Of a stretch of 64,000 nt of DNA, positions 1-64,000 are shown one piece after another. The notes under the pieces were generated by a model. It searched no databases. It was not told the origin of the DNA and was given only the letters and a program-made list of their open reading frames with translations. Source of the DNA: Nitrospirota bacterium (GTDB lineage Bacteria > Nitrospirota > Nitrospiria > Nitrospirales > NS-4); assembly GCA_005877815.1 (NCBI GenBank), contig VBOG01000078.1, forward strand, positions 13,291 through 77,290. The letters are read 5' to 3'. How positions within the stretch are numbered: position 1 is the first letter of the stretch; each line of letters opens with the position of its first letter. Both the position numbers and the translations under genes were made by a program.

Positions 1-551
1 GTTGCATTTTGATACAGCTTCGCGATGTCGGTCTGGACTGACAACTGAGCAAGTTCGCGGAACAAGGCCTTGGAGGGTGCCGGGGTGGCCTCTGCAAAAC
101 TGTCTTCCATGGTGCTGAGCGTACCTTCGGCAGCTTTGAAGTAGGCCTTGACGGCGTCCCAGAGAAGCTTCAAATCCTTCATCTCGTCCCGCTGGGATTT
201 CGTCACGCGTTTCTTTTCACTTGCGGCGGCGACATACGCCTCGAGCGGTTCGAGCGTGGATTTTTTCAAGGCCGCGAGCGGTTTCGTCGCGACATCGAAC
301 TCCGTTTTGTTTCTTGCGCGGGCGGCGTCAAGGAGACCATTGTGGTACACCCCGAGCTTACTGCCGGCCGTCGCGACATTCGCCAACGCAACAGTCGAAT
401 CGCCGTACACCGTCTGAAGTTTTCCACGAACCTGTAAAAGTCCGTACACACCGAGGAGACCGACCACGGCGATGATCGCGCCGACGATCGAGAACCCGAG
501 CATCAGCTTTGTTTGTGTCCTCAGGTTCAAAAATCTGTTCTTCAGTCCCAT
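1..551 (-). CDS. methyl-accepting chemotaxis protein, N-terminal part (PilJ-like position); runs off window start
   Basis: Own translation from ATG 551..549, with AAGGAGGAG 5 nt upstream: MGLKNRFLNLRTQTKLMLGFSIVGAIIAVVGLLGVYGLLQV... This gives a short N-terminus, one TM helix, then a helical sensor region typical of 4-helix-bundle MCPs. The frame is open to position 1. It lies downstream of the receiver and CheW genes. Confidence 0.7.
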   Translation of the reverse strand, partial: MGLKNRFLNLRTQTKLMLGFSIVGAIIAVVGLLGVYGLLQVRGKLQTVYGDSTVALANVATAGSKLGVYHNGLLDAARARNKTEFDVATKPLAALKKSTLEPLEAYVAAASEKKRVTKSQRDEMKDLKLLWDAVKAYFKAAEGTLSTMEDSFAEATPAPSKALFRELAQLSVQTDIAKLYQNA

Positions 552-647
552 AGATTCTCCTCCTTAACCTCTTCTCCGGTGGACCTGGGCGGACCTTGGG
601 GTCTCGCCGTTAATCCACTGTTGGGGAATCAATATCTTCTAAATGGT

Positions 648-1145
648 CTAGGCCGAGCCTTCGGTCTCCACGCGTGCCAGAAGCGTTGGCACTTCCAAGA
701 CACCACCGAGCCGATCTTCGATGCGGAGCACCGCTGTCACGAAGGGATGCGCCACGTTCGATCCATTCTGAGGAGCCGGCAAAAATTGGTCCGGCTGGAC
801 AGTCATGATTTCCGGCGACTGATCCACCAATACGCCGACCTGATGTTCGCCGTGCCGAATGACTACTGCGAATGCCGAAGGGGCGGTGCTCGACAGATCG
901 AGGATCGTGCGAAGGTCAACGAGAGGAATGATCACGCCGCGAAGATTGGTCACGCCTGCTAGGACAGTCCCCATCCCGGGGACGGGCGTGACCGCCTCGA
1001 CAGCAAACACTTCTCGAACGTTCCGAAGGTCAATGGCATACAGACCACCGGCGATGCTGATCAGACAGACACGTGAAGGGACTTCCGCCCGGACCGGCGC
1101 ACCAGCGGGTTCAACCACCGAGACAGGGTTGGGAGTGGGTTCCAT
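648..1145 (-). CDS. CheW-like coupling protein (PilI-like position)
   Basis: 165 aa. CheW-domain pattern ...ISIAGGLYAIDLRNVREVF...VTNLRGVIIPLVDLRTIL... Sits between the receiver and the MCP. Confidence 0.85.
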   Translation of the reverse strand: MEPTPNPVSVVEPAGAPVRAEVPSRVCLISIAGGLYAIDLRNVREVFAVEAVTPVPGMGTVLAGVTNLRGVIIPLVDLRTILDLSSTAPSAFAVVIRHGEHQVGVLVDQSPEIMTVQPDQFLPAPQNGSNVAHPFVTAVLRIEDRLGGVLEVPTLLARVETEGSA

Positions 1146-1164
1146 TGTGCCGACCCTTATACGA

Positions 1165-1530
1165 TCAGTTCACCAGTGCCTTTTTGACGGCAGCGAGTAA
1201 TTCCTCCGACTTGAACGGTTTGACAACATACGAGTTGGCACCTTGCTGCTGCCCCCAGAACTTATCGCTCTCTTGACCCTTTGAGGTGCACAACATCACC
1301 GGAATGTTCTTAAAGCGCTCGTCATTCTTTAGGTCGCGGCAGGTCTGGAATCCATTTCTTCCCGGCATGACGACGTCCAGTATGATAAGGTCAGGACGGT
1401 CATTGACCAGTTTTTCCTCCAACTTGTCTGAACTCAGGTAGGTTACGACTTGGTAATTGGCCGACTTCAGGTAACCCTCGATGAGCTGCAACTCAGCGTA
1501 CACATCGTCCACGACAACAACCTTGCTCAT
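1165..1530 (-). CDS. stand-alone response-regulator receiver, PilG/PilH type
   Basis: Receiver motifs VVVVDD ... DLIILDVVMPGRNGFQTCRDL ... KFWGQQQGANSYVVKPF resemble PilG/PilH-type CheY proteins. The ORF track starts at GTG 1563. ATG 1530 follows AGGAGGTGAAGGAG and is preferred. Confidence 0.8.
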   Translation of the reverse strand: MSKVVVVDDVYAELQLIEGYLKSANYQVVTYLSSDKLEEKLVNDRPDLIILDVVMPGRNGFQTCRDLKNDERFKNIPVMLCTSKGQESDKFWGQQQGANSYVVKPFKSEELLAAVKKALVN

Positions 1531-1620
1531 GTCTCCTTCACCTCCTGAATCAGTTGATTTCACGTAACGTTGTCACCTTAGAGACTGTTTCGTTCCCCAT
1601 TAGGGCTATACAAGGTCCAC

Positions 1621-1655
1621 ATGGTAGGAAGATTGCCGCCCTTTGTCAAGCAATT
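1621..1655 (-). promoter_or_regulatory. candidate sigma70-type promoter for the receiver-CheW-MCP operon
   Basis: Minus strand reads AATTGCTTGACA-17 nt-TACCAT inside an AT-rich island. The 12-nt AATTGCTTGACA recurs upstream of the HTH-pilM operon (57071..57082). Confidence 0.35.
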
Positions 1656-1834
1656 AAGTGCTGTAAGTATATTAAGTACACTTCTTTGCCCTGCTTCACC
1701 GCATTTCTCCGCCCGTCTCGGCTCCGGATTCTAATATTTTTGCTGTCTGTCCTCTAGGGGAAACTGTGGGATGCACTTGTCGGTCCTGTTGACAGGCTCG
1801 TTGATGTTCATGTTTATTGGCACTGGAGATTGCG

Positions 1835-2239
1835 ATGAACGCGAGCGGCATCATCAGTACAGTCACTCGATTAATGGGACCTCTCACGGAGTTGTACCAG
1901 CAACAAAAAGCGACGAGTTCGCATCCCCTCAAGCCGGCCTTGGCCATTGTACGGGAATATGAGAGCGCCGTGTATGAGTTTCGCGATCAACGGCTCCCGG
2001 GGCCGGTGAAGGGCGTCAGCGAGTTATTGGTGGAGTCTGTCGATGCCTTCGAGGCCGGACGCGTGTTGGACGCTGGCCGCGCTGTCATGCTGGCTCTTGA
2101 GCAGTTCGAGGCGGCTGGGAAGGAATCCTCCGTCATCGTCACGCCTGAACAGGCACAACTGATTGGTCAGTTTCGCACGAGGCTCTTCAAAATGGTCGTG
2201 CCGTCTGCCGAATTGAGGCAGAAACGAATTGACCTGTAA
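1835..2239 (+). CDS. hypothetical protein
   Basis: ORF with GGAGA 5 nt before ATG 1835 (the track start at 1817 is TTG). No family recognised. First of three tightly spaced co-directional ORFs. Confidence 0.5.
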   Translation: MNASGIISTVTRLMGPLTELYQQQKATSSHPLKPALAIVREYESAVYEFRDQRLPGPVKGVSELLVESVDAFEAGRVLDAGRAVMLALEQFEAAGKESSVIVTPEQAQLIGQFRTRLFKMVVPSAELRQKRIDL

Positions 2240-2251
2240 CGAGCGATACGC

Positions 2252-2617
2252 ATGGAATTTATCGGAACCGTCGAGTTTTCGGAGAACGGCAAGCGCGGGA
2301 ATCCCGTGGCTCTGTACGTGCAGCAACAGGACGGTGAGTATCGCATCAGTTCTCGCTTGCCTCAATGGACGCATATCGTTGGAACGGGAGCGACCGTCAA
2401 TAAGGCTGCCGGCGACTATGAATTGAGGTTAAAGGCGGCGGCATCCACGGCAGTGTATGACGGGCCGGCTTGGAATGCCGGCATTAAAGCGGAGAAACCG
2501 GCCTCTCCCAAGCCGCCTGCAGCCGCAGCCCCTATGAAAACTGCCTCTGAAGGTTCCCCACCCGCGCCGCCCCCTCAAGAGACGCCACCCTCTTCTCAGA
2601 CTCCGTCGTCCAGTTGA
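2252..2617 (+). CDS. hypothetical protein with Pro/Ala/Ser-rich C-terminal tail
   Basis: 121-aa ORF starting 12 nt after the previous stop. Low-complexity tail ...KPASPKPPAAAAP...PPAPPPQETPPSSQTPSSS. No family recognised. Confidence 0.45.
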   Translation: MEFIGTVEFSENGKRGNPVALYVQQQDGEYRISSRLPQWTHIVGTGATVNKAAGDYELRLKAAASTAVYDGPAWNAGIKAEKPASPKPPAAAAPMKTASEGSPPAPPPQETPPSSQTPSSS

Positions 2618-2627
2618 GCCGTCTGGC

Positions 2628-3185
2628 ATGACTTGTCCTCGTTGCGCTCAGAAGAATGAGAAAACCGCCGCGTATTGCAGCGCCTGCGGCCAGCAGATCA
2701 GCTTTACCCCTGTCGCATCCCCGGTGGTGGATTGGTCTCTCTGGCGACGCTTTGTGGGTCCTCGTGCCGACTATTACTTGAAACGGTTCGAGACATTTCA
2801 GAAAGGCACATCCGACCGGTTTCGCCCGACCTGGAATTGGCCGGCGTTCGGCGTCGGCTGGCTCTGGTATCTCTATCGAAAGATGTATCTTCACGCTGCC
2901 GTGTTCCTTTTTGGAGGCTTGCTTCCAATGGTGCTCGGTGCGGGCTTGGCAGGCGTCGTGATTTGGAACGTGTTTGCCGCCGTCAGCGCGAATTTTCTCT
3001 ATTACATGCACGTCAAGCTCTCGTTGGCGAACATCGAACGTCGAGCCGGGACGGACACGTCAATCCGCGATCAGCTCATCTCCGATCTGGGCGGCATTCA
3101 ACCGTATGTCTGGTGGTTGGCAATGATTCTCATGGTAATCGCGATCGTCCTCGGAATTTTGGAGGCGCCTCCTTCCACCCAATAA
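2628..3185 (+). CDS. zinc-ribbon plus DUF2628-like membrane protein
   Basis: N-terminal CPRC...CSAC zinc ribbon. Then RPTWNWPAFGVGWLWYLYRKMY and further hydrophobic helices, which is typical of DUF2628. Confidence 0.6.
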   Translation: MTCPRCAQKNEKTAAYCSACGQQISFTPVASPVVDWSLWRRFVGPRADYYLKRFETFQKGTSDRFRPTWNWPAFGVGWLWYLYRKMYLHAAVFLFGGLLPMVLGAGLAGVVIWNVFAAVSANFLYYMHVKLSLANIERRAGTDTSIRDQLISDLGGIQPYVWWLAMILMVIAIVLGILEAPPSTQ

Positions 3186-3250
3186 GGGTCCTGTCATGAA
3201 GAGCCCTGCCTGATTCGTCAACGTATTGTCTATGTTACAATATCCTGTCC

Positions 3251-5110
3251 ATGCCGCCGTCGATTCATCCCGTTCAGCTCATTTCGGTTCTGCGCTTGAA
3301 ATCGCTGACGCCGGCCATCATCTTTCTGACCAGCCGACGCTCATGCGATGAGGCTTTGCAAAGCTTCGGCCAGGGCGGCGTGAGCATTTCGCCTGCCCGC
3401 CGTGAAGGAATCACGGCCGTCCTCGAAGAACTGACGGTCGAGTATCCAAGCATTCAGGATCATCCGCTGCGGGAAATCGTCACAACCTATGGGGTGGCCG
3501 CGCATCATGCGGGACATCTCCCGTCATGGAAGATTGCGGTGGAGGAACTCATGCGGCGCGGGTGTCTCGACGCGGTGTTCGCGACCACGACATTGGCGGC
3601 GGGCGTCGACTTTCCGGCGAGGACGGTCGTCCTGACACAGTCCGGCGTAAGGCGGGACCAAGACTTCACGGACTTGAGCGTCGCGGAAGTCGGACAGATC
3701 GCAGGGCGCGCCGGCCGACGCGGCAAGGACAGCGTCGGATTTGCCATTGTCACACCATCACCGTATATGGACCTCGGCGTCCTCGTGCGGGGGCTGACCG
3801 GGCGACCCGAACCGCTGGACAGCCAGTTTGTGATTTCGTATCCCATGGTCCTGAACCTTCTCAAGGCACATCCTGTCGATCACATCCAATCCATTCTGGC
3901 CAAGAGCTTCGCGCAGTATCAGCTCAATGAACAGGCGGAACGCCTCGAGTCACGTCATGAAAAGATCCACGATAAGTTGGTCTCCTATGCTCCGCGTGAG
4001 TGTTCCGACTGGCTGACACAGTGGAACGCCTACGATCACGCGACACGCCAAGCCGCGCAGAAATTACACGCCCGACGACATGTGCCGCCTGAAGTCTCCG
4101 AACGTCTGCCCTACCTCACGCCGGGGCGCCTCGTGACGTTTCCGCGATTTCGAGGGGTGGTGCTGCGATCTTATCGCAGCCGCGGACAGCACCGTGACAT
4201 GGTGACCGTGCTGCGAAACGGAGGCACGGTGGCCGAATCCGCGGTGGCTGATATCACGTCTGTCGGCAGCCGCTGCTTCGACTTCACACCGGCCCCTGCG
4301 TTCCCTTGGGCGAACCAGGAAACGCTGGCGTGGCTGAATCAGCAATTGGAGAGCTTGCCGAAACAGTCCCCCGCGATGGTGATGTCACCCGTGATTCCTG
4401 AGGAGAGCGGCGACGACCTGGTCAAAAGTCTGGGCGACCTGTTTCCCTGCCCGACGTGCCGGTGTCGCCCCACCTGCGCAAAGGAATTCAATGCGGCGAA
4501 CAAGCTGAAGCAGGAGGCGTTGCACAACGCGAGATCGGTGCAGTCCCTACGGACCGGCCTGTGGCACAAATTCCAAGAGCGCGCCGACACGCTTCATGAG
4601 CTGGGGTATCTGGATGCCGGATATAAATTGACATCAGATGGCGATTGGGCACGGCTGATTAGGATTGATTATTCCCTGTTGATTACGGAACTCATTCGCG
4701 CTCACGCGTTCAACGGGGTCAGTCCCCCAGTGCTCGCCGGACTGATGGCGTCTATTTCTTACGACAATGATCGCCCGTCATCATTCCCCCGCATCACAGC
4801 TGCGCTGGCCGCGCTCGTCACGGTCGCGCGAAGGATGGCTGACGCGCTGGCCGTCCATGACGATCCGCCCCTGCTGCGCGCCGATGTCGGCGGGCTGGCG
4901 GAGCAGTGGGTCGGCGATCCCACTATCACGTGGCCGCAATTATGTCGTGGCACGTCCGCCGCCGAAGGGGATGTCTATCGTATCCTTTCGCGGACCCTGG
5001 AGTATCTCTCGCAAATCCATTCGCTGCATGCCACGCACGCTGAACTCGGCGCGGTCGCGGCGCAAGCCATGGACCGGATACGGCGAGGCGTGTTGGAGGA
5101 ACTGCCGTGA
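3251..5110 (+). CDS. Ski2/HelY-like helicase, C-terminal half only (RecA2 + helical/ratchet + DSHCT-like region)
   Basis: Begins at the RecA2 strand (AIIFLTSRRSCDE). Has AAHHAGHLP, ATTTLAAGVDFPARTVV and GQIAGRAGRRG (helicase motifs IV-VI), plus a DSHCT-like tail (...EGDVYRILSRTLEYLSQI...). No Walker A or DExx motif is present. Confidence 0.8.
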   Translation: MPPSIHPVQLISVLRLKSLTPAIIFLTSRRSCDEALQSFGQGGVSISPARREGITAVLEELTVEYPSIQDHPLREIVTTYGVAAHHAGHLPSWKIAVEELMRRGCLDAVFATTTLAAGVDFPARTVVLTQSGVRRDQDFTDLSVAEVGQIAGRAGRRGKDSVGFAIVTPSPYMDLGVLVRGLTGRPEPLDSQFVISYPMVLNLLKAHPVDHIQSILAKSFAQYQLNEQAERLESRHEKIHDKLVSYAPRECSDWLTQWNAYDHATRQAAQKLHARRHVPPEVSERLPYLTPGRLVTFPRFRGVVLRSYRSRGQHRDMVTVLRNGGTVAESAVADITSVGSRCFDFTPAPAFPWANQETLAWLNQQLESLPKQSPAMVMSPVIPEESGDDLVKSLGDLFPCPTCRCRPTCAKEFNAANKLKQEALHNARSVQSLRTGLWHKFQERADTLHELGYLDAGYKLTSDGDWARLIRIDYSLLITELIRAHAFNGVSPPVLAGLMASISYDNDRPSSFPRITAALAALVTVARRMADALAVHDDPPLLRADVGGLAEQWVGDPTITWPQLCRGTSAAEGDVYRILSRTLEYLSQIHSLHATHAELGAVAAQAMDRIRRGVLEELP

Positions 5111-6123
5111 CGCGCAACGACCTCGAACGCGCGCTTGCGGAACTTCCTTTCCGGCTGTTGCGGCGGTTGGCGCGCAGCACTGTGGGTCCGCATATCCTTC
5201 GGAGCGGGAAACGCCGGATGATTCACGCGATCCTTGCCGTGTCGGAAACCAACCCTGAACGGATCGACGCGGCGATCAGGACTGCACGTGCAGAACAACA
5301 GGCGATTGAGGCGGTCCCCGCGATCGTTCCAGATGCTGACGCCGCGCAGAAGAATAAACCGGTGGACCTCGGCACCTTCCTGGAAGGCCTCGGGGTCCCG
5401 GAGCCCAAACCATTCGTGCCGGATCCCTGGCAGTTGGAAGCGCTCGACGCGCTCTTGCAGGGCGACGTCATCGTGAGTGTGCCCACGGGAAGTGGCAAAA
5501 CCTATGTCGCCGTCGAGGCCACGCGACGTGCCATGATGGAGGACCGGACAGTCGTCTACACCTCTCCGCTCAAGGCACTCTCGAACACCAAATTCACCGA
5601 GTTCAAGAAGATCTTCGGCCCAGAATCCGTGGGCATTTTAACGGGAGACCGCCGGGATAACCCTCAGGCCCCCATTCTGATCATGACGACGGAGATCCTC
5701 CGCAACCTCCTGTATGATGCGGCCGGCGGGGAAATTGACCTGCGCCTGGATACCCTCGGCCTGGTGATCCTGGATGAGAGCCAGTTCCTGGCGGACCCAG
5801 AGCGCGGTGTCGTTTGGGAAGAGACGATCATCTTCTGCCCGTCCCAGGCACGGTTGCTTCTGCTGTCCGCATCCATCGGCAATCCTCAGGAACTCGCTGC
5901 CTGGCTGACCAGCATTCGACCCTATCCTTGCCATCTCGTTCGCCATCAACATCGCTCGGTTCCGCTCCGCGCAGGATATCTGCATCCAAGCGGCAAGCTC
6001 ACCCCGTTATTCCGGACTGTCTCCATGCCGCCGTCACCATCCCAGGCTGTCCTCCATCCCGAGGCCAAACGCCTCTTCACCCAATATGAAGAGGACACTC
6101 TCCACACAAGGCGGTCCGGATGA
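5107..6123 (+). CDS. Ski2/HelY-like helicase, N-terminal half only (RecA1 / DEAD-like domain)
   Basis: WQLEALDAL, VPTGSGKT (motif I), TSPLKALSNTKF, LDESQ (motif II), LLSAS (motif III). The GTG start overlaps the upstream stop (GTGA at 5107..5110). Confidence 0.8.
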   Translation: MTRNDLERALAELPFRLLRRLARSTVGPHILRSGKRRMIHAILAVSETNPERIDAAIRTARAEQQAIEAVPAIVPDADAAQKNKPVDLGTFLEGLGVPEPKPFVPDPWQLEALDALLQGDVIVSVPTGSGKTYVAVEATRRAMMEDRTVVYTSPLKALSNTKFTEFKKIFGPESVGILTGDRRDNPQAPILIMTTEILRNLLYDAAGGEIDLRLDTLGLVILDESQFLADPERGVVWEETIIFCPSQARLLLLSASIGNPQELAAWLTSIRPYPCHLVRHQHRSVPLRAGYLHPSGKLTPLFRTVSMPPSPSQAVLHPEAKRLFTQYEEDTLHTRRSG

Positions 6124-7223
6124 CACGACAGCAACTATTTGCACTGTGTTTTTTCGGGGTGCTGCTGGTGCTGCTGTACCAGATCGTGGTGATCTTCAGC
6201 CCTTTCCTTGTCCCAATCTTGTGGGCGGCGATTCTCGTGAGATTGTCATATCCCTTGCATGCTCGACTGACTGTCTTTGTGCGGGGACGCGACACGATTT
6301 CGGCGACGGCCCTCACGGCCGCCGTCATACTGCTGGCGGTCTTGCCGGTTGTGTATATGGGGGTTCTTCTCGTTCAGGAGAGCGTGAGCGCCTACGAAAG
6401 CGCGACAACCTGGATACAGTCCGGCGGGATGAAGCGACTGCCGGAATATCTTTCAAGACTTCCGCGGGGCGGCGCACTACAAGAATTGATGGGGCGTGCG
6501 GTGGTGACCAACGTTCATCTCGAAGAGGCGTTCTTGCAAGGCACCAAAACCTTGAGCGTCTACCTCTTATCCCAGGTCGGCGATTTGGCGAAGAACGCCT
6601 TCAATCTCGTCATGTCTTTTCTCGTGATGATTTTTACGTTGTTTTTCTTCTTCAAAGACGGGCACCGCCTGTACGAAACATTCTACCGGTTGATCCCGCT
6701 GGAGGAGACGCACAAGCATCAGATTGTCACCAGACTCGATATGACATTGACCGCCGTCATGCGAGGGATCGTCGTCACCGCGATCGCGCAAGGTCTCTTG
6801 GCGGGCACCGCCTACTGGTTTTTGGACGTGCCATTTCCGATCATCCTCACGTGCCTCACCGCGCTGCTGTCGTTGCTGCCCTTTGGGGGCACGGCTCTGG
6901 TATGGGTGCCCGTCGCGATCTATCTGTTCACGGTGGGGCCACTATGGGCAGGTATCGTGATGCTGGTATGGGGCGTGGTAGTGGTCACCATGGCCGACAA
7001 TTTCCTCAAGCCCTTGTTAATCGGCAAGGGGGCGGGGATCCCGACTCTCTTTCTATTTTTTGGGATCCTGGGAGGCCTCGCAGCCTATGGGTTCATCGGC
7101 CTGTTTCTCGGCCCGATCCTCATTGCGATCCTGTTCACCGCCGTCCAGATTTACCGCGAGGAATACCAGGACGAGCAGGCGCCCTTTAAGGCCAAGAGTG
7201 AGGACCCTCCTCAGCGTTCCTGA
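6120..7223 (+). CDS. AI-2E family (PerM/UPF0118) transporter
   Basis: 367 aa, multi-TM. C-terminal signature ...LPFGGTALVWVPVAIYLF...ADNFLKPLLIGKGAGIP...GFIGLFLGPILIAI. The start overlaps the helicase stop (ATGA at 6120..6123). Confidence 0.85.
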   Translation: MTRQQLFALCFFGVLLVLLYQIVVIFSPFLVPILWAAILVRLSYPLHARLTVFVRGRDTISATALTAAVILLAVLPVVYMGVLLVQESVSAYESATTWIQSGGMKRLPEYLSRLPRGGALQELMGRAVVTNVHLEEAFLQGTKTLSVYLLSQVGDLAKNAFNLVMSFLVMIFTLFFFFKDGHRLYETFYRLIPLEETHKHQIVTRLDMTLTAVMRGIVVTAIAQGLLAGTAYWFLDVPFPIILTCLTALLSLLPFGGTALVWVPVAIYLFTVGPLWAGIVMLVWGVVVVTMADNFLKPLLIGKGAGIPTLFLFFGILGGLAAYGFIGLFLGPILIAILFTAVQIYREEYQDEQAPFKAKSEDPPQRS

Positions 7224-7254
7224 TTCGCATCTGTCTGCCGGCATGAGAGAAAGA

Positions 7255-8352
7255 TTATGGGCCGGGAAGCGTTTGAGGGCACGCAACTGGAATTGCATCA
7301 TCGTGCGGATCTGCATAGATTTGATCGGCCAAGGTTTTTGCGAGTCCTGCCGTGATCTCCTGCTGAAGCATGCGCACCGCGCGTTCGGACGCTTCACGGT
7401 AACTCAGGTGTCCCTCACGCCCCGATCTCGTCGTCCCTCCGATGACCTGCCGTGTGCCGGGGTTGACGACCATGAAATCCGCGCACCAACGGACGTAACG
7501 GAATTGAGGGTCCGGCAGGTTCAAGGGCCAAATGTGGGTTTCGCCTTTCACCAGTAAATCGGCATTCGCCGGTACGCGCGTTGTGGGAGTCACATTTTCG
7601 GCCGTCATCGGAAAGCCTTCGCGGGTCAGACCTTCGAGAATGGCGCGTGTCACCGCCTCCACGTGATCGCCGCGTACCTCGAGAGAAATCCGAAGCCGCT
7701 CACGGAGGAAACGTTCGAGATCAGCATTCAGCCCTGACACCGAATAGGAGCTCTCCATGCCCTGCCCGCCAATGATCCGCAGATCGTTATTGATGGCCGT
7801 CCGTACGGATAGCGCTCTCGCTGCGCGCCGCAGTCCGCGGAGCGCCAGAAGTTTGTCCTCGCTACGCGACGACGCCAGATCACGCTCGATGGCCTCGTCC
7901 AGTTCGACAATTCGGCCCTGCAGCGCTTTTCGTGCCGTGCCGCGATGCATGACGGCCAGCGCCGAATAGAGTCCTGTCTTTGGATGCTGCCAGGTTTCGG
8001 CCACCGTGACATTTTCAAGGACTTTGTCTGTGGACACCTTGGTGGTCGTATCCAACATCAGCCGCCGTTCCGTCTGCGGGCTGCCCCTCCCTTCCCGGCT
8101 CGTATAGGACTCGATATCCTGCGTTTGACTGGTCACATCGGCCTTGAAGACCCGTGAGATCGCCGCATAGGCACGCTCTTCAGCAGCCGGCTTCGCGTCA
8201 GCCTGTCCGACGCCAATGATAAACTGATCGGCGGGATACGCGGCGGCCCGATTCTCGGTGACCCAATCGGGAGCCTTCACTCCCGCGCAGGCGGCAAGGA
8301 CGCATGCAAGGATCACAGTCATACACGCCCGCTGGACGGTATCCGCACTCAT
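7255..8352 (-). CDS. LPP20-domain lipoprotein with extra C-terminal domain
   Basis: Lipobox VLAACAG. N-terminal region ...AAEERAYAAISRVFKADV... resembles the LPP20 family. Overlaps the upstream gene by 4 nt. Confidence 0.55.
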   Translation of the reverse strand: MSADTVQRACMTVILACVLAACAGVKAPDWVTENRAAAYPADQFIIGVGQADAKPAAEERAYAAISRVFKADVTSQTQDIESYTSREGRGSPQTERRLMLDTTTKVSTDKVLENVTVAETWQHPKTGLYSALAVMHRGTARKALQGRIVELDEAIERDLASSRSEDKLLALRGLRRAARALSVRTAINNDLRIIGGQGMESSYSVSGLNADLERFLRERLRISLEVRGDHVEAVTRAILEGLTREGFPMTAENVTPTTRVPANADLLVKGETHIWPLNLPDPQFRYVRWCADFMVVNPGTRQVIGGTTRSGREGHLSYREASERAVRMLQQEITAGLAKTLADQIYADPHDDAIPVACPQTLPGP

Positions 8353-9818
8353 TCCATGACCCGCGTCGTGATGAACCGCTTCTGGCCCTCTTGCACGGTC
8401 ACCCCCCGCACTACCTGCTTCTCCAGGACGCCAAAGCCTCCGGTGTAGCGCAATTCGACCTCATAGGTCCCCGGAGGCACCCACAAGCGGCCAAGTTCAA
8501 TGCGGTCGGGAAGCGTCCCCCAGCTTCGTTTGTCCGCTTCCTCCGACGCGATCGCCACCATGTGGGCAAGCGCGCCGGCAATGGCCCCTGCCAACTCCCC
8601 CCCCTCCTTCTTCCCCACGGCGCTGCGGATCCCGCGGCGAACCCCTTCCGCCGCCGCATACTTCCATGCGGCGCGAGCCACGGCTTTCACCGTTGTCCGG
8701 ACGACGCGTTCGTCCAGATCTTTCACCGCGATGGCCGTGATGTCCTCCATGGTCGCCAATCTGGCTTCATAATACGAGTTCCCGCCGCCGGCAACTGCTT
8801 CGGCACCGGCAACCGCGGTGCGTCGTGGCACAAACTTCGGCACCGCCAACCTGATCACGTGGCCCGTCAGTCCGTACAGAACGCTTTCGGCGGCGCGGGA
8901 ATCTGCACCGGAACTCCGGCGCGTCCCGACTTTCGTCGCCAGCACGACGGCCAGCGCCTCAGGACTAAATGGAACGTCGATGAAGAGGTCCCGCTTTAGC
9001 GGCGCGCGTCCGGCATAGGTCACGAAGACAAGTTCGGCCATTCCACGTGTGCCGGCCTGCGGCTGCCAGATGACTCCGGGAAACATCCGCCTATAGCTTT
9101 CGTACTCGTCCAAGAGTCCCAGTGCTTCCGTGATTCGTAAAAGGTCCTTCCGGAGCAGGTCCGGAACCTCCGTTCCATATAGCTTCCGACTCTGCTCGAA
9201 AGCCTCAAAGGAAAGCCGGTAGGCGACAAGCGCCTCAGACAGATTACCGGTGGCTTCATAGAGCACGCCGCTGAGATAGCGGGCGAAGGGATCTTTGGTG
9301 TAGGTCATCGCGCCGTGATTGCGATCACCCATCACGGTCAACTTATGGTCTACTTTCCGCGCTTCGACCAACGCCTCATCCCACAGGCCGAGCTGGACAT
9401 AATTCATCGCCATGAACACGTTCAGCATCACCTTCTCGAAATCCTCACCCTCGTAGGGGAGCGCGTTATCGGTCGTCAAAAAAGCGGCGGCTTCCGCGCT
9501 GATACGCCGGGTGTACAGAGCTTCCGAAAGTTCTTCGGCCTTGGAGAGCGAGACGTTGCTTTCCTGGTACCGGCCCGCGAGATGTTGCAGCATGCCCTTG
9601 TCCATTAAATACAGGACGGTGCTGCGGCTACCGTACGTGCCTTCCTGCTCTTCCAGGATCGCGAGCCCTTCACCGGGGCGTCCGGCCTGAAGAGCATGAT
9701 CCACCTGCGCATAATGGTTGCCGCTCAGGCCGCAGCCGTCGAGACTCGTGAGAGAGATGAAGATGAAAAGAAAGAGCGTCAGCCGCAGACGGCCAAGAAT
9801 GGCTGAACGCGTGAACAC
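8349..9818 (-). CDS. TPR-like lipoprotein (COG3014-like)
   Basis: Signal peptide and lipobox (SLDGC). Helical-repeat N-terminal half (...YLMDKGMLQHLAGRYQESN...YVQLGLWDEALVEARK...YLSGVLYEATGNLSEALVAY). The family call is from memory. Confidence 0.55.
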   Translation of the reverse strand: MFTRSAILGRLRLTLFLFIFISLTSLDGCGLSGNHYAQVDHALQAGRPGEGLAILEEQEGTYGSRSTVLYLMDKGMLQHLAGRYQESNVSLSKAEELSEALYTRRISAEAAAFLTTDNALPYEGEDFEKVMLNVFMAMNYVQLGLWDEALVEARKVDHKLTVMGDRNHGAMTYTKDPFARYLSGVLYEATGNLSEALVAYRLSFEAFEQSRKLYGTEVPDLLRKDLLRITEALGLLDEYESYRRMFPGVIWQPQAGTRGMAELVFVTYAGRAPLKRDLFIDVPFSPEALAVVLATKVGTRRSSGADSRAAESVLYGLTGHVIRLAVPKFVPRRTAVAGAEAVAGGGNSYYEARLATMEDITAIAVKDLDERVVRTTVKAVARAAWKYAAAEGVRRGIRSAVGKKEGGELAGAIAGALAHMVAIASEEADKRSWGTLPDRIELGRLWVPPGTYEVELRYTGGFGVLEKQVVRGVTVQEGQKRFITTRVME

Positions 9819-9832
9819 AGCGCCGATGGCGT

Positions 9833-10477
9833 CTAGAAGATAACGCGCTTACGTTCGATGACTTTCTTGATTTTCTTCTGGCCGAACCACGTCTTGACGT
9901 TGTTGGAGAGGTCGACCATTTCAAGATCCACCTGGTAGAACATGGCCTTCGTCCCCTCGGCCTCGTCGAGGATCGTACTGATGGACCCACGCAGCAGGTA
10001 ATCCGCGCCCAACTCTTTTCCGGGTGCTTTTTGAGTGGCTTCCAGTGCGTGCGTCGCCTGATCGCGGCGCTCTGCGCGAATCTCCTCGCGCTCCCCTTTG
10101 CCGGCAATGAAGGTCACGCGCTGTGAATTGGTCAATTCTCGCTCGAGATCGCTGATGAAGGTCTGGACGCTGATGTGCTCGTGGCTACGATTCACGACGG
10201 TGCCGACGACGACGACTGGCCGTCCGCCTGTTGCCTTCGTCGACGCATCCAGCCAGGGGCGCGCCAGGGCGTCCTTCACCATCTCTTCCGCTACCAACCG
10301 GGAATCGGTATCGTTCCACCGCCCGCTCAGATCCGTGACCGAAGCCGCATCCACCCGCGAGACCGTAGTCGAGGCGCATCCTGTCGCCAGCAACAGGGCC
10401 GAGAGCACGCATCCGATAACAAGGTATGGAGTCTTACTGTGCGCCACGTTTGTCCTCTTCCTGTTGCAACCGTTCAA
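9833..10477 (-). CDS. LpoB-like (COG3417) lipoprotein
   Basis: Lipobox LLATGCAS. ...GRWNDTDSRLVAEEMVKDAL...VVVVGTVVNRSHEHI...FISDLERELTNS... resembles the LpoB fold family. The track start overlaps the upstream gene by 44 nt, so the true start may be an internal GTG. Confidence 0.6.
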   Translation of the reverse strand: MNGCNRKRTNVAHSKTPYLVIGCVLSALLLATGCASTTVSRVDAASVTDLSGRWNDTDSRLVAEEMVKDALARPWLDASTKATGGRPVVVVGTVVNRSHEHISVQTFISDLERELTNSQRVTFIAGKGEREEIRAERRDQATHALEATQKAPGKELGADYLLRGSISTILDEAEGTKAMFYQVDLEMVDLSNNVKTWFGQKKIKKVIERKRVIF

Positions 10478-10997
10478 AGGCCTTTTCCGCGTTCTTTCTC
10501 ACGAAGTCTCTGGCCGCCGTGTTCAATTCCTTCATTTGTCCGACGCTTTCTTTGAAGGACGCGAGATCCATTTTGGCCAGAGAGTATACGGTCAATCCGC
10601 CCTTTTCCTGCTTTTCCCAACGATCAATGACCGACACGCCCGAGAGGTGCGCCGACACGAACGTCTTGAGGGCGCGTTCGATATGCTGCTCCTCGCTCGA
10701 CTTTGTGAAATCGCCAGTTGTGGTCGAGGCGGCGTAGTCCCGCATGAGATAGGAGGTGTACGTGTCCACATATTTCGAGAGGTCGGCACGCGCGCGGTTG
10801 TCAGCGGCTTCCTTCGCCAGAGGTTGGTTGCGCACGCCCGTGACCGCGCCGACCCCATAGAAGGCTTTGCTGTTCTTTTCATTCATGTACCCGCCCCCCT
10901 TATCCACCCATTTGGGCGTTCCGGAACATGCGGCGAGCATGAATATCGGCACGAATAAGATGGCCCACACCCGAATGAGTCGTAGAAACCCGCTCAT
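10434..10997 (-). CDS. LPP20-family lipoprotein
   Basis: Lipobox FMLAACSG. ...AFYGVGAVTGVRNQPLAKEAADNRARADLSKYV... ATG 10997 (AAGGGGGG upstream) is preferred over the track start at 11036. Confidence 0.6.
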   Translation of the reverse strand: MSGFLRLIRVWAILFVPIFMLAACSGTPKWVDKGGGYMNEKNSKAFYGVGAVTGVRNQPLAKEAADNRARADLSKYVDTYTSYLMRDYAASTTTGDFTKSSEEQHIERALKTFVSAHLSGVSVIDRWEKQEKGGLTVYSLAKMDLASFKESVGQMKELNTAARDFVRKNAEKAFERLQQEEDKRGAQ

Positions 10998-11093
10998 GTC
11001 AGACCCCCCTTTCGTATCAGGGAAAAATGCTAACATGCAGTCACCTAACTGTCAATTCTCTTCCCGCGGATTAAAGCAGAGGCATCTCGCTTC

Positions 11094-11112
11094 GACTCGT
11101 CGTTGACGAGTC
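11094..11112. promoter_or_regulatory. perfect 8-bp inverted repeat (candidate operator)
   Basis: GACTCGTC-gtt-GACGAGTC. The right arm overlaps the -35 hexamer of the candidate plus-strand promoter. Lies in the divergent region between the lipoprotein cluster and the small-ORF/acs unit. Confidence 0.35.
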
Positions 11113-11131
11113 CGGCTAACACTTGTAAGAT
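11103..11131 (+). promoter_or_regulatory. candidate sigma70-type promoter
   Basis: TTGACG (11103..11108), 17-nt spacer, TAAGAT (11126..11131). Lies 35 nt upstream of the small ORF. Confidence 0.4.
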
Positions 11132-11166
11132 TGCGCCAATTTTGTAGATAGATATGAAGGAGCATC

Positions 11167-11340
11167 ATGGAGCAACCGATTAAAATCGAAGATGGCGTCA
11201 TGTATATCAAGGACTTCTATCTTCAGGACCCGCAGGCGGCTGCCATTCTGGCCACCTATCCTGAGGCGAAATGGCCTGAGATGACTCGCCGTGCGCTGAA
11301 GATCGGTCTCCATTATCTCAAAGCTGGTGCAGAAAATTAG
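11167..11340 (+). CDS. small hypothetical protein (57 aa), not in the ORF track
   Basis: Own translation: MEQPIKIEDGVMYIKDFYLQDPQAAAILATYPEAKWPEMTRRALKIGLHYLKAGAEN. GAAGGAG lies 5 nt before the ATG. Non-repetitive composition. 43 nt upstream of acs. Confidence 0.45.
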   Translation: MEQPIKIEDGVMYIKDFYLQDPQAAAILATYPEAKWPEMTRRALKIGLHYLKAGAEN

Positions 11341-11383
11341 TTTCGATGAGCAGAACCTTCTGAGAACACGGTGAAGGAGCGAC

Positions 11384-13273
11384 GTGGACGAACGAGTTGA
11401 CAGCTTTCAAAAAGTTGACGATGTCTTCTATCCAACAGCCGAAACGCTGGAGCATGCCCGGATTAAGGACTATGACGCCGCCTACAAGGAATCCATCCGG
11501 GACCGGTTGGTTTTTTGGGAGAACGCCGCGCGCGAATTAGAGTGGTTCAGCCCTTGGACACGCGTCCTCGAGTGGAATTATCCCTGGGCGAAATGGTATG
11601 TCGGCGCCACCTGTAACATCACCCACAACTGTTTGGATCGGCATCTGACGTCGGGCAGAAAAAACAAAGTCGCGTTGATATGGGTGGGCGAGGACAATAC
11701 GGAGCGGTTCTTCACCTATGGAGAACTGTACCGGCAAGTCAGCCGCTGTGCCAACGCTCTCAAAGCATTAGGCATCCGGAAAAGCGATCGCGTTGCCATC
11801 TACCTTCCTAAAATCCCCGAACAGACCATTGCGATGTTGGCCTGCGCCCGGGTCGGGGCGATCCATACCGTCGTGTACTCGGGATTCAGCGCCCCCGCTC
11901 TCGCCAGCCGCCTAGAGGACAGCCAACCGCGTCTCATCATTACCGCCGATGTCGGGTATGACCGTGGCAAGGTGATCCCGCTGAAGCCCGTGGTGGATGA
12001 CGCGGTTGCGAACTCCCCGTTCATCGAAACGGTGGTCGTCGTGCGGCGCGAAAAAGGCGGACCGGCGTTGTCGGGCCCGAAAGAGCTTGATTGGGAAGAC
12101 TGGCTAAAAAGGGAAGCACCTTCGTGTCCCGCCGAGGTCATGGACGCAGAAGATCCGTTGTATTTTTTGTACACGTCCGGCACCACGGGTAAACCGAAAG
12201 GCGTGCAGCACGTGCATGGCGGCTATATGGTCGGCACTTATCTGACCACGAAGATCGTCTTTGATCTCACAGACGACGACATTTATTTCTGCGTCGCCGA
12301 CCCCGGCTGGGTCACGGGCCACAGCTATATCGTGTATGGCCCGCTGCTGAATGGCGCGACGATTCTGATGGCGGAAGGCAAACCGGACTATCCCAACCCC
12401 GGCCGGTGGTGGCAGTTGATCGAACGGTACGGCGTCACGATTTTCTACACGACCCCGACTGCGATCCGGCTGCTGATGAAATACGGAGAGGAATGGCCGA
12501 AGAAGTACGATTTGAGCAGCTTAAGAATTCTCGGTTCCGTCGGCGAACCGATCAATCCGGAAGCCTGGCGCTGGTATCACCGCGTGACGGGCAGCAAGCT
12601 ACCGATCATGGATACCTGGTGGCAGACGGAGACCGGGATGATCCTGGTCACGCCGCTCGCCTGCACCAAACAAAAGCCGGGATCGGCTGCGCGACCGTTC
12701 CTGGGCATCGAGGCGGATGTCGTCGACCGCGAGGGCAAGTCGCTGCCGCCGAATACCGGCGGCTTTGCCGTGATCACCTCGCCTTGGCCGGCCATGATGC
12801 GCACCATCTACAAAGATCCCGAGCGGTATAAGGTGTACTGGAATACAATTCCCGGGTGTTACACGGCGGGAGATGTATGCCGCAAGGACGATGATGGCTA
12901 CTTCTTCTTCATGGGGCGAGCCGATGACGTCATCAAGGTTGCCGGAAACAGGATCGGTACGGCAGAGGTGGAGAGCGCACTGGTCAGCCATCAGGCGGTG
13001 GCTGAAGCCGCGGTGATCGGGAAACCGCACAAGACGGCGGGTGAGTCCATCAAGGCCTTCATCATTCTCAAACAACGCTTTCAAGAATCTCCAGAACTGA
13101 TTCAAGCCTTGAAAGATCATGTCAAACATGAATTGGGAAAGATCGCCGTCCCGCACGAGATCGAAATCGTCACCGGCCTGCCCAAGACCCGCTCGGGAAA
13201 GATCATGCGGCGAGTCCTGAAGGCGAAAGAGCTGGGCCAGAATCCGGGCGATATTTCCACGCTGGAAGAATAG
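11384..13273 (+). CDS. acs: acetyl-CoA synthetase (AMP-forming)
   Basis: 629 aa. YTSGTTGKPKGV AMP-binding motif, ...WWQTETG..., ...PKTRSGKIMRR C-terminal motif. GTG start after GAAGGAG. Confidence 0.9.
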   Translation: MDERVDSFQKVDDVFYPTAETLEHARIKDYDAAYKESIRDRLVFWENAARELEWFSPWTRVLEWNYPWAKWYVGATCNITHNCLDRHLTSGRKNKVALIWVGEDNTERFFTYGELYRQVSRCANALKALGIRKSDRVAIYLPKIPEQTIAMLACARVGAIHTVVYSGFSAPALASRLEDSQPRLIITADVGYDRGKVIPLKPVVDDAVANSPFIETVVVVRREKGGPALSGPKELDWEDWLKREAPSCPAEVMDAEDPLYFLYTSGTTGKPKGVQHVHGGYMVGTYLTTKIVFDLTDDDIYFCVADPGWVTGHSYIVYGPLLNGATILMAEGKPDYPNPGRWWQLIERYGVTIFYTTPTAIRLLMKYGEEWPKKYDLSSLRILGSVGEPINPEAWRWYHRVTGSKLPIMDTWWQTETGMILVTPLACTKQKPGSAARPFLGIEADVVDREGKSLPPNTGGFAVITSPWPAMMRTIYKDPERYKVYWNTIPGCYTAGDVCRKDDDGYFFFMGRADDVIKVAGNRIGTAEVESALVSHQAVAEAAVIGKPHKTAGESIKAFIILKQRFQESPELIQALKDHVKHELGKIAVPHEIEIVTGLPKTRSGKIMRRVLKAKELGQNPGDISTLEE

Positions 13274-13282
13274 CCCGCTTTT

Positions 13283-14554
13283 CTAAGTCCCTCGTGCTTC
13301 CACCGTTGTCGCAGCATCCACATCAGTCTTGTTCACATCGGTTTTCGGCAGGAACGGCACGATCACAAACGCGCCGAGTGTGAACACCCCCGCCACGATA
13401 ATCAACGGCGTGATGTTCTGATGGAAGAGTCGTTCATAGAGATACGCACCCGTGACCTGCGACAGTTGGCCCGCCGCATTATAAATCGACATCAACCCCG
13501 CAAACGTAAATCCCGCCGCTTGAGGCGGGCACACCGCGGCCGCTAGGCTGAGGAGCGTCAGCATGGGGATCATGCTCAGGATGCCGGTCGTAAAATACAG
13601 AATCACCGCGCTCGTCTTATTCACGAGCAGCAGGTAGGCCAGCGTCGTGCCGGATCCCAGCACGATACTGAGATAGACCAGGGTCTTATTGGGATAGCGG
13701 TCCGCCAGATAGCGTCGGTAGACGAATGCACCGATGACCGCCCCCACCGACGCAATCGCCGTCAGTTGCCCGATGAAATATTGTTCGAAGTTCAGGTGAT
13801 CGACCATGTGGTAAAACAACGGCGTGCCGAAGCTCGGCGTGAAGTTCCAGAAAGCCAGAAACCCGGCCACGATCCAGAGTGTCCGGGATTTGATCGCCGA
13901 CATGAGCCCGTGGCTGGTTGAACGCAGCGCCCCCAGATCGAGTCGGGACTTCTCCTCCCTGACAAGGAAGGTCGTGGCGATCACCACCGCCGCCGGAGCA
14001 CCGGCAACAATCAAGGCTGCGGTATGAAGGGCGCCTGCCGGCGAGAGAACTTGGCTCAACCAGCCTCCAACGACGCCGGACGTGATTGCCGCGATGTTGA
14101 ACCACATCCACTGCTGACTTTGAAATTGTTTGATCAACCCCGTCTTCTGGCCGTTCTCCACCATTAAGGCATCCACGAGGACATCGGAGGACGCGATCCC
14201 TAGCGCCGTCAGCAAGAGGGCCAGGACGATCATATTCGGCGTGGTCAATCCTGTCAGCCAGAGAAAGCCGCCGGCAGCAAGCCCGTTCATGACGAAGAGA
14301 TAGCTTTTCCGTCGATAGCCGCACAGTGGAATGAAATCGCTCAATAGGCCGTACGCGGGCTTGATGATCCACGGGACGGTCAGCACCGCGAGCAACCCAG
14401 CAACCTGATCAGTCGTCAGTTCCAGGGACTTCAAATAGAACATCAGCGGTTGACTGATCAGCGCTCCCGCCTGCCCGATCCCTTGGGCAAAATACACCAG
14501 CCCAAAATAGATCATGAGACGGTGTGTCTCAGGCGTACGACGCTGGTCAGCCAT
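13283..14554 (-). CDS. MFS transporter, folate-biopterin (BT1) family-like
   Basis: 423 aa, about 12 TM. ...LTVPWIIKPAYGLLSDFIPLCGYRRKSY... matches the BT1-type signature as I remember it. Confidence 0.7.
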   Translation of the reverse strand: MADQRRTPETHRLMIYFGLVYFAQGIGQAGALISQPLMFYLKSLELTTDQVAGLLAVLTVPWIIKPAYGLLSDFIPLCGYRRKSYLFVMNGLAAGGFLWLTGLTTPNMIVLALLLTALGIASSDVLVDALMVENGQKTGLIKQFQSQQWMWFNIAAITSGVVGGWLSQVLSPAGALHTAALIVAGAPAAVVIATTFLVREEKSRLDLGALRSTSHGLMSAIKSRTLWIVAGFLAFWNFTPSFGTPLFYHMVDHLNFEQYFIGQLTAIASVGAVIGAFVYRRYLADRYPNKTLVYLSIVLGSGTTLAYLLLVNKTSAVILYFTTGILSMIPMLTLLSLAAAVCPPQAAGFTFAGLMSIYNAAGQLSQVTGAYLYERLFHQNITPLIIVAGVFTLGAFVIVPFLPKTDVNKTDVDAATTVEARGT

Positions 14555-15397
14555 CTAACCCCGTCTCAAGGTGATCACGGCAATTTCCGGCCGGCAAAAT
14601 AGGCGGATCGGCAGGTGACTGGTTCCGATGCCCCGGCTGACGTACATCCTGGCCGACATCCCGTCGAACCATCCCGACCCATAGGGCTCCGTTCCGTCCG
14701 GAAGCCACAGGGGACCGACCCCCGGCACACGGACTTGCCCTCCGTGCGTGTGTCCCGCCAGCACGAGATCAAAGCGAACCGGATCGGCCTTAGGAAAGAT
14801 TTCAGGGGAATGGCTCAACAAAATAGCGAAGGGTGTCCGCTGCATACCCCGCAGCGCCTGGACGAGCTTATCACGTCCGGTTGACGGATCATCCACTCCC
14901 ACGAACGATATCGTATCCAGCCCCTTGCCGAGGCGCCCGCCTTCATTGATCAGCACGGCCGCCCCCGCTTCGCGAAACAAGGTGCGAAACGCATCGTCAC
15001 CGCTCGCCAATCCGTCTTCATGATCGTGATTGCCAAGAACCGCCCACAGTCCGAACGGTGTATGAAGCGCCGAGAGTTCGCGTAAGAACTTCTGCACTCC
15101 AGCCGGATCGCTGCCGCTGAGCATAAAATCGCCCGTGATGACGACGACCCCTGGCCGGAGGTCGCGTAGCAGCCGAAGCGTTTCGCGTTCACGCCTTCCA
15201 TAGACGCCGATATGCACATCGGAGAGATGAGCGATGGCGAGCCCATCGAACTCTGCGGGCAAATGCTTGAATCTAGCCTCGTGCCGCGTGACTTCGATCC
15301 AATACGGCTCGATGGTCCAGGCATACAGCAGAAGGAACAGACAGAGCAGCAGAAGAACTCGGACGGCGAGAACGGTCCGCCTCGATTGGCGTTTCAC
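14555..15397 (-). CDS. membrane-anchored metallophosphoesterase (YaeI-like)
   Basis: N-terminal TM helix, then the motifs HLSDVH, ITGDF, GNHDH, SHSP, GHTHGGQ. Confidence 0.8.
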
Positions 15398-16830
15398 GGA
15401 TGATCGAATAGGCCCAATTGCATTTCCTCGGCTTTCGTGAACGGAATGGGATAATTCTCTGTGAAACAGGCGTTACAGTATCGTTCCCCCGAACCGGGCG
15501 CGGCGGTCAGCATGCCTTCGAGGCTGAGATAGGCGAGGGAATCGGCCGTAATATATTTGCGGATTTCTTCAATGCGATGGGAAGCCCCGATCAGCTCTTT
15601 TTTGCTGGGCGTGTCGATGCCGTAGAAGCACGGCGAAATGACCGGCGGTGAGGAGATACGCATATGGATTTCTTTGGCGCCCGCATGGCGGATCATCTTG
15701 ACGATCTTCCGGCTGGTCGTGCCCCGCACAATGGAATCGTCCACGACGACGACGCGCTTCCCTTCCAACACCTCCTGAACCGCATTGAGCTTCACCTTGA
15801 CCCCGAAATGCCGGATGCGCTGTTCGGGCTCGATGAAGGTCCGACCGACATAATGGTTTCGGATCAGCCCGTTCTCGTAGGAAATGTGCGCGCCTTCCGC
15901 GTAGCCGAGCGCCGCCGGGACGCCCGAGTCAGGGACCGGAATGACGATGTCCGCCGGCACGTGCGATTCCTTCGCGAGCTGCCGGCCCAGGGCCTTTCGC
16001 GTGGCATAGACGGTATGTCCGTATATCTTACTGTCCGGTCGCGCAAAGTAAATGTGTTCGAAGATGCACATCGCCGGCTTGGCTGTCGGAAAGGGAAAAA
16101 ACGACTGCACCCCCTTGTCGTCTATCAGGAGCAGTTCTCCGGGTTCAACATCCCGAACCGTCTCGGCCCCGATGAGATCGAACGCGCAGGTCTCCGATGC
16201 CACGACCCACGCATCCTTGACCTTGCCCAACGACAATGGGCGGAACCCATAGGGATCTCGGGCAGCAATCAAGGCATGATCGGTGAGTAGCGCGATGGAG
16301 TAGGCGCCGCGCACCTGATTGAGCGCATCGATCACTCGATCGAGCAGCGTACTCAGGCGCGAATGTGCCATGAGATGGACGATCACTTCGCTGTCGGTGG
16401 TGGATTGGAAGATCGAGCCGTAGGCTTCGAGTTCGTTGCGCATCATCTCGGCGTTGATCAGATTGCCGTTATGCGCAAGCGCCAAGTTGCCAAAGGCAAA
16501 ATTGACGACGAGCGGCTGCGCGTTCTTGAGATCGCTGGAGCCGGCGGTCGAGTAGCGGTTATGGCCGACCGCCGAGCGGCCTGGAAGTCGCTTCAGCCGG
16601 TCCTTCGTAAACACATCGGCCACCAGGCCCATGGCCTTTTCCTGGTGAAATTGCTGCCCGTCGTTGGAGACGATGCCGGAGCTCTCCTGCCCCCGATGCT
16701 GGAGCGCGTACAAGCCGAGATACGTCAGATTCGCCGCTTCTTTGTGGCCGTAGACGCCGACGACAGCACATTCCTCATGAAGCTTGTCGGGCGACGGCAG
16801 CGAGGGGACGTGCATAGGAATCTCTCTCAT
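15394..16830 (-). CDS. purF: amidophosphoribosyltransferase
   Basis: 478 aa. N-terminal ...[10 protein letters not shown] (Ntn Cys), PRTase loop [15 protein letters not shown]-terminal Cys ligands. 4-nt overlaps on both sides. Confidence 0.9.
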
Positions 16831-19094
16831 GCGTCGCGTCCTTCAGCAGACGGCGTGGACGCCATCAGGTTCGCCAGCGCACTCCGCCAGCCTTCAGCCA
16901 GCGCCTGACAAGGCCTGTCAATCCAGGTCGTCGTGGTTCCCCGTTCATCGCAGATCGCCATCACCAGGTGTGCTCCTCCCACAGCTCCAATCTGTTCCAT
17001 CGGCACTGCCGCCTCACGGCCTAGTTTCTCGAATGCTCGCAGATCTGTCGATTTGACCGAGACGACGATCCTGGATTGAGACTCTCCGAACAGAAGACTG
17101 TCTCGCCGGAGTCTTTTTTGCTTCAGAACGATCCTGGCGCCGCACGCCGGTTCGGAAGACAGGCAGGATTCCGCGACCGCCACCGCCAAGCCTCCTTCCG
17201 AACAATCATGCGCGGAACGGACCAGCCCTCGATCCACTGCTGCCAGCAGCAGCCGCTGCACTGCCCGCTCGCGTTCCAAATTCAGGACCGGTGGCGTGCC
17301 CTGCTCCCGCGAGTGAACACACCGAAGATATTCAGTTCCTCCCAGATCCTCGCCGGTTTCACCGATGAGAAGAATCTGGTCGCCTTCTCCTTTAAAACCC
17401 GGCGTGACGGAACGGTCGGCGTGTTCCAAAATCCCCACCATGCCGATACCGGGCGTTGGATAGATCGACAGACCGCCTGTCTCATTATAAAAGCTCACGT
17501 TCCCGCTCACCACTGGTATTTCTAAGGCCCGGCACGCATCGGCAATGCCCTCCACGGCCAGAACAAATTGCCACATGATGTCCGGGCGCTCGGGATTTCC
17601 GAAGTTCAGACAGTCGGTGAGGGCGAGCGGACGCGCGCCCACACAGACGAGATTGCGCGCGGCTTCGGCGACCGCGCTGGCCGCGCCGATGTAGGGGTTC
17701 AGAACGCAATACAAGCTGTTGCAATCCGTGGTCACAGCGAGCGCTTTGTCAGTCCCTTTGAGACGCAACACGGCCGCGTCCGCCCCCGGCCGGACCAGCG
17801 TATTGGTCTGAACCATATGATCGTACTGCTCGAAGATCCAGCCTTTATGCGCGATCGTGGGAGAGGTCAGGAGAGTCTCGAGGACGGTATTGCAATCCTT
17901 GGGCTCTGCGATCACCTCGAGCTGAAGCGATTGAAGATGATCCTGATACGGCGGGGCTGCGGCCGGACGCTCGTATTTAGGCGCGTCGTCGGCCAAAGCC
18001 CTCGCGGGGACCTCGGCCACCGTCACTCCCTGATCTTTCACGCGCAGCATGCCGTCTGCGGTGACACGGCCCACGACAGCGGCAGCGAGATCCCACTTTT
18101 TGCAGATATCCAATACGTCACCTTCCCGTCCCGGTTTGGCGACGAGCAGCATGCGTTCCTGCGATTCGGACAGCAACAACTCATAGGGCGTCATCCCGGG
18201 CTCGCGCCGCGGCACACTCGCCAGTTCCAATTCGATGCCGGAGTCACCGCGGGAGGCCATCTCGCATGAAGAGCTCGTCAAGCCCGCCGCGCCCATGTCC
18301 TGAATCCCGATCAGCAGATCTTTGTCCATGAGCTCCAGGCACGCCTCGATCAGCAGCTTTTCAGTGAAGGGGTCGCCGACCTGCACCGTGGGCCGCTTCG
18401 ATTCCTCTCCTTCTTCAAACGAGTCGGAGGCCATCGTCGCGCCATGAATGCCATCCCGGCCGGTCTTAGCCCCAATGTACAGGACGGGGTTGCCCTCACC
18501 TACCGCACGCCCCAGAAAAATTTTGTCCCGTCGCGCGATGCCGAGACAGAACACGTTCACCAAGGGATTCTTATTGTAGATCTCATTGAAACAGACTTCG
18601 CCGCCCACGGTGGGGACGCCCACACAATTTCCATAGCCGGCAATGCCCGATACGACGCCACGAAAAAGATAGCGGTTCTTCGGCCTGTCCAAGGGTCCGA
18701 ACCGTAGAGCGTTCAACAGGGCAATCGGCCGTGCGCCCATGGTGAAGACGTCGCGCAGAATCCCGCCGACGCCAGTGGCGGCACCTTGATATGGCTCGAT
18801 GAACGATGGGTGGTTGTGGCTTTCCATCTTGAAGACGGCGACGAGCCCGTCACCGATGTCGATGACTCCGGCATTCTCACCCGGCCCGTGGACGACCTGG
18901 GGACCTTCCGTCGGCAAGCGCTTCAGAAAGGCCCTCGAGCTTTTATAGGAGCAGTGCTCGCTCCACATCACCGAGAACATTCCGAGCTCTGTGAGATTCG
19001 GCTCGCGCGCCAAAATAGCGATGATTTTCTGGTACTCCTCCTCGGTCAGTCCATGCTGAGCAATAAGTTCTTTCGTCATCAGTGGATGGGTCAT
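16827..19094 (-). CDS. purL: phosphoribosylformylglycinamidine synthase subunit PurL
   Basis: 755 aa. ...[11 protein letters not shown]..., ...ESHNHPS..., duplicated AIR-synthase-like domains. Confidence 0.9.
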
Positions 19095-19969
19095 AACTGT
19101 CCAACGAGATAGAGGTGACCGGTCGGCTGCGGCATGCCGCCTTGCGGCTCCATGCTGACCGCAAATTTCTTCACATCCCCAGGCACGCTGTCCACCAGCA
19201 TCCGGCCCTTCCGGCCAGCGTCGGTGTCGAAGGTGCCAGCGCTGACGGGTCTGTCCATGATCGCCCAGAGCTGATAGGTCTTCCCGGGTGGAAGGGAGGG
19301 CATGTTGAATGCATAGAAGAACGCTTTTCGGTTCTGTGGGTCGAACAAGAGAAATCCTCCGGCCGATTTGGCCTGCAGGCCGCTCAGCGCGACGACCTTC
19401 ATGTTCGGCGATCGCATAAACGTCATGATTTCCTCGCGCTGGGCCACCTCTTTCCGGAGGTCGGCCGTTTCCCGGTCGCGTTGCGCTATTTGGGCGCGCA
19501 AGTCGCTCAATTCGCCACGCAACGTCGTTTGCAACTGCTGGCGTTCCGCCAGGACCTTCTGCATGTCAGTCCGCAGGGACAGCACATAGACCGTCATGCC
19601 GATCAGAAGCACCACGCATGCAAGGCCAAGCGCGGGACGAGCGAAGAGGCCGAAGAATCCTCCGAAGGCCGGAGCGCGTGGAGTGTGCTCGATGGCAGCC
19701 GACATCTTCACCGCTTTTTCACGGTCGGACTCCGTGTCGGGAAAATCCCGGCGGAATGCCTGCATGAGATGGGACTTTACCTGGTGAGGCACCGGCTGTG
19801 ATCTCAAGCCATACGGCAGCAACGCCGCGACCTCTTGGTACTCCGCCAGCGCTGCGCGGCACTCCTGACAGCCGGATGCGACATGAGACTCCAAGGCGGC
19901 ACGTTCTTGGGGCTCCAAGGCTTCAATGGCATACAGCGCCACAGCCTCTTCAAATTGTTCATGTCCCAT
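19091..19969 (-). CDS. anti-sigma factor (zf-HC2 N-terminus, one TM helix, RskA-like C-terminal domain)
   Basis: [13 protein letters not shown] motif, TM helix [18 protein letters not shown]-terminal ...GKTYQLWAI...[10 protein letters not shown]. The stop overlaps the purL ATG (ATGA at 19091..19094). Confidence 0.7.
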
Positions 19970-19976
19970 GGTCGAG

Positions 19977-20561
19977 TCAGCTCCTCACAGGACGGAGGGC
20001 GGTTCTGAGCTTGTTCATGCCAAGCTTGATCCGCGTCTTGATCGTGCCGATAGGTTCCTTCAGTCGCGCCGCGATTTCGGTATGTGTCAATCCTTCGTAA
20101 AACGCCAGTTCGACCGCCTGTTGTTGGGCAGCCGGCAACTCGGACAATGCACTTTCCACGAGCACTCGTAATTCCCGATCGGCGTAATCGTCGAACGGAT
20201 CGGGAGCGCCGCTTCTCACCCGTTGAACGGTCTGCTCATCGGTTCCACGGCTGACATCCCGCGCGCGAGACGCGCCTGCGCGCAGGCGATCGATTGCACG
20301 GCTACGGGTCAACGTCACGAGCCAGGCCATCGGAGATCCACGTTGCCCCTCGTAGCGGTCCACCTTCCGCCAGGCCTCGACATACACCTCTTGCAATAGC
20401 TCAGCCGCGTCGTCCCGATTGTTCAATACTCGTACCGCCAGCGCATAGAGAATTGGGCTCGTCTGCTCGTAGAGCTGATCGAACGCCCGAATGTCGCCCT
20501 TGGCCACCCTGGCTAAGAGCGCAGCATCAACGCAGGAAGCCTGATTACGCGAAACTTCCAT
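19977..20561 (-). CDS. ECF-type RNA polymerase sigma factor
   Basis: 194 aa. Region 2 (...LLQEVYVEAWRK...) and region 4 (...YEGLTHTEIAARLKEPIGTIKTRI...). Confidence 0.85.
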   Translation of the reverse strand: MEVSRNQASCVDAALLARVAKGDIRAFDQLYEQTSPILYALAVRVLNNRDDAAELLQEVYVEAWRKVDRYEGQRGSPMAWLVTLTRSRAIDRLRAGASRARDVSRGTDEQTVQRVRSGAPDPFDDYADRELRVLVESALSELPAAQQQAVELAFYEGLTHTEIAARLKEPIGTIKTRIKLGMNKLRTALRPVRS

Positions 20562-20606
20562 GTCCAGTCTGAATAGACCGCCCAGCCAATGTAAATGGAG
20601 ACCTTC

Positions 20607-20615
20607 ATTATACCA
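20607..20615 (-). promoter_or_regulatory. candidate extended -10 promoter element for the ECF sigma operon
   Basis: Minus strand reads TGGTATAAT (TGn + TATAAT), about 45 nt upstream of the sigma-factor ATG. No good -35 element. Confidence 0.3.
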
Positions 20616-20694
20616 ACACTACGATTCCACTAGCCAGCGAGATGTCTGACGCGGCGAACGGATTGTCCGGGAGGACGCAAAGGCTTATGCTTTC

Positions 20695-20722
20695 TTGACT
20701 ATTAGTACTCCAAATATATAAC
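20695..20722 (+). promoter_or_regulatory. candidate sigma70-type promoter for the haemoglobin gene
   Basis: TTGACT (20695..20700), 16-nt spacer, TATAAC (20717..20722), in an AT-rich island. Confidence 0.4.
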
Positions 20723-20800
20723 ATGAGATCGTCACGGCCATCCCATCATGGCCGAAGCCATAACCGGACGTCACGTCGTCCAATTTCCCGGGAGGCATGT

Positions 20801-21286
20801 ATGAAAACAACCCTCATTGCTTCATCCGTGGTCTTCAGCTGCGCCGTCGTATCGATGGGGTGTGCAAGCGATATGAAATCATCAACGTCTGGTTACGATG
20901 AGGGCAGGACAAGCAATCGGATTGCGCCGGCCTCGTTGTACGACAGACTGGGAGGAAAGCCCGCCATTACCGCCGTCATTGACGACTTTGTCGGCCGCGT
21001 CGCTGCAGACAACCGCATCAACGGGAAGTTCGTGAACGCGAACATTCCTCATCTCAAAATGATGCTCGTGGAACAGGTCTGCCAAGCCTCTGGCGGACCC
21101 TGCACCTACACGGGTCCCGACATGAAAACCATCCACGCCGGCATGCAGATTACCAATGAGCAGTTCGACGCCCTCGTGGGGGATCTCGTCGAAAGCCTGA
21201 ATAACTTTCACGTCGGCGAACGGGAGAAAGAGGAGATCTTGAGCGTGCTAGGCCCCATGCGAAAGGACATCGTGACCGCCATGTAA
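20801..21286 (+). CDS. group-1 truncated haemoglobin (trHbN-like) with lipoprotein signal peptide
   Basis: ...LYDRLGGKPAITAVIDDFVGRV...INGKF...HLKMMLVEQVCQASGGPCTYTGPDMKTIHAGMQITNEQFDALV... ATG 20801 follows GGAGG. N-terminus MKTTLIASSVVFSCAVVSMGCAS contains a lipobox. The track start at 20723 is rejected. Confidence 0.8.
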   Translation: MKTTLIASSVVFSCAVVSMGCASDMKSSTSGYDEGRTSNRIAPASLYDRLGGKPAITAVIDDFVGRVAADNRINGKFVNANIPHLKMMLVEQVCQASGGPCTYTGPDMKTIHAGMQITNEQFDALVGDLVESLNNFHVGEREKEEILSVLGPMRKDIVTAM

Positions 21287-21382
21287 CGACTGCACCTGCC
21301 CCGGATGCCGACAGCCATAGAAAGTTGCTATGATGCATCTGTCAGGACATCCGGACATCCGCATTCAACGAAGGGAGTTACG

Positions 21383-21757
21383 ATGAAGGCACTATTGACC
21401 GCAGCATTGCTCGTCGGTGTAATCATCGCCTTGGGACCGGCGAATGCATCGGTAGACATGGGGAAAGGCGCACCAGTCTTGAAGGCGGCCGCAGGGTCCA
21501 AAGCGGACGCGCACATCGCCGAAGGCATTGACCACTACAATCAAGGCCATTGGGATGTGGCACAAAAGCATTTTTCCGAAGCCGCGAAAGCCGACCCACA
21601 GTCGGCCGAAGCGCACTATGATTTGGCGTTAGCGCTGGATAAAGCCGGCGATCACAAGGCTGCCACTGAACATTTCAAGACGGCCTACGATCTCGGAAAG
21701 AATAACCCTGAGATTCAGAACTCGGGGATTCTGAAGGCCCACCTCAAAATGAAGTAA
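21383..21757 (+). CDS. secreted TPR-repeat protein
   Basis: Signal peptide MKALLTAALLVGVIIALGPANA. TPR-like repeats (...QGHWDVAQKHFSEAAKADPQSAEAHYDLALALDKAGDHKAA...). ATG 21383 follows AAGGGAG. Confidence 0.6.
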   Translation: MKALLTAALLVGVIIALGPANASVDMGKGAPVLKAAAGSKADAHIAEGIDHYNQGHWDVAQKHFSEAAKADPQSAEAHYDLALALDKAGDHKAATEHFKTAYDLGKNNPEIQNSGILKAHLKMK

Positions 21758-21781
21758 TTCTCGTGTCATCCTGGAGATCGC

Positions 21782-21806
21782 GGGAGCCGGCAACAGACCG
21801 GCTCCC
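21782..21806. terminator. GC-rich hairpin between convergent genes (possible bidirectional terminator)
   Basis: GGGAGCCGG-caacaga-CCGGCTCCC, a 9-bp perfect stem. No clear U-tract on either side. Confidence 0.45.
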
Positions 21807-21824
21807 CATCCCTAGCTCGTGAAG

Positions 21825-22145
21825 CTAGAAGTTGTCTTTCGGGGATTGGCCGACGCGGAGCTGCTCGAAGACCGTAATCACGGGAGACGAGACGAGCAGA
21901 TCGGCAGCTTGTTTCAGCAGATTTTGAAGACGAGGCGTGGCGAAGTGCTGATCGAGCACTTCTTTTGAGGCCCAGCGCTCAATTGTTATGAAGAGCGATG
22001 GATCCTCAAGCGAGCGATGGAGACTGTAGTGGAGACAGCCTTCTTCCAGGTGCGTCGCACGGACGTTTGTCCGCAGCTCCCGCTCGAGCGCCGCCTCGCA
22101 TCCAGGCTTGGCTTTTCCCTTGCCGATCACGGTCAGTTCAGCCAC
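21825..22145 (-). CDS. ABM-domain (YgiN-like) putative monooxygenase
   Basis: 106 aa. ...CLHYSLHRSLEDPSLFITIERWASKEVLDQHF... is the typical antibiotic-biosynthesis-monooxygenase fold pattern. Confidence 0.7.
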   Translation of the reverse strand: MAELTVIGKGKAKPGCEAALERELRTNVRATHLEEGCLHYSLHRSLEDPSLFITIERWASKEVLDQHFATPRLQNLLKQAADLLVSSPVITVFEQLRVGQSPKDNF

Positions 22146-22159
22146 TGATAATCTCCTTC

Positions 22160-22888
22160 TCAGCCGGCCGTCACGTTCGGCCTGCTCTTCAGCGCGTCCA
22201 GCAACGACAGGAGGATGAGCTTGCCGTCCTCGTTGCCAAGGATCGCTTCGGCGCAGCGCTCGGGATGAGGCATCATGCCCAGGACGTTTCCCGCCGCATT
22301 CGTAATGCCTGCAATATTATCGATAGATCCGTTCGGACACGCGTCCTGCATGACGTCACCGTCCGGCGTGCAGTAGCGAAACACGATGCGTTTGGTGGAG
22401 ATCAGTGTGGCGAGCGTATTGGGATCGGTGTAGTAGTTGCCTTCCGCATGGGCGACCGGGAGCTTCAGGACTTGACCTGGGGCACAACGAGCGGTGAACG
22501 GCGTGGCGTTGCTTTCGACGCGTACATGAACATCCCGGCACACGAACGACAGTGAGGTATTCCTCAGCATCGCGCCAGGCAGGAGACCAGCCTCCAATAA
22601 GATTTGGAAACCGTTGCAAATGCCCAGGACAAAGCCTCCCTCCGCAGCAAAGCTCGTGACCGCTTCCATGACCGGTGAAAACCGTGCGATGGCGCCAGTC
22701 CGAAGATAGTCGCCATAGGAAAAACCGCCGGGAATGAGGACGGCATCGAGCGGTGGCAGTACCGAAGTCTTGTGCCAGATGAACTCCGCAGAGGCCTCAA
22801 GGACTGTGCTGACGGCATGGTAGCAGTCCTGATCGCAATTCGATCCCGGGAAGACAATGATGCCGATGCGAGGGCCAGAATCAGTCAT
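22160..22888 (-). CDS. purQ: phosphoribosylformylglycinamidine synthase, glutaminase subunit PurQ
   Basis: 242 aa. ...GICNGFQIL (nucleophile Cys) ...MMPHPER. Confidence 0.9.
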
Positions 22889-22912
22889 ACCGTGTACGAT
22901 TGCCGGATCGTG

Positions 22913-23155
22913 TCAATCCTGCAGTTCAAACCGATACTCTTCGATGACGGTATTCGCGAGCAACGTTTCACAGAGCATCTTCAGTTGTGTCTCGGCGGCA
23001 GGTCGGTCGGTCGTCGTCAACTCGAGCTCGATGAACTTGCCGATTCGGGCCTCCTTCACGCCTGTCTGTCCCAAGGCTTCAATCGCATGCAGCACCGCCT
23101 GTCCTTGGGGGTCCAGGATTCCGCGCTTCAAGGTGATGAACACTCTCGCTTTCAT
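22913..23155 (-). CDS. purS: phosphoribosylformylglycinamidine synthase subunit PurS
   Basis: 80 aa starting at the internal ATG: MKARVFITLKRGILDPQGQAVLHAIEALG... The ATG overlaps the purB stop (ATGA). The longer track ORF (to 23254) is rejected. Confidence 0.85.
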   Translation of the reverse strand: MKARVFITLKRGILDPQGQAVLHAIEALGQTGVKEARIGKFIELELTTTDRPAAETQLKMLCETLLANTVIEEYRFELQD

Positions 23156-24483
23156 CGCCGGGAGCGATGCCTCCCTGTGCGGGCTCCATCCGCTCCGAAG
23201 ACGCGCTTGAAGATGGTGCCAATCTCCCGTGTATACGCCTTCGGGTCGAGACACACATCAATGGCAGAGGGCGAAAGATGGCGCGTGATAAACGCGTCCT
23301 TCTCGACGATATCCCGAAACGAGGCCGTCCCCTTCCAGGCCTCCATGGCAAGGCGCTGAACGGCTTCATAGGCCATGACTCGCGGGGCCCCACGGCGGAC
23401 GAGCTCCAACATAATACGTTGTGAATAAATGACCCCTCCGGTGAGATCCAGGTTCCGGCGCATCCGTTCCGGATACACAACCAACTGCGAGATCAAGTCC
23501 GTGAACCGCGCGAGCATGTAATCCACCAAGATCGTACTGTCTGGGATGATGACACGTTCCACTGACGAATGGCTGATGTCGCGTTCGTGCCAGAGCGCGA
23601 TGTTTTCCATCGCCGCGAGGCTGTTCGAACGCACGATCCTGGCCAAGCCGCACAGATTTTCCGAGATGATGGGATTGCGCTTATGCGGCATCGCCGATGA
23701 ACCTTTTTGTCCCGGGGTGAACGGCTCCTCCGCCTCCAACACTTCGGTTCGCTGCAGATGCCGAATTTCGGTGGCGAACTTCTCGATGCTCCCGGCGAGG
23801 AGCGCGAGCACGGTGAGATAGGCCGCATGTCGGTCGCGCTGGATGATCTGGCTCGAGGCCGGGGCAGGCTTGAGACCGAGGTTTTTGCAGACATAGGCCT
23901 CCACTTCAGGGGACAGGTGGGCGAAGCTTCCCATCGCGCCTGACAACTTGCCGTACGCAATGCCTTCCCGCGCCTCCCGAAACCGCTGCCGGTGCCGTTT
24001 GATCTCGTCATACCAGATCGCCAGCTTGAGGCCGAACGTGATCGGCTCGCCGTGAATGCCATGAGATCGGCCGATCATCAGCGTGTCGCGGTGCTCGATG
24101 GCGCGAGTCCGAACGACCGCCAGCAGGCTGTTGATGCCCAGGAGGATCGCATCGGCCGCTTCCACCATGAGCACCGCGAGCGAGGTGTCCACAATGTCCG
24201 AAGACGTCAGGCCCATATGCAGATACCGTGCGGCGGGCCCGGCCTGCTCCGAAATGGATTCGATGAAGGCGATGACGTCGTGTTTGACGACGCGCTCCAA
24301 GGCTTCGATACGCGCGGGATTCACGCGTGCCTTGGCACGGATGCGCCGAAGCGCGGACGCCGGAATCACTTTCTTTTTGACCAGCGCCTCACAGGCCAGA
24401 AGCTCCACGCGGAGCCATGTCTCATATTTCTTCTGAGGTTCCCAGAGGGCCTTCAGCGCGGGACGGCTGTAGCGATCAATCAT
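23152..24483 (-). CDS. purB: adenylosuccinate lyase
   Basis: 443 aa. ...GLTSSDIVDT..., ...GSSAMPHKRNP... fumarate-lyase signature. Confidence 0.9.
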   Translation of the reverse strand: MIDRYSRPALKALWEPQKKYETWLRVELLACEALVKKKVIPASALRRIRAKARVNPARIEALERVVKHDVIAFIESISEQAGPAARYLHMGLTSSDIVDTSLAVLMVEAADAILLGINSLLAVVRTRAIEHRDTLMIGRSHGIHGEPITFGLKLAIWYDEIKRHRQRFREAREGIAYGKLSGAMGSFAHLSPEVEAYVCKNLGLKPAPASSQIIQRDRHAAYLTVLALLAGSIEKFATEIRHLQRTEVLEAEEPFTPGQKGSSAMPHKRNPIISENLCGLARIVRSNSLAAMENIALWHERDISHSSVERVIIPDSTILVDYMLARFTDLISQLVVYPERMRRNLDLTGGVIYSQRIMLELVRRGAPRVMAYEAVQRLAMEAWKGTASFRDIVEKDAFITRHLSPSAIDVCLDPKAYTREIGTIFKRVFGADGARTGRHRSRR

Positions 24484-24925
24484 GGGCGACCGGCGGCGAC
24501 GTCTCCTGCGCTTTCACGCGCAGACGAGGGTCGTCACGAAGAATACGATCGAGAATGCCGTTCACGAATGATCCTGACTGATCGTCGCCGAACGATTTGA
24601 CGATCTCAATGGCTTCGTTCAGAGTGACTCGCGCCGGCACATCCGGCATATGCAAGAATTCGTAGACCGCCATGCGGAGGACAGCGCGGTCAATGAACGC
24701 CATGCGGGAGACCGTCCAGTTCTCGGCGTACCGACCGATGAGCGCGTCCAGTTCCCGTGCCTCGGCCATCACCCCCTTCACCAACTCCTCGGCAAATCTC
24801 CGCGCCTCGGCATGCACCGACATGCCGGCCCAAAAATCATCCAGCCACGCGGACGTTTCATGATGGATGTCCCACTGAAAGAGGATCTGCAACGCAAGTT
24901 CTCGTCCTTTGCGTCGAGGGCTCAT
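24476..24925 (-). CDS. nusB: transcription antitermination factor NusB
   Basis: 149 aa. ...RKGRELALQILFQWD... ...AVLRMAVYEFLH... ...VNGILD. Confidence 0.85.
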   Translation of the reverse strand: MSPRRKGRELALQILFQWDIHHETSAWLDDFWAGMSVHAEARRFAEELVKGVMAEARELDALIGRYAENWTVSRMAFIDRAVLRMAVYEFLHMPDVPARVTLNEAIEIVKSFGDDQSGSFVNGILDRILRDDPRLRVKAQETSPPVAHD

Positions 24926-25476
24926 CGGCTCTTCTTCCGCATCGATGCCTTGCCCATGCGTTTTCCCGGCAACCGCCTCATGAGATTCGCCATTTCCAAC
25001 GCCGCCTGTCCGGCCTCATATCCCCTGTTACACTCCATCACACCAACAGCCCTTGAGCCGGCATCACGCACCAGACCCCGGCCACCGCCGGACCGTGCCT
25101 CGGCCTGCTCAACGGTATCCGTGGTCAACACCCCGAAAATGATCGGGACGTCGTGCTCGTACGCTGCGCGCGCGATGCCCTGGCTCACCACTGAACTGAT
25201 ATACTCAAAATGCGGGGTCTCGCCCTTGATCACCGCCCCTACGCAGATGATGGCTCCATACCGCCTTGAACGTGCCAGCCGGGACGCGACAGGAGGGATT
25301 TCGAACGCGCCGGGGACGAAGACGACGTCGATGGCCTCTTCCTGTACTCCACCCGCTCGAAGCGCCCGCAGCGCCCCTTCGAGGAGCCTCTTCGTGATGT
25401 CTTCATTGAACCGGCTCCGGATGACCGCGAACCGCAGACCGGCGGCAGAGCCGGTTCCCTCAAGAGTCCTAGGCAT
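24922..25476 (-). CDS. ribH: 6,7-dimethyl-8-ribityllumazine synthase
   Basis: 184 aa from ATG 25476: ...RFAVIRSRFNEDITKRLLEGA...VFVPGAFEIP...GAVIKGETPHFEYI... The upstream extension of the track ORF (to 25764) overlaps ribBA and is rejected. Confidence 0.85.
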   Translation of the reverse strand: MPRTLEGTGSAAGLRFAVIRSRFNEDITKRLLEGALRALRAGGVQEEAIDVVFVPGAFEIPPVASRLARSRRYGAIICVGAVIKGETPHFEYISSVVSQGIARAAYEHDVPIIFGVLTTDTVEQAEARSGGGRGLVRDAGSRAVGVMECNRGYEAGQAALEMANLMRRLPGKRMGKASMRKKSR

Positions 25477-25495
25477 GTATCTCTTTCCGAATGCG

Positions 25496-26764
25496 TCAGA
25501 CCTTGTCGAGGAGGTGACCAAGTTTGGCCTTCTTTGTCTGGAGGTATCGGACATTACTGGCTTGGGGAGAGATTTCGATCGGCACCCGCTCCACCACCCG
25601 CAGGCCATACCCTTCCACGCCCACAATCTTGCGGGGATTATTCGTGATGAGCCGAATTTTGTGCAACCCCAATCCGACAAGGATCTGGGCCCCGATCCCG
25701 TAATCTCGAAGATCCGCCTTGAAACCCAAGGCGAGGTTGGCTTCGACCGTATCCTTGCCTTCATCCTGCAGCTTGTACGCGCGGAACTTGTTCACCAGCC
25801 CGATCCCACGTCCTTCCTGGTTCAGATACAGCAATACACCTTTGCCAGCCTTCTCGATGATCTGCATGGCCTTGTGCAGTTGCTCCCGGCAATCGCATCG
25901 GAGTGAGCCCAGCACATCCGCCGTCAAACAGCCGGAATGGACACGCACCAGCACCTCGTCGGTCGGCTTGATCTCGCCCTTCACCAAGGCGACATGAGCC
26001 CCGTGATCCAACTCATTCTCAAACACGTGCGCGGTGAACTCGCCGAAGATCGTCGGCAGCTTGGCCTGGGTGACTTCATGAACGAATGTCTCACGTTGCA
26101 TGCGGTATTCAATCAGGTCCTTGATGGTCACGAGCTTGAGGTGATGGCGTTTCGCAATCTCCTGAAGCTGAGGTAGCCGCGCCATCGTCCCGTCCTCGTT
26201 CATGATCTCGCAGATCACGCCGGCTGGCGTGAGCTCTGCAAGCCGTGCAAGATCCACGGAGCCTTCAGTCTGCCCCGCGCGCTTCAGCACACCGCCCTTA
26301 TCGGCACGGAGCGGAAAGACATGGCCGGGCCTGGCCAGATCCACCGGCTTTGTCTTGGGGTCGACCGCAGTGAGAATGGTCGTCGCCCGATCTTTCGCCG
26401 AAATGCCAGTCGTAATGCCGCGCCGGGCATCGATCGATACGGTGAAGGCTGTCCCAAATGCGGCGGTGTTCTCCGTGACCATCAGCGGAAGCTGAAGCTT
26501 GTCCACATGTTCCGGCGGCAGCGCGAGGCAGATCAGCCCGCGAGCATGGGTTGCCATGAAGTTGATCGCCTCCGGCGTCACCTTCTCGGCTGCCATGACG
26601 AGATCGCCTTCATTCTCACGATCTTCATCGTCGACAAGAATGACCATATGGCCCTTCTTGATTGCGGCGATGGCGTCCTGAATGGCGTCCACTTTCACCC
26701 CAGCTCTCCTTGCACAAGACCACGAAAATCTTCGCTCTGTTACCGAGACGTCAGTGTACTCCAT
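25496..26764 (-). CDS. ribBA: bifunctional 3,4-dihydroxy-2-butanone-4-phosphate synthase / GTP cyclohydrolase II
   Basis: ...[21 protein letters not shown]... (RibB) and ...[20 protein letters not shown]...[11 protein letters not shown]... (RibA). The start is ATG 26764 or GTG 26698. The track start at 26863 would overlap narK. Confidence 0.85.
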
Positions 26765-26777
26765 TTTGCCTTGGAAA

Positions 26778-27965
26778 TTAAAGGGAGTGACGGCTGTGCA
26801 CTGGCCGCCAGAAGAGCGCCATGACGGGGACGATGAGGATGCAGGCCACCGCAAACATTGCAAAGCCAGTGGCGTACGTTCCCGTGAGGTCTCGGAAGAC
26901 GCCCAATGCCGAGGGCACCAGGAATCCGCCGATCCCCCCCGCCGCGCCGACCAACCCCGAGATGGCGCCGATCTCCCGTCTGAACCGCTGCGGCACGACT
27001 TGAAAGATCACCCCGTTTCCCATTCCCAAACACATCATCGCGAGAAAGACCGTGGAGAGCGCGAACGATAGTGGCAGCAGCATGGCAGTGATGCCGATCA
27101 GCACGGCAATAACAGGATAGAGCACGGCGAGCACACGAAGACCGCCAAGGCGGTCGGCGATGAAGCCTCCGACGGGGCGAAACAAACTCCCCGCCAGCGC
27201 ACAGGCCGCCGCTGTCCATCCCGCCTCGATATGCGTGAGCCCGTACTGGTCGAAGAAGAAAATGCTGAGGTAGCTGCTGAGACCCACAAATCCACCGAAT
27301 GTGATGGCGTAGAGTAGGCAAAACCAATAGGTGTCGGGTTCATGGAGCATCCGGCTAAAATCCATGCGGTGATCGCTTCCCCCCTCCTCCGCGATACGGT
27401 CTGAGGCCAACATCCGGTACAGGCATGCGATCAGGAAGACAAGTGGGATCATCATCCCGAAGACTGCGTGCCAGCCAAACCTCACGGCAAGAAGCGGAGC
27501 CAAGGCAATGCTCACGATAGCGCCACTGTTCCCCGACCCCGCCACACCCATCGCCAGCCCCTGATGCTGAAGTGGATAGGCGCGGCTGGCTAATGGCAAT
27601 GAGACGGCAAAGCTCGCCCCTGCGATGCCAAGCAGCAGCCCCACTCCGAGGATCTGCGGGAATGTGGTCGCGACCAGCCACGCCCACATCAACGGGATGG
27701 ACATGGCAAGCATGGTCACAAAGCCGGTACGGCGAGGGCCGAACCGGTCCGAGAGGATGCCAACGACCACACGAAAAAGCGATCCGCCAAGCAGCGGCAC
27801 CGCAACCATCAAACCTTTTTCCGTCGCCGTGAGTGAAAAGTCTTCTGCGATAAAGATTCCCAGCGCGCCGATGAGCATCCAGGTCATGAAGCTGACCTCG
27901 AAGTGCAGCCACGCGGCCAACAGCGAAGGCCAATGGCCGCTGCGAAGAGCCGCTTGAAGGGACAC
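26778..27965 (-). CDS. narK: MFS nitrate/nitrite transporter (NarK/NNP family)
   Basis: 395 aa, 12 TM. ...[23 protein letters not shown]... and ...[14 protein letters not shown]... NNP-type signatures. GTG start. Substrate specificity is not resolvable from sequence. Confidence 0.7.
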
Positions 27966-28090
27966 AGGGAGTTCTCCGTGAGGAAATGTCTTATAGCCTA
28001 CCGGAAAACCGATCGCAACCTGAGGCCAAACGGTGTGGTTTCAGTACCATGAGTCCTTTATAATAGAAGTTTGACCTTGAGTCCTCAGGC

Positions 28091-29113
28091 ATGGCGAATC
28101 CACCGCGCGATCAACAAACCCCAGAGAACGAAGACCCTGACCTCGACCAGGACGAGTCCGACCTTCCGGACGAGACGCTGGCGATCGAGCCGATCGTCGA
28201 GGAGGTGGATGAATCGGAATTCGCTCTGCCGGAGCCCGGCAAGGACAAAGCAGACAAGGCCGTTGCTCCGTACGATCCGGTGCGGCGGTATCTGGCAGAA
28301 ATCCGCCGCTATCCCTTCCTCAGCAAGGAAGAAGAATTGCGGCTGGTTCATGACTTCCAAACGACCGGCAACCGCGACTCGGCGGTGAAGCTGATTCTGT
28401 CCAACTTGCGGGTCTCCGTGTCCATTGCCGCCGAGTACTTCCATTCAGGAGCCGACCAACTCGACCTCATTCAAGAGGGAAATGTCGGCCTGATGCAGGC
28501 GATCCGGAAGTTTGACGCATCGAAGGGCGTGCGCTTTTATTCCTACGCCGCCTGGTGGGTCCGCGCCTATATTCTTCGCTACCTGCTCAACAATTACCGG
28601 TTGGTGAAGATCGGGACCACCCAGGACCAACGCAAACTGTTCTACAACCTCAACAAGGAACGACGAAAGCTTGAACACGAGGGGTTCATTCCCGATGCGA
28701 AGCTTCTTGCCGATCGCTTGAATGTCCGCGAGCGCGAAGTCGTGGAGATGCAACAGCGGATGGGAAGTTGGGATATCTCCCTGGACGCGCCGCTAGGGCC
28801 GGACCAGGACGATACGCTGATGGACGTCCTCCCCTCGTCCGGCCCCTCCGCAGAGGAGAACCTGGCGAGCGAGGAACTCCGGGAATTGTTCCGTCACAAA
28901 CTCGCTGCTTTTGCGGCGACACTCGACGACCGCTACGCAGACATCCTCCGGAATCGGATTCTGTCCGATACTCCGCTGACGTTGGATGACATCGGGCAGA
29001 AGTACCATATCTCGCGAGAACGAGCCCGCCAGTTGGAGGAAAAGATTATCAAGCGGCTACGGGAATTCATGAAGAAGGAAGTCAAGGACTTCGAACTGCT
29101 GAGGCCAACCTGA
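28091..29113 (+). CDS. rpoH: RNA polymerase sigma-32-like factor with acidic N-terminal extension
   Basis: Regions 2-4 of the sigma70 family. RpoH-box-like ...KIGTTQDQRKLFYNLNK... About 60 aa of Asp/Glu-rich sequence precede region 1.2. Confidence 0.75.
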   Translation: MANPPRDQQTPENEDPDLDQDESDLPDETLAIEPIVEEVDESEFALPEPGKDKADKAVAPYDPVRRYLAEIRRYPFLSKEEELRLVHDFQTTGNRDSAVKLILSNLRVSVSIAAEYFHSGADQLDLIQEGNVGLMQAIRKFDASKGVRFYSYAAWWVRAYILRYLLNNYRLVKIGTTQDQRKLFYNLNKERRKLEHEGFIPDAKLLADRLNVREREVVEMQQRMGSWDISLDAPLGPDQDDTLMDVLPSSGPSAEENLASEELRELFRHKLAAFAATLDDRYADILRNRILSDTPLTLDDIGQKYHISRERARQLEEKIIKRLREFMKKEVKDFELLRPT

Positions 29114-29125
29114 GGGCTCCGAGAA

Positions 29126-29551
29126 TCAGGCCGGCTTCGCAGAGTGCTCCATCACGTGCCGCACCTTCTGGAGCAGACCATCAGGTGAGAACGGCTTATG
29201 AAGAAAATTGGCGCCTGGTTCGATAATGAACTGGCCTTCCTGCAACTGAATCTGCCGCGTACTGTCCGCGTGGCCTGAGACATAGAGCACCGTCATTTCG
29301 GGCCGGTTCGATAAGAGACGGGCTGCCAGTTCCAACCCGTTCATGCCCGGCATTTTCACGTCCGTCAACAGCAGATCGATTCTGCCCGTGTGCTCCTTGG
29401 CAATGCGCAACGCCTCAAGGCCGTCGCTGGCCTCCAGAACCGTGTAGCCGTTGTCCTGCAGCACTTGCACCATGATGATGCGAACCACCTCCTCATCATC
29501 CACCACCAACACGGTCTGGAAGGTGCGGTCGTGTTCTACGTTGGCACTCAC
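29126..29551 (-). CDS. stand-alone response-regulator receiver
   Basis: 141 aa. VLVVDDEE...DLLLTDVKMPGMNG...KPF. No output domain. Confidence 0.8.
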   Translation of the reverse strand: MSANVEHDRTFQTVLVVDDEEVVRIIMVQVLQDNGYTVLEASDGLEALRIAKEHTGRIDLLLTDVKMPGMNGLELAARLLSNRPEMTVLYVSGHADSTRQIQLQEGQFIIEPGANFLHKPFSPDGLLQKVRHVMEHSAKPA

Positions 29552-29633
29552 GAGGTCACTCCATCATGAAGGGATCTTGTCCAAAACAAGTACCGTCGCA
29601 GTCCGTCAGAGTGGACTCAAGCCGAGGGGACTC

Positions 29634-30041
29634 CTAGGGAGTCACCGGCGAGTCAAGGACTTTTCGAACTTTCGTGGTGAGCCGATCCGGCGTGAAGGGC
29701 TTTTGTAAGAAGTTCGCCCCGCGCTGCAAGGCCATTTCATTGACAGTCGCGCTATCGGTGTGACCGGAGATATACAGGACCTTCACGCCTGGTCTCAAAG
29801 GCATCAGTCGCTCGGCCAATTCCCGACCGTTCATCTTTGGCATTTTAATATCCGTCAGGAGCAGATTGATCGGACCCGTGTGCTCATTGGCAATGCGCAA
29901 CGCCTCGGGACCGTTGCTTGCTTCGATCACGGCGTACCCGCTTGCCTGGAGGACATGTAAGACAAACTTCCTGACGATCTCGTCATCATCGACAAGAAGA
30001 ATCATCTCGGTATTTTTGGCTTTGTCCTGTTCCCCGTCCAC
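29634..30041 (-). CDS. stand-alone response-regulator receiver (paralogue of 29126..29551)
   Basis: 135 aa. ILLVDDDE...NLLLTDIKMPKMNG...KPF. About half the residues are identical to the neighbour. The 18-nt run GGCAATGCGCAACGCCTC is shared at DNA level. Confidence 0.8.
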   Translation of the reverse strand: MDGEQDKAKNTEMILLVDDDEIVRKFVLHVLQASGYAVIEASNGPEALRIANEHTGPINLLLTDIKMPKMNGRELAERLMPLRPGVKVLYISGHTDSATVNEMALQRGANFLQKPFTPDRLTTKVRKVLDSPVTP

Positions 30042-30116
30042 TGTCCCTTCCTTTCGCCAGCGGCGTTGTTCCGGCCGTATGATAATTCAAAACCTAGGAC
30101 ATTCGCCATTCCCTTT

Positions 30117-30992
30117 TTATTTCGCCGGATGTGCGGCCGGTCGCACCTTGCCGAGTTCGGCAGAGAAGGAGGAACAGGTCCCCATCAGGACTCCGGCGAC
30201 AATAAGCGCGCTCCCCAGCCAGGCGACCGCATGCATATACTCCCCTAATACCAGCCACGCAAGCCACGCCGCAAGCGCGGGCTCCAGCGCGAAAATCAGG
30301 GCCACGCGCTGAGCCGGAACATGCGCCTGGGCCCAGACCTGCACCACAAACGCCACCCCGGTCGCCAGCGCCCCCGTGATGAACAGCGCGGTGAGGAAGG
30401 TCGGCGTCATTGCCACGGACAGCGATGGTAACCCCCATCCGAGCCCGGCAGGCATGAGCGCCATTGTGACCATCACGAGCTGCCAGAACGTAAAGGACGC
30501 CGGGTCGGTCCGGCGGCTGAACCGTTCAATCGAGATGATATGCATCGCGAAGGCGGCGGCGCAGGCCAGAGTGTACATATCGCCGGCATTGACGCCCGCA
30601 AAGGGCCTGACAAGCAACCATAAGCCGGCGACCGCGAGGGTGAGGGCGATCCACAACCTTCTCGTCAAACGGCCCATGAACAGGGGCACCAACACCACGT
30701 ACAGCGCTGTGATGAACGCAGAATTGGAGGCGGTGGTCTCCTGAAGCCCGACGGTCTGCGTCACATATCCCACCAACAGAAACGCCGACGAGATCGCCGC
30801 CGCTCGCAATGTCTCAAAGTCGGACCGGAGGGCGTACCGGCAGGCGAGAATTCCGCCCCCGACGACGACGACGCTCACCAGGAATCGCAACTCAAGGAAG
30901 ACAAGCGGCGGTGACTGGACGAGCGCCAATTTGGTCGCGGGAAATGTGGCCGCCCAGATGAACGTCGTCAGGAGCAGCGCGAGATGGGGCAT
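30117..30992 (-). CDS. EamA/DMT-family transporter
   Basis: 291 aa, 10 TM, with the duplicated EamA-type topology. Confidence 0.75.
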   Translation of the reverse strand: MPHLALLLTTFIWAATFPATKLALVQSPPLVFLELRFLVSVVVVGGGILACRYALRSDFETLRAAAISSAFLLVGYVTQTVGLQETTASNSAFITALYVVLVPLFMGRLTRRLWIALTLAVAGLWLLVRPFAGVNAGDMYTLACAAAFAMHIISIERFSRRTDPASFTFWQLVMVTMALMPAGLGWGLPSLSVAMTPTFLTALFITGALATGVAFVVQVWAQAHVPAQRVALIFALEPALAAWLAWLVLGEYMHAVAWLGSALIVAGVLMGTCSSFSAELGKVRPAAHPAK

Positions 30993-30996
30993 TCGG

Positions 30997-31455
30997 CTAC
31001 TGAACCAGCACCGATGCGATGACCAGGGCAGTCAACAGCACCAGGATGGCCTGATAGAGGAGGACGCTGCGATCGCCGAGCCATGCATGTTGCCAGCTTT
31101 TCGGATAGAGCGCAGTCCCCGTAAGATATCGGCCTTCCTCATACAGCCCGATGGCCTGCTCGATCCTGATCAACGCTTGCTTGGCCAGACGATGGCGTTC
31201 GGCTTGCTGGAGTATCAGAGCGGCCATGGTCCCGTTGAAAAGAACAACCCCGACGCAGGCCATGGCTTTGAGGAGGGGACTCCTGGCCGCCGGTACGACC
31301 GGGACGAACAACAACACCACAACCAACGTGGCGCCGCCGAATGCGGTCAGCCATATCATCCGCTCGCGCCGACGAAACACTTCCTCCTTGTACCATGGAT
31401 ACAGCCGGTCCAACACTTCGCGTCGCTTCTGCTCTTGCTGTAGTTCCCCTGTCAT
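30997..31455 (-). CDS. hypothetical membrane protein
   Basis: 152 aa, 3-4 predicted TM helices, no family recognised. Packed between the GlnE-like gene (4-nt gap) and the EamA gene. Confidence 0.5.
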   Translation of the reverse strand: MTGELQQEQKRREVLDRLYPWYKEEVFRRRERMIWLTAFGGATLVVVLLFVPVVPAARSPLLKAMACVGVVLFNGTMAALILQQAERHRLAKQALIRIEQAIGLYEEGRYLTGTALYPKSWQHAWLGDRSVLLYQAILVLLTALVIASVLVQ

Positions 31456-31458
31456 GGA

Positions 31459-33060
31459 TCACATCAAGGCCCTGACCCCGACAGGGCGCGTGCGTCGAGG
31501 CCTGATCTCTCCGGCGAGCACCCGAACAAAGATGTCGTGTATTCTTTCCGCGTGGCGGGCGTAATCGCGCCGGAACAACTCTTCCGCTTGGGCCTCCTCG
31601 GCATCCTTGTACCCCAACCGCAGCGCGCACACATGCAATTCGACAGGATCGGCGGATAAGGTGTGCGTCTGCTGTTCTTCCACCATCTGCAGCTTATGCT
31701 CCACGTTCCGGAGGAACCAATACCCATCGAGCAGAAACCGGTGCTCGCCCGGCCCGATGAGTCTGGCCCGGAACAATTTGCCCAACGCTTTTTCAGTATT
31801 GCGTTCTTGAACAGGCATGGCAGCGCCGAACATGGCCTGCAGAGTCTGGACCGCCAGTTCCACCTCGCGAATGCCACCGCGTCCAAGCTTCACGTTTCGT
31901 TCGGATTCTTCCCGAGCGACCATCTTCTGATCAATCAACCGTTTGATCCGCATGACCTCCGCCAAGATGGCCTTCGGTTGCGCCTTGCGGTAGACAAAGG
32001 TCCGGATGACCTTCAGAAAGCTCTTCCCGAGGGCTTTATCCCCGGCGACCGGGCGGGCTTTGATCAGCGCCAATCGCTCCCAGGGCTGTCCCCGCCCGCC
32101 TTGGTAATATCGGCCGTATTCCTTGAGCGACCCGACGATCGCTCCCGCTTTTCCCTCCGGCCGCAGCCGCAGGTCCACACGAAACAGATAGCCTTCATTC
32201 GTGACAGCGGACAGCGCATTGGTGACGTCTTGCGCCAGGCGGCGAAAATACTCGGCACGAGGCAGCCGTGAAGTCTTCCCGCCGCTCTTCGTTCCGGTCG
32301 TCGTCGCCGCGTCGGACCCGCACAGATAGACGAGGTCCACATCAGAACTGAAATTCAATTCCTCCCCGCCCAATTTCCCCATCCCCAGCACCGTGAATCC
32401 GGTGCGCGCATACCCGTACGCCTGAGCCAGTCCTTCCCTGCAGACCGCATATGCCTGCTGAATGAGGACGTCAGCCAGATGCGACAATGCCGCCGTCGTT
32501 TCGCGAACCGACGCCTTGCCCAATAGATCACGGATCCCGATCGCGAGCAACTCCCGTCGTTTGAATCGCCGAAGCGCGTCCAATTGACGTGCGTGCGACC
32601 GCAACGAGCCGAGCGTCGCACGGAGGTCCTTTTCCAGCACACGCCGCGATCGGCAGCGATCCAGCACCTCAGGTCTCGCGGCCCAATAGAGGTATTCCGG
32701 ATTCCGGATCAAGCTTTGAGAAAGAAAGGGGCTGGACCCGAATACGGTCATGAGCAGATGCAGCATCGCCGGGGAATCGTGGAGGGAGGAGAACAGTGCG
32801 ACTTTGCTTGACGACGCCTTCGCAAACCGCTCCAGATAGTCAAGCGCCTGGTCAGGGTCGGCAGAATCAGCGGCCTCGTCCAGCACCGCCTCGACCAGAT
32901 CCGCCAAGCGCTGCCGTGCCAAGGGATCGTCCGCGAGCGCTTGCAAATTGGCATCGGCGCGCGCGCAATCACGGAATCCGTATGGGCGCAGAATGTCGGT
33001 GACGGCATGCGCTCCTAGTTCCGGTGAGAGAAGCAATACGCGCGGAGAAGACCTGGGCAT
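31459..33060 (-). CDS. GlnE-family nucleotidyltransferase, single-module protein (resembles one half of GS adenylyltransferase)
   Basis: ...VLGMGKLGGEELNFSSDVDLVYLC... NTase motif followed by the GlnE helical domain (...RVDLRLRPEG...). Only one module in 533 aa. ATG 33060 is preferred over the track GTG at 33132. Confidence 0.75.
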   Translation of the reverse strand: MPRSSPRVLLLSPELGAHAVTDILRPYGFRDCARADANLQALADDPLARQRLADLVEAVLDEAADSADPDQALDYLERFAKASSSKVALFSSLHDSPAMLHLLMTVFGSSPFLSQSLIRNPEYLYWAARPEVLDRCRSRRVLEKDLRATLGSLRSHARQLDALRRFKRRELLAIGIRDLLGKASVRETTAALSHLADVLIQQAYAVCREGLAQAYGYARTGFTVLGMGKLGGEELNFSSDVDLVYLCGSDAATTTGTKSGGKTSRLPRAEYFRRLAQDVTNALSAVTNEGYLFRVDLRLRPEGKAGAIVGSLKEYGRYYQGGRGQPWERLALIKARPVAGDKALGKSFLKVIRTFVYRKAQPKAILAEVMRIKRLIDQKMVAREESERNVKLGRGGIREVELAVQTLQAMFGAAMPVQERNTEKALGKLFRARLIGPGEHRFLLDGYWFLRNVEHKLQMVEEQQTHTLSADPVELHVCALRLGYKDAEEAQAEELFRRDYARHAERIHDIFVRVLAGEIRPRRTRPVGVRALM

Positions 33061-33120
33061 GGTGGCATTATACCGTGGAAGCCGAGCGGGCACGAGGGAC
33101 GATCCGGTATAGTACCGGCC
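33061..33120. promoter_or_regulatory. divergent promoter region with -10-like hexamers abutting both start codons
   Basis: Plus strand: TATAGT (33108..33113), then 7 nt, then ATG 33121. Minus strand: TATAAT (33072..33067), then 6 nt, then ATG 33060. No Shine-Dalgarno motif before either ATG. The -35 regions are poor. Confidence 0.35.
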
Positions 33121-35283
33121 ATGACTCCTCACGCATTATGGCGTGCTCTCCTTGCCCGTCCCTGGGCTCTTGGGACGGACACGATTCGCGCCTACTGCGC
33201 CGGAATGCCGCCGGAGTACCGTGGACGATTCTCGGTCGAGACGATCGCCGAACATCTTCGGCTACTGGAAGATCTCAAAGACACGCCCATGCGTGTCCGT
33301 ATTACGCCGTTCGAAGAGGGGACTTTTGAAATCGTCATCGCGGCGCGCGATTATTTCTCTGAGTTTGCGATCATCACGGGGCTGCTGGCCGCCTTTGGAT
33401 TCGATATTCAGGAAGGCTTCATCTCCAGCGCTGAACGCTACATCCTGGATCTCTTTCGCGTACGGTCCCTTGGTTCACAGCGTTGGAACAGCGAGACGCA
33501 GAGTCAGTTTCAGGATGAGTTGACCTGGCTCGTCGGCCTGCTTGCCGAGGACCGCTTTCAAGAAGCGCGAGGACATGTGAACCGTCGTCTCACGGAAGCA
33601 CTGAGCGGCCGGGACGTCGCGGCCGCGCGGCTCGGACCTCTCGATGTTCAGTTCCGGAATCAGACGACGCGACCCTGGACCATGATGGAGCTCACCGGGA
33701 AGGATAGCCCCGGCTTCCTGTACGCCTTGGCCAATGCCTTGGCTCTTCGAGGCATCATCATACATAACGCCTACGTCCGCACCACGGCGCACGAGATCCA
33801 CGATCGGGTCGGCATCACCGATCGTCACGGCCGCAAAATCACGGGCACACGGCTCCAAGCCGAACTCCGCATCACGACGGTATTAATCAAGCAATTCACC
33901 CACTATTTGCCATCCGCACCGGACCCTGCCAAGGCCCTCGCTCACTTTGATGGAATGCTCGACCAGCTCCTCGCCGATACGCGAGCAGGCCGCATGCCCG
34001 CCTTTCTGCGCGAAAAAACCACCTTGGACTTTCTGGCCCGCTTGTTCGGGACAAGCGATTTTCTGTGGGAAGATTTTCTGCGGCGCCATCTTGACACCCT
34101 GCTGCCTGTCCTCCAAAAGCCAGGCCCAGTTGTCCGAGACCGGAATGAGTTGGCGCGCGATCTCCGCAAGCAACTTCGCCCGGCGACGACGTACACGGAA
34201 CGTAAAGAGATGTTGAACGCCTTCAAAGACCGGGAGTTGTTTCGCATTGATATGGCGCACCTGGCCGACCGCAACACTCGTCTGGAGCCCTTTTCCCTCG
34301 CCCTCTCCGATCTGGCGGAACTGGTCCTCGAAGAAGCGTGCCATGTGTGCGTCACCGAGCTTCACGTTGAATACGGCACACCGCGCATGTCCAACGAACG
34401 ACCCTCGCGGTTTGCCATCTGCGGTCTGGGCAAATTCGGCGGACGGGAAATGGGATATGCGTCCGATATCGAAGTGCTGTTCGTCTATGACGGGACCGGA
34501 GTGACTGACGGACGGACCTCTCTGGAGACCAGCGAATACTTTGAACGCCTGTCGCAAATGCTCCTGCATGTCATCGAAGCGAAGCAGGAAGGCATTTTTC
34601 ATCTGGATGTTCGACTGCGGCCGCACGGGGGAAAGAGCACCCTGGCGAGCTCCTTCGATGAAATGGCCCGGTACTACGCCAGGTCAGGCCCGGCGGCCGC
34701 GTTCGAGCGCCAAGCCCTCATTAAGCTGCGCTGGGTCGCAGGTCATCGCACCCTGGGAATGCGCGTCGAAAGGCTTCGGGACGCGCTTGTCTACAGTGAA
34801 GCGTCATTCGACATTAAAGCTGCGCTTGAACTACGAGCACGTCAGTCGGCGGAATTGGTTGGCCTCAGCGAAGTCAATGTCAAGTTCAGCCCAGGAGGGC
34901 TCGTGGACATCGAATATGCCGTGCAGTATCTGCAGATCATGCATGGCTCTCGTCATCCGGGCCTTCGCACGCCCACGACGCTTGCGGCTCTGTCGGCGCT
35001 TCGTAAGGCGGGGTTGCTGTCGGCGGCGGAGGAGACGGGACTGCGCGACAGTTATCTCTTTCTACGCCGGGTGATTGACGCCATGCGGATCGTCCGGGGA
35101 AACGCCCGGGACCTCGTGCTGCCTCGCTTGGACTCGGAGGAGTTTACCTTTCTGGCTCGGCGGCTTGGCTATCATGCGCCCCGCTGGAGCATTGGCACCG
35201 CGAAGCTACAGCGCGACATGTATCACCATATGTCATGGACTCATCGTTTCTTTAGATCGCGGTTTCGAAGCCCTTCCGCCTAA
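33121..35283 (+). CDS. ACT-ACT-like N-terminal region fused to a single GlnE-family nucleotidyltransferase module
   Basis: C-terminal 450 aa: ...ICGLGKFGGREMGYASDIEVLFVY..., ...HLDVRLRPHG... (GlnE module). N-terminal 270 aa: FEIVIAARDYFSEFAIITGLLAAFGFDIQEGFI... and WTMMELTGKDSPGFLYALANALALRGIIIHNAYVRT...DRVGITDRHGRKI, which resemble the ACT domains of GlnD. Confidence 0.75.
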   Translation: MTPHALWRALLARPWALGTDTIRAYCAGMPPEYRGRFSVETIAEHLRLLEDLKDTPMRVRITPFEEGTFEIVIAARDYFSEFAIITGLLAAFGFDIQEGFISSAERYILDLFRVRSLGSQRWNSETQSQFQDELTWLVGLLAEDRFQEARGHVNRRLTEALSGRDVAAARLGPLDVQFRNQTTRPWTMMELTGKDSPGFLYALANALALRGIIIHNAYVRTTAHEIHDRVGITDRHGRKITGTRLQAELRITTVLIKQFTHYLPSAPDPAKALAHFDGMLDQLLADTRAGRMPAFLREKTTLDFLARLFGTSDFLWEDFLRRHLDTLLPVLQKPGPVVRDRNELARDLRKQLRPATTYTERKEMLNAFKDRELFRIDMAHLADRNTRLEPFSLALSDLAELVLEEACHVCVTELHVEYGTPRMSNERPSRFAICGLGKFGGREMGYASDIEVLFVYDGTGVTDGRTSLETSEYFERLSQMLLHVIEAKQEGIFHLDVRLRPHGGKSTLASSFDEMARYYARSGPAAAFERQALIKLRWVAGHRTLGMRVERLRDALVYSEASFDIKAALELRARQSAELVGLSEVNVKFSPGGLVDIEYAVQYLQIMHGSRHPGLRTPTTLAALSALRKAGLLSAAEETGLRDSYLFLRRVIDAMRIVRGNARDLVLPRLDSEEFTFLARRLGYHAPRWSIGTAKLQRDMYHHMSWTHRFFRSRFRSPSA

Positions 35284-35720
35284 AACTCCTTGTACGGAAG
35301 CCATTTGCCGTTCATCGTAATTTTCACCCGCGCCTCGCCCTGGGCACCGGTCACTTTTTCCATATCCATCGTAAAGTCAATTGCGCTCATGATGCCGTCG
35401 CCAAACATTTCATTGGCCATGTCGCGCAGCGAGTCGCCGTATACGCCAACGATTTCCATCAATCGGTACTTGAACGGATCGGTCGTGATCGGAAAGTCGG
35501 TTCGCACCGGAAACCCCGAGACCGCATGCGCCACTTCCAACGTCAGTCCGAGCGCCGCCGCGAGCTTTTTCTCTTCATCCGGCCCAAGCCGCTGTTGTCC
35601 ATTGAGCACGGCGGCCATGTAGACGGGGTTCCTGCCCACGGCCTGCCCCAAGGCTTGAAAGGTCATCTTTTCTTCCTGTCGTTTATTCCGAATGATCGCC
35701 AACGCCTCCATCCTATCCAT
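35280..35720 (-). CDS. cynS: cyanate hydratase (cyanase)
   Basis: 146 aa. C-terminal ...SAIDFTMDMEKVTGAQGEARVKITMNGKWLPYKEF is the canonical cyanase catalytic domain. N-terminal HTH-like half. Confidence 0.9.
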   Translation of the reverse strand: MDRMEALAIIRNKRQEEKMTFQALGQAVGRNPVYMAAVLNGQQRLGPDEEKKLAAALGLTLEVAHAVSGFPVRTDFPITTDPFKYRLMEIVGVYGDSLRDMANEMFGDGIMSAIDFTMDMEKVTGAQGEARVKITMNGKWLPYKEF

Positions 35721-36549
35721 GGATTCCTCCTGTGTGATGACTCATTGCCTCCGCTGGACGGTCGCATCTGCGCGACCGTTCCACCAGGAAATGGATAATG
35801 TGGTTTCGAATCTTATAATAATGCGGGTGTTCAATGATCGAGGTCCGGCTTCTCGGCCGCGGGATGGTGATGTCTACGACTTCCGCAATCTCGGCTTCCG
35901 GCCCGCGCGTCATCAGCATGATCCTGTCGGACAACAAGATCGCCTCATCCACGTCATGCGTGACCATGAAGACCGTGTTTCGTGTCCGCATCCAGATGCT
36001 GACGAGTTCCTCCTGAATCGCCCCGCGCGTCAAGGCGTCGATCTGGGCAAAGGGTTCGTCAAGCAGCAAGACTTTCGGCTCGACCGAAAATGCGCGAGCA
36101 ATGCCCACGCGTTGGCGCATCCCGCCAGACAGCATGGCCGGCCGCTTCGAGGCGGCGTCGGTGAGGCCGACCATCTCGATGTACTTCAGCACGCAGGCAT
36201 GCACCTGGGTCTGTGCCCACGCAGGATGCGCCGCCTTCACGGCCACACGAATATTCTCATAGACCGACATCCACGGCATGAGGGCGAAATTCTGAAACAC
36301 CACCATTCGATCCAATCCCGGCGCATCAATCTCTTTGCCGTCGAGAACGACTCCGCCCGCCGACGCGCGCTCCAGTCCGGCGATGATGTTGAGGAGCGTG
36401 CTCTTGCCGCAACCCGAATGTCCGACCACCGTGACAAACGTGCCTTGATCAATGCCGCACTGCACGTCTTTGAAAATGCATTGCATGCCCCTGCCGCTGG
36501 GATCGGGGAAATATTTGCTGACGTACGAGACTTCCAAGAACGCGCCCAT
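35713..36549 (-). CDS. ABC transporter ATP-binding protein (NrtD/CynD, nitrate/cyanate/bicarbonate type)
   Basis: 278 aa from ATG 36549 (AGGAGAG upstream). GHSGCGKST Walker A, LSGGMRQR signature, LLLDEPF Walker B. The longer track ORF is rejected. Confidence 0.85.
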   Translation of the reverse strand: MGAFLEVSYVSKYFPDPSGRGMQCIFKDVQCGIDQGTFVTVVGHSGCGKSTLLNIIAGLERASAGGVVLDGKEIDAPGLDRMVVFQNFALMPWMSVYENIRVAVKAAHPAWAQTQVHACVLKYIEMVGLTDAASKRPAMLSGGMRQRVGIARAFSVEPKVLLLDEPFAQIDALTRGAIQEELVSIWMRTRNTVFMVTHDVDEAILLSDRIMLMTRGPEAEIAEVVDITIPRPRSRTSIIEHPHYYKIRNHIIHFLVERSRRCDRPAEAMSHHTGGIHG

Positions 36550-36557
36550 GGGCTCTC

Positions 36558-37367
36558 CTATTCTATGTAGGCGATGGCCCTGGCCAGCCGGGTGAACCCC
36601 GCGTCCAGGATCAGCCCGACGACGCCAATCACCAAAATGGCGAACATCACGCGAGTCAGCGAAAGATTGTTCCATTCATTCCACACGAAGTACCCGATGC
36701 CGGTGCCCCCCACCAGCATTTCGGCCGCCACGACCGCGACCCAGGCGCTCCCGATGGAAATGCGGAGGCCCGCCACGATAGTCGGTGCGGCCGCCGGCAG
36801 AATGACTTTGAAGAACCTTCCCCACCAGGACAACTGCAACAACGCGGCCACGTTGAGATAATCGCGCTTAATCGCGCTCACCCCGAATGCCGTATTCGCC
36901 AATGTGGGCCAGAGGGTGGACATGAAAATGACGAGAATCATCGCCCCCGTCGCGTCCTTGATGGTGTACAGAAACAGCGGCATCCAGGCCAGCGGCGAGA
37001 TCGGCTTGAGGATCTGAATATACGGATTCGCCGCCTTGAGCAGGATGGGATTCAGTCCCAGGATGACACCCAAGAAAATCGCGACCACCGACGCCAGACT
37101 GTAGCCGATCGCCACGCGACCCAGACTGGAGAGCACTTGAAAGCCGATCCCTTTATCGTTCGGACCGCGGTCGTAGAATGGCTCAGACAGCATTTCCCAC
37201 GTCACCGTGGCCACAGCCGCTGGTCCCGGAAGGCCCTGGGTCCGGCCTCCTCCCGACGGCGTGGAGGCCAATTGCCACACGAACAGGGCGGCGAACAGCA
37301 GGAGCGCCGAGAGCGCCACGGCCCGAAAGGTTTCATTTGGAACAGCCAACGTCATGACATCCTCCAT
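36558..37367 (-). CDS. ABC transporter permease (NrtB/CynB type)
   Basis: 269 aa, 6 TM, with a BPD-transporter loop region. Follows the binding-protein gene. Confidence 0.85.
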   Translation of the reverse strand: MEDVMTLAVPNETFRAVALSALLLFAALFVWQLASTPSGGGRTQGLPGPAAVATVTWEMLSEPFYDRGPNDKGIGFQVLSSLGRVAIGYSLASVVAIFLGVILGLNPILLKAANPYIQILKPISPLAWMPLFLYTIKDATGAMILVIFMSTLWPTLANTAFGVSAIKRDYLNVAALLQLSWWGRFFKVILPAAAPTIVAGLRISIGSAWVAVVAAEMLVGGTGIGYFVWNEWNNLSLTRVMFAILVIGVVGLILDAGFTRLARAIAYIE

Positions 37368-38638
37368 TACGTCCGGCGTATCGCAAAGCTATTCACATAG
37401 TCCTCCGGCCGCTCCGGATCGAACACCTTCCCATCCGCAAACCGATGCGTTTTCATGTTGTCCTTCGGTGCCTTGTGGCCCATCGCCTGCATCACCTCCC
37501 GGCAGCTCGATGTGAGATAAACCTCCTCGGCGATCTTCCGGTAATTCACGTCACCTTTGATGTATCCCCACCGCTTCATCTGCGTCAGGATCCAGATGGC
37601 CATCGAATGCCAGGGATAGGGATCGAAGTCGATTCGATCCGGAACCGTACGCGTGTTGCCGAGACCATCAGGGAAGGTGCCAGTGAGAATCTGCTCCAAC
37701 ACTTCCACCGGTTGGTTGAGATAGTTCTTCGGCGCGATGGCCTTCGCAATGTCCTTCCTGTTCGCTTTATCAGAGGCGTGCTCCGTCGCATCCACGATGG
37801 CCTTCAGCAATGCCTTAAAGCTGTTCGGATTGCCCGTCGCAAACTCCTTCGAACAGGAAAAGGCGCAACATGGGTGTCCGTCCCAGATGTCCTTAGACAG
37901 CAGGTGGATAAAGCCAAACCCTTCGAAGACGGCCCGTTGATTGAAGGGGTCGGGCCCCAAATAGCCGTCCAGATTGTTGGCGCGTAGGTTCGCGACCATT
38001 TCGGGCGGCGGCAGCACGCGAATCTGTACATCCTTGTCTGGATCCACTCCGCCCTCCGCGAGATAGTAGCGGAGCAGAAAGTTATGCATGGAATAGTCGA
38101 ACGGCACGGCAAATTTGAATCCCTTCATGTCCTTGGGCGCCTTCACCCCTTTGTGCTTGAGATGAAGCGTGATGGCCTGCCCGTTGATGTTCTCGATGGC
38201 CGGCATGAGAAACGGCGCCGATTGCGACCCCACCCCCATGGTGATTGCCAGCGGCATCGGCGTCAGCATGTGCGTCGCGTCCGTCTGCTTATTCAGGGCA
38301 AAGTCACGGATCATGGCCCATCCCGAGGCCTTGAGGACTTCCACGTTCAGCCCGTATTTCTTATAAAATCCTAACGGCTCGGCCATGATCAACGGCGTCG
38401 CGCAGGTGATCGGAATGAATCCAACCTTGAGGTCGGCCTTCTCCGGCTTCCCAGGAGCATCCGCCGCCCATGCCTGGAGATCGTTCAGCGGCAAGATGTC
38501 CTTGATGATCGCGAGGGCGGCGGCCGCCCCTACCAGCTTGAAGAATTCCCGGCGGCTTCGTCCCTGACCTTCGAAAAGGCCGTATAGCACGGCGCCCTCA
38601 ACCAGTTCGGCCATTCGCTCGTTCGGTTCCGTATCCAT
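37367..38638 (-). CDS. periplasmic substrate-binding protein (NrtA/CynA type) with twin-arginine signal
   Basis: ...GRSRREFFKLVGAAAALAI... Tat motif, NMT1/NrtA-like body. ATG 38638 follows AAGGAGG. Cyanate versus nitrate/nitrite specificity is not resolvable here. Confidence 0.8.
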   Translation of the reverse strand: MDTEPNERMAELVEGAVLYGLFEGQGRSRREFFKLVGAAAALAIIKDILPLNDLQAWAADAPGKPEKADLKVGFIPITCATPLIMAEPLGFYKKYGLNVEVLKASGWAMIRDFALNKQTDATHMLTPMPLAITMGVGSQSAPFLMPAIENINGQAITLHLKHKGVKAPKDMKGFKFAVPFDYSMHNFLLRYYLAEGGVDPDKDVQIRVLPPPEMVANLRANNLDGYLGPDPFNQRAVFEGFGFIHLLSKDIWDGHPCCAFSCSKEFATGNPNSFKALLKAIVDATEHASDKANRKDIAKAIAPKNYLNQPVEVLEQILTGTFPDGLGNTRTVPDRIDFDPYPWHSMAIWILTQMKRWGYIKGDVNYRKIAEEVYLTSSCREVMQAMGHKAPKDNMKTHRFADGKVFDPERPEDYVNSFAIRRT

Positions 38639-38654
38639 GTGACCCTCCTTGAGC

Positions 38655-38690
38655 AATAAAAAGGCGCCAGCATGCCTGTATGCTGGCGCC
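38655..38690 (-). terminator. intrinsic-terminator-type hairpin placed just 5' of the cyn/nrt binding-protein SD (5 nt from U-tract to GGAGG, 16 nt to ATG; candidate attenuator)
   Basis: Minus-strand RNA: GGCGCCAGCAU-ACAGGC-AUGCUGGCGCC-UUUUUAUU. An 11-bp perfect stem with a hexaloop (A at position 1, G at position 4). About 110 nt after the glnA stop. Confidence 0.65.
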
Positions 38691-38746
38691 CTTGCCAGGG
38701 CCGCCCCTTTCTCCACCACCATGTGGCCAAGAGGCGTGTGATGACT

Positions 38747-38785
38747 GGGACGACGACCGGATCGTCATTGGTCCGGTGCCATCCC
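38747..38785 (-). ncRNA. long imperfect hairpin in the glnA-cyn/nrt spacer with apical AAUGAC loop
   Basis: Minus-strand GGGAUGGCACCGGA...UCCGGUCGUCGUCCC (about 14 bp, one bulge). The apex can close as C-G around the hexaloop AAUGAC (A1/G4). Folded by eye only. Confidence 0.3.
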
Positions 38786-38799
38786 GACTTTTCTAGAGA

Positions 38800-40209
38800 C
38801 TACACGTCATAGTAGAGGAAGAATTCATAGGGGTGCGGACGAAGCCGCATTGGATCCACCTCTTTCGTCCTCTTGTAGCTAATCCAAATATCCACGACGT
38901 CCTGCGTAAAAACATTTCCCTTTAACAGAAAGGCATGGTCCTTTTCCAGGTTCCGCAGCGACTCCTCCAAGCTTCCCGGCATGGTCTTGAGCTTGGCCGC
39001 CTCGTGCGGCTCGAGATCATAGAGATCTTTTTCCATGGCATGGCCCGGATCAATCTTGTTTTCGATGCCGTCCAATCCTGCCATCAGCATGGCGGCAAAC
39101 GCATAGTAGGGATTGGTGGCTGGGTCGGGGAAACGGACCTCGATCCGCTTCGCCTTCGGATTCGGCACATACATCGGGATGCGGATCCCGGCGCTCCGAT
39201 TCCGGCTGGAATAGGCGAGATTCACGGGCGCCTCGAACCCCGGCGTCAGACGCTTGTACGAGTTCGTGGTGGGATTCGTAATGGCCGCCAGGGCGGGCGC
39301 ATGTTTTAAGATGCCACCGATGTACCACAGGCACAACTGGGAAACGCCGGCGTACTCCTTGCCGGCAAAGAGCGGCTTCCCATCCTTCCAGATGCTCTGG
39401 TGTGTATGCATGCCGGACCCATTGTCACCGAACAGCGGCTTGGGCATGAACGTGACAGTCTTGCCGTGTCGCCGGGCTACATTTTTAATGACGTACTTAT
39501 ACATCATCATCTTGTCGGCCATGGTCGTCAGCGTGTCATACCGAAGGTCGATCTCCGCTTGCCCTGCCGTCGCGACCTCATGATGGTGTTTCTCGATCAT
39601 GATACCCATCTTTTGCATCTCATCGACCATCTCACTGCGAATGTCCTGCTGGGTATCAATGGGTGGAACAGGGAAATAGCCTTCCTTATGGCGCGGTTTG
39701 TTGCCGAGGTTGAAGCCCTCTTTGCCGGAATTCCAGATGCCTTCGTCCGAATCGATGAAGTAGTAGCCGCTGTTGCTCGTCTGATCGTAGCGCGCGTTAT
39801 CAAAAATAAAGAACTCGGCTTCCGGTCCCCAGTACGACACATCGCCGATCCGCGTAGACTTCAGATACTTTTCCGCCTTTTGCGCCACGAATCGGGGATC
39901 CCGGCTGTAATTTTCGCGCGTGATGGGATCGACGACGTTACAGATCATGCTGAGCGTCGGCATGCTCGTAAAGGGATCCATTACGGCAGTCTTCGTGTCC
40001 GGCACGATCATCATGTCGCTGTTGTTGATCGCCTGCCACCCACGAATCGATGAGCCGTCGAATCCCGAACCGTCGGTGAAGACCGAATCCGTCAATTCTT
40101 CGATCGGGATCGTGAAGTGCTGCCACGTTCCCGGAAAATCGACGAACTTCAAATCCACCATGATGGCCTTGTGTTTTTTTGCCAGCTCCAGCACTTCCTT
40201 CGCAGTCAT
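38800..40209 (-). CDS. glnA: glutamine synthetase type I
   Basis: 469 aa. ...FDGSSIRGW..., ...[16 protein letters not shown]..., adenylylation-loop ...[10 protein letters not shown]... with the Tyr retained. Confidence 0.95.
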
Positions 40210-40248
40210 ACCGCCCTCCCTCCGTACATAAAATAAGCCTCTGTTCTC

Positions 40249-42927
40249 TCATGGCAACGAGGTTCGTTGCACGACCGGACGCCCCGCCCGATCTCCTCCG
40301 AAGAATTGTTCGATTCGCGTCGTGATCTCGGCGCTGATGGCGTCGCAGCGGTCCTGCGCCTCAACTTTCTCGCCGCCCTCATCCGTCACATAAAAGACAT
40401 CCGCCACCTGGTCGAGTTTCGTGGCGATCCTTGCGGCATGCACCGAAAGACCGAGATCAAAAATGGTTTTTGTCAGTACGTACAGCAGCCCCTGCCGGTC
40501 GTCGGCAAAGACGTCGATGATGGTATACCGATCCGACGTCTCATTGTCCACCTGCACGACCGTGGGTTCTCGAAGGGGGACACCCTGTCGGCCGGCGCCG
40601 AAACGCGTTGCCTCCCGGAGCAGTTTTTCCACGTCCATGCGACCTTCCAGGACCGCAATGATGCTCTCGCGTATGTCGCCGGTGCGCCGCGTCTCCGGGC
40701 CTTCCGGGTAGTCCGGATCGAGCACATGGAAAACGTCCACCACCACGCCGTCAGCCAGCGTCATGATCTGTGCATCGAGAATCTGTACGCCCCTTGATGC
40801 CAACACACCCGCAATCTTTGAAAAGATGCCAGGCGTCAGGCTGTCGCGAGTGTAGACGGTATATTCCGTCGCGTTGATTCCAGGATGGTGCTCGGCATCC
40901 ACCAGCACGGTGGCGTCATTGAGCCTCCATAACCATTCCAAATGGGATGCGATCCGCTCCACGGTCAGGACGGAGAAAGCCCGATCCGGCCACGCTTCAA
41001 GCTGGCGGGTCAACCATTGCACCGGCAGGCGATCCTCCAACCGCTGGAGCACAGCTTTCCGGACTTCCATCTTTCGAAGCCGATCCTGCTCCGTCGCCTC
41101 GCGTCCCTCTTCCCTGGCCAACTCAGCGAGCGTCTTGAGATACAGCTCGCTCAACAGCGTCTCCTTCCACTTGGTGAAGACGTCCGGGCCAACGGCGGAG
41201 ATGTCGGCGGCCGTCAACACGTACAACTTCTTCAATGCCTCGGCCGTGCCGACCTCACGGGCAAACCGCAGCACGACCTTGTCGTCGGATGCGTCCCGCC
41301 GAAATGCCGTATTTGACATGAGCAGGTGATGGCGGACCAGGAAGGCCAGCAGTCGGGTCTCATGTTCTCCCAAGCCGAGACGCGCGGCGGTCTCCCGTGC
41401 GATCCGTTCTCCGACCACACTGTGATCTTCACCCTGTCCCTTTCCCAGATCGTGGAGCAGCACGGCGAGGTACAGCACTTCTTTGTGTTTGATTTCCTGA
41501 TAGGCCTGACCGAGCATGCCAGGCGCCACGCCCAGTGTTTCGGCTTGGCCTAGCGCAAGCAGACTGTGATGGTCCACGGTGTACTTGTGATAGGCATTGA
41601 ACTGCATGAGGCCACGAACCGGTCCGAAGGCAGGGATCATGCGTTCCAGGAGGCGCACGCGATGCATGCAGGCGAGGCTGTCGGCGGCGGGCGCTGTCCC
41701 GTCGAGCATGGAAAGAAATGTACGGCATGCGTCCGCACTGCGAAATGCCGCATCGGGGACCGTCCCCAGCCGCTCGGAAAGATCCTGCAGCAATTCGTCG
41801 GCGATCGCGAGGCCATAAATCTGACCAAGTTGAAAAAGCCGTAGCACTCGGGCATCGTCCTCCAGGAATTGCTTCCGCAGAGAGACCGGTACGGTGATCT
41901 CATCCCGCGTGATCGCAAAATACGTTTCGATCTGACGGGCCGGCAGCCAAGCCGAAAGCCGCTGCCAGAACGACTTGACCATGGCCCGTGAGACGAATTG
42001 CCCCGTCACGTCGGCCACATGCGCTGAATGCCGATAGTACTGCTGCATGAACTGCTCGACCGACAACAGGTGCGGCGCGTTCTGAAAGCCCCAGGCAGCC
42101 GCGATCCTGATCTGTTCATCGAAGGTGAGGATGTCCTGGGCACGCCCGGCATGAAAATGCAGTTCATTGCGGATGCGCCAGAGGAAATCCTGGGCGGCCT
42201 TGATCGACACGGCATCACCGGTGGCCAGGACGCCCCGTTCAGCCAGCGCTTCAAAAGAGGGCGTACCGTAGCGGGCCAGTGCCACCCACTTCAGCAAATG
42301 TAGGTCTCTCAGGCCTCCCCGACTCTTCTTCAGGTTGGGCTCGAGCAGGAAGGTCGTCGCCCCGAAACGCCCATATTCACGCCGGCGCTCTTCAAGCTTT
42401 TGCAGGATGAATTCCTGTATCGCATTCCCTGTCACCTGTTCCCGGAAGGTCAGACTGAACTGCTGAAACAGGGTCGCATCCCCGGCAATAGATCGGGCTT
42501 CCATGAGCGACGTTCGGATGATCAGTTCGGCCCGCCCCATCGCCAAGCAGTCCCCGATGGTCCGTAAGCTATGGCCGACTTGAAAGCCTAAATCCCACAG
42601 GGCGTGCAAGACCTTCGTGGAGACAGAGCGGGCGAACTCTTCCCGGTCAGGACCATACAGAAACATGAGATCGATATCTGAATATGGCGACAGCTCCCGA
42701 CGACCATAGCCGCCCAGGGCGACAAGACAGACACCTTCCGGCGCGACGCCTCCAACGGCCTCACGGAATACCTCCATGAGAATGTCATCCGTCAGCGCCG
42801 TCAAGGCCCGCACGATATCCGTGCCGCCGCTTCCCTGACGGTGCGCCGCTGCAATGGCGGAACGCCGGGATTCGAGCCTCTCCCGTGTCCACACTTCCGG
42901 CGCGCCGATTTTCAGCGCTTCTCCCAT
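40249..42927 (-). CDS. glnD: [protein-PII] uridylyltransferase/uridylyl-removing enzyme
   Basis: 892 aa. NTase (...ALGGYGRRELSPYSDIDLMFL...), HD domain (...LHDLGKG...), two C-terminal ACT domains. Confidence 0.9.
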   Translation of the reverse strand: MGEALKIGAPEVWTRERLESRRSAIAAAHRQGSGGTDIVRALTALTDDILMEVFREAVGGVAPEGVCLVALGGYGRRELSPYSDIDLMFLYGPDREEFARSVSTKVLHALWDLGFQVGHSLRTIGDCLAMGRAELIIRTSLMEARSIAGDATLFQQFSLTFREQVTGNAIQEFILQKLEERRREYGRFGATTFLLEPNLKKSRGGLRDLHLLKWVALARYGTPSFEALAERGVLATGDAVSIKAAQDFLWRIRNELHFHAGRAQDILTFDEQIRIAAAWGFQNAPHLLSVEQFMQQYYRHSAHVADVTGQFVSRAMVKSFWQRLSAWLPARQIETYFAITRDEITVPVSLRKQFLEDDARVLRLFQLGQIYGLAIADELLQDLSERLGTVPDAAFRSADACRTFLSMLDGTAPAADSLACMHRVRLLERMIPAFGPVRGLMQFNAYHKYTVDHHSLLALGQAETLGVAPGMLGQAYQEIKHKEVLYLAVLLHDLGKGQGEDHSVVGERIARETAARLGLGEHETRLLAFLVRHHLLMSNTAFRRDASDDKVVLRFAREVGTAEALKKLYVLTAADISAVGPDVFTKWKETLLSELYLKTLAELAREEGREATEQDRLRKMEVRKAVLQRLEDRLPVQWLTRQLEAWPDRAFSVLTVERIASHLEWLWRLNDATVLVDAEHHPGINATEYTVYTRDSLTPGIFSKIAGVLASRGVQILDAQIMTLADGVVVDVFHVLDPDYPEGPETRRTGDIRESIIAVLEGRMDVEKLLREATRFGAGRQGVPLREPTVVQVDNETSDRYTIIDVFADDRQGLLYVLTKTIFDLGLSVHAARIATKLDQVADVFYVTDEGGEKVEAQDRCDAISAEITTRIEQFFGGDRAGRPVVQRTSLP

Positions 42928-42929
42928 GG

Positions 42930-43298
<369 letters not shown>

Positions 43299-43336
43299 CT
43301 AGTCAATGATCTTCTAGAAGGACGAGCGCTCCGACC

Positions 43337-43373
43337 AAAAAACGGCTGTGCCGACGACAGTGGTCGCCGGCAC
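43337..43373 (-). terminator. weak terminator-like hairpin between amt and the P-II gene
   Basis: Minus strand GUGCCG...CGGCAC, then agccg, then UUUUUU. The imperfect stem and the 5-nt gap before the U-run keep confidence low. Confidence 0.3.
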
Positions 43374-43517
43374 GCGATGATGCTCGCAAAACAGCGCCTT
43401 CGCCCATGGGACGAATGGGCTGGTTGCGAGACTCCCGAGGATACTCCGAGTGTCGGAAAAAATCATCATAGCCGAAGCGTCCTGTCCAGACAACCACCAT
43501 CTCACACGCGCCGCTTC

Positions 43518-45023
43518 TCACGATTCCTGGGCGCGTACCCGGATAGGGAATGCTGCAGTCTGCGGCTGCTGCTCAGGATAGCCGAAGATTCCGTGTTCGC
43601 TCATATCCAACCCCTCAAGTTCCTCCTCGGGACTGACCCGAAGCCCGATCGTCACCTTGATGATATAGAAGACCAGCAGGGACGCCACAAAGACAAAGGC
43701 GAACGAGGCCAGCACTCCGCCCAACTGCACCAGGAGCTGGTGAAATCCTCCCCCATAGAGCAATCCGGGCTGTCCGACCACCAGCAACTTGACCCGCTCC
43801 GGCGTGGCAAACAACCCATTCGCCAGCGTACCCCAAATTCCCGCCATCCCATGGACCGAGATGGCACCAACCGGATCGTCAATACTCCAGCGGTCCACCG
43901 CCAGCACACCTAGGACGGCAATGGTCCCCGCGACTGCTCCGATGACAACGGCCGCGCCGGGATCGACAAAGGCGCACGAAGCGGTGATGGCAACAAGCGC
44001 CGCCAGCGCACCGTTCGCCGCCATGGTCATATCGGGATTGCCGATCACGATCCATGCCACGAACAACCCGGCCAGGACTCCTGAGGCTGCGGCTAGGTTC
44101 GTGGTCAACGCCACATATGCGAAGTAACCGGGTTCTGGGTTCATGGCAGAAAGGGTGCTGCCCGGATTAAACCCGAACCAGCCGAACCAGAGAATGATCG
44201 TCCCGAATATCACCATGGGAATGTTGTGGCCAAGAATTGCCGTCGGCTTGCCGTCTTTCGTGAACTTCCCGATCCGCGGACCGAGTAAGATGGTGCCTGC
44301 GAGCGCGGCCGAGGCGCCTTGAAGATGCACGACGGTCGAACCGGCAAAATCTTGCATGCCTATTCCCGCCAGCCAGCCTCCTCCCCAGATCCAATGCCCG
44401 ACCACCGGATAGATTGCCGCCGAGAAGATCGTTCCAAACAGAAGGTAAACGATCAGCTTGGTGCGCTCAGCCATCCCGCCCCACACAATGGCCAATGAGA
44501 CGGCGCAAAAGACGACTTGAAACATGTACTTCGCGCCGAGCGACACGCTGCTATAGGACAGCGAGGCAAAGACCTCATTAATCTTGTCCCCCGCCACATC
44601 CAGAAACCATCCGCTCGTGCCGACAATAGCATTGCCTGCACCAAAGCAGACCGCAAAACCGACAGCCCAAAATGTGATGGAGGCGATCGCGAATACGAGA
44701 AGATTCTTCATCGCGGTGTGCCCCGCATTCTTTGCCCGTGAGAATCCACATTCGAGCATCGAAAAGCCCGCCTGCATGAACATCACCAGGACTGCCGCAA
44801 CGAGCACCCAGACGGTATCGAGCGAGATGTCCTGCTTCGTCGGCGGAGCGTTGGGAACCGCTTCAGGTGATGATACAGCCGCGCCAGGTTCAGCGGCTTG
44901 GGCCAACAGCGCGGGAACTGGGGCGAAGACTTCAGAGATTGCTTGTGCGAATACCGGTCCGCTCATGATACCCACACACGCGATTACCAACACACTGTGC
45001 AATACAGTTGGTCGTGATGTCAT
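43518..45023 (-). CDS. amt: ammonium transporter (Amt family)
   Basis: 501 aa from ATG 45023 (AGGAGAG upstream). Signal-like N-terminus, ...DFAGSTVVHLQGA..., ...HGMAGIWGTLA... Amt signatures. The track start at 45122 would overlap the upstream gene. Confidence 0.9.
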   Translation of the reverse strand: MTSRPTVLHSVLVIACVGIMSGPVFAQAISEVFAPVPALLAQAAEPGAAVSSPEAVPNAPPTKQDISLDTVWVLVAAVLVMFMQAGFSMLECGFSRAKNAGHTAMKNLLVFAIASITFWAVGFAVCFGAGNAIVGTSGWFLDVAGDKINEVFASLSYSSVSLGAKYMFQVVFCAVSLAIVWGGMAERTKLIVYLLFGTIFSAAIYPVVGHWIWGGGWLAGIGMQDFAGSTVVHLQGASAALAGTILLGPRIGKFTKDGKPTAILGHNIPMVIFGTIILWFGWFGFNPGSTLSAMNPEPGYFAYVALTTNLAAASGVLAGLFVAWIVIGNPDMTMAANGALAALVAITASCAFVDPGAAVVIGAVAGTIAVLGVLAVDRWSIDDPVGAISVHGMAGIWGTLANGLFATPERVKLLVVGQPGLLYGGGFHQLLVQLGGVLASFAFVFVASLLVFYIIKVTIGLRVSPEEELEGLDMSEHGIFGYPEQQPQTAAFPIRVRAQES

Positions 45024-45069
45024 AGCGCCACTCTCCTTTTGCGAACGGCACCTCCGTTGCTTCCAAACA

Positions 45070-45936
45070 TCAATAATTGATGTCGAGTTGCACGGTCCAC
45101 TTCCACTGGCCATTGATGACATGGTCGTTGAACCAGACTGGACCGGTCAGGAGACTGATGTCTTTGGTAAAGTAGTGATACATTCCGAAGCCACCGCCCC
45201 CGATGAAGTTTTTCCCGCTGGCGTAGTCCGCGGCAAACACCCACTTGTTGTACTCGTTGCCTTCCTTATCTTTGACTTTCCAGAACCCATAGTCGTATCC
45301 GACCATGCCGCCGGCATTATCCAATTCGCCGCTGGCCCCGGCTATGCAAGCCAGTGCGGGATTTCTCGGGTTGGGTTTGCATCCTCCCTGCCGCATCAGG
45401 ACTGAATCAGGATTACCGTAATACCCGCCACCATGGATTCTGCCGAAGGAGCCGAGTGTTTTACCGACAATAATATCGATAATGTCCATGTTAGTGACTT
45501 CGCTTTTCGTCCCGACGTTAAAAATGCCCACATTGATGGCCGGGAACCAGGTACCGAACGCGCCCTCGGGCGTGCCGATTTTAGCGTTGAAGAGTAACGA
45601 ATTGCCGATCGACCGCATGACGGGACTGATGCGCGTGCCTGGAAACAATCCATCAATCCCGACTTCCATCTGGAGTTTTTCAAAGGGCAGCACGCCGACT
45701 GTCAGACCCACATCCGTGGGGAATGAATCGAATTGGCCGTTCGCCAACTCTTCCTGCGTTCTCGAAAGCCGAAAGTAATTGTCCACCCCGATGTGCCACA
45801 CATTAAACGGTTGCACGTCTGATGTGGCCGGGGTCCAGTACGTCGTCGAGGGAGTGGCATAGGCCATGCTTGCCATGCACACTCCCGACAACGTCGTCAC
45901 CATCGCGGTCTTCAGAATTCGCGTCATCATCTTCAT
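45070..45936 (-). CDS. putative outer-membrane beta-barrel protein (family not recognised)
   Basis: 288 aa from ATG 45936 (GGAGG upstream). Signal peptide ...CMASMAYA. Gly/Tyr/Asn-rich alternating segments and a C-terminal ...WKWTVQLDINY aromatic end typical of OMPs. First gene of the amt string. Confidence 0.5.
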   Translation of the reverse strand: MKMMTRILKTAMVTTLSGVCMASMAYATPSTTYWTPATSDVQPFNVWHIGVDNYFRLSRTQEELANGQFDSFPTDVGLTVGVLPFEKLQMEVGIDGLFPGTRISPVMRSIGNSLLFNAKIGTPEGAFGTWFPAINVGIFNVGTKSEVTNMDIIDIIVGKTLGSFGRIHGGGYYGNPDSVLMRQGGCKPNPRNPALACIAGASGELDNAGGMVGYDYGFWKVKDKEGNEYNKWVFAADYASGKNFIGGGGFGMYHYFTKDISLLTGPVWFNDHVINGQWKWTVQLDINY

Positions 45937-45995
45937 ACTGTCGCCTCCGTCGTGCTCATGCAGAAGGTTGTCGTGCGGTCGCTTTCGCTGCAATC

Positions 45996-46043
45996 CGCGA
46001 CATCGTTGTCACGCGTCAGAAGCCGTTCGGCATTGAATCGGCT
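45996..46043 (-). ncRNA. tandem hexaloop hairpins matching the ANTAR RNA-target architecture
   Basis: Minus-strand RNA. P1 (46043..46021): AGCCGAUUC-AAUGCC-GAACGGCU (8 bp, one bulged A). Linker UCUGACG. P2 (46013..45996): CGUGAC-AACGAU-GUCGCG (6 bp, including a G.U that would be a C.A mismatch on the other strand). Both loops have A1 and G4. Confidence 0.45.
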
Positions 46044-46064
46044 CAACTGCTTGGAATCGTCTCG

Positions 46065-47804
46065 CTACCAGCCCCTGTACCGATTGGTGATCGGCATCCT
46101 CCGATCCTTCCCCAAGGCTCGAGGGGTGATTTTGACACCCGGAGGAGACTGGCGGCGCTTATATTCACTGCGATCCACCAGAGACAGGACTCGCTCCACC
46201 GTGACCCGGTCGAAGCCGAGACTGGCCAGATCGCCGACACCCTGATCCTCTTCCACATAGCCTTTGATGATAGGGTCCAAGATTTCATAGGGCGGCAGAG
46301 AATCCTGGTCCGTCTGGTTGTGACGTAGTTCGGCTGTCGGCGGCCGGACAAAGACGCGTTTCGGGATGACGGGGTCCGGATCGCGCGCATTGCGCCATCT
46401 GGCCAGTTCATAGACTAACGTCTTGGGAACATCCTTGAGGGCGGCAAAGCCACCGGCCATATCGCCGTAGAGCGTGGCATACCCGACGCTCATTTCGCTC
46501 TTGTTGCCGGTGGTGAGCACAAGCCATCCATACTTGTTCGACAACGCCATCAGCACCGTGCCACGAATTCTTGACTGTAAATTTTCCTCCGTTACATCCG
46601 GACGCCGTCTTTTGAAGACAGGAGCGAGAACGGATCGAAAAGCCTCAAACATGGGAGTGATCGGGACCACATGATGGCGGATACCGAGACTGACCGCACA
46701 CGACTCGGCATCTTCGCGTGAGTCTTCGGAAGAATAGACTGAGGGCAGGTAGACGCTCACGACGTTGGATGAACCCAGGGCATCGGCGGCCAGCACCGCA
46801 GTGAGTGCTGAGTCGATGCCACCACTGAGACCCAACACGACCGTCTTGAAGCCGTTCTTCCCTGCATAGTCCCGGATGCCGAGCGCCAGCGCTCGATAGA
46901 CTTCTTCCAGAGGCGAGGGCAATGCAGGGAGGCCACCATGAATCAATGATCGGACACGGCGGCGATGCCGAGCTGACACGACCACGCGCTCCACAGAAGC
47001 CCCCTTCCGCTCAAGCATCCGGTGCTTTCTCCGTCGCTGAGGATCATGCATCCGGGCGCGCGCGACGGCGTCCACATCGACGTCGGCCACAACCAGGTCC
47101 TCTTCGAACGCCCGTCCGCGGGCGATCGTCCGTCCGGCCTGATCGATCACAAGACTATTGCCGTCGAAGATCAGTTCATCCTGGCCTCCGACGAGATTGA
47201 CGTAGGCAATCGGAACAAGATTATCCATGGCGCGCGTCGAGAGCATTTCCTCCCTGACGCGCAACTTCCCTCGCTGGTAGGGAGACGCGCTGATGTTGAT
47301 GATCGCTTCCGCGTCTCCAACCAAGGCTTGAGTCCGCGTTGGACCCTCCGGATACCAGATATCTTCACAAATATTGACACCCAGCGTGATGCCGTTGAGG
47401 ACGATGGTCAGACTCTTGCGAGCCGACTGGAAATACCGGTTCTCATCAAACACACCGTAATTGGGAAGACAGGTCTTATGTTGAACGGCCACGACCCGCT
47501 TATTGCAGATAAAGGCGGCGGCGTTATAGAGATCTACCTTCCGATCCACAAAGCCCACCACGGCGGCAATCCCCCGAACCTTTGCGGTGAGCTGATCGAG
47601 GATCCTGATGTTGTCGGTAATAAAAGAGGGCCGCAGCAGCAGATCTTCCGGAGGGTACCCGGTCAATGTCAGCTCAGGAAAGACCACGAGATCCGCCTTC
47701 GCCTCTTGCGCCGCTTCCATTGCATAAAGGACTAGGCGGGCATTGCCGTCCAGATCTCCGACCGTGGTATTGATTTGCGCCAACGCGAGCCGCAGCATCC
47801 GCAT
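46065..47804 (-). CDS. nadE: glutamine-dependent NAD+ synthetase
   Basis: 579 aa. N-terminal CN-hydrolase domain (...FPELTLTGY...NICEDIW...) plus a C-terminal NAD-synthase domain (...LGLSGGIDSAL...). Confidence 0.9.
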   Translation of the reverse strand: MRMLRLALAQINTTVGDLDGNARLVLYAMEAAQEAKADLVVFPELTLTGYPPEDLLLRPSFITDNIRILDQLTAKVRGIAAVVGFVDRKVDLYNAAAFICNKRVVAVQHKTCLPNYGVFDENRYFQSARKSLTIVLNGITLGVNICEDIWYPEGPTRTQALVGDAEAIINISASPYQRGKLRVREEMLSTRAMDNLVPIAYVNLVGGQDELIFDGNSLVIDQAGRTIARGRAFEEDLVVADVDVDAVARARMHDPQRRRKHRMLERKGASVERVVVSARHRRRVRSLIHGGLPALPSPLEEVYRALALGIRDYAGKNGFKTVVLGLSGGIDSALTAVLAADALGSSNVVSVYLPSVYSSEDSREDAESCAVSLGIRHHVVPITPMFEAFRSVLAPVFKRRRPDVTEENLQSRIRGTVLMALSNKYGWLVLTTGNKSEMSVGYATLYGDMAGGFAALKDVPKTLVYELARWRNARDPDPVIPKRVFVRPPTAELRHNQTDQDSLPPYEILDPIIKGYVEEDQGVGDLASLGFDRVTVERVLSLVDRSEYKRRQSPPGVKITPRALGKDRRMPITNRYRGW

Positions 47805-47818
47805 CCGTGATCCTCTTT

Positions 47819-47860
47819 AAAAGAAAACGTCCTCAGACCCTCAGGGAAGAGTCGGAGGAC
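47819..47860 (-). terminator. terminator-type hairpin 14 nt upstream of the nadE start (candidate attenuator)
   Basis: Minus strand GUCCUCCGAC-(12 nt)-GUCUGAGGAC (10 bp, one mismatch) followed by GUUUUCUUUU. The nadE SD (AGAGGA) and ATG follow immediately. Confidence 0.45.
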
Positions 47861-47870
47861 GACATCGTCC

Positions 47871-47930
47871 AAACACAAACGGCGCCTTTCCTTATTGAAT
47901 CCGGCAACCGGATCAGCAAGGAAAGACGCC
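47871..47930 (-). terminator. strong intrinsic terminator after the ANTAR regulator gene
   Basis: Minus strand GGCGUCUUUCCUU...(inner AUCCGG-uug-CCGGAU)...AAGGAAAGGCGCC (13 bp, one G.U) followed by GUUUGUGUUU. Confidence 0.6.
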
Positions 47931-47940
47931 GTCGTCAGTC

Positions 47941-47960
47941 GCAGCACCACACTGTGCTAC
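47941..47960 (-). ncRNA. 7-bp hairpin with A1/G4 hexaloop just 5' of the terminator
   Basis: Minus strand GUAGCAC-AGUGUG-GUGCUGC. Lies 32 nt after the regulator stop and 10 nt before the terminator stem. Confidence 0.3.
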
Positions 47961-47992
47961 GGCGGGACTTTTACCAGAGGACTCCTAGGGTG

Positions 47993-49258
47993 TCAAGGCT
48001 TTTTTTCCCCTATTCGCCTATCCAATTCTCCGGCAAGGAGAATCGCCTCGGCAATGTCCCTCATTGAACGGCGGGTGTCCATGCTCTGCCGTTGCATCAG
48101 ACGGAAGGCCTCTTCTTCAGAAATCCGCTTGCTCTGCATCAGCACGCCCTTCGCCCGTTCGACGGTCTTGCGGACAGCGAGCGCTTCCTGCATCTCGAAA
48201 GACTTCTCCATTAAGCTGGTGTTTTCAATGGCAATCGCCGCCTGATTGGCCACCGACTGAAGGACCTTGCGCTCCTCCTGTGAGAACAAATGCTCGTGGG
48301 CCGTATAGCTGTTGATGACTCCGATCGGCTTGTCCTTGACCAACATCGGAACGGACAGGAGAGAGCACAGACCTTCTTTCCGGGCAAGGTCGGAGTACAT
48401 ATAGTCCGGATCCTTCGTCACGTCCAGCACCGCGATCGGTCTGCGTTCCTTGAGAACACGCCCGCTGATACTTTGGCCTACTTTCAAATTCGGCTTGCTT
48501 CGATACATCTCACTCAGGCTTTGCGTCGCCGCGATCTTTAGCTCATCTCGTTCCGGGTCCAAAAGCATGATCGAGCACGTCGTCGAGCCCATCATCTGAG
48601 CCGTCATGCTCACCAACAGGTGGAGGATTTCATCGAGCAATCGGCCCGAAGTGATGGTGGCGCTGACCTCGGAGAGCGTCTCCACCTGGCGCGCCTTCCT
48701 CGTGACTTCGGCGTGCAATCGCGCCGTCTCAATCGCCCCACCGACCTGCCGTCCGATGGTGGTCATCAATGCGACCTCGTGCGGGCGATGGCGATGAGGC
48801 TGCTTGTGCTGGAGGTTAATGACTCCAATGATATCGTGCTTCACGATGAGGGGAACGGACAGAAATGCCTGGTGCCGATCCTCCGGCAGGTTGTGGAACA
48901 TCTTAAACCGGGAATCGTCGCTCGCATTGCTGGCGATTGCAACTGTCCGGCCCTGTTGTGCGACCCAACCCGTGATGCCTTCGCCCAGCCCCAACCGGAC
49001 CCGACCGATGAGTTTCGGATGGGGGTTCAAGGAGGCTTTCAGCACCAGCTCGTCTTTATGCGAATTCAGCAAGTAGACAAGGCAGGAATCAGCCTTCGTC
49101 ACCTGCACGGCGATGTCCATAATGTCACGGAGGACGCAGTCCAGATCCAGATTGCCGCTGACCGTTTCGGCGATCTGATGAAGGATCTCCGCTTCACGCG
49201 TTTTTTCCCGCAGCAATCGGCGAAGCGTCGTGTCGGACGCCTCTTCGGTTCGCTTCAT
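47993..49258 (-). CDS. GAF-GAF-ANTAR RNA-binding antitermination-type regulator
   Basis: 421 aa from ATG 49258. Two GAF domains (...ADSCLVYLL...GEGITGWV...; ...CSIMLLD...GQSISGRV...). C-terminal ANTAR ...ALAVRKTVERAKGVLMQSKRISEEEAFRLMQRQSMDTRRSMRDIAEAIL. The ATG overlaps the aroB stop (ATGA at 49255..49258). The longer track ORF is rejected. Confidence 0.8.
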   Translation of the reverse strand: MKRTEEASDTTLRRLLREKTREAEILHQIAETVSGNLDLDCVLRDIMDIAVQVTKADSCLVYLLNSHKDELVLKASLNPHPKLIGRVRLGLGEGITGWVAQQGRTVAIASNASDDSRFKMFHNLPEDRHQAFLSVPLIVKHDIIGVINLQHKQPHRHRPHEVALMTTIGRQVGGAIETARLHAEVTRKARQVETLSEVSATITSGRLLDEILHLLVSMTAQMMGSTTCSIMLLDPERDELKIAATQSLSEMYRSKPNLKVGQSISGRVLKERRPIAVLDVTKDPDYMYSDLARKEGLCSLLSVPMLVKDKPIGVINSYTAHEHLFSQEERKVLQSVANQAAIAIENTSLMEKSFEMQEALAVRKTVERAKGVLMQSKRISEEEAFRLMQRQSMDTRRSMRDIAEAILLAGELDRRIGEKKP

Positions 49259-50457
49259 GGACGTGACACCCGACCATCCCGGTCGGCGCGCGGCGACGCC
49301 GTCCTCAGAGCCATCAGGATGTCCGGCTCGCTCACGGGCTGCACCACGACCTTGCCAATCGCAGTGGGCAACACGAAATGAATGTGCTTGTCCGACACTT
49401 TCTTGTCCTGTCGCATCGCGCGAAGGACGGCCGCCGGGCGGTATGGCGGGCGCTCGACAGGAAGCCCTGCGCACGACACCAACGCTCGAATCCGATTTTC
49501 CACATCAATCTCGGCCAATCCTAGACACCGCGCCAGACCAGCTGCCCAAACCATGCCAATCGCCACAGCCTCACCATGTTGGTAGCGGCGATACCCGCTG
49601 AGGGTCTCCACAGCATGGCCCAAGGTGTGCCCGAAATTAAGGATCCGACGGCGGTCCCCTTCGCGCTCGTCCTCCGCGACAACCTCCGCTTTAGTCCGGC
49701 AACAGCACGTGAGGATTTTTCGAAGGACCGGAGGATCCAACCCCATCGCTTTCTCCATGTGAGCTTCAAGAAACTCGAAAAAGCCTTCGCTGCCTATCAC
49801 CCCATACTTGATGACTTCAGCCATTCCAGCCCGGTAATCACGCGCGGGAAGGGTGCAAAGCGCCGCCGGATCGACGAGAACGAGTTTTGGCTGATAAAAG
49901 GCTCCGATCAGGTTCTTCCCCATGCGGTGGTTCACCCCTGTCTTCCCCCCAATGCTCGAATCAACCTGAGCGACCAGCGTGGTGGGTACTTGCGCGAGAG
50001 GAATACCTCTGAGGTACGCAGAGGCAACAAACCCGCCGAGATCCCCTATGACCCCGCCACCAAGCGCCACGAGCCAAGTCGATCGCTCGCATCGCCTCTT
50101 GACCAATTCATCCAAGACGGCACTAAACCACTTCAACGATTTGGCCTGCTCGTTGTCCGGCACGATCAGCGTAACGGTCTTGAAGCCTGCCCGACACAGA
50201 CTGCGCTTCACCCGGGTGCCATATAGCCGGCGGACTGTGGAATTCGTCAGCACTACCGCGGATTGGCCGGCATGGAACGCAGCAAGCCGATCGCCCACGC
50301 CATCGAGCAGGCTATCTTGAATGAGAATGTCGTAGGCGCGATCAGAGAGGGCGACCGGGATGCGCGACACCTCGCCTTCAGTCGGAACTTCAATGTGACG
50401 TTGCACGGTCATGGTTGGAGAATCAGGAGGCGCGGTGTGCATCGTTCCACGGATCAA
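49255..50457 (-). CDS. aroB: 3-dehydroquinate synthase
   Basis: ...LVALGGGVIGDLGGFVAS..., ...GKNLIGAFYQP..., ...NFGHTLGHA... The track start is TTG 50457. ATG 50442 or ATG 50412 (MTVQRHIEV...) is more likely. Confidence 0.85.
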   Translation of the reverse strand: MIRGTMHTAPPDSPTMTVQRHIEVPTEGEVSRIPVALSDRAYDILIQDSLLDGVGDRLAAFHAGQSAVVLTNSTVRRLYGTRVKRSLCRAGFKTVTLIVPDNEQAKSLKWFSAVLDELVKRRCERSTWLVALGGGVIGDLGGFVASAYLRGIPLAQVPTTLVAQVDSSIGGKTGVNHRMGKNLIGAFYQPKLVLVDPAALCTLPARDYRAGMAEVIKYGVIGSEGFFEFLEAHMEKAMGLDPPVLRKILTCCCRTKAEVVAEDEREGDRRRILNFGHTLGHAVETLSGYRRYQHGEAVAIGMVWAAGLARCLGLAEIDVENRIRALVSCAGLPVERPPYRPAAVLRAMRQDKKVSDKHIHFVLPTAIGKVVVQPVSEPDILMALRTASPRADRDGRVSRP

Positions 50458-51617
50458 AACTGTCGGACGTATTCCTGATAGGAGTCGTAATTCCGGCGCA
50501 TCTCCTTCATATTGTCCCCACCGAACTTTTCGAGCATCGCGGCAGCCATCTCGTATGCTACGACGGCCTCCCCTACCACTCCAGCCGCCGGCACCGTGCA
50601 GATATCCGACCGTTCAATGGTCGCTTCGACAGGCGCCTTCGTCTCGATGTCCACGCTTTTCTTCGGGTTATAAAGAGTCGAGATGGGTTTCATGGCTGTC
50701 CGCAGTACAATGGGCTGTCCGTTGGTGATGCCACCCTCCAGACCCCCAGCGTTATTTGAGCCCCGGATAAAGCCCTTCGCGGGCTCATAAAAAATGTCGT
50801 CATGCACCTCGGACCCGAACCTGCGCGCCGCCTCAAATCCCATGCCGACCTCAACGCCCTTCATCGCCTGGATACTCATTAACGCCATGGCTAGACGGCC
50901 CGTCAGACGGCGGTCCCATTGCGCATAGCTACCGAGACCAAACGGCGGACTCGTGACGACGACCTCGAAGATGCCGCCAAGCGTGTCACCCTTGTGCTTG
51001 GCTTCCCTGATACGTTCGACCATGTGAGTCGACGAGGTTTCATCGGGGCAGCGAACGTCCGAGGCTTCCGCCTTCAGAAACAGCTCTTCCACGGTCACCT
51101 TCTCCCCAATGCTGGCCTTTACGCCGCCGATCTCGACCGTGTAGCTATAGACGTGCATGCCAAATTCGGCAAGGAGACGTTTTGCGATGCCCCCGACGGC
51201 GACACGAATGGCAGTCTCGCGGGCACTTGCCTTTTCGAGAACGTTTCTGATGTCGCGATGATCGTACTTGATAGCCCCGACGAGATCGGCATGACCAGGG
51301 CGGGGGCACGTGACCACCTTCTCGGTGGCTGGCGGACCTGGCTCGGCCGCCATAATCTCCTTCCAGTTTTCCCAGTCCTTATTCGCAATCTTCAGCGTGA
51401 TGGGATTGCCGAGGGTCAGACCTTTGCGAACACCGGAGAGGAATTCCACCCGGTCCTGCTCGATCCGCATACGACCCCCCCTGCCATAGCCCTTCTGTCG
51501 CCGGGCGAGGTCATGGTCGATGTCAGCTGCCGTCAGAGGAAGGCCGGAGGGAACTCCTTCGAGGATGGCCATGAGGCTTTTGCCATGGGATTCACCGCCG
51601 GTGAGATAGCGCAGCAT
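50454..51617 (-). CDS. aroC: chorismate synthase
   Basis: 387 aa. MLRYLTGGESHGKSL..., ...GRSSARETA-like..., ...GGISNG-like motifs. Confidence 0.9.
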   Translation of the reverse strand: MLRYLTGGESHGKSLMAILEGVPSGLPLTAADIDHDLARRQKGYGRGGRMRIEQDRVEFLSGVRKGLTLGNPITLKIANKDWENWKEIMAAEPGPPATEKVVTCPRPGHADLVGAIKYDHRDIRNVLEKASARETAIRVAVGGIAKRLLAEFGMHVYSYTVEIGGVKASIGEKVTVEELFLKAEASDVRCPDETSSTHMVERIREAKHKGDTLGGIFEVVVTSPPFGLGSYAQWDRRLTGRLAMALMSIQAMKGVEVGMGFEAARRFGSEVHDDIFYEPAKGFIRGSNNAGGLEGGITNGQPIVLRTAMKPISTLYNPKKSVDIETKAPVEATIERSDICTVPAAGVVGEAVVAYEMAAAMLEKFGGDNMKEMRRNYDSYQEYVRQF

Positions 51618-51642
51618 AGAGAGCCATCATAAAGCACCCGTG

Positions 51643-53622
51643 TCAGTCCTTCAAGATCGTCGGGGTCACGAAAATGAGCAGTTCCGTGGTGGTATTTGTG
51701 ACCCCCTCGTTTTTAAACAGCCATCCCAGTACCGGAATTCGGTTGAACCAGGGAATGCCTTGCGTGGTGTCCGTTTTCTGCTCTTCGAAAATACCACCGA
51801 GCACGGTCGTCTCTCCATCACGCAAGAGAATTTCCGTGGTGGCTTCCTTCTTGTCTATCGTAGGACCCGCCGACGACACACTGGCCCCGATGGAGTTCTT
51901 GGTGGTCTTGATTTCTAGCCGCACAGTATTATCATTGACGATGATGTGAGGGGTCACGTTTAAGGTCAGCGTCGCATCGACAAACGTGGTTTGTGTACCT
52001 TGGAGGGACGTGGTTTGGAACGGGACCTGGCTGCCCTGTTCGATCTTCGCCGGTTTGTTGTCGAGAGTAATAATCTTCGGCGCAGATACGGTTTTGCTCA
52101 AGCCCAGTGACTCTCCGGCGGACAGCCGAAGGTCCAATGTTCCGGTAGTGCCGAAGAATTTACCAATGGTCAGCCCGATGGCGCTTGTCGGCACCGCAGC
52201 TGCTGCGGTCGCAGGAAGATTCACCAGCCAGGTTTGCTCTCCGGGCGCCGTGGCATTACCAAACGTGGCGCCGGATCCCGCCGGAAACGTCCCCAGCGTA
52301 GTGCCAACGGTTGACTTGCCTCCCTGGGACAGCACCGGCGTAATGAGCCAGTTGACGCCCAGGCCTCTCGCGAAGCCCCGACTGGCTTGGACGATTCTCG
52401 CTTCGATTTGAACTTGAGAGGTTCGTTGGTCCAGATCGCGAACGATTTTGGCCACCTTGGTGACATTCGACTCGATGTCTCGTACGATCATGGAATTGGT
52501 GCGCGCATCCGTCTTAATTTCTCCACGGGGACTCAAATTGCTCTTGGCGACATCGAGGACTTTCGAAGCATCTGCATAGTTCAGATAGACAATGCGTGTC
52601 ACCATGGGCTCCGCCTTCACCATGGCATCTTTGGTCTTCGCCGCTTCGTCTTCGAGCTTGGTGATGTTTTGCAGCGTGTCTACCCAAATAAGGTTCCCCT
52701 CGCGCACCTGACCAAGTTGGTTCAGCTTGAGAATGAGATCGAGAGCCTGATCCCAGGGAACACTCAGCAACTTCAGGCTGATCTTGCCCTTGACCGCCTC
52801 TCCAACGATCATGTTGTGCCCGCTCACGTCGGCAATCAGTCTCAACACGCTGGTGATGTCAGCGTCTTGGAAATCGAGTGAAATCCGCCGTCCGGTGAAT
52901 CGTTCTGTTCCCGGCACCGCACTCGAAGGGGCTGTGAGCCGGCCTCCCATTGCCGGGCCAACTGGAGGAGTGGGAACGTTGGGAGTGGTCGTGACGGGTT
53001 GGAGACTCTCGCTCACCGGTTTCTCCTGCACCAGCGGACTGAGAGATTCCTGTACCTTTGGCGTCACGGCCGGGTCCGTCAGCGTAATTCGGAGGTTTGA
53101 TCCGGTCTTTTCGACGGTGTACGGGACCGCCCTCGAGAGGTCAAAGACGAGGCGGACTTTTTGCTGGGGTTGAACGTGGGATCCAATGCGGATTTGTTTG
53201 ATCAAAGGATGCCCAACCAGCATCGTATTCCGCTTCGTGCCATTGAGAACGTCCGCCAGATCCACGACGATCCTATTTCCTTCGAGCCTCATGACCTGGT
53301 ACGACAAGTCGCCATCGCCTCTGATGACAACCGAAACGGATCCGCTCTGGCGTTGGATTTCGATGTCTGTGAGGGTCTTTGCGGATGGCGCTTCTCTGCG
53401 TCCTTCGGATTCAATGGGATCTGGAGGAACGAGCGGTGTCGAGTCCTTCTCCATCGCAACAGTGGGATTCGGCTTCGTCTCCACAGGGGATGCGGCAGGC
53501 ACGGCCATGTCGCTCTCGGGTTCTTTGTTCGTATTCATCTCTGTTGAGGCGCAGCCAGAGCCGATGGCTAGGACGCCTGCGCTCAACAATGTCAGCAATG
53601 TTTGAGACGCCGCGTTTTTCAT
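51643..53622 (-). CDS. pilQ: type IV pilus secretin PilQ
   Basis: 659 aa. Lipoprotein-like signal (GSGCAS), AMIN domain (...VVIRGDGDLSYQVMRLEGNRIVVDL...), secretin C-terminal domain (...GIPWFNRIPVLGWLFKN...LLIFVTPTIL). Confidence 0.85.
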   Translation of the reverse strand: MKNAASQTLLTLLSAGVLAIGSGCASTEMNTNKEPESDMAVPAASPVETKPNPTVAMEKDSTPLVPPDPIESEGRREAPSAKTLTDIEIQRQSGSVSVVIRGDGDLSYQVMRLEGNRIVVDLADVLNGTKRNTMLVGHPLIKQIRIGSHVQPQQKVRLVFDLSRAVPYTVEKTGSNLRITLTDPAVTPKVQESLSPLVQEKPVSESLQPVTTTPNVPTPPVGPAMGGRLTAPSSAVPGTERFTGRRISLDFQDADITSVLRLIADVSGHNMIVGEAVKGKISLKLLSVPWDQALDLILKLNQLGQVREGNLIWVDTLQNITKLEDEAAKTKDAMVKAEPMVTRIVYLNYADASKVLDVAKSNLSPRGEIKTDARTNSMIVRDIESNVTKVAKIVRDLDQRTSQVQIEARIVQASRGFARGLGVNWLITPVLSQGGKSTVGTTLGTFPAGSGATFGNATAPGEQTWLVNLPATAAAAVPTSAIGLTIGKFFGTTGTLDLRLSAGESLGLSKTVSAPKIITLDNKPAKIEQGSQVPFQTTSLQGTQTTFVDATLTLNVTPHIIVNDNTVRLEIKTTKNSIGASVSSAGPTIDKKEATTEILLRDGETTVLGGIFEEQKTDTTQGIPWFNRIPVLGWLFKNEGVTNTTTELLIFVTPTILKD

Positions 53623-54460
53623 TCGTTCACCTCTTTCAACCGCTGCAGGAGCTCGACCTCACGGGTCGTCTTTTTCCCATTCACGTCTATGCTCGGCTCG
53701 GAAATAATAATCCGCTTTTCCGTGATGGATTTGATGACCCCGTTATTCGTGCCATTAACGTCCCATCTCTCACGGTATATCCCTTTCCATCCGGCGTCTG
53801 AATCAGTGCATAGTAGCCATACCCACCCGAGATTATTCCCACAAGCTTCATGTCTGTGATCTCGACCCGCTGAAGAGGTGGCAAGTCGCGCCGGGACTGA
53901 TCCACCTTGATTAGCTTGATCATTGATTGAAATGGGTCACGCCTGCTCTTAGGATCGTAGGAATATTCCTCGGCGGGCGGCGGTTCCTCTTTTGTTGCGG
54001 GCGCGACCTGCGCGCTTATTGTGCTATTGTCGTTTGCCACAGGCGTGGCCGAGGCCGAAGTTCCAGCCAGACTAGATGATGGCTTGACCGACTGCACCCC
54101 GGGAAGGATCACCGCCGTGCCGGTTGAGGCACTGGACTCAGCCGTCGCGGTTTGCGCCGAAGGTGTCGTGGATGTTCCCTCCATGGAGGCGACCGGCATG
54201 GGTACTTGTGGATTCGCGGTTGCCGGTGGAACGTTTGTGGACGTTCCGGCAGGTTTCGCTGTCGATGTAGCTGGTGTCGATTTCAGCGGCGGCGGAGCGG
54301 AGTCATCCTTCTTGAAAAACGACATGGCCAGTAACACCTCGGACCCGGCAGGTTCTGAGGAGGCGGCCACAGGGTGAAAAAGCAGACACACTGCAAACAG
54401 CCCTGCAAGGCCGTAGCTATTCAAGGTACTGTGAATCTTCATGGGGGAATGACCCATCAT
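53619..54460 (-). pseudogene. pilP: pilP with a single-base frameshift (or sequencing indel) at a G-run
   Basis: Frame A (54460..53687) ends ...GYTVRDGTLMARITG...*. The other frame from 53762 reads DVNGTNNGVIKSITEKRIIISEPSIDVNGKKTTREVELLQRLKEVNE*, the expected PilP C-terminal domain. Its TGA overlaps the pilQ ATG (ATGA at 53619..53622). One extra G in GGG 53762..53764 would restore a single ORF. Confidence 0.6.
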
Positions 54461-55117
54461 TTATTTCTTCGCTGGCGCAGAGGATGCCGCATCGGCCTTC
54501 GCCTTCTCGGCTGCTGCCGCCTGTGCGAGCATCGCCTCAGAAGGGGATGCAAACGCCGTTAATTCGAATGAAGTCTGGATGGATATATTACCCCGCTCGG
54601 TCTTACCGTTGCCCATCTTGATTTTCGACACGTTGATGATACGAGGCAGCTTGCCGATACGGTCAAAAAACAGGGCCAAGGTATGGTACCCACCACTCAT
54701 CTCCACCGACACGGGAAGCCTGACAAAGAGTTTGGAAGAATCCTCGGCCCGGGTCCCCGGCTTCCAGAGTTTGAAGTTAAGCCCGATGCGTTGCCCTAAA
54801 TCAGAAATTTGCTTGAGCAGCATTGCCACTTCCTCCTCCGGAGGCAGCTGCTCCTGATTCTTGGCCAGCTGCTGCTGCAACTGGGCGTGCACTCGTTTCA
54901 ACTCATCTAGGTGCGCGACTTTCGCCCGGTTGGTCTTGATCTCCTCATCCATTTTGCCAATCTCGACCCGCAGGACGCCGAGATCCTCTTGGTACGGGCT
55001 CTCGACGAGGAAATAGAACAGGGCGGCAATAGCAACAACCACGAGGCCCATCAAGGCCAGCTTCTGAGCCATGGGGATCGCCTTGAAGGTCGCCATGTCC
55101 AGAAGCTTCAGTGTCAT
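54461..55117 (-). CDS. pilO: type IV pilus assembly protein PilO
   Basis: 218 aa. N-terminal TM helix, coiled coil, PilO-like C-terminal domain. Position between pilN and pilP. Confidence 0.75.
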   Translation of the reverse strand: MTLKLLDMATFKAIPMAQKLALMGLVVVAIAALFYFLVESPYQEDLGVLRVEIGKMDEEIKTNRAKVAHLDELKRVHAQLQQQLAKNQEQLPPEEEVAMLLKQISDLGQRIGLNFKLWKPGTRAEDSSKLFVRLPVSVEMSGGYHTLALFFDRIGKLPRIINVSKIKMGNGKTERGNISIQTSFELTAFASPSEAMLAQAAAAEKAKADAASSAPAKK

Positions 55118-55671
55118 GACATCCCCTTCATCGTCACTTTTAATTTGAACTGATAGACGGGAATGCTGTCTTCGGTGGTCTGCCGGCTTTCATCCAACAG
55201 CACAGATACGAAATAATTCGTCCGCTGAAGGTTCTTCACGAATTCCACTACGTCATCATTGGACAGCGCTCTGCCATCCAAAGTGATCTGTGCACCCATC
55301 TGATCCAATCCGGTCAGCCAAACTTTGTACGGATCGAGGCTTTGGCTGACGTAATCAAGGAGTCTGACAGGACCACCCTGATTTTTTCGGAGCTGTTCAA
55401 TGATCCGATTCTTATCTTCTAAAAGTTTTTTCTTCTTTTCATAGTCGTCTACCTCAGCGACTTTCTTCTTCAGGGACGCCAGCTCCACAGTCTTGGCCTC
55501 TTTCTTCGCGGTTTGCTGTGCGATTTCTTCGGTGAGCATTAACCACCGATAGCCACAGGCTCCGAGCACAACGATCAGCACGGCCACCCCAAGAAGGATC
55601 TGAATGCGAGCTTCATCCCCGGGGGTTGATTTCTTTGTCCGAGTGACGGGCAAGAGATTGATTTTAATCAA
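55114..55671 (-). CDS. pilN: type IV pilus assembly protein PilN
   Basis: 185 aa. Canonical MIKINLLP N-terminus, TM helix, coiled coil. Confidence 0.75.
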   Translation of the reverse strand: MIKINLLPVTRTKKSTPGDEARIQILLGVAVLIVVLGACGYRWLMLTEEIAQQTAKKEAKTVELASLKKKVAEVDDYEKKKKLLEDKNRIIEQLRKNQGGPVRLLDYVSQSLDPYKVWLTGLDQMGAQITLDGRALSNDDVVEFVKNLQRTNYFVSVLLDESRQTTEDSIPVYQFKLKVTMKGMS

Positions 55672-56729
55672 CGGTCGCTCTCCCGTCTCAGCGCTAGTCC
55701 GACAACTACCGCTGCGGCAGGCGCAACTTCGGCAAGCGCTTCAGGGCCCATCTTCAAAGCTGTGACGTCAAGGGATTTAAAAGGGTCTGCGACGGTCGTG
55801 TCGATCCCAAGCTGTTCGGCGATGCGCCCAGGAAGCGTTTTGACGTTCGCACATCCACCGCACAAAACAATCCTGGAAAGATCTTCATATGAAGACGTCG
55901 TCCTGAAGTAATCGAATGACCGCCCGATTTCCGTCGCGATTTCTAGATCTACGGCTGCGATCACTGCATCCAATGCCGCATTCTTCGCCGTCGAATGGCC
56001 TTTCTTTGCCGTCTCGGCATCTTCATACGTCATGCCAAGATCTTGCATGATCCGCTCGGAGTAGCGGTTGCCGCCGATCGTGATGTCCCGGGTGAATGCC
56101 GAGACACCGCCTTTGAGGATATTGATATTCATGACACTCGCACCAACGTTTACAAGGGCGGTCAACTCGTTAGGCAATGTTTCATAATTCACGCAGTACA
56201 TGTTTTCGATCGCGAATGCATCGACATCCACGACTTTGGGAACCAATCCCGCTTCTCGCACGGCATTGGCATAGTCGTTCAACTTATCCTTCTTGGTCGC
56301 CACGAGGAGTACGGACATTACTGGTTGCCCTTCAGCAGAGCCTTCCTCGGTGCTTAAAATATGGAAGTCGAGATAGACGTCGTTGATGTCAAACGGAATG
56401 TATTGTTCGGCCTCAAATTTGATCTGGCGTTCTAAGTCCTGTTCGGGCATAGGCGGTAAGGTGATCTTTTTGACGATGACCGACGTACCTGAAATGGACA
56501 GCGCGACTTCCTTTTGTTTGAGTTTTTGGTCGGCGGCGATCGCCTTGATGGCCGAGACGACTTCGAGGCCATCCATAATCGCCCCGTCCACGATCGTTTC
56601 CGTCGGCAAGGCCTTGTTTGCGAATCGTTCGACGAAGTACTTCCCTTTGGACTCCTGCAACTGGAGAACCTTGATGGACCCGGAACCGATGTCCAGTCCG
56701 ACGAGATTGCCTTTGGAGCCAAAGAACAC
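55668..56729 (-). CDS. pilM: type IV pilus assembly ATPase-fold protein PilM
   Basis: 353 aa. ...LVGLDIGSGSIKVLQL..., actin-like fold motifs. Confidence 0.85.
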   Translation of the reverse strand: MFFGSKGNLVGLDIGSGSIKVLQLQESKGKYFVERFANKALPTETIVDGAIMDGLEVVSAIKAIAADQKLKQKEVALSISGTSVIVKKITLPPMPEQDLERQIKFEAEQYIPFDINDVYLDFHILSTEEGSAEGQPVMSVLLVATKKDKLNDYANAVREAGLVPKVVDVDAFAIENMYCVNYETLPNELTALVNVGASVMNINILKGGVSAFTRDITIGGNRYSERIMQDLGMTYEDAETAKKGHSTAKNAALDAVIAAVDLEIATEIGRSFDYFRTTSSYEDLSRIVLCGGCANVKTLPGRIAEQLGIDTTVADPFKSLDVTALKMGPEALAEVAPAAAVVVGLALRRESDR

Positions 56730-56747
56730 GTTTGCTTCCCTCGAGGT

Positions 56748-56993
56748 TTAGTTTGAAGTACGCCGACGAATCAGGCTCTTGATTTCCTCAATATTCGCGG
56801 TTGTATATAGTCGCCAGTTGCGCCAATCCCGCGATGGCAAGGAAATTAGCCCTTCGCGTTCCCAGCGATACAACGTCGCTTTTGAAATATCGAACAGGTG
56901 ACAGACCTCAATCGTAGAAAAACACCTTGCGGATCGCGTCCGACCAGCGGGCGAGTCCGTCCACGTCTTTTTCTTCAATTCGCCGACTTTCAC
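56748..56993 (-). CDS. small excisionase/MerR-superfamily HTH protein
   Basis: 81 aa. ...FSTIEVCHLFDISKATLYRWEREGLI... HTH_17-type motif. 18 nt upstream of pilM. No integrase nearby. Confidence 0.55.
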   Translation of the reverse strand: MKVGELKKKTWTDSPAGRTRSARCFSTIEVCHLFDISKATLYRWEREGLISLPSRDWRNWRLYTTANIEEIKSLIRRRTSN

Positions 56994-57048
56994 ACCGTCA
57001 CCAACTCCAGTAGTCCTAAAGCACTAGGTAAGCATACTATAGCACTTA

Positions 57049-57082
57049 AGTATAATTAGTATAATTTCAATGTCAAGCAATT
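57049..57082 (-). promoter_or_regulatory. candidate sigma70-type promoter for the HTH-pilMNOPQ operon
   Basis: Minus strand AATTGCTTGACA-16 nt-TATACT in an AT-rich island. Shares AATTGCTTGACA with the promoter at 1644..1655. Confidence 0.4.
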
Positions 57083-57099
57083 TTATGCAGGGTCAAATC

Positions 57100-57117
57100 T
57101 GTCGGGATTTGTCGGGA
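57100..57117. repeat. direct repeat TGTCGGGA x2 with 10-nt period upstream of the pil promoter
   Basis: Plus strand TGTCGGGAttTGTCGGGA (minus strand TCCCGACAaaTCCCGACA), 24-41 nt upstream of the -35 hexamer. One helical turn apart, so a candidate activator site. Confidence 0.3.
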
Positions 57118-57188
57118 GAATGCGAAAACAGGCGCCCAGAGGCTTACGACCAGTCCGGCTCAGGCGGCGAGAATATCTATGTTTGAAA

Positions 57189-58658
57189 TCAGTACGAACG
57201 TTTCCGACGGCTGGCGGATGGAATATTCAGTTCCATACGATACTTAGCTACTGTGCGGCGGGCAAGGACAACATTTTGGGCCTGCAATCGCGCCACAATC
57301 TCCTGGTCCTTCAGTGGACGGACCGGGTCTTCCTGGTCGACCATTTTTCGGATCATCTCTCGGACCGCGACTGAGGAAAGTTCGACCAAACCCTCCTGCG
57401 AGCGCGGGATGCTCGCATTGAAGAAGTATTTCAATTCGTAAATGCCCCGTGGGCAATGCAGGTATTTATTGGACGTGACACGACTGATCGTGGATTCGTG
57501 CATAGACACATCTTCGGCTACGTCACGGAGGATCATGGGACGAAGATACTGCACGCCATGCTCGAAGAATGGCTCCTGAAATTTGACGATGCTCTCCACG
57601 ACGCGCGCGATCGTCTTGTTCCGCTGTTCGATGCTGCGCATCAACCACTGCGCGGACCGCAACTTCTCATCAAGAAACGCTCTGGTGGTGTCGCTCGGAT
57701 CACGCTTCCCGACTAGAAAGCGCCGATAGTAGGAGCTGATGCGAAACCGCGGAATACCGTCATCGTTAAGCATGACGATCCAAGCGCCGTCCGACTTCAC
57801 CACATACACATCAGGAATGATCGCCGAGCTGTCGGAAGAGTAAAAAGGCCGCCCCGGCTTGGGCTCTAGCCCCTCGATAATCTTGGTCGCGTGCACAACC
57901 GCCTCGACCGAAGCACCGAGCGCTTTTGCAATGGCCGGATACCGTTTCCGCTCCAGATCAGGAAGATGGTTCACTACCATCGCTTCTACGAGAGAACCAC
58001 TGAGCCCAAGCTGTTCGATCTGAATGGCCAAGCATTCCTTGAGGTCTCGGGCAGCAACTCCAGAGGGATCAAATCCTTGCACGACCTTCAGCACCTGCGC
58101 GGCGCGTGCCGGAGTCATATTATCCGTATTGATCAAACTCGCGAGAGAGACCCGTAAATAGCCGTCTTCATCGATATTCCCGATTATGGCACGTGCAATC
58201 TCGAGATCTGTTTTGTCCAGCGGAGAAAGAGCCAATTGCCAGAGGAGGTGCTCTTCCAGCGTCGTCCCCTGTGCCATGGTCTGATCAATGGAAGGCATCT
58301 CGTCGCGTCCGACCCGCGGCGCCTCCACGTCGCCCCATTTACGATCGTCATCGAAATATTCATCCCAACTCGATGCTGAATCGTCACGCTCGCTGGCCGC
58401 CGTATCGCTTCCGGCGGTAGGTTCGGGTTCATCGCCTTTTGTCGGGCCCACCGTGTCATCGCTCGGTCCGGTATCGGTTTCGGCATCTTCGAGTTCCGGG
58501 CCGGCCTCTTCGAGCATGGGGTTTTCTTCAAGTTGTTGTGTCAAGGCCTCCTGGAGCTCCAACCGGGATAGTTGCAGCAGCTTGATGGCCTGCTGCAACT
58601 GCGGCGTCATCACGAGCTTCTGCGATAAACGGAGCTCTAATCTCGGCTGCATTCGCAC
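57189..58658 (-). CDS. rpoN: RNA polymerase sigma-54 factor
   Basis: 489 aa. N-terminal ...LQQAIKLLQLS..., acidic region II, C-terminal RpoN box ...ARRTVAKYR... Confidence 0.9.
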   Translation of the reverse strand: MRMQPRLELRLSQKLVMTPQLQQAIKLLQLSRLELQEALTQQLEENPMLEEAGPELEDAETDTGPSDDTVGPTKGDEPEPTAGSDTAASERDDSASSWDEYFDDDRKWGDVEAPRVGRDEMPSIDQTMAQGTTLEEHLLWQLALSPLDKTDLEIARAIIGNIDEDGYLRVSLASLINTDNMTPARAAQVLKVVQGFDPSGVAARDLKECLAIQIEQLGLSGSLVEAMVVNHLPDLERKRYPAIAKALGASVEAVVHATKIIEGLEPKPGRPFYSSDSSAIIPDVYVVKSDGAWIVMLNDDGIPRFRISSYYRRFLVGKRDPSDTTRAFLDEKLRSAQWLMRSIEQRNKTIARVVESIVKFQEPFFEHGVQYLRPMILRDVAEDVSMHESTISRVTSNKYLHCPRGIYELKYFFNASIPRSQEGLVELSSVAVREMIRKMVDQEDPVRPLKDQEIVARLQAQNVVLARRTVAKYRMELNIPSASRRKRSY

Positions 58659-58663
58659 TCTCC

Positions 58664-59425
58664 CTACAGACGAAATCCCTCTCCGAGATACACTTCCCGA
58701 GCCCGCTTGCTGTTCACCAAGTCTGCCGGCGACCCCTCCTCAAGAACCTCCCCTTCGTTGATGATATACGCACGGTCGGTGATGGACAAGGTCTGTTGGA
58801 CGTTATGGTCGGTCATCAAAATTCCGATATTTCTGGTTCTTAAGCGTCGTATGATGTCTTGGATATCGCCGACGGCAATGGGATCAATGCCAGCGAAGGG
58901 CTCATCCAGCATCAGAAAGTGCGGCCGCATCACAAGCGCTCTCGCGATTTCAACTCGTCGCCGCTCGCCGCCGGAAAGGGTGAAGGCCTTACTCGTACGA
59001 ATATGATCGAGACCGAGTTCGACCATTGCTGTCTCCATGCGTTCCTGACGTTCGCTCTCCGTCACATCCAGCAATTCGAGTACCGCCGTCAAATTCTGTT
59101 CAACGGTCATCCGCCGAAATACGGAAGATTCTTGGGGCAGATATCCAATACCCCGGCGCGCACGCTGATACATCGGCAGATTCGTGATCGGCTCTCCGCG
59201 CAGCAACACGTGACCGCTATCCGGGACCGTCAATCCGACCATCATGTCGAAGACCGTCGTCTTGCCAGCACCATTCGGCCCCAACAAACCGATAATCTCG
59301 CCAGGCTTCACCGCCAAACTGACGCCTTTGACGACCTGGCGACTACGATAGGCCTTCGCCAGTGAGCGTGCTTCGAAAGTCAGCGAGTCATCCTCTGGCA
59401 GCACCTCGCCATTAAGTTCATTCAC
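58664..59425 (-). CDS. lptB: LPS export ABC transporter ATP-binding protein LptB
   Basis: 253 aa. [36 protein letters not shown]. Sits between lptA and rpoN. Confidence 0.9.
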
Positions 59426-59979
59426 TTGGGTGCCGATCCTGCTTCAGTGATCACGACCCGGCTCCCGCCTTCGACAATGCTGCGATCTTCTTTGAGAAAC
59501 ATCGTCATTTTCACCCCGGTGACCCGATATCCTTCCTCCCAGACTTCAGGGTCGCCGGTAAGTATCAATTTGTCATCCCGCTGGTAATAAAAGGCCTTTT
59601 TGGATTTGGACTGCTTTCCACCCTGGCGGATGACCACATTGCCGGTCGCTTCGATTAGCGACACGGCACGATTGCCGAACGTTGGCAGGTCCGGAGATCC
59701 GGCAGTCCGCGGCGGCATCTTGTCGGGCTTAGTGCCCGGTTGGGCATTGGGTTCAAAGTACATGGTCATCTGATCGGAATTCATCACAAACCCCGTTTTC
59801 TTCATAACCACTTTGCCTTCGAAAAAAGCGGTACTCTCCTGATTTTTGAACACGAGCGACTGCGACGTTATGACGATGTTATTGCTGGGGGTTGCGGAGG
59901 AGGAATCCAACGGGGGCGCCGCCGAGACCAGCCCTCCCCATAGCAAGACAAAAGCGCTAACGAACCTCCACATGGACAT
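59422..59979 (-). CDS. lptA: LptA (OstA-like) periplasmic LPS transport protein
   Basis: 185 aa. Signal peptide, OstA_N-like beta-jellyroll repeats (...ITSQSLVF...FEGKVVM...GNVVIRQG...). Conserved lptC-lptA-lptB order. Confidence 0.7.
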
Positions 59980-60538
59980 CCCGCCTGACCCTCATCTCTC
60001 TATTTGGGAGGAGCGTATCCATGCCTTGCCCCACGATTTCCAACCGAGGACCCGTGATCCTGACGGCGTCATCCGTCCACAGACGATGCTCCTCATTCGC
60101 CCATGCAATATGAGGCGTATAGATGGTGAAGCCATCTTGAAGGACGACTGCGAGATCTCCTGAACGCCGGCCGATCACGAAATCCTTGGATGCTGTGTTG
60201 ATCGTCCCTTCATCGCCCTCGACGGTCATGGAGACGCCATCACGCCCCGTGAGGGTGACGGTTACGTCTGTCAGAACGGCCTTGGCTTCTGTCTCGGACA
60301 TCCGCGCTTGTTTGGCGTGGATTTTCCAGTCGACTAGACCATCCTTGTTCTGGACAAATGAAAATTCATGTAATCCGGAATCCCCTCCATTCGGCAATAC
60401 TGCAACAGAAACAGGTGGGACACGACGGGAAGGCCCGGAAGCAACGAACGCGACAATCGTCGTGAGAATGGCGACAATGACGACGAGCAACCCAATCCTT
60501 GCCAGCCGCACTCCTGAATAGACGGATTCGGCGTACAT
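59957..60538 (-). CDS. lptC: LptC-like LPS export protein
   Basis: 193 aa from ATG 60538. N-terminal TM anchor (LARIGLLVVIVAILTTIVAFV), then a beta-rich domain. The track start at 60730 would overlap rplQ. Confidence 0.6.
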   Translation of the reverse strand: MYAESVYSGVRLARIGLLVVIVAILTTIVAFVASGPSRRVPPVSVAVLPNGGDSGLHEFSFVQNKDGLVDWKIHAKQARMSETEAKAVLTDVTVTLTGRDGVSMTVEGDEGTINTASKDFVIGRRSGDLAVVLQDGFTIYTPHIAWANEEHRLWTDDAVRITGPRLEIVGQGMDTLLPNREMRVRRDVHVEVR

Positions 60539-60632
60539 GCCGCTGACTATAACATACCGGTTCGTGACATTTCTATGGAACGTACCGCACGATAAGTGCC
60601 GAGCAGCAGGCGGGGATCTTTTTGTCAGCGCA

Positions 60633-61088
60633 TCAAAAGGTGGCGGCGGTTGTCTCCTGCGATGTCGACTTGGCTCCCCTGACGCTGGTCCCACGATCCT
60701 CCTTGGACTCTGGACTCTTTTTCTTGTCAACTCCGCGAGCTACCAACTCGATAACGACCATTCGCGCGGCATCCCCGATACGCCGCCTGGTTTTGATGAG
60801 CCGCGTATAACCGCCCTTTCGTTCTGAAAACCGTCCTGCCAGATCGCTAAACACTTTGGTCACGACGGATTTGGTTCTGACATATGACAATGCTCGGCGC
60901 CGCGCGTGAAGATCACCTTGCTTCCCAAGGGTGATGATCCTGTCGGCAATGATCCTGAGTTCCTTGCCTTTCGCTTCGGTGGTCTCAATCCGCTCGTGCT
61001 GCAATAATGATGTTACGAGGCTCCGAAACAGCGCCCGACGATGGTGTGTATTCCGCCCGAGCTGGCGGCCGCTTTTTCCATGTCGCAT
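60633..61088 (-). CDS. rplQ: 50S ribosomal protein L17 (with Lys/Glu/Ser/Thr-rich C-terminal tail)
   Basis: [24 protein letters not shown]... canonical L17 N-terminus from ATG 61088. Confidence 0.9.
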
Positions 61089-61095
61089 GCGCGGG

Positions 61096-62112
61096 CTACT
61101 CCTCTCGCTTGTCCCCAGAGACACCGTCTGAAATGTGGTCGAGCTTCATGCCGAGGCTCAGTCCCATCTCTGTAAGAATCTCCTTGATCTCGTTAAGTGA
61201 TTTCTTGCCGAAGTTTTTGGTCCGCAGCATATCGGCTTCCGTCTTCTGCACCAGATGGGCAATCGTTTTGATATTGGCGTTCTTCAAGCAATTTGCGGCC
61301 CGGACCGATAATTCAAGTTCATTGACACTTCTGAGCAGGTTTTTGTTGCTTTCCGTAATCGACTCGGACGCCATAGGCCTGCTGATGGTTTCTTCCATGT
61401 CTTTGACATTGATAAAGATGTCGAGATGGCCGCGTACGATTAACGCCGCCGCAGAGAGGCTGTCTTCGGGAGAAATGCTCCCATCGGTCCAGATTTCAAG
61501 GATCAGTTTGTCGTAGTCGGTCATCCGGCCGACGCGGGCGTTTTCGACAAGGTAGTTGACGCGCGTGACCGGTGAGTATAACGCGTCAACAGGAATCACA
61601 CCGATTTCCATCTCTTCATCTTTGTTTCGCTCAGCAGGAACATATCCACGCCCTTTTTTCACGATCATCTCCATGTCGAGCATGGCCCCCTTGTCTAGGG
61701 TCGCCAGATGGAGATCAGGCGTCAGGAGTTCGATGTCCCCGTCGTGCTCAATGTCGCCTGCTTTGGCGACACCCGGCCCTTTTTTCCGTAAGCGAATCGT
61801 TTTTGTCTTGTCGGCGTGAAGCTTGAGCCGGATCTTTTTGACATTCAGGATGATATCCGTGACGTCTTCCGTGATTCCTGGGATCGTCGAGAACTCGTGC
61901 AATACGCCTTCGATTTTCACGGAGACGATCGCTGCCCCCGTCAAGGAAGACAACAGCACGCGGCGTAAAGAGTTTCCAACGGTCGTTCCGAATCCACGTT
62001 CGAACGGTTCGGCGGTAAACCGACCATATGTCGCCGTCAACGTTTCCTTGTCGACTTCGGCTTTCGTGGGGATCTGAAAATCACGCATCCCCTTCTGCAT
62101 CGTGGTCTGCAT
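61096..62112 (-). CDS. rpoA: DNA-directed RNA polymerase subunit alpha
   Basis: 338 aa. ...[20 protein letters not shown]..., C-terminal domain ...[16 protein letters not shown]... Confidence 0.95.
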
Positions 62113-62163
62113 ACTCGCTCCCTTTAGCGGCGGTTCATGGATGGCCCCGTTTAGTCGCGCAGA

Positions 62164-62790
62164 TCAACGCGAATAGAGGTCCACCACCAATTGCTCATTG
62201 ACCGGGACGGCGATCTCTTCCTTGGTCGGTAAGCCCCGAACCGTCCCCTTTACATTCGCTTTGTCGAGATCCAACCAGACCGGCACTCCCCGTCCATCCA
62301 CCCCTTCGAGTGCAGACGCGATCGGCAGAATAGCCCGACTACGCTCTTTGACCTCAATCACATCGCCCTCACGCACCAGGAAGGACGGCTTATTCACCTT
62401 CCGTCCATTGACCTGAAAATGTGCATGATTGATCAACTGACGCGCTTCCGCCCGTGACGCAGCGAAGCCGATGCGGTACACAACATTATCAAGTCGCTGC
62501 TCCAGCAATCGAAGCAGGTTTTCCCCCGTGATCCCCTGCTGGCGCTCAGCTTTCGAAAAGATGCCTCGAAACTGCCGTTCAAGAATGCCGTATGTCCGCT
62601 TCAGTTTCTGCTTTTCGCGAAGCTGTGTACTGTACTCAGAAGCCCTCGGGCGCGCTTGCCCATGCTGCCCGGGAGGAAACGCCCGCCGTTCCACGGCGCA
62701 CTTCTCCGTCATGCACCGAGAGCCCTTGAGAAAAAGCTTCACCCCTTCACGACGACACAACCGACAGACGGGACCGCGATATTTAGCCAC
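62164..62790 (-). CDS. rpsD: 30S ribosomal protein S4
   Basis: GTG 62790 follows GGGAGGAG and gives (M)[15 protein letters not shown]..., the canonical S4 N-terminus. The track start at 62805 lies inside the SD. Confidence 0.9.
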
Positions 62791-62834
62791 CGAACTCCTC
62801 CCCACCGAACATATTCGAACGCACGCCTTCTCCC

Positions 62835-63218
62835 TTAGACCCTTCGCCGTTTCGGCGGACGACAGCCGTTATGCGGAATCGGCGTGACATCGCGAATCAT
62901 ATTAATACGCAAGCCGGCGGACTGCAGCGCGCGAATCGCCGATTCGCGACCCGACCCCGGCCCTTTCACATATACGTCAAGTTGCCGCATACCGTATTCC
63001 ATGGCTTTTTTTGCAGCGACTTCACCGGCGCGCGTAGCAGCAAAAGGGGTGCTCTTTCTTGAGCCCTTGAAGCCTTGGTTGCCCGCGCTCGCCCACACGA
63101 CGGTGTCCCCACCCATATCCGTGATCGTCACGATCGTGTTGTTAAATGACGCTTGGATATGTGCCACCCCACTCTGCACGACTTTTCGTTCCCGCTTCTT
63201 CCCTTTTTTGACGCCCAT
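62835..63218 (-). CDS. rpsK: 30S ribosomal protein S11
   Basis: 127 aa. ...[18 protein letters not shown]...[10 protein letters not shown]... Confidence 0.95.
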
Positions 63219-63227
63219 CGTCGCTCC

Positions 63228-63608
63228 TTACACCGTCCTAATCGTTTTTCGAGCTTTGCCCATTCCCTTCGGACCTTTTCGAGTCCGGGCATTCGTCTTG
63301 GTCCGCTGTCCCCTGACGGGCAGGCCCTTGCGGTGCCGGAGGCCGCGGTACGCTCCAATGTCAATCAATCGCTTGATGTTCATCGACACTTCTTTGCGCA
63401 GGTCGCCTTCCACTTTATGCTCCCGCTCGATAATCTCCCGCAGCTTCACGATTTCATCCTCGCGGAGATCTTTGACACGGGTCGTACCGTCCACCCCAGA
63501 CTTCTTCAAAATCTGACGCACCAGCGCACGGCCGATCCCATAAATATATGTGAGCCCTACGTGGACTTGCTTGTCCCGAGGAAGGTCAACCCCGGCAATT
63601 CGTGCCAT
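63228..63608 (-). CDS. rpsM: 30S ribosomal protein S13
   Basis: 126 aa. [13 protein letters not shown]...[21 protein letters not shown]... Confidence 0.95.
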
Positions 63609-63668
63609 ATCGAAATCTCCAAACCAACAAACGTTTCAATCCAATGCCTTCACGACACTAGGATCCCT

Positions 63669-63782
63669 TTATCCCTGCCGCTGCTTATGCCTCGGATTCG
63701 CACACAGCACGCGGAGGATGCCACGACGGCGAATCACTTTACACTTCGAGCAGATCGGCTTCACTGATGATTTTACCTTCAT
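63669..63782 (-). CDS. rpmJ: 50S ribosomal protein L36 (not in the ORF track)
   Basis: Own translation: [37 protein letters not shown], 37 aa, between rpsM and infA. Confidence 0.9.
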
Positions 63783-63798
63783 GGCCTCGCATACCTCT

Positions 63799-64000
63799 TC
63801 ATTTGAACCTGTATGTGATACGGCCGCGCGTCAGATCGTAGGGCGATAATTCCACTGTCACCTTATCGCCCGGGAGAATCCGGATGAAATGCATCCGCAT
63901 TTTCCCTGAGATGTGGGCGAGAATTTTATGACCATTGTCCAACTGTACCCTGAACATCGCGTTCGGTAGCGTCTCCGCAACCGTGCCCTGCACCTCAATG
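63799..64000 (-). CDS. infA: translation initiation factor IF-1, N-terminus beyond window end
   Basis: ...[66 protein letters not shown]. The frame stays open to position 64000, so the listed Met at 63993 is internal. Confidence 0.9.

Follow-up and report, generated by a model that had tools for sequence, protein, structure and literature searches.

How two adjacent genes came to encode a helicase back to front, and whether their products still work as one enzyme, are the questions raised by this locus. It lies in a window (the whole stretch of DNA that was analysed) of 64,000 nucleotides from a Nitrospirota bacterium. The ORF call gave ORF1 at 3251..5110 (ATG start, 619 aa) and ORF2 at 5107..6123 (GTG start, 338 aa), both on the plus strand but in different frames, with the C-half preceding the N-half.

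Domain content of the two genes and position of the break

An earlier interpretation made from the letters of this DNA, here called the sequence-only reading, had placed both ORFs at these coordinates, with a GTGA overlap between them and an ATGA overlap at 6120-6123 joining the end of ORF2 to an AI-2E transporter gene. All of these were seen in the sequence. The features of the locus are as follows.

3233..3241, +: extended -10-like box TGTTACAAT, candidate promoter, ending 9 nt upstream of the ORF1 ATG
3251..5110, +: ORF1, putative C-subunit: RecA2 without the first beta-hairpin, then winged-helix, putative arch-like insertion and DSHCT helical bundle
3251..3274, +: new N-terminus MPPSIHPV, product of the split, conservation 0.98
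3311-3337, +: motif IV PAIIFLTSR, from the ORF1 sequence
3491-3514, +: motif IVa GVAAHHAG, kept in 118/120 homologues
3578-3610, +: motif V FATTTLAAGVD, kept in 120/120 homologues
3695-3724, +: motif VI QIAGRAGRRG, kept in 111/120 homologues
4127..4276, +: five-strand beta unit between long helices, an arch/KOW- or SH3-like insertion in the AF2 model
4448..4477, +: cysteine cluster CPTCRCRPTC, from the sequence
4625..5095, +: DSHCT domain (aa 459-615), Pfam PF08148, E 9.7e-23
5095..5099, +: GGAGG, Shine-Dalgarno-like element inside the last ORF1 codons (LEELP), 7 nt before the ORF2 GTG
5107..5110, +: GTGA start/stop overlap of ORF1 and ORF2, from the sequence
5107..6123, +: ORF2, putative N-subunit: helical N-extension, RecA1, linker, first RecA2 beta-hairpin, tail helix
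5107..5406, +: N-terminal extension of ~100 aa, without counterpart in single-gene relatives and shorter in other split lineages
5413-5433, +: motif Q FVPDPWQ, from the ORF2 sequence, as are the next five
5482-5502, +: motif I PTGSGKT (Walker A)
5560-5586, +: motif Ia TSPLKALSN
5686-5706, +: motif Ic TTEILRN
5770-5787, +: motif II LDESQF
5863-5877, +: motif III LSASI
5953-5967, +: RSVPL linker (aa 283-287), from alignment to single-gene relatives and Mtr4
5968-6012, +: first RecA2 beta-hairpin RAGYLHPSGKLTPLF (aa 288-302), AF2 strands 287-292 and 298-300
6055-6102, +: tail helix HPEAKRLFTQYEEDTL (about aa 317-334), AF2 helix 318-334
6120..7223, +: AI-2E family transporter gene, Pfam PF01594, E 6e-51

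Pfam recognised Helicase_C (aa 79-158) and DSHCT (aa 459-615) in ORF1, while neither a Walker A nor a DExx motif was found in its sequence, so the described content of motifs IV-VI and a DSHCT tail was confirmed. The best PDB match of ORF1 was Mtr4/SKI2W (E 2e-30), and the PDB sequence search matched it to residues 397-681 of yeast Mtr4. Its length fits the C-part of single-gene relatives, and aa 9-612 align to residues 280-897 of a 903-aa relative of this kind with 32-34% identity. The beta unit corresponds to fusion-model strands E631-680, that is ORF1 aa 293-342; the Pfam models MTR4-like_stalk and SH3_HelY gave no detection on ORF1 even at E<=5. The stalk model was weakly detected on the Acidobacteriota C-half. 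The CxxCx5C pattern of the cysteine cluster recurs in Nitrospirales, Acidobacteriota and the single-gene relatives.

In ORF2, Pfam found DEAD at aa 107-261 (E 3.6e-22), and the best PDB match was yeast Mtr4, at residues 146-333 (E 3e-41). Among 120 Nitrospirales homologues surveyed, the tested RecA1 motifs were invariant (I, Ia, Ic, II and III, each in 120/120) and the RecA2 motifs nearly so. Motif II is DESQ rather than DExH in all 120 N-halves, whereas nine single-gene relatives have DEAH and the one Acidobacteriota N-half that was read (L087) has DEVH. A DExQ motif II is also used by Suv3-type helicases, and the Pfam DEXQc_Suv3 model matches ORF2. The length before FVPD has a median of 113 aa in Nitrospirales vs ~48 aa in the L087 N-half. 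Conservation of this extension is 0.60, and its aa 1-60 are helical in the AF2 model with pLDDT ~80-90.

The sequence-only reading held that ORF1 starts exactly at RecA2 and that ORF2 contains only RecA1 and ends in the inter-domain linker. Our alignments revised both points. ORF2 runs 51 residues beyond RSVPL, through a beta-hairpin and a helix that form the start of RecA2 in Mtr4, Hel308 and the single-gene relatives, and the break is located about 50 residues inside RecA2. When joined N-then-C, the halves match six single-gene relatives (903-923 aa) collinearly; no segment is absent or doubled, and the alignment places the break in a basic loop rich in gaps. The C-terminus of ORF1 matches the natural C-terminus of these relatives, and ORF2 begins upstream of RecA1. 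The central claim, a single Ski2-like helicase divided into complementary halves whose genes stand in reversed order, was upheld by Pfam, NCBIfam, PDB mapping and alignment to full-length relatives.

The new termini are conserved as strongly as the catalytic core or more. The MPPSIHPV head, exact in 107/120 homologues, belongs to the best-conserved parts of the protein (0.98 vs 0.80 for the whole C-half in 117 Nitrospirales homologues), and the linker and hairpin of ORF2 reach 0.93 vs 0.79-0.80 overall. The AF2 pLDDT was >90 over the hairpin strands and tail helix. We rejected a split-intein protein: the Pfam search of the ORFs gave no intein domains, and in the alignment each residue of the termini has its counterpart in the loop of the relatives, without extra sequence. 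A permuted protein formed by duplication and truncation was also rejected, as the products are two chains, both in line with their parts of the single-gene protein, and no relics were found in 84 loci at E<=1.

The AF2 model of the ORF2+ORF1 fusion had a pLDDT of 90.2 and a pTM of 0.83, with a dip to 68 only at the artificial junction; being a forced single chain with full-length homologues in the alignment, it indicates compatibility, not binding. The top Foldseek matches were full-length Mtr4, FRH and Ski2 (E 1e-50, 900-970 aligned columns), the whole-model match to Mtr4/Ski2 took in the winged-helix and DSHCT domains, and the target-normalised TM was 0.80-0.81 for arch-less Mtr4. The model suggests that the joined halves make a complete Mtr4-like fold. 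Hel308 lacks the arch and DSHCT. A Hel308 identity was rejected, with the NCBIfam equivalog scoring 55-73 bits vs cut-offs of 887-1216, and the query-normalised Foldseek TM was 0.46-0.50 for Hel308 vs 0.6+ for Mtr4. An anti-phage helicase (Hachiman HamB, BREX BrxH, Dpd, Cas3) was rejected as well, because the PADLOC matches span only ~80-190 residues of the generic RecA core and the neighbour genes are not defence partners.

Conservation and expression of the gene pair

Whether related genomes share the split and its order was answered by a survey of 83 Nitrospirales/Nitrospiraceae loci. The C-half is followed by an adjacent N-half on the same strand in 76/76 informative loci, the remaining 7 stopping at a contig edge before enough downstream sequence. 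The swapped order is also present, with other flanking genes, in the complete genome of Ca. Nitrospira bockiana. An assembly problem was not seen at this locus, as five independent assemblies have the same junctions and arrangement. The view that both halves are intact agreed with purifying selection (dN/dS 0.076-0.11 for ORF1 and 0.043-0.107 for ORF2) and with the conservation of the catalytic motifs.

The 4-nt overlap of the halves (GTGA or ATGA) was found in 15/15 close-clade loci; in most Nitrospiraceae a spacer of up to ~140 nt takes its place. GGAGG is kept in 15/16 close-clade genomes. As it also encodes part of the conserved C-terminus RGVLEELP, the constraint on it may be dual. The AI-2E gene follows ORF2 in 15/15 close-clade loci and starts no more than 3 nt from where ORF2 ends, but no AI-2E gene was found at the equivalent position in the Nitrospiraceae loci. 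Of the proposed translational coupling of three genes, the part concerning ORF1 and ORF2 stands for the window's clade, and the coupling to AI-2E is limited to that clade. The AI-2E transporter is a neighbour gene and lies outside the helicase. Another neighbour in the window is a zinc-ribbon/DUF2628 protein by Pfam, and GlgC-like and ABC transporter genes flank the Nitrospiraceae loci. The helicase genes are at present labelled 'hypothetical', 'helicase-related' or 'Helicase (C-terminal)', and JGI calls several split halves 'ATP-dependent RNA helicase HelY'.

The stretch in front of ORF1 has TACAAT at 3236-3241, directly after TGT, and lacks a purine-rich Shine-Dalgarno motif before the ATG; the hexamer and the missing motif had been pointed out before. 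A strict two-hexamer sigma-70 scan upstream of ORF1 found no promoter. The -10-like hexamer is present in 16/16 close-clade genomes (TACAAT in 15, TAAAAT in 1; TGn before it in 15), 9-15 nt before the ATG and amid diverged flanking sequence. This conservation in all 16 genomes lends support to the suggestion of a near-leaderless transcript. We regard the box as a candidate promoter, whose transcript would have hardly any leader or none.

A probable single enzyme from two genes, and the origin of their order

The analysis showed gene order, domain content, conservation and the structural compatibility of the halves; physical association, activity, substrate and transcript structure are inferred. 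It is likely that ORF1 and ORF2 are two subunits of one Mtr4/Ski2/HelY-type helicase, which arose by fission followed by reordering of the genes. ORF2 would supply RecA1 with the ATP-binding motifs (Q, I, Ia, Ic, II, III), the RSVPL linker, the first RecA2 beta-hairpin and a short helix. ORF1 would supply the rest of RecA2 (IV, IVa, V and VI, including the arginine-finger motif), the winged-helix, the arch-like insertion and the DSHCT bundle. The ATPase site would form only across the subunit interface. The hairpin and tail of ORF2 may insert into the incomplete RecA2 of ORF1 and hold the subunits together, ring-like packing of the winged-helix and DSHCT on RecA1, as in Mtr4 and Hel308, would add to the cohesion, and the Nitrospirales-specific N-extension may give a further contact. 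The pair is probably transcribed from the conserved extended -10 promoter as a near-leaderless mRNA, and the 4-nt overlap and internal GGAGG would favour joint production in the window's clade.

Split helicase calls in metagenomes are often frameshift artefacts, and one locus here (L136) looks like one. Mis-assembly, a frameshifted single gene or a decayed pseudogene pair has nevertheless a negligible chance of explaining this arrangement: the reversed order is beyond what any frameshift can make, the five assemblies, the complete genome and 76 species-level loci agree, and the dN/dS of 0.04-0.11 and invariant catalytic motifs speak against decay. Another explanation is that the products are not one enzyme, with the C-half serving, for example, as an adaptor or in RNA binding, and the N-half as a stand-alone ATPase or the partner of some other protein. 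The clade-specific N-extension of ORF2 could be read in this way, and C-halves without an N-half within ~5 kb in Chloracidobacterium and a Blastocatellia MAG could mean that a half works alone or with another partner. We regard separate roles as improbable, since linkage and order are strict in the 76 Nitrospirales loci despite changed flanks and all ATPase motifs are kept on both sides. Moreover, motif VI of the C-half has a role only when facing a Walker A/B domain, and the RecA2 strand missing from ORF1 is present in ORF2, with a conservation of 0.93. Isolated RecA-like lobes of SF2 helicases are not known to be active alone.

The origin of the order was considered in the light of other lineages. 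In Acidobacteriota and a third lineage (L090/L091) a split at the same loop has left the N-half gene in front, as in the canonical order, with N-halves of 256-287 aa, C-halves of 485-562 aa and a gap of 25-39 nt or an overlap; the breakpoints of the split lineages agree within 7 alignment columns. The closest non-Nitrospirales match to ORF1 is the Acidobacteriota C-half (39% identity, E 1e-87), whose family is conserved down to 46% identity. In the wider family, 67/73 classifiable metagenome loci have a single fused gene. Nitrospirales and Acidobacteriota were monophyletic in 19-25/200 NJ bootstraps, and the tree does not separate one ancient fission, several independent fissions or transfer, each of which may apply.

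The sequence-only reading took a tandem duplication of the intact gene, with loss of the outer halves (5' of copy 1 and 3' of copy 2), to be the simplest origin, split and swap being one process. This path needs few steps to arrive at the present gene order, and the stop codon that separates the halves would be the one with which copy 1 ended. The ORF1 C-terminus and ORF2 start also resemble natural protein ends, and the phylogeny leaves room for an independent origin in Nitrospirales. However, this proposal gained no positive support: no relic of a lost half was found flanking the genes in 84 loci at E<=1, and the flanking genes abut or overlap. It requires two deletions ending in one short loop; in at least 2 other lineages the loop is split without a swap and in some genomes the halves are unlinked. 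A variant in which an already split N-C pair was duplicated and the outer whole genes were lost fits equally well and needs no partial deletions. We hold the duplication of an intact gene to be rather unlikely. The unswapped splits at the same loop indicate that simple fission there is viable and recurrent, and the canonical-order splits together with the unlinked C-halves indicate that the fission does not depend on the swap. Reordering of two genes that were separate already is the more economical reading of the swap. In the preferred reading, a single ~900-aa gene would have undergone fission at a surface loop, long, variable and basic, that lies shortly after the start of RecA2, and the reordering to C-then-N would have come next, in the Nitrospirales ancestor.

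A more speculative extension, to which we give a small chance only, is that the split is a design. The enzyme would be a true heterodimer motor with an ATP site arising only when the subunits meet, its activity set by assembly, the termini and N-extension serving as a docking module, the coupled C-then-N order being selected and the split site being recurrent. The subunit with the incomplete RecA2 would be made first; the hairpin and tail, leaving the neighbouring ribosome last, would then complete it. If this were true, the loop, broken at one point in three or more lineages, would be a 'split site' that is general among Ski2-like helicases and evolvable.

Significance and comparison with known systems

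In the textbook view an SF2 helicase motor is a single chain, whose two RecA lobes close on ATP and nucleic acid. Here the motor appears to be built from two polypeptides throughout a bacterial order that includes the well-known nitrite oxidisers and comammox Nitrospira, and in at least 2 other lineages as well. With its cut inside RecA2, the pair lets the assembly of an ATPase by strand complementation be studied in a natural case, and it offers a permissive split site usable for engineered split helicases. With one enzyme occurring fused, split in canonical order, split and swapped, and unlinked, the relation of gene order to complex assembly can be compared. The annotation is also corrected for genes that could otherwise pass for fragments. 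In the searched literature we found no description of this swapped two-gene arrangement, in line with the earlier remark that none was known for Ski2-like helicases, and likewise none of the canonical-order and unlinked split forms. What appears to be new is the swapped two-gene layout; the Ski2-like helicase family is known, and no new biochemical principle emerges.

Once the halves are put N-then-C, the domain order (RecA1, RecA2, WH, a putative arch-like insertion, DSHCT) is that of Mtr4/Ski2/FRH. Unlike these, the Nitrospirales enzyme is bacterial, without exosome partners, and consists of two polypeptides encoded in reverse order, with DESQ, an N-subunit extension of ~100 aa and ~24% identity. 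The nearest single-gene relatives, of ~900 aa, are of the bacterial HelY type and align end to end, but the Nitrospirales genes are split and swapped, and the SH3_HelY and stalk Pfam models are not significant on ORF1. Orthology to characterised HelY is at most putative. Uson et al. 2015 reportedly described M. smegmatis HelY as an RNA-stimulated 3'-5' helicase. Streptomyces HelY is ribosome-associated and a member of the WblC regulon (PMC7157823). By analogy, the present enzyme may be a 3'-to-5' RNA helicase that acts in RNA processing or decay, or is ribosome-associated.

The Acidobacteriota (Blastocatellia, Chloracidobacterium) and L090/L091 forms belong to the same family and share the breakpoint loop, but they have canonical order or a lone C-half, with a shorter N-extension and a shorter arch region. 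The reverse gyrases of Nanoarchaeum equitans and Methanopyrus kandleri are two-subunit enzymes by nature, and an active heterodimer forms when the parts come together (PMC4117796). They resemble the Nitrospirales pair in that an enzyme with an SF2 helicase-like module occurs as two subunits; they differ in that the helicase motor stays whole, the cut being located within the topoisomerase or at its border with the helicase module, so that the ATP site is not shared across chains.

Domain organisation of the helicase genes and position of the break

The genes concerned in the window, as given by the ORF list, are the following.

3251..5110, + strand: ORF1, ATG start, 619 aa; the C-half, with most of RecA2, an arch-like region and DSHCT
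5107..6123, + strand: ORF2, GTG start, 338 aa; the N-half, with RecA1 and the linker
6120..7223, + strand: AI-2E transporter gene, 367 aa; Pfam AI-2E_transport

The start/stop overlaps read in the sequence are GTGA between ORF1 and ORF2 and ATGA between ORF2 and the AI-2E gene. Pfam placed Helicase_C (aa 79-158) and DSHCT (aa 459-615) on ORF1, and DEAD, ResIII and DEXQc_Suv3 (aa about 105-261) on ORF2. On the NCBIfam Hel308-type profile NF002654, ORF2 aa 107-291 corresponded to positions 26-209 and ORF1 aa 22-203 to positions 246-429, while on yeast Mtr4, ORF2 aa 101-295 matched residues 146-333 and ORF1 aa 10-296 matched residues 397-681. These mappings identify the two ORFs, by homology, as the N- and C-parts of one Ski2-like helicase of which the C-part is encoded first. 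The sequence-only reading had described such a helicase as two overlapping ORFs with the C-terminal half in front, and the ORF list, the Pfam matches and the Mtr4 mapping bear this out. No further copy of either half was found in the 64-kb window.

The halves from the window, two Nitrospiraceae loci and one Acidobacteriota locus were concatenated in the canonical order (N then C) and aligned with six single-gene relatives of 903-923 aa. The concatenated halves were collinear with all six, with no part absent or doubled. This alignment, which had been proposed as a check, confirmed that the halves are complementary and placed the breakpoint in a RecA2 loop. Along the protein, the RSVPL linker comes first, then a beta-hairpin (RAGYLHPSGKLTPLF), a short helix and the break, just ahead of the helix entering motif IV (LxPAIxFxxSR). 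The single-gene proteins have a basic, variable loop with many alignment gaps here, and its Mtr4 counterpart is a stretch of roughly 60 residues (334-396) to which neither half aligned in the searches. Judged by the mappings to Hel308 and Mtr4, the hairpin following RPVPL belongs to RecA2; therefore, the first RecA2 strands sit on ORF2, and the RecA2 of ORF1 is incomplete alone. The earlier statements that ORF1 starts exactly at RecA2 and that ORF2 ends in the linker were thus not borne out, the latter because the hairpin and short helix follow RSVPL.

Segment conservation among 117 Nitrospirales homologues
C-half N-terminus, MPPSIHPV: 0.98
ORF2 RSVPL and hairpin: 0.93
ORF2 tail helix: 0.77
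Whole protein: 0.79-0.80

The region corresponding to these termini was variable among the six aligned single-gene relatives. ORF2 also has a clade-specific N-terminal extension, with a median of 113 aa before the Q-motif versus about 48 aa in Acidobacteriota. The conservation of the termini and this extension are features consistent with a dedicated interface, and the extension may be an extra docking element. The Nitrospirales-specific aa 1-100 of ORF2 (5107-5406) gave no Pfam match; conservation is moderate over roughly the first 45 of these residues.

Motif II of ORF2 (5770-5787, aa 222-227) reads DESQ, not DExH, in 120/120 Nitrospirales N-halves; it is DEAH in the single-gene relatives and DEVH in the N-half of the Acidobacteriota locus L087. 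The H-to-Q change resembles the Suv3-type DExQ helicases and coincides with the clade of swapped gene order. ORF1 contains a cysteine cluster, CPTCRCRPTC (4448-4477, aa 400-409), and a CxxCx5C pattern occurs at the aligned position in Nitrospirales, Acidobacteriota and the single-gene relatives of about 900 aa. It suggests a conserved metal-binding or structural knuckle of this bacterial helicase family.

Conservation in Nitrospirales, expression signals and neighbouring genes

The identical 619-aa protein was present on eight contigs. The five that are listed represent distinct samples and pipelines (ENA for three, Logan and JGI for one each). The gene was found in 5/5 listed contigs, followed by the 338-aa gene with the 4-nt overlap and then by the AI-2E gene wherever the contig was long enough. 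When one genome per species was scanned, 168 relatives came up, and the best 80 of these were all Nitrospirales, Nitrospiraceae or Nitrospira, with N. defluvii, N. lenta and Ca. N. nitrosa among the named matches; in these 80 the match spanned residues 1-619 of ORF1, except for one of 1-618 and one of 2-619 (contig end). Gene order was counted in those 80 loci and three others, a locus being informative if it had more than about 450 nt of downstream sequence. An ORF2 homologue lay immediately downstream on the same strand in 76 of the 83, that is, in every informative locus, and the other seven were contig ends. The loci include the complete 4.46-Mb genome of Ca. Nitrospira bockiana, whose flanks are unlike those of the window, with a GlgC-like NTP_transferase gene upstream and no AI-2E gene downstream. 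Among 120 representatives per half, motifs I, Ia, Ic, II, III and V were invariant, and IVa and VI nearly so. The dN/dS of three unsaturated genome pairs was 0.076-0.11 for the C-half and 0.043-0.107 for the N-half.

An artefact or gene decay is ruled out by the five contigs, the 76/83 loci, the complete genome, the conserved motifs and the low dN/dS. Frameshifting was also rejected as an account of the window pair, and intein trans-splicing as an account of the split. The earlier claim that neither half is degraded holds on motif conservation and dN/dS (0.043-0.11), and the proposed look at related genomes revealed a split and order common to all 76 informative Nitrospirales loci. An assembly problem at the junctions had been envisaged, but independent contigs showed the same arrangement.

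We compared the expression signals in a close clade of the window and 15 species-level genomes at 75-80% protein identity. ORF1 and ORF2 always overlapped by 4 nt, and GGAGG lay 7 nt upstream of the ORF2 start in 15/16 genomes, in a stretch that also codes for the nearly invariant ORF1 C-terminus RGVLEELP. The AI-2E gene immediately followed ORF2 in 15/15 loci. In Nitrospiraceae the helicase genes are mostly up to about 140 nt apart and the AI-2E gene is absent; the translational coupling proposed for all three genes is therefore upheld by the overlaps in the window's clade but does not extend to Nitrospiraceae.

A -10-like hexamer was found 9-15 nt before the ORF1 ATG in 16/16 genomes of the close clade (TACAAT in 15, TAAAAT in one), preceded by TGn in 15 of the 16, and the surrounding sequence was otherwise diverged and had no Shine-Dalgarno motif. 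The conserved box is a reasonable phylogenetic footprint and a candidate extended -10 promoter whose transcript would have a very short leader or none. Its retention in all 16 genomes supports the earlier suggestion of a near-leaderless transcript. A strict two-hexamer sigma-70 scan of 2400-7600 found no promoter, and terminator-like matches in the same interval were not above shuffle expectation.

Upstream of the pair, a gene at 2628-3185 (+) ends 65 nt before ORF1, with the -10-like box within that gap; its product has a zinc ribbon plus a region that resembles DUF2628 and is probably membrane-located, none of the Pfam scores reaching the curated cut-offs. The Nitrospiraceae C-half gene shares 26 nt with the end of the upstream GlgC-like NTP_transferase gene (locus L001, 4788-6026 and 6001-7857; L002 likewise), and in both loci a glycogen-synthase-like gene lies nearby on the opposite strand. 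The Nitrospiraceae pair probably belongs to another transcription unit than that of the window's clade. On the - strand, CheW-like (648..1145) and response-regulator (1165..1563) genes form a chemotaxis cluster, which an MCP gene adjoins in a longer contig (L173); this cluster is unrelated to the helicase. Three consecutive genes at 7255-10477 (-) overlap or nearly abut at their ends and encode products of 365, 489 and 214 aa that look lipoprotein- or periplasmic-type, the first with a weak LPP20 Pfam match in the identical contig. They may represent an envelope or curli-like assembly module.

Split forms in other lineages and the origin of the swapped order

An exhaustive, profile-free search of 1.84 billion representatives showed that the nearest full-length relatives outside the Nitrospirales cluster are single-gene proteins of about 900 aa with 31-36% identity; in one of them, P0249, residues 280-897 align to ORF1 9-612. 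The best match outside Nitrospirales was P0245 (554 aa, 39% identity), which also begins at the break. Its family comprises Acidobacteriota C-halves (Blastocatellia, Chloracidobacterium) of 542-562 aa, conserved down to 46% identity. Four lineages of this family have a canonical-order split, in which a DEAD gene (256-287 aa) precedes the C-half with a gap of about 25 nt or an overlap. Lone C-halves from Chloracidobacterium and a Blastocatellia MAG (loci L085/L086, 5001-6629; L089, 5001-6644) had no N-half within about 5 kb on either strand. A third lineage (L090, 3191-5458; L091, 2157-4424), seen in three contigs from different samples, has a canonical split of 256 aa, a 39-nt gap and 485 aa; here the halves are shorter, and the pair sits downstream of dus and an ABC ATPase gene. 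Other proteins, including P0257, P0307 and P0261, start in the same loop, and P0257 (621 aa) groups with a 977-aa fused protein. The contigs of P0349 (L084) and P0261 (L092) were too short and were left out of the fused/split classification.

A metagenome scan seeded with the Acidobacteriota N-half gave, among classifiable loci, 67 fused, 6 canonical split and 0 swapped, and it found no long-flank locus with an N-half alone and no further swapped-order lineage. The six include L136, a 2235-nt contig with the N- and C-parts in different, overlapping frames, which most likely reflects a fused gene with a frameshift error; such single-contig splits need independent confirmation. Taken together, the fused gene is the norm, fission in this loop occurs in at least three lineages, and the swap was seen in Nitrospirales only. 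Shorter fused relatives of about 700-740 aa stop-to-stop (L094, 5755-7968; L095, 5764-7971; L096, 1833-3929) share 36-40% identity with both split clades. Family members therefore vary markedly in length, presumably in the arch region.

In NJ trees of the C-part and of whole proteins, the Nitrospirales and Acidobacteriota clades were each recovered in 200/200 bootstraps; their union appeared in 19/200 and 25/200, and fused proteins interleaved without support. Given these values we do not claim a single fission, as one fission, several or a transfer would fit these NJ trees alike. In view of the canonical-order and unlinked split forms, it is economical to suppose that fission in a permissive loop would have come first, and that two already independent genes would then have been reordered in the Nitrospirales ancestor; this could have happened if the split pair was duplicated and the outer genes were lost. 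The sequence-only reading had considered a tandem duplication of the intact gene with two partial deletions, removing the outer halves, to be the simplest origin. We regard this as improbable, as nothing found specifically favours it and no remnant of a lost half was found flanking the genes in any of 84 loci at a threshold as lenient as E<=1.

Structural compatibility, function and precedents

A single-sequence AlphaFold2 model of an ORF2+ORF1 fusion was uninformative (pLDDT 36.7). A second model, from a 91-row alignment of fused relatives and separate halves, reached a mean pLDDT of 90.2 and a pTM of 0.83, with its sole dip at the artificial junction (residues 331-340, average 68). In this model the ORF2 tail forms confident strands (287-292, 298-300) and a helix (318-334), and the N-extension forms several helices with pLDDT about 80-90 over aa 1-60. 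Foldseek matched the model to full-length Mtr4, FRH and Ski2 at E 1e-50 to 1e-42 over 900-970 aligned columns, with a target-normalised TM of 0.80-0.81 for arch-less Mtr4. Hel308 and the Pol-theta helicase ranked well below these, and Hel308 membership was rejected. The model shows that the predicted halves are compatible with one fold; a forced fusion built with full-length homologues speaks to compatibility, not binding.

Homology places the putative enzyme in the Mtr4/Ski2/HelY group. The mycobacterial HelY protein acts as a 3'-5' helicase that is stimulated by RNA. In Streptomyces, HelY was reported to be ribosome-associated and a member of the WblC antibiotic-stress regulon (PMC7157823). 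The genomic neighbours gave no functional clue and are not conserved between clades. PADLOC matches were limited to the generic helicase core, so nothing points to a defence role and this candidate was rejected.

Our findings argue for a conserved, naturally two-subunit Ski2-like helicase whose break lies within RecA2 and whose reversed gene order is clade-specific. That order is less remarkable because canonical-order and unlinked forms exist, but a recurrent, conserved split of an SF2 motor deserves a biochemical test. Database labels on these genes are 'hypothetical', 'helicase-related' or 'Helicase (C-terminal)', and our searches of the open-access literature turned up no account of a HelY/Ski2-like helicase that is split or permuted. 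The nearest precedents found are the YprA-type helicases of a preprint, which are split in another way, the helicase being apart from its C-terminal domain array, and the naturally split reverse gyrases, whose splits leave the helicase motor uncut (PMC4117796), whereas the break in the helicase of the window lies inside RecA2.

Follow-up and report, generated by a model that had tools for sequence, protein, structure and literature searches.

Two neighbouring genes on opposite strands in a 64,000-nucleotide stretch of a Nitrospirota bacterium genome (contig VBOG01000078.1; here called the window) raise the question of whether the glutamine synthetase (GS) adenylyltransferase GlnE occurs naturally as two separate proteins, and, if so, which protein carries which of the two opposing module types and what the extra N-terminal region of one of them may sense. 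An earlier note on this DNA, read from the sequence by eye, had proposed a GlnE split into two divergent single-module genes, one of them fused to ACT-like segments.

Two divergent genes each encode a single GlnE module

An ORF check of the window found both genes, P1 (31459..33060, minus strand, 533 aa) and P2 (33121..35283, plus strand, 720 aa), divergent and separated by a 60-bp gap. The P1 reading frame stays open further upstream, to a GTG at 33132 that would give a 557-aa version. We place the P1 start at the ATG at 33060, which agrees with a database protein of 533 aa and 99% identity and with where relatives begin, and which has a conserved -10 box 6 nt ahead of it. The P2 start 'MTP...' is kept in relatives.

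Each protein matched the GlnE nucleotidyltransferase family (PF03710) once and, behind it, the GlnD_UR_UTase family (PF08335, HEPN-like) once, which bears out the split that had been proposed. In P1 the transferase domain covers residues 102-350 (32011..32757, minus strand, E 1e-62) and the HEPN-like substrate-binding domain residues 384-512 (31525..31911, minus strand, E 7.6e-27). The corresponding domains of P2 lie at residues 305-551 (34033..34773, plus strand, E 1.6e-43) and 581-712 (34861..35256, plus strand, E 1.6e-16). Scores for PF03710 were 212 bits in P1 and 149 in P2, against a Pfam gathering score of 24, and for PF08335 94.5 and 61.1 bits (cutoff 21). Half of the canonical GlnE equivalog model was covered by each protein, and with best scores of 331 bits for P1 and 198 for P2 (range 181-331) both stayed below the NCBIfam equivalog cutoffs of 487-724 (PRK11072, PRK14108, PRK14109). 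The top structural matches of the P2 model in Foldseek were the AR (adenylyl-removing) domain of Escherichia coli GlnE (1v4a, E 2e-17) and its AT (adenylyl-transferring) domain (3k7d, E 1e-15). All statistics on the domains and homology of P1 and P2 far exceed chance. DrrA was also among the Foldseek matches of the P2 model.

The rest of the nitrogen cascade is encoded nearby, with the genes for GS, PII, GlnD and Amt all within 10 kb of the pair. The presumed substrate is the type I GS encoded by glnA (38800..40209, minus strand; TIGR00653, E 2e-203). It keeps Tyr397 (codon 39019-39021) within its adenylylation-loop motif. The PII protein (GlnB/GlnK; 42930..43268, minus strand; PF00543, E 2e-33) has its T-loop Tyr51 in YRGTEY, so that both modifiable tyrosines named in the earlier note could be read in the sequence. 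A full-length PII uridylyltransferase gene, glnD (40249..42927, minus strand; TIGR01693, 706 bits), lies 5 kb from P2.

P1 is of the AR type and P2 of the AT type

For 145 canonical GlnEs with two modules, separate HMMs were built from the N-modules and the C-modules. P1 scored 481 bits with the N-module HMM and 414 with the C-module HMM, the N-module being ahead by 67 bits, and this preference was seen in 108 of 108 members of its family (mean difference -75 bits). For P2 the order was reversed, with 344 bits for the C-module and 280 for the N-module (64 bits ahead), and all 118 members of its family behaved likewise (mean difference +55 bits). A neighbour-joining tree of 92 modules separated the canonical N-modules and the P1 family from the C-modules and the P2 family at 85/100 bootstrap, with P1 nested among the canonical N-modules. 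The two proteins thus group with different GlnE modules, and three of three class-discriminating alignment columns agree with P1 as AR and P2 as AT.

The active sites point in the same direction. A class-specific residue is known from E. coli GlnE, where N169 is essential for AR activity and the AT module has G697 (PMC4454073). The P1 catalytic motif GMGKLGGEELNFSSDVDL (residues 226-243; 32332..32385, minus strand) carries Asn236 at the N169-equivalent position together with an Asp-x-Asp pair and matches the E. coli AR motif GMGKLGGGELNFSSDIDL. The P2 motif GLGKFGGREMGYASDIEV (residues 435-452; 34423..34476, plus strand) carries Gly445 at the G697-equivalent position together with an Asp-x-Glu pair and resembles the E. 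coli AT motif GYGKLGGWELGYSSDLDL. Every one of the 109 P1-family members has the Asn, and so does every one of the 137 canonical N-modules matched by the motif. Of 119 P2-family members, the window protein among them, 118 have the Gly, and the last gave no match to the motif pattern; in the canonical C-module reference set this position is Asn, not Gly, in 39 of 111 matched modules. The G-x-G-K-x-G-G ... S-D-x-[DE] catalytic motif is complete in both proteins, as is the third carboxylate of the xD-x-RLRP motif (VDLRLRP in P1, LDVRLRP in P2). Among 20 aligned P2-family members (48-62% identity) GxGKxGG...SD-x-[DE], the third Asp and many residues close to the active site are invariant.

Other comparisons separated the classes less well for P2. 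In single-sequence phmmer searches against 146 canonical proteins it favoured the C-module in no more than 82, and 1v4a (AR) slightly outscored 3k7d (AT) for P1 and P2 alike. The P2 family is strongly divergent, with a Kimura distance of about 1.6 to both module classes. HMMs, tree, signature columns and the published class residue nevertheless concur, and by these sequence comparisons P1 is of the AR type and P2 of the AT type, with less support for P2 as AT than for P1 as AR. The question of module roles, held to be undecidable by eye, is in this sense settled in silico.

The N-terminal region of P2 is related to the ACT domains of GlnD

Residues 19-250 of P2 matched the GlnD model TIGR01693 (850 positions) at positions 617-840 with E 6e-28, and in BLASTP residues 37-259 were collinear with residues 654-875 of the window's own GlnD (28% identity, E 2e-11). 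Two ACT-like units can be delimited. Unit 1 (residues ~57-142; 33289..33546, plus strand) was defined from AlphaFold secondary structure, the GlnD alignment and family invariants and contains the invariant D77-YFSEF...G87. Unit 2 (residues ~174-265; 33640..33915, plus strand), with the invariant D195-TPGFLYA..NAL..RG, was defined from the Pfam ACT match and the structure models. Pfam ACT (PF01842) itself matched unit 2 only, at residues 190-235 or 190-236, with E 3.9e-4 and 20.6-23.5 bits against a gathering score of 27. In the P2 family, ACT or ACT_ACR9_3rd matched at E < 0.01 in 7-8 of 12 N-termini. The AlphaFold models of P2 (pLDDT 80 for the whole protein; pLDDT 86 and pTM 0.82 for the N-terminal part) showed two beta-alpha-beta-beta-alpha units, for which Foldseek returned ACT-type domains that sense amino acids, among them the ACT region of L-GDH180 (5e-6), the regulatory domain of IlvA with bound Ile, SerB2, CASTOR1, the GL3 ACT-like domain and 2nyi. 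Judged from sequence and models together, the N-terminal region of P2 is a GlnD-derived double ACT-like region; the earlier note had seen two segments there that resemble the ACT domains of GlnD.

As to the ligand, the ACT-loop residues D77 and D195 are invariant throughout the P2 family, and the equivalent Asp position is also conserved in the ACT domains of GlnD and ACR11 (PMC11190351). The same paper reports that a GlnD-like ACT domain conferred glutamine activation on an unrelated enzyme and, in its citation of Zhang et al. 2010, that the glutamine response of GlnD needs its ACT domains. By analogy, glutamine is probably the ligand of the P2 ACT pair.

The two genes share a compact promoter region

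The 60 bp between the start codons (33061..33120) form a divergent promoter region common to both genes, and the layout is kept in at least 48 of 79 related loci scanned. A -10-like hexamer TATAAT (33067..33072, minus strand) lies 6 nt upstream of the P1 start codon and another, TATAGT (33108..33113, plus strand), 7 nt upstream of that of P2. Within the gap, a Shine-Dalgarno sequence was absent ahead of both start codons, and the mRNAs are probably leaderless. Because the promoters are compact, back to back and in a common region, synthesis of P1 and P2 is likely coordinated. The earlier note took the two proteins as independently transcribed and expected that their separation, with an ACT sensor on one, would let the two activities be regulated independently. 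Separate AR- and AT-type proteins with an ACT-like region on one are indeed found, but the common promoter region argues against transcriptional independence, and its conservation is at least equally compatible with coordinated expression. Independent regulation, if any, is more likely to occur at the protein level via the ACT domains than by transcription.

The split pair is a trait of the Nitrospirales

A search of GTDB species genomes gave 571 matches, and the best 80 were taken for a survey of loci. These belonged to Nitrospirota except for two records, one unlabelled and one short contig binned as Bryobacteraceae. The divergent P1-P2 pair occurred in about 70 of these best 80 loci. Among the exceptions, one locus has a further gene between P1 and P2, which lie 2 kb apart (L030), two have the genes convergent (L033, L083) and one is without a partner within 4 kb (L077). 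The divergent pair is also present in the complete genomes of Ca. N. bockiana and N. moscoviensis, where the surrounding gene contexts differ. The split pair is thus a lineage-wide trait of (nitrite-oxidising) Nitrospirales and not a peculiarity of one genome.

The pair of N. moscoviensis has already been annotated as 'GlnEB NITMOv2_1289/1290' (PMC6131200). Names in public annotations are inconsistent, and NCBI (PGAP) calls P2 a '[protein-PII] uridylyltransferase family protein'. A literature search for a published description of this layout found none.

A putative AR/AT pair with a probably gated AT half

From sequence comparison, we favour, with a probability of about 0.7, the reading that P1 and P2 are a GlnE split in nature, whose AT half is gated by the ACT domains, probably through glutamine sensing. 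P1 would turn GS on again by phosphorolytic removal of AMP from Tyr397, and P2 would inactivate it by AMPylation of Tyr397. In P2 the GlnD-type double ACT region would stand in for the AR module that lies upstream in canonical GlnE, and probably for some of the central regulatory region too. The ACT pair may bind a small molecule that reports nitrogen status, with glutamine, as for GlnD, the likeliest candidate, and the bound ligand would switch the AT module on, so that GS is shut down at high glutamine. P1 would reverse the action of P2, either constitutively or under the control of PII or PII-UMP.

It is also conceivable, if unlikely, that P1 and P2 form a stable heterocomplex that rebuilds a bifunctional GlnE with E. 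coli-type cross-talk, the ACT pair being an extra input and the split of little regulatory consequence. The near-strict adjacency of the genes and the 60-67-bp bidirectional promoter conserved across Nitrospirales suggest stoichiometric co-expression, and in Herbaspirillum seropedicae and E. coli the PII-UMP signal reaches the AT half only via the N-terminal half (bioRxiv 10.64898/2026.09.02.748916). On the other hand, P1 and P2 are apart or rearranged in several genomes (the four exceptions above), and the ACT pair immediately precedes the AT-type module, in the place taken by the AR module and central region in canonical GlnE.

Two further readings concern P2 in particular. That it acts like GlnD, nucleotidylylating PII or another signalling protein and not GS, would suit its GlnD-derived N-terminal region and its PGAP name, and other substrates are possible for GlnE-fold transferases, as the DrrA match illustrates. 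We consider this improbable, given that its catalytic module is of the GlnE type by PF03710, that its partner is an AR-type GlnE module and that a complete GlnD is already encoded 5 kb away. Over the whole of P2, TIGR01693 reached 97.5 bits (cutoff 519) with a match confined to the ACT part (model positions 617-840), and an HD-domain family was absent among the Pfam matches. More improbable still is a loss of catalysis or a change of role in one of the proteins, with the divergent P2 as the likeliest case, so that it only senses a ligand and regulates its partner or GS. The distance of the P2 family from both canonical modules and the Glu in place of Asp as second metal-binding carboxylate would fit such a loss; the pol-beta nucleotidyltransferase motif, however, tolerates Asp-x-Glu, and the invariance of the full motif, the third Asp and the active-site-proximal residues in the 20 aligned members argues for a functional site.

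Comparison with known systems

P1 and P2 contain the same two module types as the bifunctional GlnE of E. coli (b3053; PDB 1v4a for AR, 3k7d for AT), each a transferase followed by a HEPN-like PF08335 domain, with the same catalytic motifs, P1 having the AR-specific Asn and P2 the Gly of the E. coli AT type. PII and GlnD are encoded as well, and GS keeps Tyr397, the presumed substrate residue. Whereas canonical GlnE is one protein of 950-1070 aa, the modules here are on two polypeptides encoded on opposite strands, and the AT-type half bears the N-terminal double ACT region. Lacking a covalent AR-R-AT connection, the pair cannot use E. coli-style intramolecular signalling as such. Since E. coli GlnE has its glutamine site inside the AT half, the ACT domains of P2 might sense something other than glutamine.

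With the C-terminus of GlnD, P2 shares a collinear pre-ACT helix, ACT1 and ACT2 over residues 37-259. The ACT pair is N-terminal on a GlnE-type transferase in P2 and C-terminal on a GlnD-type one in GlnD; P2 gives no HD-domain Pfam match, and identity to the window's GlnD is only 28%. GlnD-like ACT domains serve as portable glutamine or amino-acid sensors on unrelated catalytic domains in plant ACR proteins and the Chlamydomonas alpha-amylase AMA2 (PMC11190351, PMC3173338). Both the catalytic partner and the lineage are different in P2. We know of no report of a GlnE partner for other GlnD-type ACT fusions.

Engineered GlnE halves (E. coli AT-N and AT-C, H. seropedicae deltaNT-GlnE) kept their respective activities, and the isolated AT half of the H. 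seropedicae enzyme, deltaNT-GlnE, was active and glutamine-responsive in vitro with loss of PII-UMP control (bioRxiv 10.64898/2026.09.02.748916). In contrast to these laboratory truncations, the split described here is natural, ancient and conserved, and its AT half has acquired a putative sensor domain of its own.

Domain content of the two genes

P1 (31459..33060, minus strand, 533 aa) and P2 (33121..35283, plus strand, 720 aa) are complete open reading frames arranged back to back with 60 bp between them. A GTG at 33132 would offer a longer start for P1; the ATG at 33060 was retained because a 99%-identical database protein is also 533 aa long, relatives have matching N-termini and a −10 box is conserved. 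The 'MTP...' N-terminus of P2 is likewise kept in relatives. Both proteins contain one PF03710 and one PF08335 domain, all far above the Pfam gathering scores, and either protein covers half of the three NCBIfam GlnE equivalog models, with scores under the cut-offs. Each gene therefore encodes one GlnE module, as had been proposed in the earlier note from the sequence alone. A 943-aa database protein, P0021, was considered as a larger fusion and rejected: it is an over-long P2 homologue with a mis-called start, the first ~220 residues of which read through the antisense strand of the neighbouring P1 gene.

Assignment of the adenylyl-removing and adenylyl-transferring modules

Canonical GlnE combines an N-terminal adenylyl-removing (AR) and a C-terminal adenylyl-transferring (AT) module. 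For P2, single-sequence tests (phmmer against the PDB, phmmer against canonical GlnEs and Foldseek with the whole model) were ambiguous between the two, and reference N- and C-modules were built for this reason. The reference set comprised 145 canonical two-module GlnEs from a representative search plus E. coli GlnE, each cut into its N- and C-modules, from which one profile HMM per class was made. Only these profiles, the tree and the signature residues separated AR from AT for P2. P1 scored 481 bits with the N-module HMM and 414 with the C-module HMM, while P2 scored 280 and 344 bits, respectively. Every one of the 108 P1-family proteins scored higher with the N-module HMM (average difference −75 bits), and every one of the 118 P2-family proteins with the C-module HMM (average +55 bits). 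In a neighbour-joining tree of 92 modules and 404 columns, the split that places the P1 family with the N-modules and the P2 family with the C-modules was found in 85 of 100 bootstrap replicates, and each family was monophyletic in 100/100. The comparison of each module with the canonical N- and C-modules, which the earlier note had proposed as a check, thus sends the two proteins to different classes.

The residues that distinguish the classes point in the same direction. All three class-discriminating columns (at least 80% conserved and differing between classes) agree with P1 as AR and P2 as AT. According to Khater and Mohanty, the lone class-specific active-site position is N169 of the E. 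coli AR module, essential for activity, versus G697 of the AT module (PMC4454073). The N169 equivalent is Asn in 137/137 motif-matching canonical N-modules and in 109/109 P1-family proteins (N236 in P1), and the G697 equivalent is Gly in 118 of 119 P2-family proteins (G445 in P2), the remaining one giving no match to the motif pattern. The catalytic motif reads GMGKLGGEELNFSSDVDL in P1, with GMGKLGGGELNFSSDIDL as its E. coli AR counterpart, and GLGKFGGREMGYASDIEV in P2, with GYGKLGGWELGYSSDLDL as the E. coli AT counterpart; the catalytic carboxylates are complete in both proteins. On these sequence criteria, the classification of P1 as AR-type has strong support and that of P2 as AT-type has good support, the latter being the weaker of the two owing to the strong divergence of the P2 family.

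The N-terminal region of P2

Residues 19-250 of P2 matched positions 617-840 of the 850 positions of the GlnD model TIGR01693, that is its last quarter, with an E-value of 6e-28, and eight GlnD models in all matched this stretch. A GlnD gene lies 5 kb away in the window, and residues 37-259 of P2 are collinear with residues 654-875 of its product (28% identity, E 2e-11). The Pfam ACT model recognized the second unit only, with a score under threshold; ACT or ACT_ACR9_3rd was matched in 7-8 of 12 P2-family N-termini. AlphaFold2 predicted a small helical bundle followed by two beta-alpha-beta-beta-alpha units, the first spanning residues 57-142 and the second residues 174-265, with a pLDDT of 80 for whole P2 and a pLDDT of 86 and pTM of 0.82 for the N-terminal 268 residues. 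A sequence search of the PDB with this region was unproductive and revealed no structure of GlnD ACT domains. Foldseek against the PDB returned amino-acid sensor modules of ACT type: the mycobacterial 180-kDa glutamate dehydrogenase through its ACT region (E 5e-6), the regulatory domain of threonine dehydratase with isoleucine bound, the GL3/R ACT-like domains, SerB2, CASTOR1 and 2nyi. The loop aspartates D77 and D195 of the two units are invariant across the P2 family, and in GlnD and ACR11 the equivalent Asp is reported to be conserved in both ACT domains (PMC11190351). Judged by GlnD homology, the two predicted ACT folds, the Foldseek matches and the invariant Asp, the N-terminal region of P2 is a GlnD-type double ACT module. 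The resemblance to GlnD that the earlier note had seen ahead of the P2 module is thereby recovered by the TIGR01693 match, the alignment with the window GlnD and the predicted folds.

Two further features of P2 were observed. Its first ACT unit (33400-33430, residues ~103-104) is without the ~30-40-aa Arg/Pro-rich low-complexity insertion that is present in the beta2-beta3 loop of most Nitrospira homologues and is absent also from the database proteins P0017 and P0018 (alignment A1, columns 124-160). The motif LARLFGTSDFLWEDFLR at residues ~303-321, in the stretch 295-331, is family-invariant, yet the full-length model predicts it with a pLDDT of less than 50; it may form a hinge or an interface.

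The intergenic region

The minus-strand hexamer TATAAT (ATTATA on the plus strand, 33067-33072) lies 6 nt ahead of the P1 ATG, and TATAGT at 33108-33113 on the plus strand lies 7 nt ahead of that of P2. The same layout (start codon, ~8 nt, ATTATA, 37-39 nt, TATACT or TATAGT, ~7 nt, ATG) is strongly conserved among related loci, a strict pattern for it matching at least 49 of 80 sequences (79 related loci and the window). A CGCACAA(T/C)GAA element is conserved in the spacer of most Nitrospira, where the minus strand reads TTGTGC-N17-TATAAT. No Shine-Dalgarno sequence was found in the 60-bp gap ahead of either start. On consensus grounds, the gap probably holds back-to-back promoters, and the missing Shine-Dalgarno sequence on both sides suggests leaderless or near-leaderless divergent mRNAs. 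This layout supports the divergent transcription claimed in the earlier note and suggests that P1 and P2 are transcribed in coordination rather than independently. In one related locus, L005, the −10 boxes together make up an almost perfect palindrome, ATTATACCGGAA...TTCCGGTATAGT. Close relatives have a sigma-54-like TGGCAC element between the two genes; the window has no match to it.

Genomic context and cascade partners

Downstream of P2, nitrogen-assimilation genes form a compact minus-strand cluster (35280-45122) that contains, in coordinate order, cynS, an NMT1_2-type ABC transporter (ATPase, permease and binding protein), glnA, glnD, the PII gene and amt; narK (26778..27965) and nadE (46065..47804) flank the region. 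The cyanase gene cynS (35280..35720, minus strand) is convergent to P2, their 3' ends overlapping by 4 bp (35280-35283) with no space for a terminator. As a member of the cluster, cynS is linked directly to the GS, PII and GlnD genes. Tyr397 was read in the window GS and Tyr51 in the window PII, in line with what had been noted from sequence alone. With GlnD encoded nearby, every partner of the GS adenylylation cascade is therefore present.

A predicted membrane ORF of 152 aa without Pfam family (30997..31455, minus strand) begins 4 nt past the stop codon of P1, close enough for possible co-transcription. As a third component of the system it was rejected, being conserved in one related locus only (L005, 47% identity). 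Two tandem receiver-domain proteins of 141 and 135 aa, stand-alone and without output domain, are encoded at 29126-30041 (minus strand) between rpoH and an EamA-type transporter gene. Between amt and nadE, a 307-aa ORF (45070-45993, minus strand) begins with a signal-peptide-like stretch and matches no Pfam family; its product may be an outer-membrane or porin-like protein tied to the ammonium transporter.

Distribution and origin of the pair

P2 homologues of 720-770 aa with the same architecture number in the hundreds, and every named one belongs to Nitrospira, Nitrospiraceae, Nitrospirales or Nitrospirota; the nearest non-identical relative shares only 60% identity. P1 homologues (~510-590 aa) follow the same taxonomic pattern and share contigs with those of P2. 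A scan of GTDB with one genome per species yielded 571 matching stretches. The best 80 of these were examined; they include N. moscoviensis, N. lenta and a Ca. Manganitrophaceae chromosome, and all are Nitrospirota except two records, an unlabelled 'uncultured bacterium' and a 2.6-kb contig binned as Bryobacteraceae. In ~70 of these best 80 loci, tblastn placed a P1 homologue directly upstream and divergent. The exceptions are two convergent pairs (L033 and L083), one locus with a 2-kb insertion (L030, Ca. Manganitrophaceae), one without a partner within 4 kb (L077) and several incomplete contigs. In L030 the gene between the homologues is helicase-like, and a DUF3800 gene separates them in L084, a contig binned as Blastocatellia in which both are present. 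Mis-binning of the Blastocatellia-labelled and Bryobacteraceae contigs is possible. In Ca. N. bockiana the same pair adjoins complex I genes and is therefore kept irrespective of its surroundings.

P1 is placed within the canonical N-modules. The N-module sister to the P1 family is that of P0241, a canonical GlnE whose nearest named relative in the homologue search is 'NC10' at 47% identity. This nesting weakly suggests that the split arose by fission of a fused ancestor rather than from an ancestral separation.

Discussion

GlnE is a textbook bifunctional enzyme, the opposing activities of which are coordinated by signalling inside one molecule. Nitrospira comprise nitrite oxidisers and comammox organisms of global importance, and to our knowledge post-translational control of their ammonium assimilation is essentially unstudied. 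The locus described here encodes a conserved pair of GlnE modules with intact active sites, one of them AR-type and the other AT-type and fused to ACT domains, together with a GS that has the conserved target Tyr.

None of the components is new, and databases already list the genes, though not under consistent names: both are GlnE at JGI; in PGAP, P2 is a '[protein-PII] uridylyltransferase family protein' and P1 often 'hypothetical'. For N. moscoviensis, 'GlnEB (NITMOv2_1289, NITMOv2_1290)' has been named without comment (PMC6131200), and streamlined lake Nitrospira are noted to be without glnE (PMC9239080). Within the literature library searched, no paper was found to describe that GlnE is split, that one half is fused to ACT domains or which half is AR and which AT.

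GlnE halves in isolation retain their activities, and an isolated AT half keeps its glutamine response and loses control by PII-UMP (bioRxiv 10.64898/2026.09.02.748916). The ACT domains are needed for the glutamine response of GlnD, and a GlnD-like ACT domain is able to give glutamine activation to another enzyme (PMC11190351). On this background, P2 would AMPylate GS upon binding of glutamine, or another nitrogen-status ligand, to its ACT pair, and P1 would take the AMP off; the ACT pair would stand in for the input that the AT module of canonical GlnE receives from the AR module and PII. A further-reaching reading is that the GS cascade of Nitrospirales is rewired, with a stand-alone AT enzyme that reads glutamine directly through a GlnD-type ACT module independently of PII and a separate AR enzyme under its own control. 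We consider this reading tentative, with a probability of roughly one in three.

Three other arrangements compete with the proposed roles of P1 and P2. The two proteins could assemble into a stable heterocomplex equivalent to canonical GlnE, PII could itself be the substrate of P2, or P2 could be a sensor without catalysis.

If this rewiring is true, Nitrospirales would provide the first natural case of the two opposing GlnE activities residing on separate molecules, each with its own regulation. The pair itself is a classic bifunctional regulator taken apart in nature, in a lineage of environmental importance, and is accessible to direct testing. Natural, conserved separate halves offer a clean experimental handle on the role of each half and the signals it receives, and the pair bears on whether fusion is needed to prevent futile cycling. 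Public names of P1 and P2 are partly misleading, and AR/AT labels based on the Asn/Gly position could be extended to several hundred genomes. Compared with canonical GlnE, the AT half of this pair appears to have the glutamine-sensing ACT pair of GlnD in the place of its partner module.

Follow-up and report, generated by a model that had tools for sequence, protein, structure and literature searches.

In soils, waters and treatment plants, nitrite is oxidised mainly by Nitrospira and its relatives, whose cyanase allows them to supply ammonia oxidisers from cyanate. In the 64-kb stretch of Nitrospirota DNA analysed here (the window, at its full length of 64,000 nt), a cyanase gene closes a row of nitrogen genes on the (-) strand, in the order amt, P-II, glnD, glnA, a 161-nt spacer, binding protein, permease, ATPase and cynS (Table 1). 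The spacer ends in an intrinsic terminator. How are the transporter and cyanase genes behind this terminator transcribed, and what decides on their expression?

Spacer and terminator

The glnA stop codon (38802..38800) and the next ATG (38638) enclose 161 nt, the length given in the initial annotation of the locus. At the end of this spacer stands a G+C-rich stem-loop with a U-run directly behind it on the transcribed strand (38690..38655), that is, a rho-independent terminator. Its left arm GGCGCCAGCAU (38690..38680) and right arm AUGCUGGCGCC (38673..38663) pair perfectly over 11 bp around the loop ACAGGC (38679..38674), exactly as had been described. An A-U/G-U extension lengthens the stem from 11 to 14 bp; the hairpin has 8 G-C pairs and a 6-nt loop. 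A terminator scan of 35000..46000 returned eight terminator-like sites, which is not above the shuffle mean of 9.2, and the glnA-cyn site was the longest by far.

The last base of the terminator stem (38663) lies 24 nt from ATG 38638. The U-run is separated from the ATG by 16 nt, as annotated before, and from the Shine-Dalgarno sequence by 6 nt instead of the 5 nt first reported. Since the gap between U-run and ATG measures only 16 nt, it has no room for a promoter, and this earlier conclusion stands. The binding-protein gene is probably the first gene under the predicted gate of the element. Alignments of its orthologues begin at residues 1-13.

Folding of the spacer as a 176-nt segment, a check suggested in the initial annotation, gave three hairpins (z = -4.75 versus 200 shuffles). 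The long hairpin with an apical AAUGAC that had been pointed out there exists in the fold. Termed hairpin A, it probably belongs to the 3' structure of the glnA message and not to the switch described below. Class-A relatives whose spacers were read also have a hairpin right after the glnA stop, but of other sequence. The motif CAAUGA is common to hairpin A and locus L003, which may reflect close relatedness only. Rfam covariance models, among them those of known riboswitch and leader families such as the glutamine riboswitch (glnA RNA), matched nowhere in the window at gathering score, and matches at 38400..39000 were at chance level only (E at least 0.78).

Table 1. Positions of the genes and RNA elements considered, in the direction of transcription
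Feature	Position	Strand	Evidence or remark
GAF-GAF-ANTAR protein, 421 aa from an ATG overlapping the aroB stop	47993..49258	(-)	Pfam GAF (two) and ANTAR
nadE leader, second ANTAR-type site of the window	47819..47996	(-)	Sequence; fold z = -6.0
amt	45122..43518	(-)	
P-II	43277..42930	(-)	
glnD	42927..40249	(-)	
glnA, type I glutamine synthetase, 5' of the element	38800..40209	(-)	Pfam Gln-synt_C/N; NCBIfam TIGR00653, 676 bits
Hairpin A, 14 bp, imperfect, apical AAUGAC, without U-run	38747..38785	(-)	Fold; 15 nt after the glnA stop
P1, first hexaloop hairpin, stem extended by GCCUCUU/AAGGGGC	38703..38735	(-)	MFE fold and hexaloop scan
P2, candidate antiterminator hairpin CUGGC-AAGGGC-GCCAG, 5-bp stem	38683..38698	(-)	Conservation, covariation and hexaloop scan
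Intrinsic terminator stem-loop, 11 perfect bp (14 bp over 38693..38660), loop ACAGGC	38663..38690	(-)	Terminator scan; -24.7 kcal/mol
U-run UUUUUAUU	38655..38662	(-)	Directly 3' of the terminator stem
Shine-Dalgarno sequence GGAGG	38644..38648	(-)	5 nt 5' of ATG 38638
NrtA/CynA-type periplasmic binding protein, twin-arginine signal	37367..38638	(-)	Pfam NMT1_2
ABC permease, NtrB-type	36558..37367	(-)	TIGR01183, 215 bits, above cut-off
ABC ATPase, NtrCD-type, uncertain start codon	35713..36570	(-)	TIGR01184, 330 bits, above cut-off
cynS, cyanase	35280..35720	(-)	Pfam Cyanate_lyase; TIGR00673, above cut-off

Hexaloop hairpins P1 and P2

Two small hairpins with hexaloops were located in the spacer. 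P1 has the core CCAC-AUGGUG-GUGG (38726..38713) with a core stem of 4 bp, and its loop (38722..38717) carries A1 and G4. P2 presents the loop AAGGGC (38693..38688), likewise with A1 and G4. The linker between them measures 14 nt from the 4-bp core stem of P1 and 4 nt from the extended stem. The terminator 5' arm is made of part of the P2 loop and the P2 3' arm; bases 38690..38683 are common to both structures, and P2 and the terminator are therefore mutually exclusive.

Predicted energies are -7.0 kcal/mol for P2 alone versus -24.7 kcal/mol for the terminator, so the terminator should form without help and the cyn genes should be off. P2 is absent from every unconstrained fold; the terminator or a GCCCU-GGCA-AGGGC hairpin forms there. 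The initial annotation had noted that GGCGGCCC..GGGCGCC can pair with the left arm of the terminator. This pairing exists (GGCG.CCCU-GGCA-AGGG.CGCC, -14.7 kcal/mol), but it is specific to the sequence of the window and not a conserved register. The hairpin competes with the hexaloop form of P2 and may serve as a protein-independent antiterminator to some degree.

An ANTAR target with two hexaloops had been suspected in the initial annotation, which chose the terminator loop ACAGGC and the apical loop of hairpin A and added the caveat that the two lie too far apart. The spacer does hold an ANTAR-type element, and a GAF-ANTAR gene belongs to the cluster, but the loops were the wrong ones. At the place of ACAGGC, L002 has GGUGA, L003 has GCAGAAC, and L018, L052 and L065 have a long insert; the loop is not conserved and was rejected as an ANTAR recognition loop. 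Hairpin A is not favoured as P1 either, lying 48 nt from P2 versus 12-16 nt in relatives. With P1 and P2 as the actual pair, the caveat falls away.

Conservation and covariation in relatives

A search with the binding protein yielded 80 genome loci, mostly from Nitrospirota, and 10 metagenome contigs were compared in addition. In 31 of the 80 loci, glnA precedes the binding-protein gene in the same orientation. Comparison of orthologous spacers, the other check proposed at the outset, recovered the hairpin at L001, L002, L003, L018, L052 and L065; distal stem and loop vary, and the proximal GGCGCCAG is fixed. The spacers of the closest three (L001-L003, 85-87% protein identity) are unalignable except for the block CTGGCAA[A/G]GGCGCCAG, followed by the terminator and the U-run. 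As the terminator loop and the distal stem differ even among these three, the loop is not a conserved feature of the element.

The 16-mer of P2 occurs exactly in 10 of the 80 loci and near-exactly in many more, with the consensus CUGGC-AARGGC-GCCAG. The binding proteins of these ten loci are only 64-87% identical to that of the window, and the spacers cannot be aligned outside the 16-mer. The loci and the window, 1.8 Mb counting both strands, contain 136 copies of a 12-nt core, G[GA]CAANG[GA]CG[CT]C, where about 3-4 occurrences are expected from uniform base frequencies by our own arithmetic. A T-run follows 106 of the 136 copies; 106 copies lie on the gene strand versus 7 on the other.

Pairing was analysed in 73 distinct copies of the core. 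The first stem pair left unconstrained by the search is paired in 63 copies (shuffled mean 32.7, maximum 44 in 1000 shuffles), as G-C in 30, A-U in 14 and U-A in 14. The next pair outward is paired in 49 (shuffled mean 31.2). At the second pair from the loop, G-C (40 copies) and A-U (32) occur, and A-C never, though the search pattern permitted it. G-U pairs are present among the P2 copies, which disfavours a DNA palindrome. In a hand-anchored alignment of 22 dual hairpins, with linkers trimmed to 6 nt and the window excluded, two-sided changes were observed in six of nine pairs, and the covariation score was 0.543 versus 0.205 shuffled; the percentage paired is partly circular in these seeds, which were picked by a hairpin search, while the exchanges of pair type are not. 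The compensatory changes indicate that P2 acts as an RNA structure held by base pairing.

Alignment of the untrimmed seeds with MAFFT placed the 5' arm of one class on the 3' arm of another and was discarded. The covariance model R1, built from the linker-trimmed alignment, is short, has about 1 bit per position, and recovered mostly its own seeds from the loci. In the window, P2 alone was matched by the covariance model, as a local hit (16.8 bits, E about 0.04) to which P1 was not joined. The best full-length match of R1 (56528..56572, (+) strand) is antisense inside pilM, lacks a hexaloop in P2 and was taken as chance.

A second hexaloop hairpin is regularly located 5' of P2. Its loop usually has A1, sometimes G1, and always G4, the latter by design of the P1 search, which required it. 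Examples are GGCCUGAC-AGCGUC-GUCAGGCC in L018, GCCCGAC-AACGUC-GUCGGGC in L013, UGAC-AAAGAA-GUCA in marine Nitrospirales, and GAUAGGUC-GGUGCC-GACCUAUC in Nitrospira. The P2 loops of the resolved dual hairpins are all AANGRC. In class-A relatives, a hairpin with an [A/G]NNGNN hexaloop stands 12-16 nt 5' of P2; other Nitrospira classes have P1-P2 linkers of 3-10 nt or about 20-25 nt. Four metagenome contigs of the class of the window (L137, L161, L174, L188) carry hairpins with an [A/G]NNGNN hexaloop 13-16 nt 5' of the same P2, so the 14-nt linker of the window is typical for its class. A metagenome scan with the 16-mer gave a matching downstream terminator in 10 of 120 stretches, and the remaining 110 were taken as mostly chance. 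In all relatives whose spacers were read, the terminator re-uses the P2 loop and 3' arm as its own 5' arm. The conditional terminator postulated in the initial annotation appears very probable.

Origin of the cyn transcripts

Canonical Nitrospira possess a conserved promoter, TTGACG-N14-16-TGnTAyA, in the glnA-cyn spacer. Its distance from the glnA stop is 24-42 nt in 18 of the 19 matching loci and 114 nt in L067, and two attenuators in series lie 3' of the promoter. A position weight matrix (PWM) built from these 19 promoters scored 18.4 on the nadE-leader promoter of the window. On the spacer of the window together with the last 100 nt of glnA it scored 2.1 (null median 2.5, null 95th percentile 9.3), and on the other class-A loci (L002, L003, L018, L052, L065) -0.8 to 1.3. 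A generic sigma-70 scan found no match in the spacer of the window or in the other class-A loci, and inspection of the former by eye revealed no sigma-54 element of the type TGGCAC-N5-TTGC. A sigma-54 promoter in TGGCAAGGGCGCCAGCA was considered and rejected; by eye, GG and GC stand one base too far apart, and L001 lacks the GC.

As the spacer lacks the promoter type that other Nitrospira conserve, the best reading is read-through from glnA. It is most likely the source of cyn transcripts in the lineage of the window, in line with the initial annotation. A weak or non-sigma-70 promoter inside the spacer is possible.

The GAF-GAF-ANTAR protein, the nadE leader and a possible regulon

A protein with two GAF domains and an ANTAR domain (PF03861, 75.8 bits) is encoded 9 kb upstream of the element. 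A search of the 64-kb window with an approximate ANTAR consensus returned this single domain (48184..48038). Homologues of the protein share at least 65% identity across the best 120 listed, in which the source-named entries are Nitrospirota, Nitrospirales, Nitrospiraceae or Nitrospira. The examined contigs have a conserved cluster, aroC-aroB-ANTAR-[attenuator]-nadE-amt-PII-glnD-glnA-[attenuator]-cyn, and the ANTAR gene is located directly 5' of the nadE-leader attenuator in every genome examined.

The nadE leader of the window starts with a promoter, TTGACA (47996..47991) and TAAAAG (47973..47968) at 17-nt spacing. It is followed by a P1 hairpin, GUAGCAC-AGUGUG-GUGCUGC (47960..47941), and a P2 hairpin, GAC-GACGGC-GUC (47936..47925), which overlaps the long terminator 1 (47933..47878). 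A second unit, GGAC-GAUGUC-GUCC (47870..47857), overlaps terminator 2 (47860..47829) and its U-run. The layout is the same in L081, L082 and L083. The leader of the gene at 45933 (46040..45935) was rejected as a target; it has one hairpin with an AACGAU hexaloop, no second one and no terminator, and its fold is unremarkable (z = -0.01).

Relatives hold further copies of the element before an FNT-family transporter gene after cynS, before extra amt genes, and before the gene of a sigma-54 activator that has been inserted between glnA and cynA. By their positions, these copies before several nitrogen genes resemble a regulon.

PtsP and NifA have GAF domains that are responsive to glutamine and/or 2-oxoglutarate. 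The second GAF domain of the protein resembles both (NCBIfam, E = 2e-37 and 2e-27, scores far below the full-length cut-offs), and this likeness suggests, as a lead only, nitrogen status as the signal. Tentatively, and with some doubt, the protein may act as the principal regulator by which Nitrospirota respond to nitrogen status. Its GAF domain of the PtsP/NifA type would detect 2-oxoglutarate and/or glutamine, and a chain of attenuators would be opened along nadE-amt-glnB-glnD-glnA and then cynABD-cynS, in relatives also before FNT transporters, extra amt copies and the sigma-54 activator. Nitrite oxidisers would turn on cyanate use by lengthening the glnA transcript. If true, this would be the first GAF-ANTAR protein with a defined regulon and ligand.

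Proposed switch and alternative explanations

The segment 38735..38655 (-) is, with good probability, an ANTAR-type antitermination switch between glnA and cynABD-cynS that works as follows. By default, the nascent RNA would form the terminator of 11-14 bp, and RNA polymerase would halt 16 nt 5' of the cynA start codon. An active GAF-GAF-ANTAR dimer would bind P1 (loop AUGGUG) and P2 (loop AAGGGC). P2 would be held closed, GGCGCCAG as the terminator 5' arm would be sequestered, and no terminator would form. With the terminator blocked, transcription would proceed into the transporter and cyanase genes; read-through upon binding of both hairpins by the dimer is expected by analogy with known ANTAR targets. 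Transcripts would begin upstream of glnA, and the element would set whether the glnA message extends into the cyanate genes. The signal would probably be the cellular nitrogen status, perceived via the GAF domains.

The same RNA element might act as the 5'-leader attenuator of an independent cyn operon if a cyn promoter were located inside the spacer or in the last glnA codons. The initial annotation offered this option as well, and canonical Nitrospira do carry their promoter between the glnA stop and the same type of element. In the window and the five other class-A loci, however, PWM scores are at or below the null median, no sigma-70-like match was found, and none to sigma-54 by eye; moreover, the glnA stop and P1 are only 66 nt apart, 39 of which are taken up by hairpin A. 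A separate cyn promoter is thus rather unlikely. Considerably less probable still is a plain constitutive glnA terminator, with cyn expressed by leak-through and incidental conservation upstream. A strong canonical intrinsic terminator right behind a highly expressed gene would be in keeping with this, but it would leave four genes including cynS without means of expression. It also does not account for a 16-nt sequence upstream of and within the 5' arm that is kept across genera while loop and distal stem drift, nor for the recurrence of motif and terminator before nadE, amt, FNT-transporter and sigma-54 activator genes, at sites that do not follow a gene end.

The motif CTGGC-N6-GCCAG could further be read as a DNA operator of a dimeric DNA-binding regulator, since in the window it is a perfect DNA inverted repeat. 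Many copies, however, pair only via G-U (e.g. GGGAC...GUCCU) and are asymmetric in DNA, as is the loop AANGRC; together with the gene-strand bias of 106 to 7 and the overlap with a terminator in the spacers read, this makes an operator extremely improbable. Recognition of the dual hairpin by another factor, either a different RNA-binding protein or a small ligand as in a riboswitch, is unlikely. It draws on the fact that the pairing of the element with the GAF-GAF-ANTAR protein is based on co-occurrence and synteny, with ANTAR genes sought in the 64-kb window. Against it, the architecture corresponds to ANTAR substrates feature by feature, two hairpins of 4-6 bp leave little space to accommodate a ligand pocket, no Rfam family matched, and an ANTAR gene lies immediately 5' of one target in all genomes examined.

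ANTAR-controlled antitermination remains the preferred reading, and the locus gives a testable RNA-switch model in which the nucleotides are defined and a candidate protein is named. The predicted switch recurs across the phylum before several nitrogen genes and supplies a natural candidate regulon for the GAF-ANTAR architecture, which is abundant in databases. It offers a model of how nitrite oxidisers may control nitrogen assimilation and their use of cyanate, and an example of a predicted switch that gates the extension of a glnA transcript.

Comparison with known ANTAR systems

ANTAR targets consist of two small stem-loops with hexaloops, in which A1 and G4 are the most important positions. 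A terminator competes with the second stem-loop, and the targets lie mostly before nitrogen-metabolism genes; for EutV, linkers of 5-12 nt are functional (Ramesh et al., 2012; PMC3369931). Apart from the linker, which strictly taken falls outside that range (14 nt counted from the P1 core, 4 nt from its extension), the window has all published sequence features of such targets. Tandem stem-loops with A1/G4 hexaloops are shared with the leaders recognised by EutV (eut, Enterococcus faecalis), NasR (nasF, Klebsiella) and AmiR (ami, Pseudomonas), as are the position before nitrogen-metabolism genes and an ANTAR protein encoded nearby (PMC3369931). Several traits differ. The sensor in the window is a double GAF, whereas EutV, NasR and AmiR have REC, NIT or AmiR_N sensors. 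The linker in the class of the window measures 12-16 nt, in contrast to 5-12 nt for EutV (PMC3369931). Unlike in eut, nasF and ami, the P2 loop and its closing pairs are almost invariant in this class (GGC/GAC-AANGRC-GYC), and in the window the element is located in a gene-to-gene spacer without a recognisable promoter.

The genes gated in the window, a cyanate/nitrate-type ABC transporter and cyanase, were not found in the supplementary files of Ramesh et al. (2012), which mention neither Nitrospira in an ANTAR context nor cyanase or cynS (PMC3369931). Literature searches combining ANTAR with Nitrospira, cyanase or cynS returned nothing relevant, and the papers searched gave no account of the regulation of cyanase, ammonium uptake or glutamine synthetase in Nitrospira and its relatives. 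The table of characterised ANTAR antiterminators in a 2025 review comprises AmiR, NasR, EutV and Rv1626, and no GAF-ANTAR protein.

In actinobacteria, ANTAR RNAs with dual hexaloop hairpins, like those of the window, are recognised by ANTAR proteins (PMC8164766). These RNAs act on translation; they overlap the start site or the ribosome-binding site and as a rule have no terminator, whereas the Shine-Dalgarno sequence in the window is free and the expression platform is a canonical terminator with U-run (PMC8164766). NasT/NasS of Pseudomonas, Azotobacter and Bradyrhizobium mediates ANTAR-dependent leader read-through for nitrogen-assimilation and NrtA-type transporter genes, as proposed here for the cyn genes (PMC10783516, PMC6759348). 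NasT combines REC with ANTAR and is held by NasS, a nitrate sensor, in contrast to the fused GAF domains of the window protein, and its regulon comprises nas and nir genes, where that of the window would comprise nadE, amt, the glnA side and the cyanate genes (PMC10783516, PMC6759348). The class of mechanism is already well established; the gain lies in scope and biology, not in principle.

Putative regulatory elements in the glutamine synthetase-cyanate spacers and beyond

An extended -10 promoter, TTGACG-N14-16-TGnTAyA, is conserved in the glnA-cyn spacers of canonical Nitrospira loci (19 of 20). It is located 24-42 nt past the glnA stop codon (L033, L041, L042, L046, L049 and others), and 114 nt past it in L067. 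This promoter was not found in the glnA-cyn spacers of the class that comprises the window, L002, L003, L018, L052 and L065. Within the window, an alternative hairpin overlaps P2, the second hexaloop hairpin of the element, in a different register and includes the beginning of the terminator 5′ arm as well (Table). It is specific to the window, with no conservation in L001-L003, the closest relatives by binding protein.

The gene for the GAF-GAF-ANTAR protein, the candidate cognate antiterminator, appears to share a transcript with aroC-aroB and to be translationally coupled to them, as its ATG overlaps the aroB stop codon. Relatives keep the same aroC-aroB-ANTAR gene order. Directly 3′ of the ANTAR gene, the leader of nadE (glutamine-dependent NAD synthetase) contains two serial ANTAR-type hairpin/terminator units downstream of a strong sigma-70-like promoter. 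The same layout is present in the Nitrospira contigs L081-L083.

The spacer between amt and the P-II gene combines a promoter-like site with a downstream terminator-like hairpin and U-run, situated about 70 nt 5′ of the P-II start. Inspection by eye of the 240 nt revealed no dual hexaloop. The hairpin may thus be an attenuator of a different kind, or merely the amt terminator.

Features of the glnA-cyn region and its relatives
Feature	Position	Strand	Remarks
Alternative hairpin GGCG.CCCU-GGCA-AGGG.CGCC	38706..38684	-	-14.7 kcal/mol
nadE leader	47819..47996	-	
aroB stop/ANTAR ATG overlap	49255..49258	-	ATGA
amt-to-P-II spacer	43278..43517	-	240 nt
Promoter-like site in this spacer	43493..43465	-	
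Terminator-like hairpin in this spacer	43373..43348	-	
287-aa protein gene	45070..45933	-	between nadE and amt
GlnE-like gene 1	31459..33132	-	GlnE and GlnD_UR_UTase domains
GlnE-like gene 2	33121..35283	+	GlnE and GlnD_UR_UTase domains, ACT-domain match
sigma-54-dependent activator gene (example)	L013 4559..5894		between glnA and cynA

Neighboring genes

The N-terminus of the 287-aa protein, MKMMTRILKTAMVTTLSGVCMASMAYA, is hydrophobic and resembles a signal peptide. The protein may reside in the outer membrane. Pfam and NCBIfam searches gave no match, and the gene is missing at the nadE-amt junction of L081 and L083. Beside cynS, two GlnE-like genes on opposite strands overlap by 12 bp at their 5′ ends; the second terminates within cynS, overlapping the end of that gene by 4 bp. 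The pair resembles a glutamine synthetase adenylyltransferase that has been split or duplicated.

Further copies of the element in relatives

Some Nitrospira carry a sigma-54-dependent activator gene between glnA and cynA (L012, L013, L021, L039, L043, L056). The encoded protein possesses the AAA+ GESGTGKE motif and lacks a receiver domain. The dual-hairpin terminator element also precedes this gene. An additional copy is located 3′ of cynS (L001 9831, L003 9469, L033 9577, L041 9625 and others), ahead of a transporter gene whose product, read by eye, appears to belong to the formate/nitrite (FNT) family. In L083, cynS comes immediately after glnA, and the next called gene is a Pfam Form_Nir_trans member.
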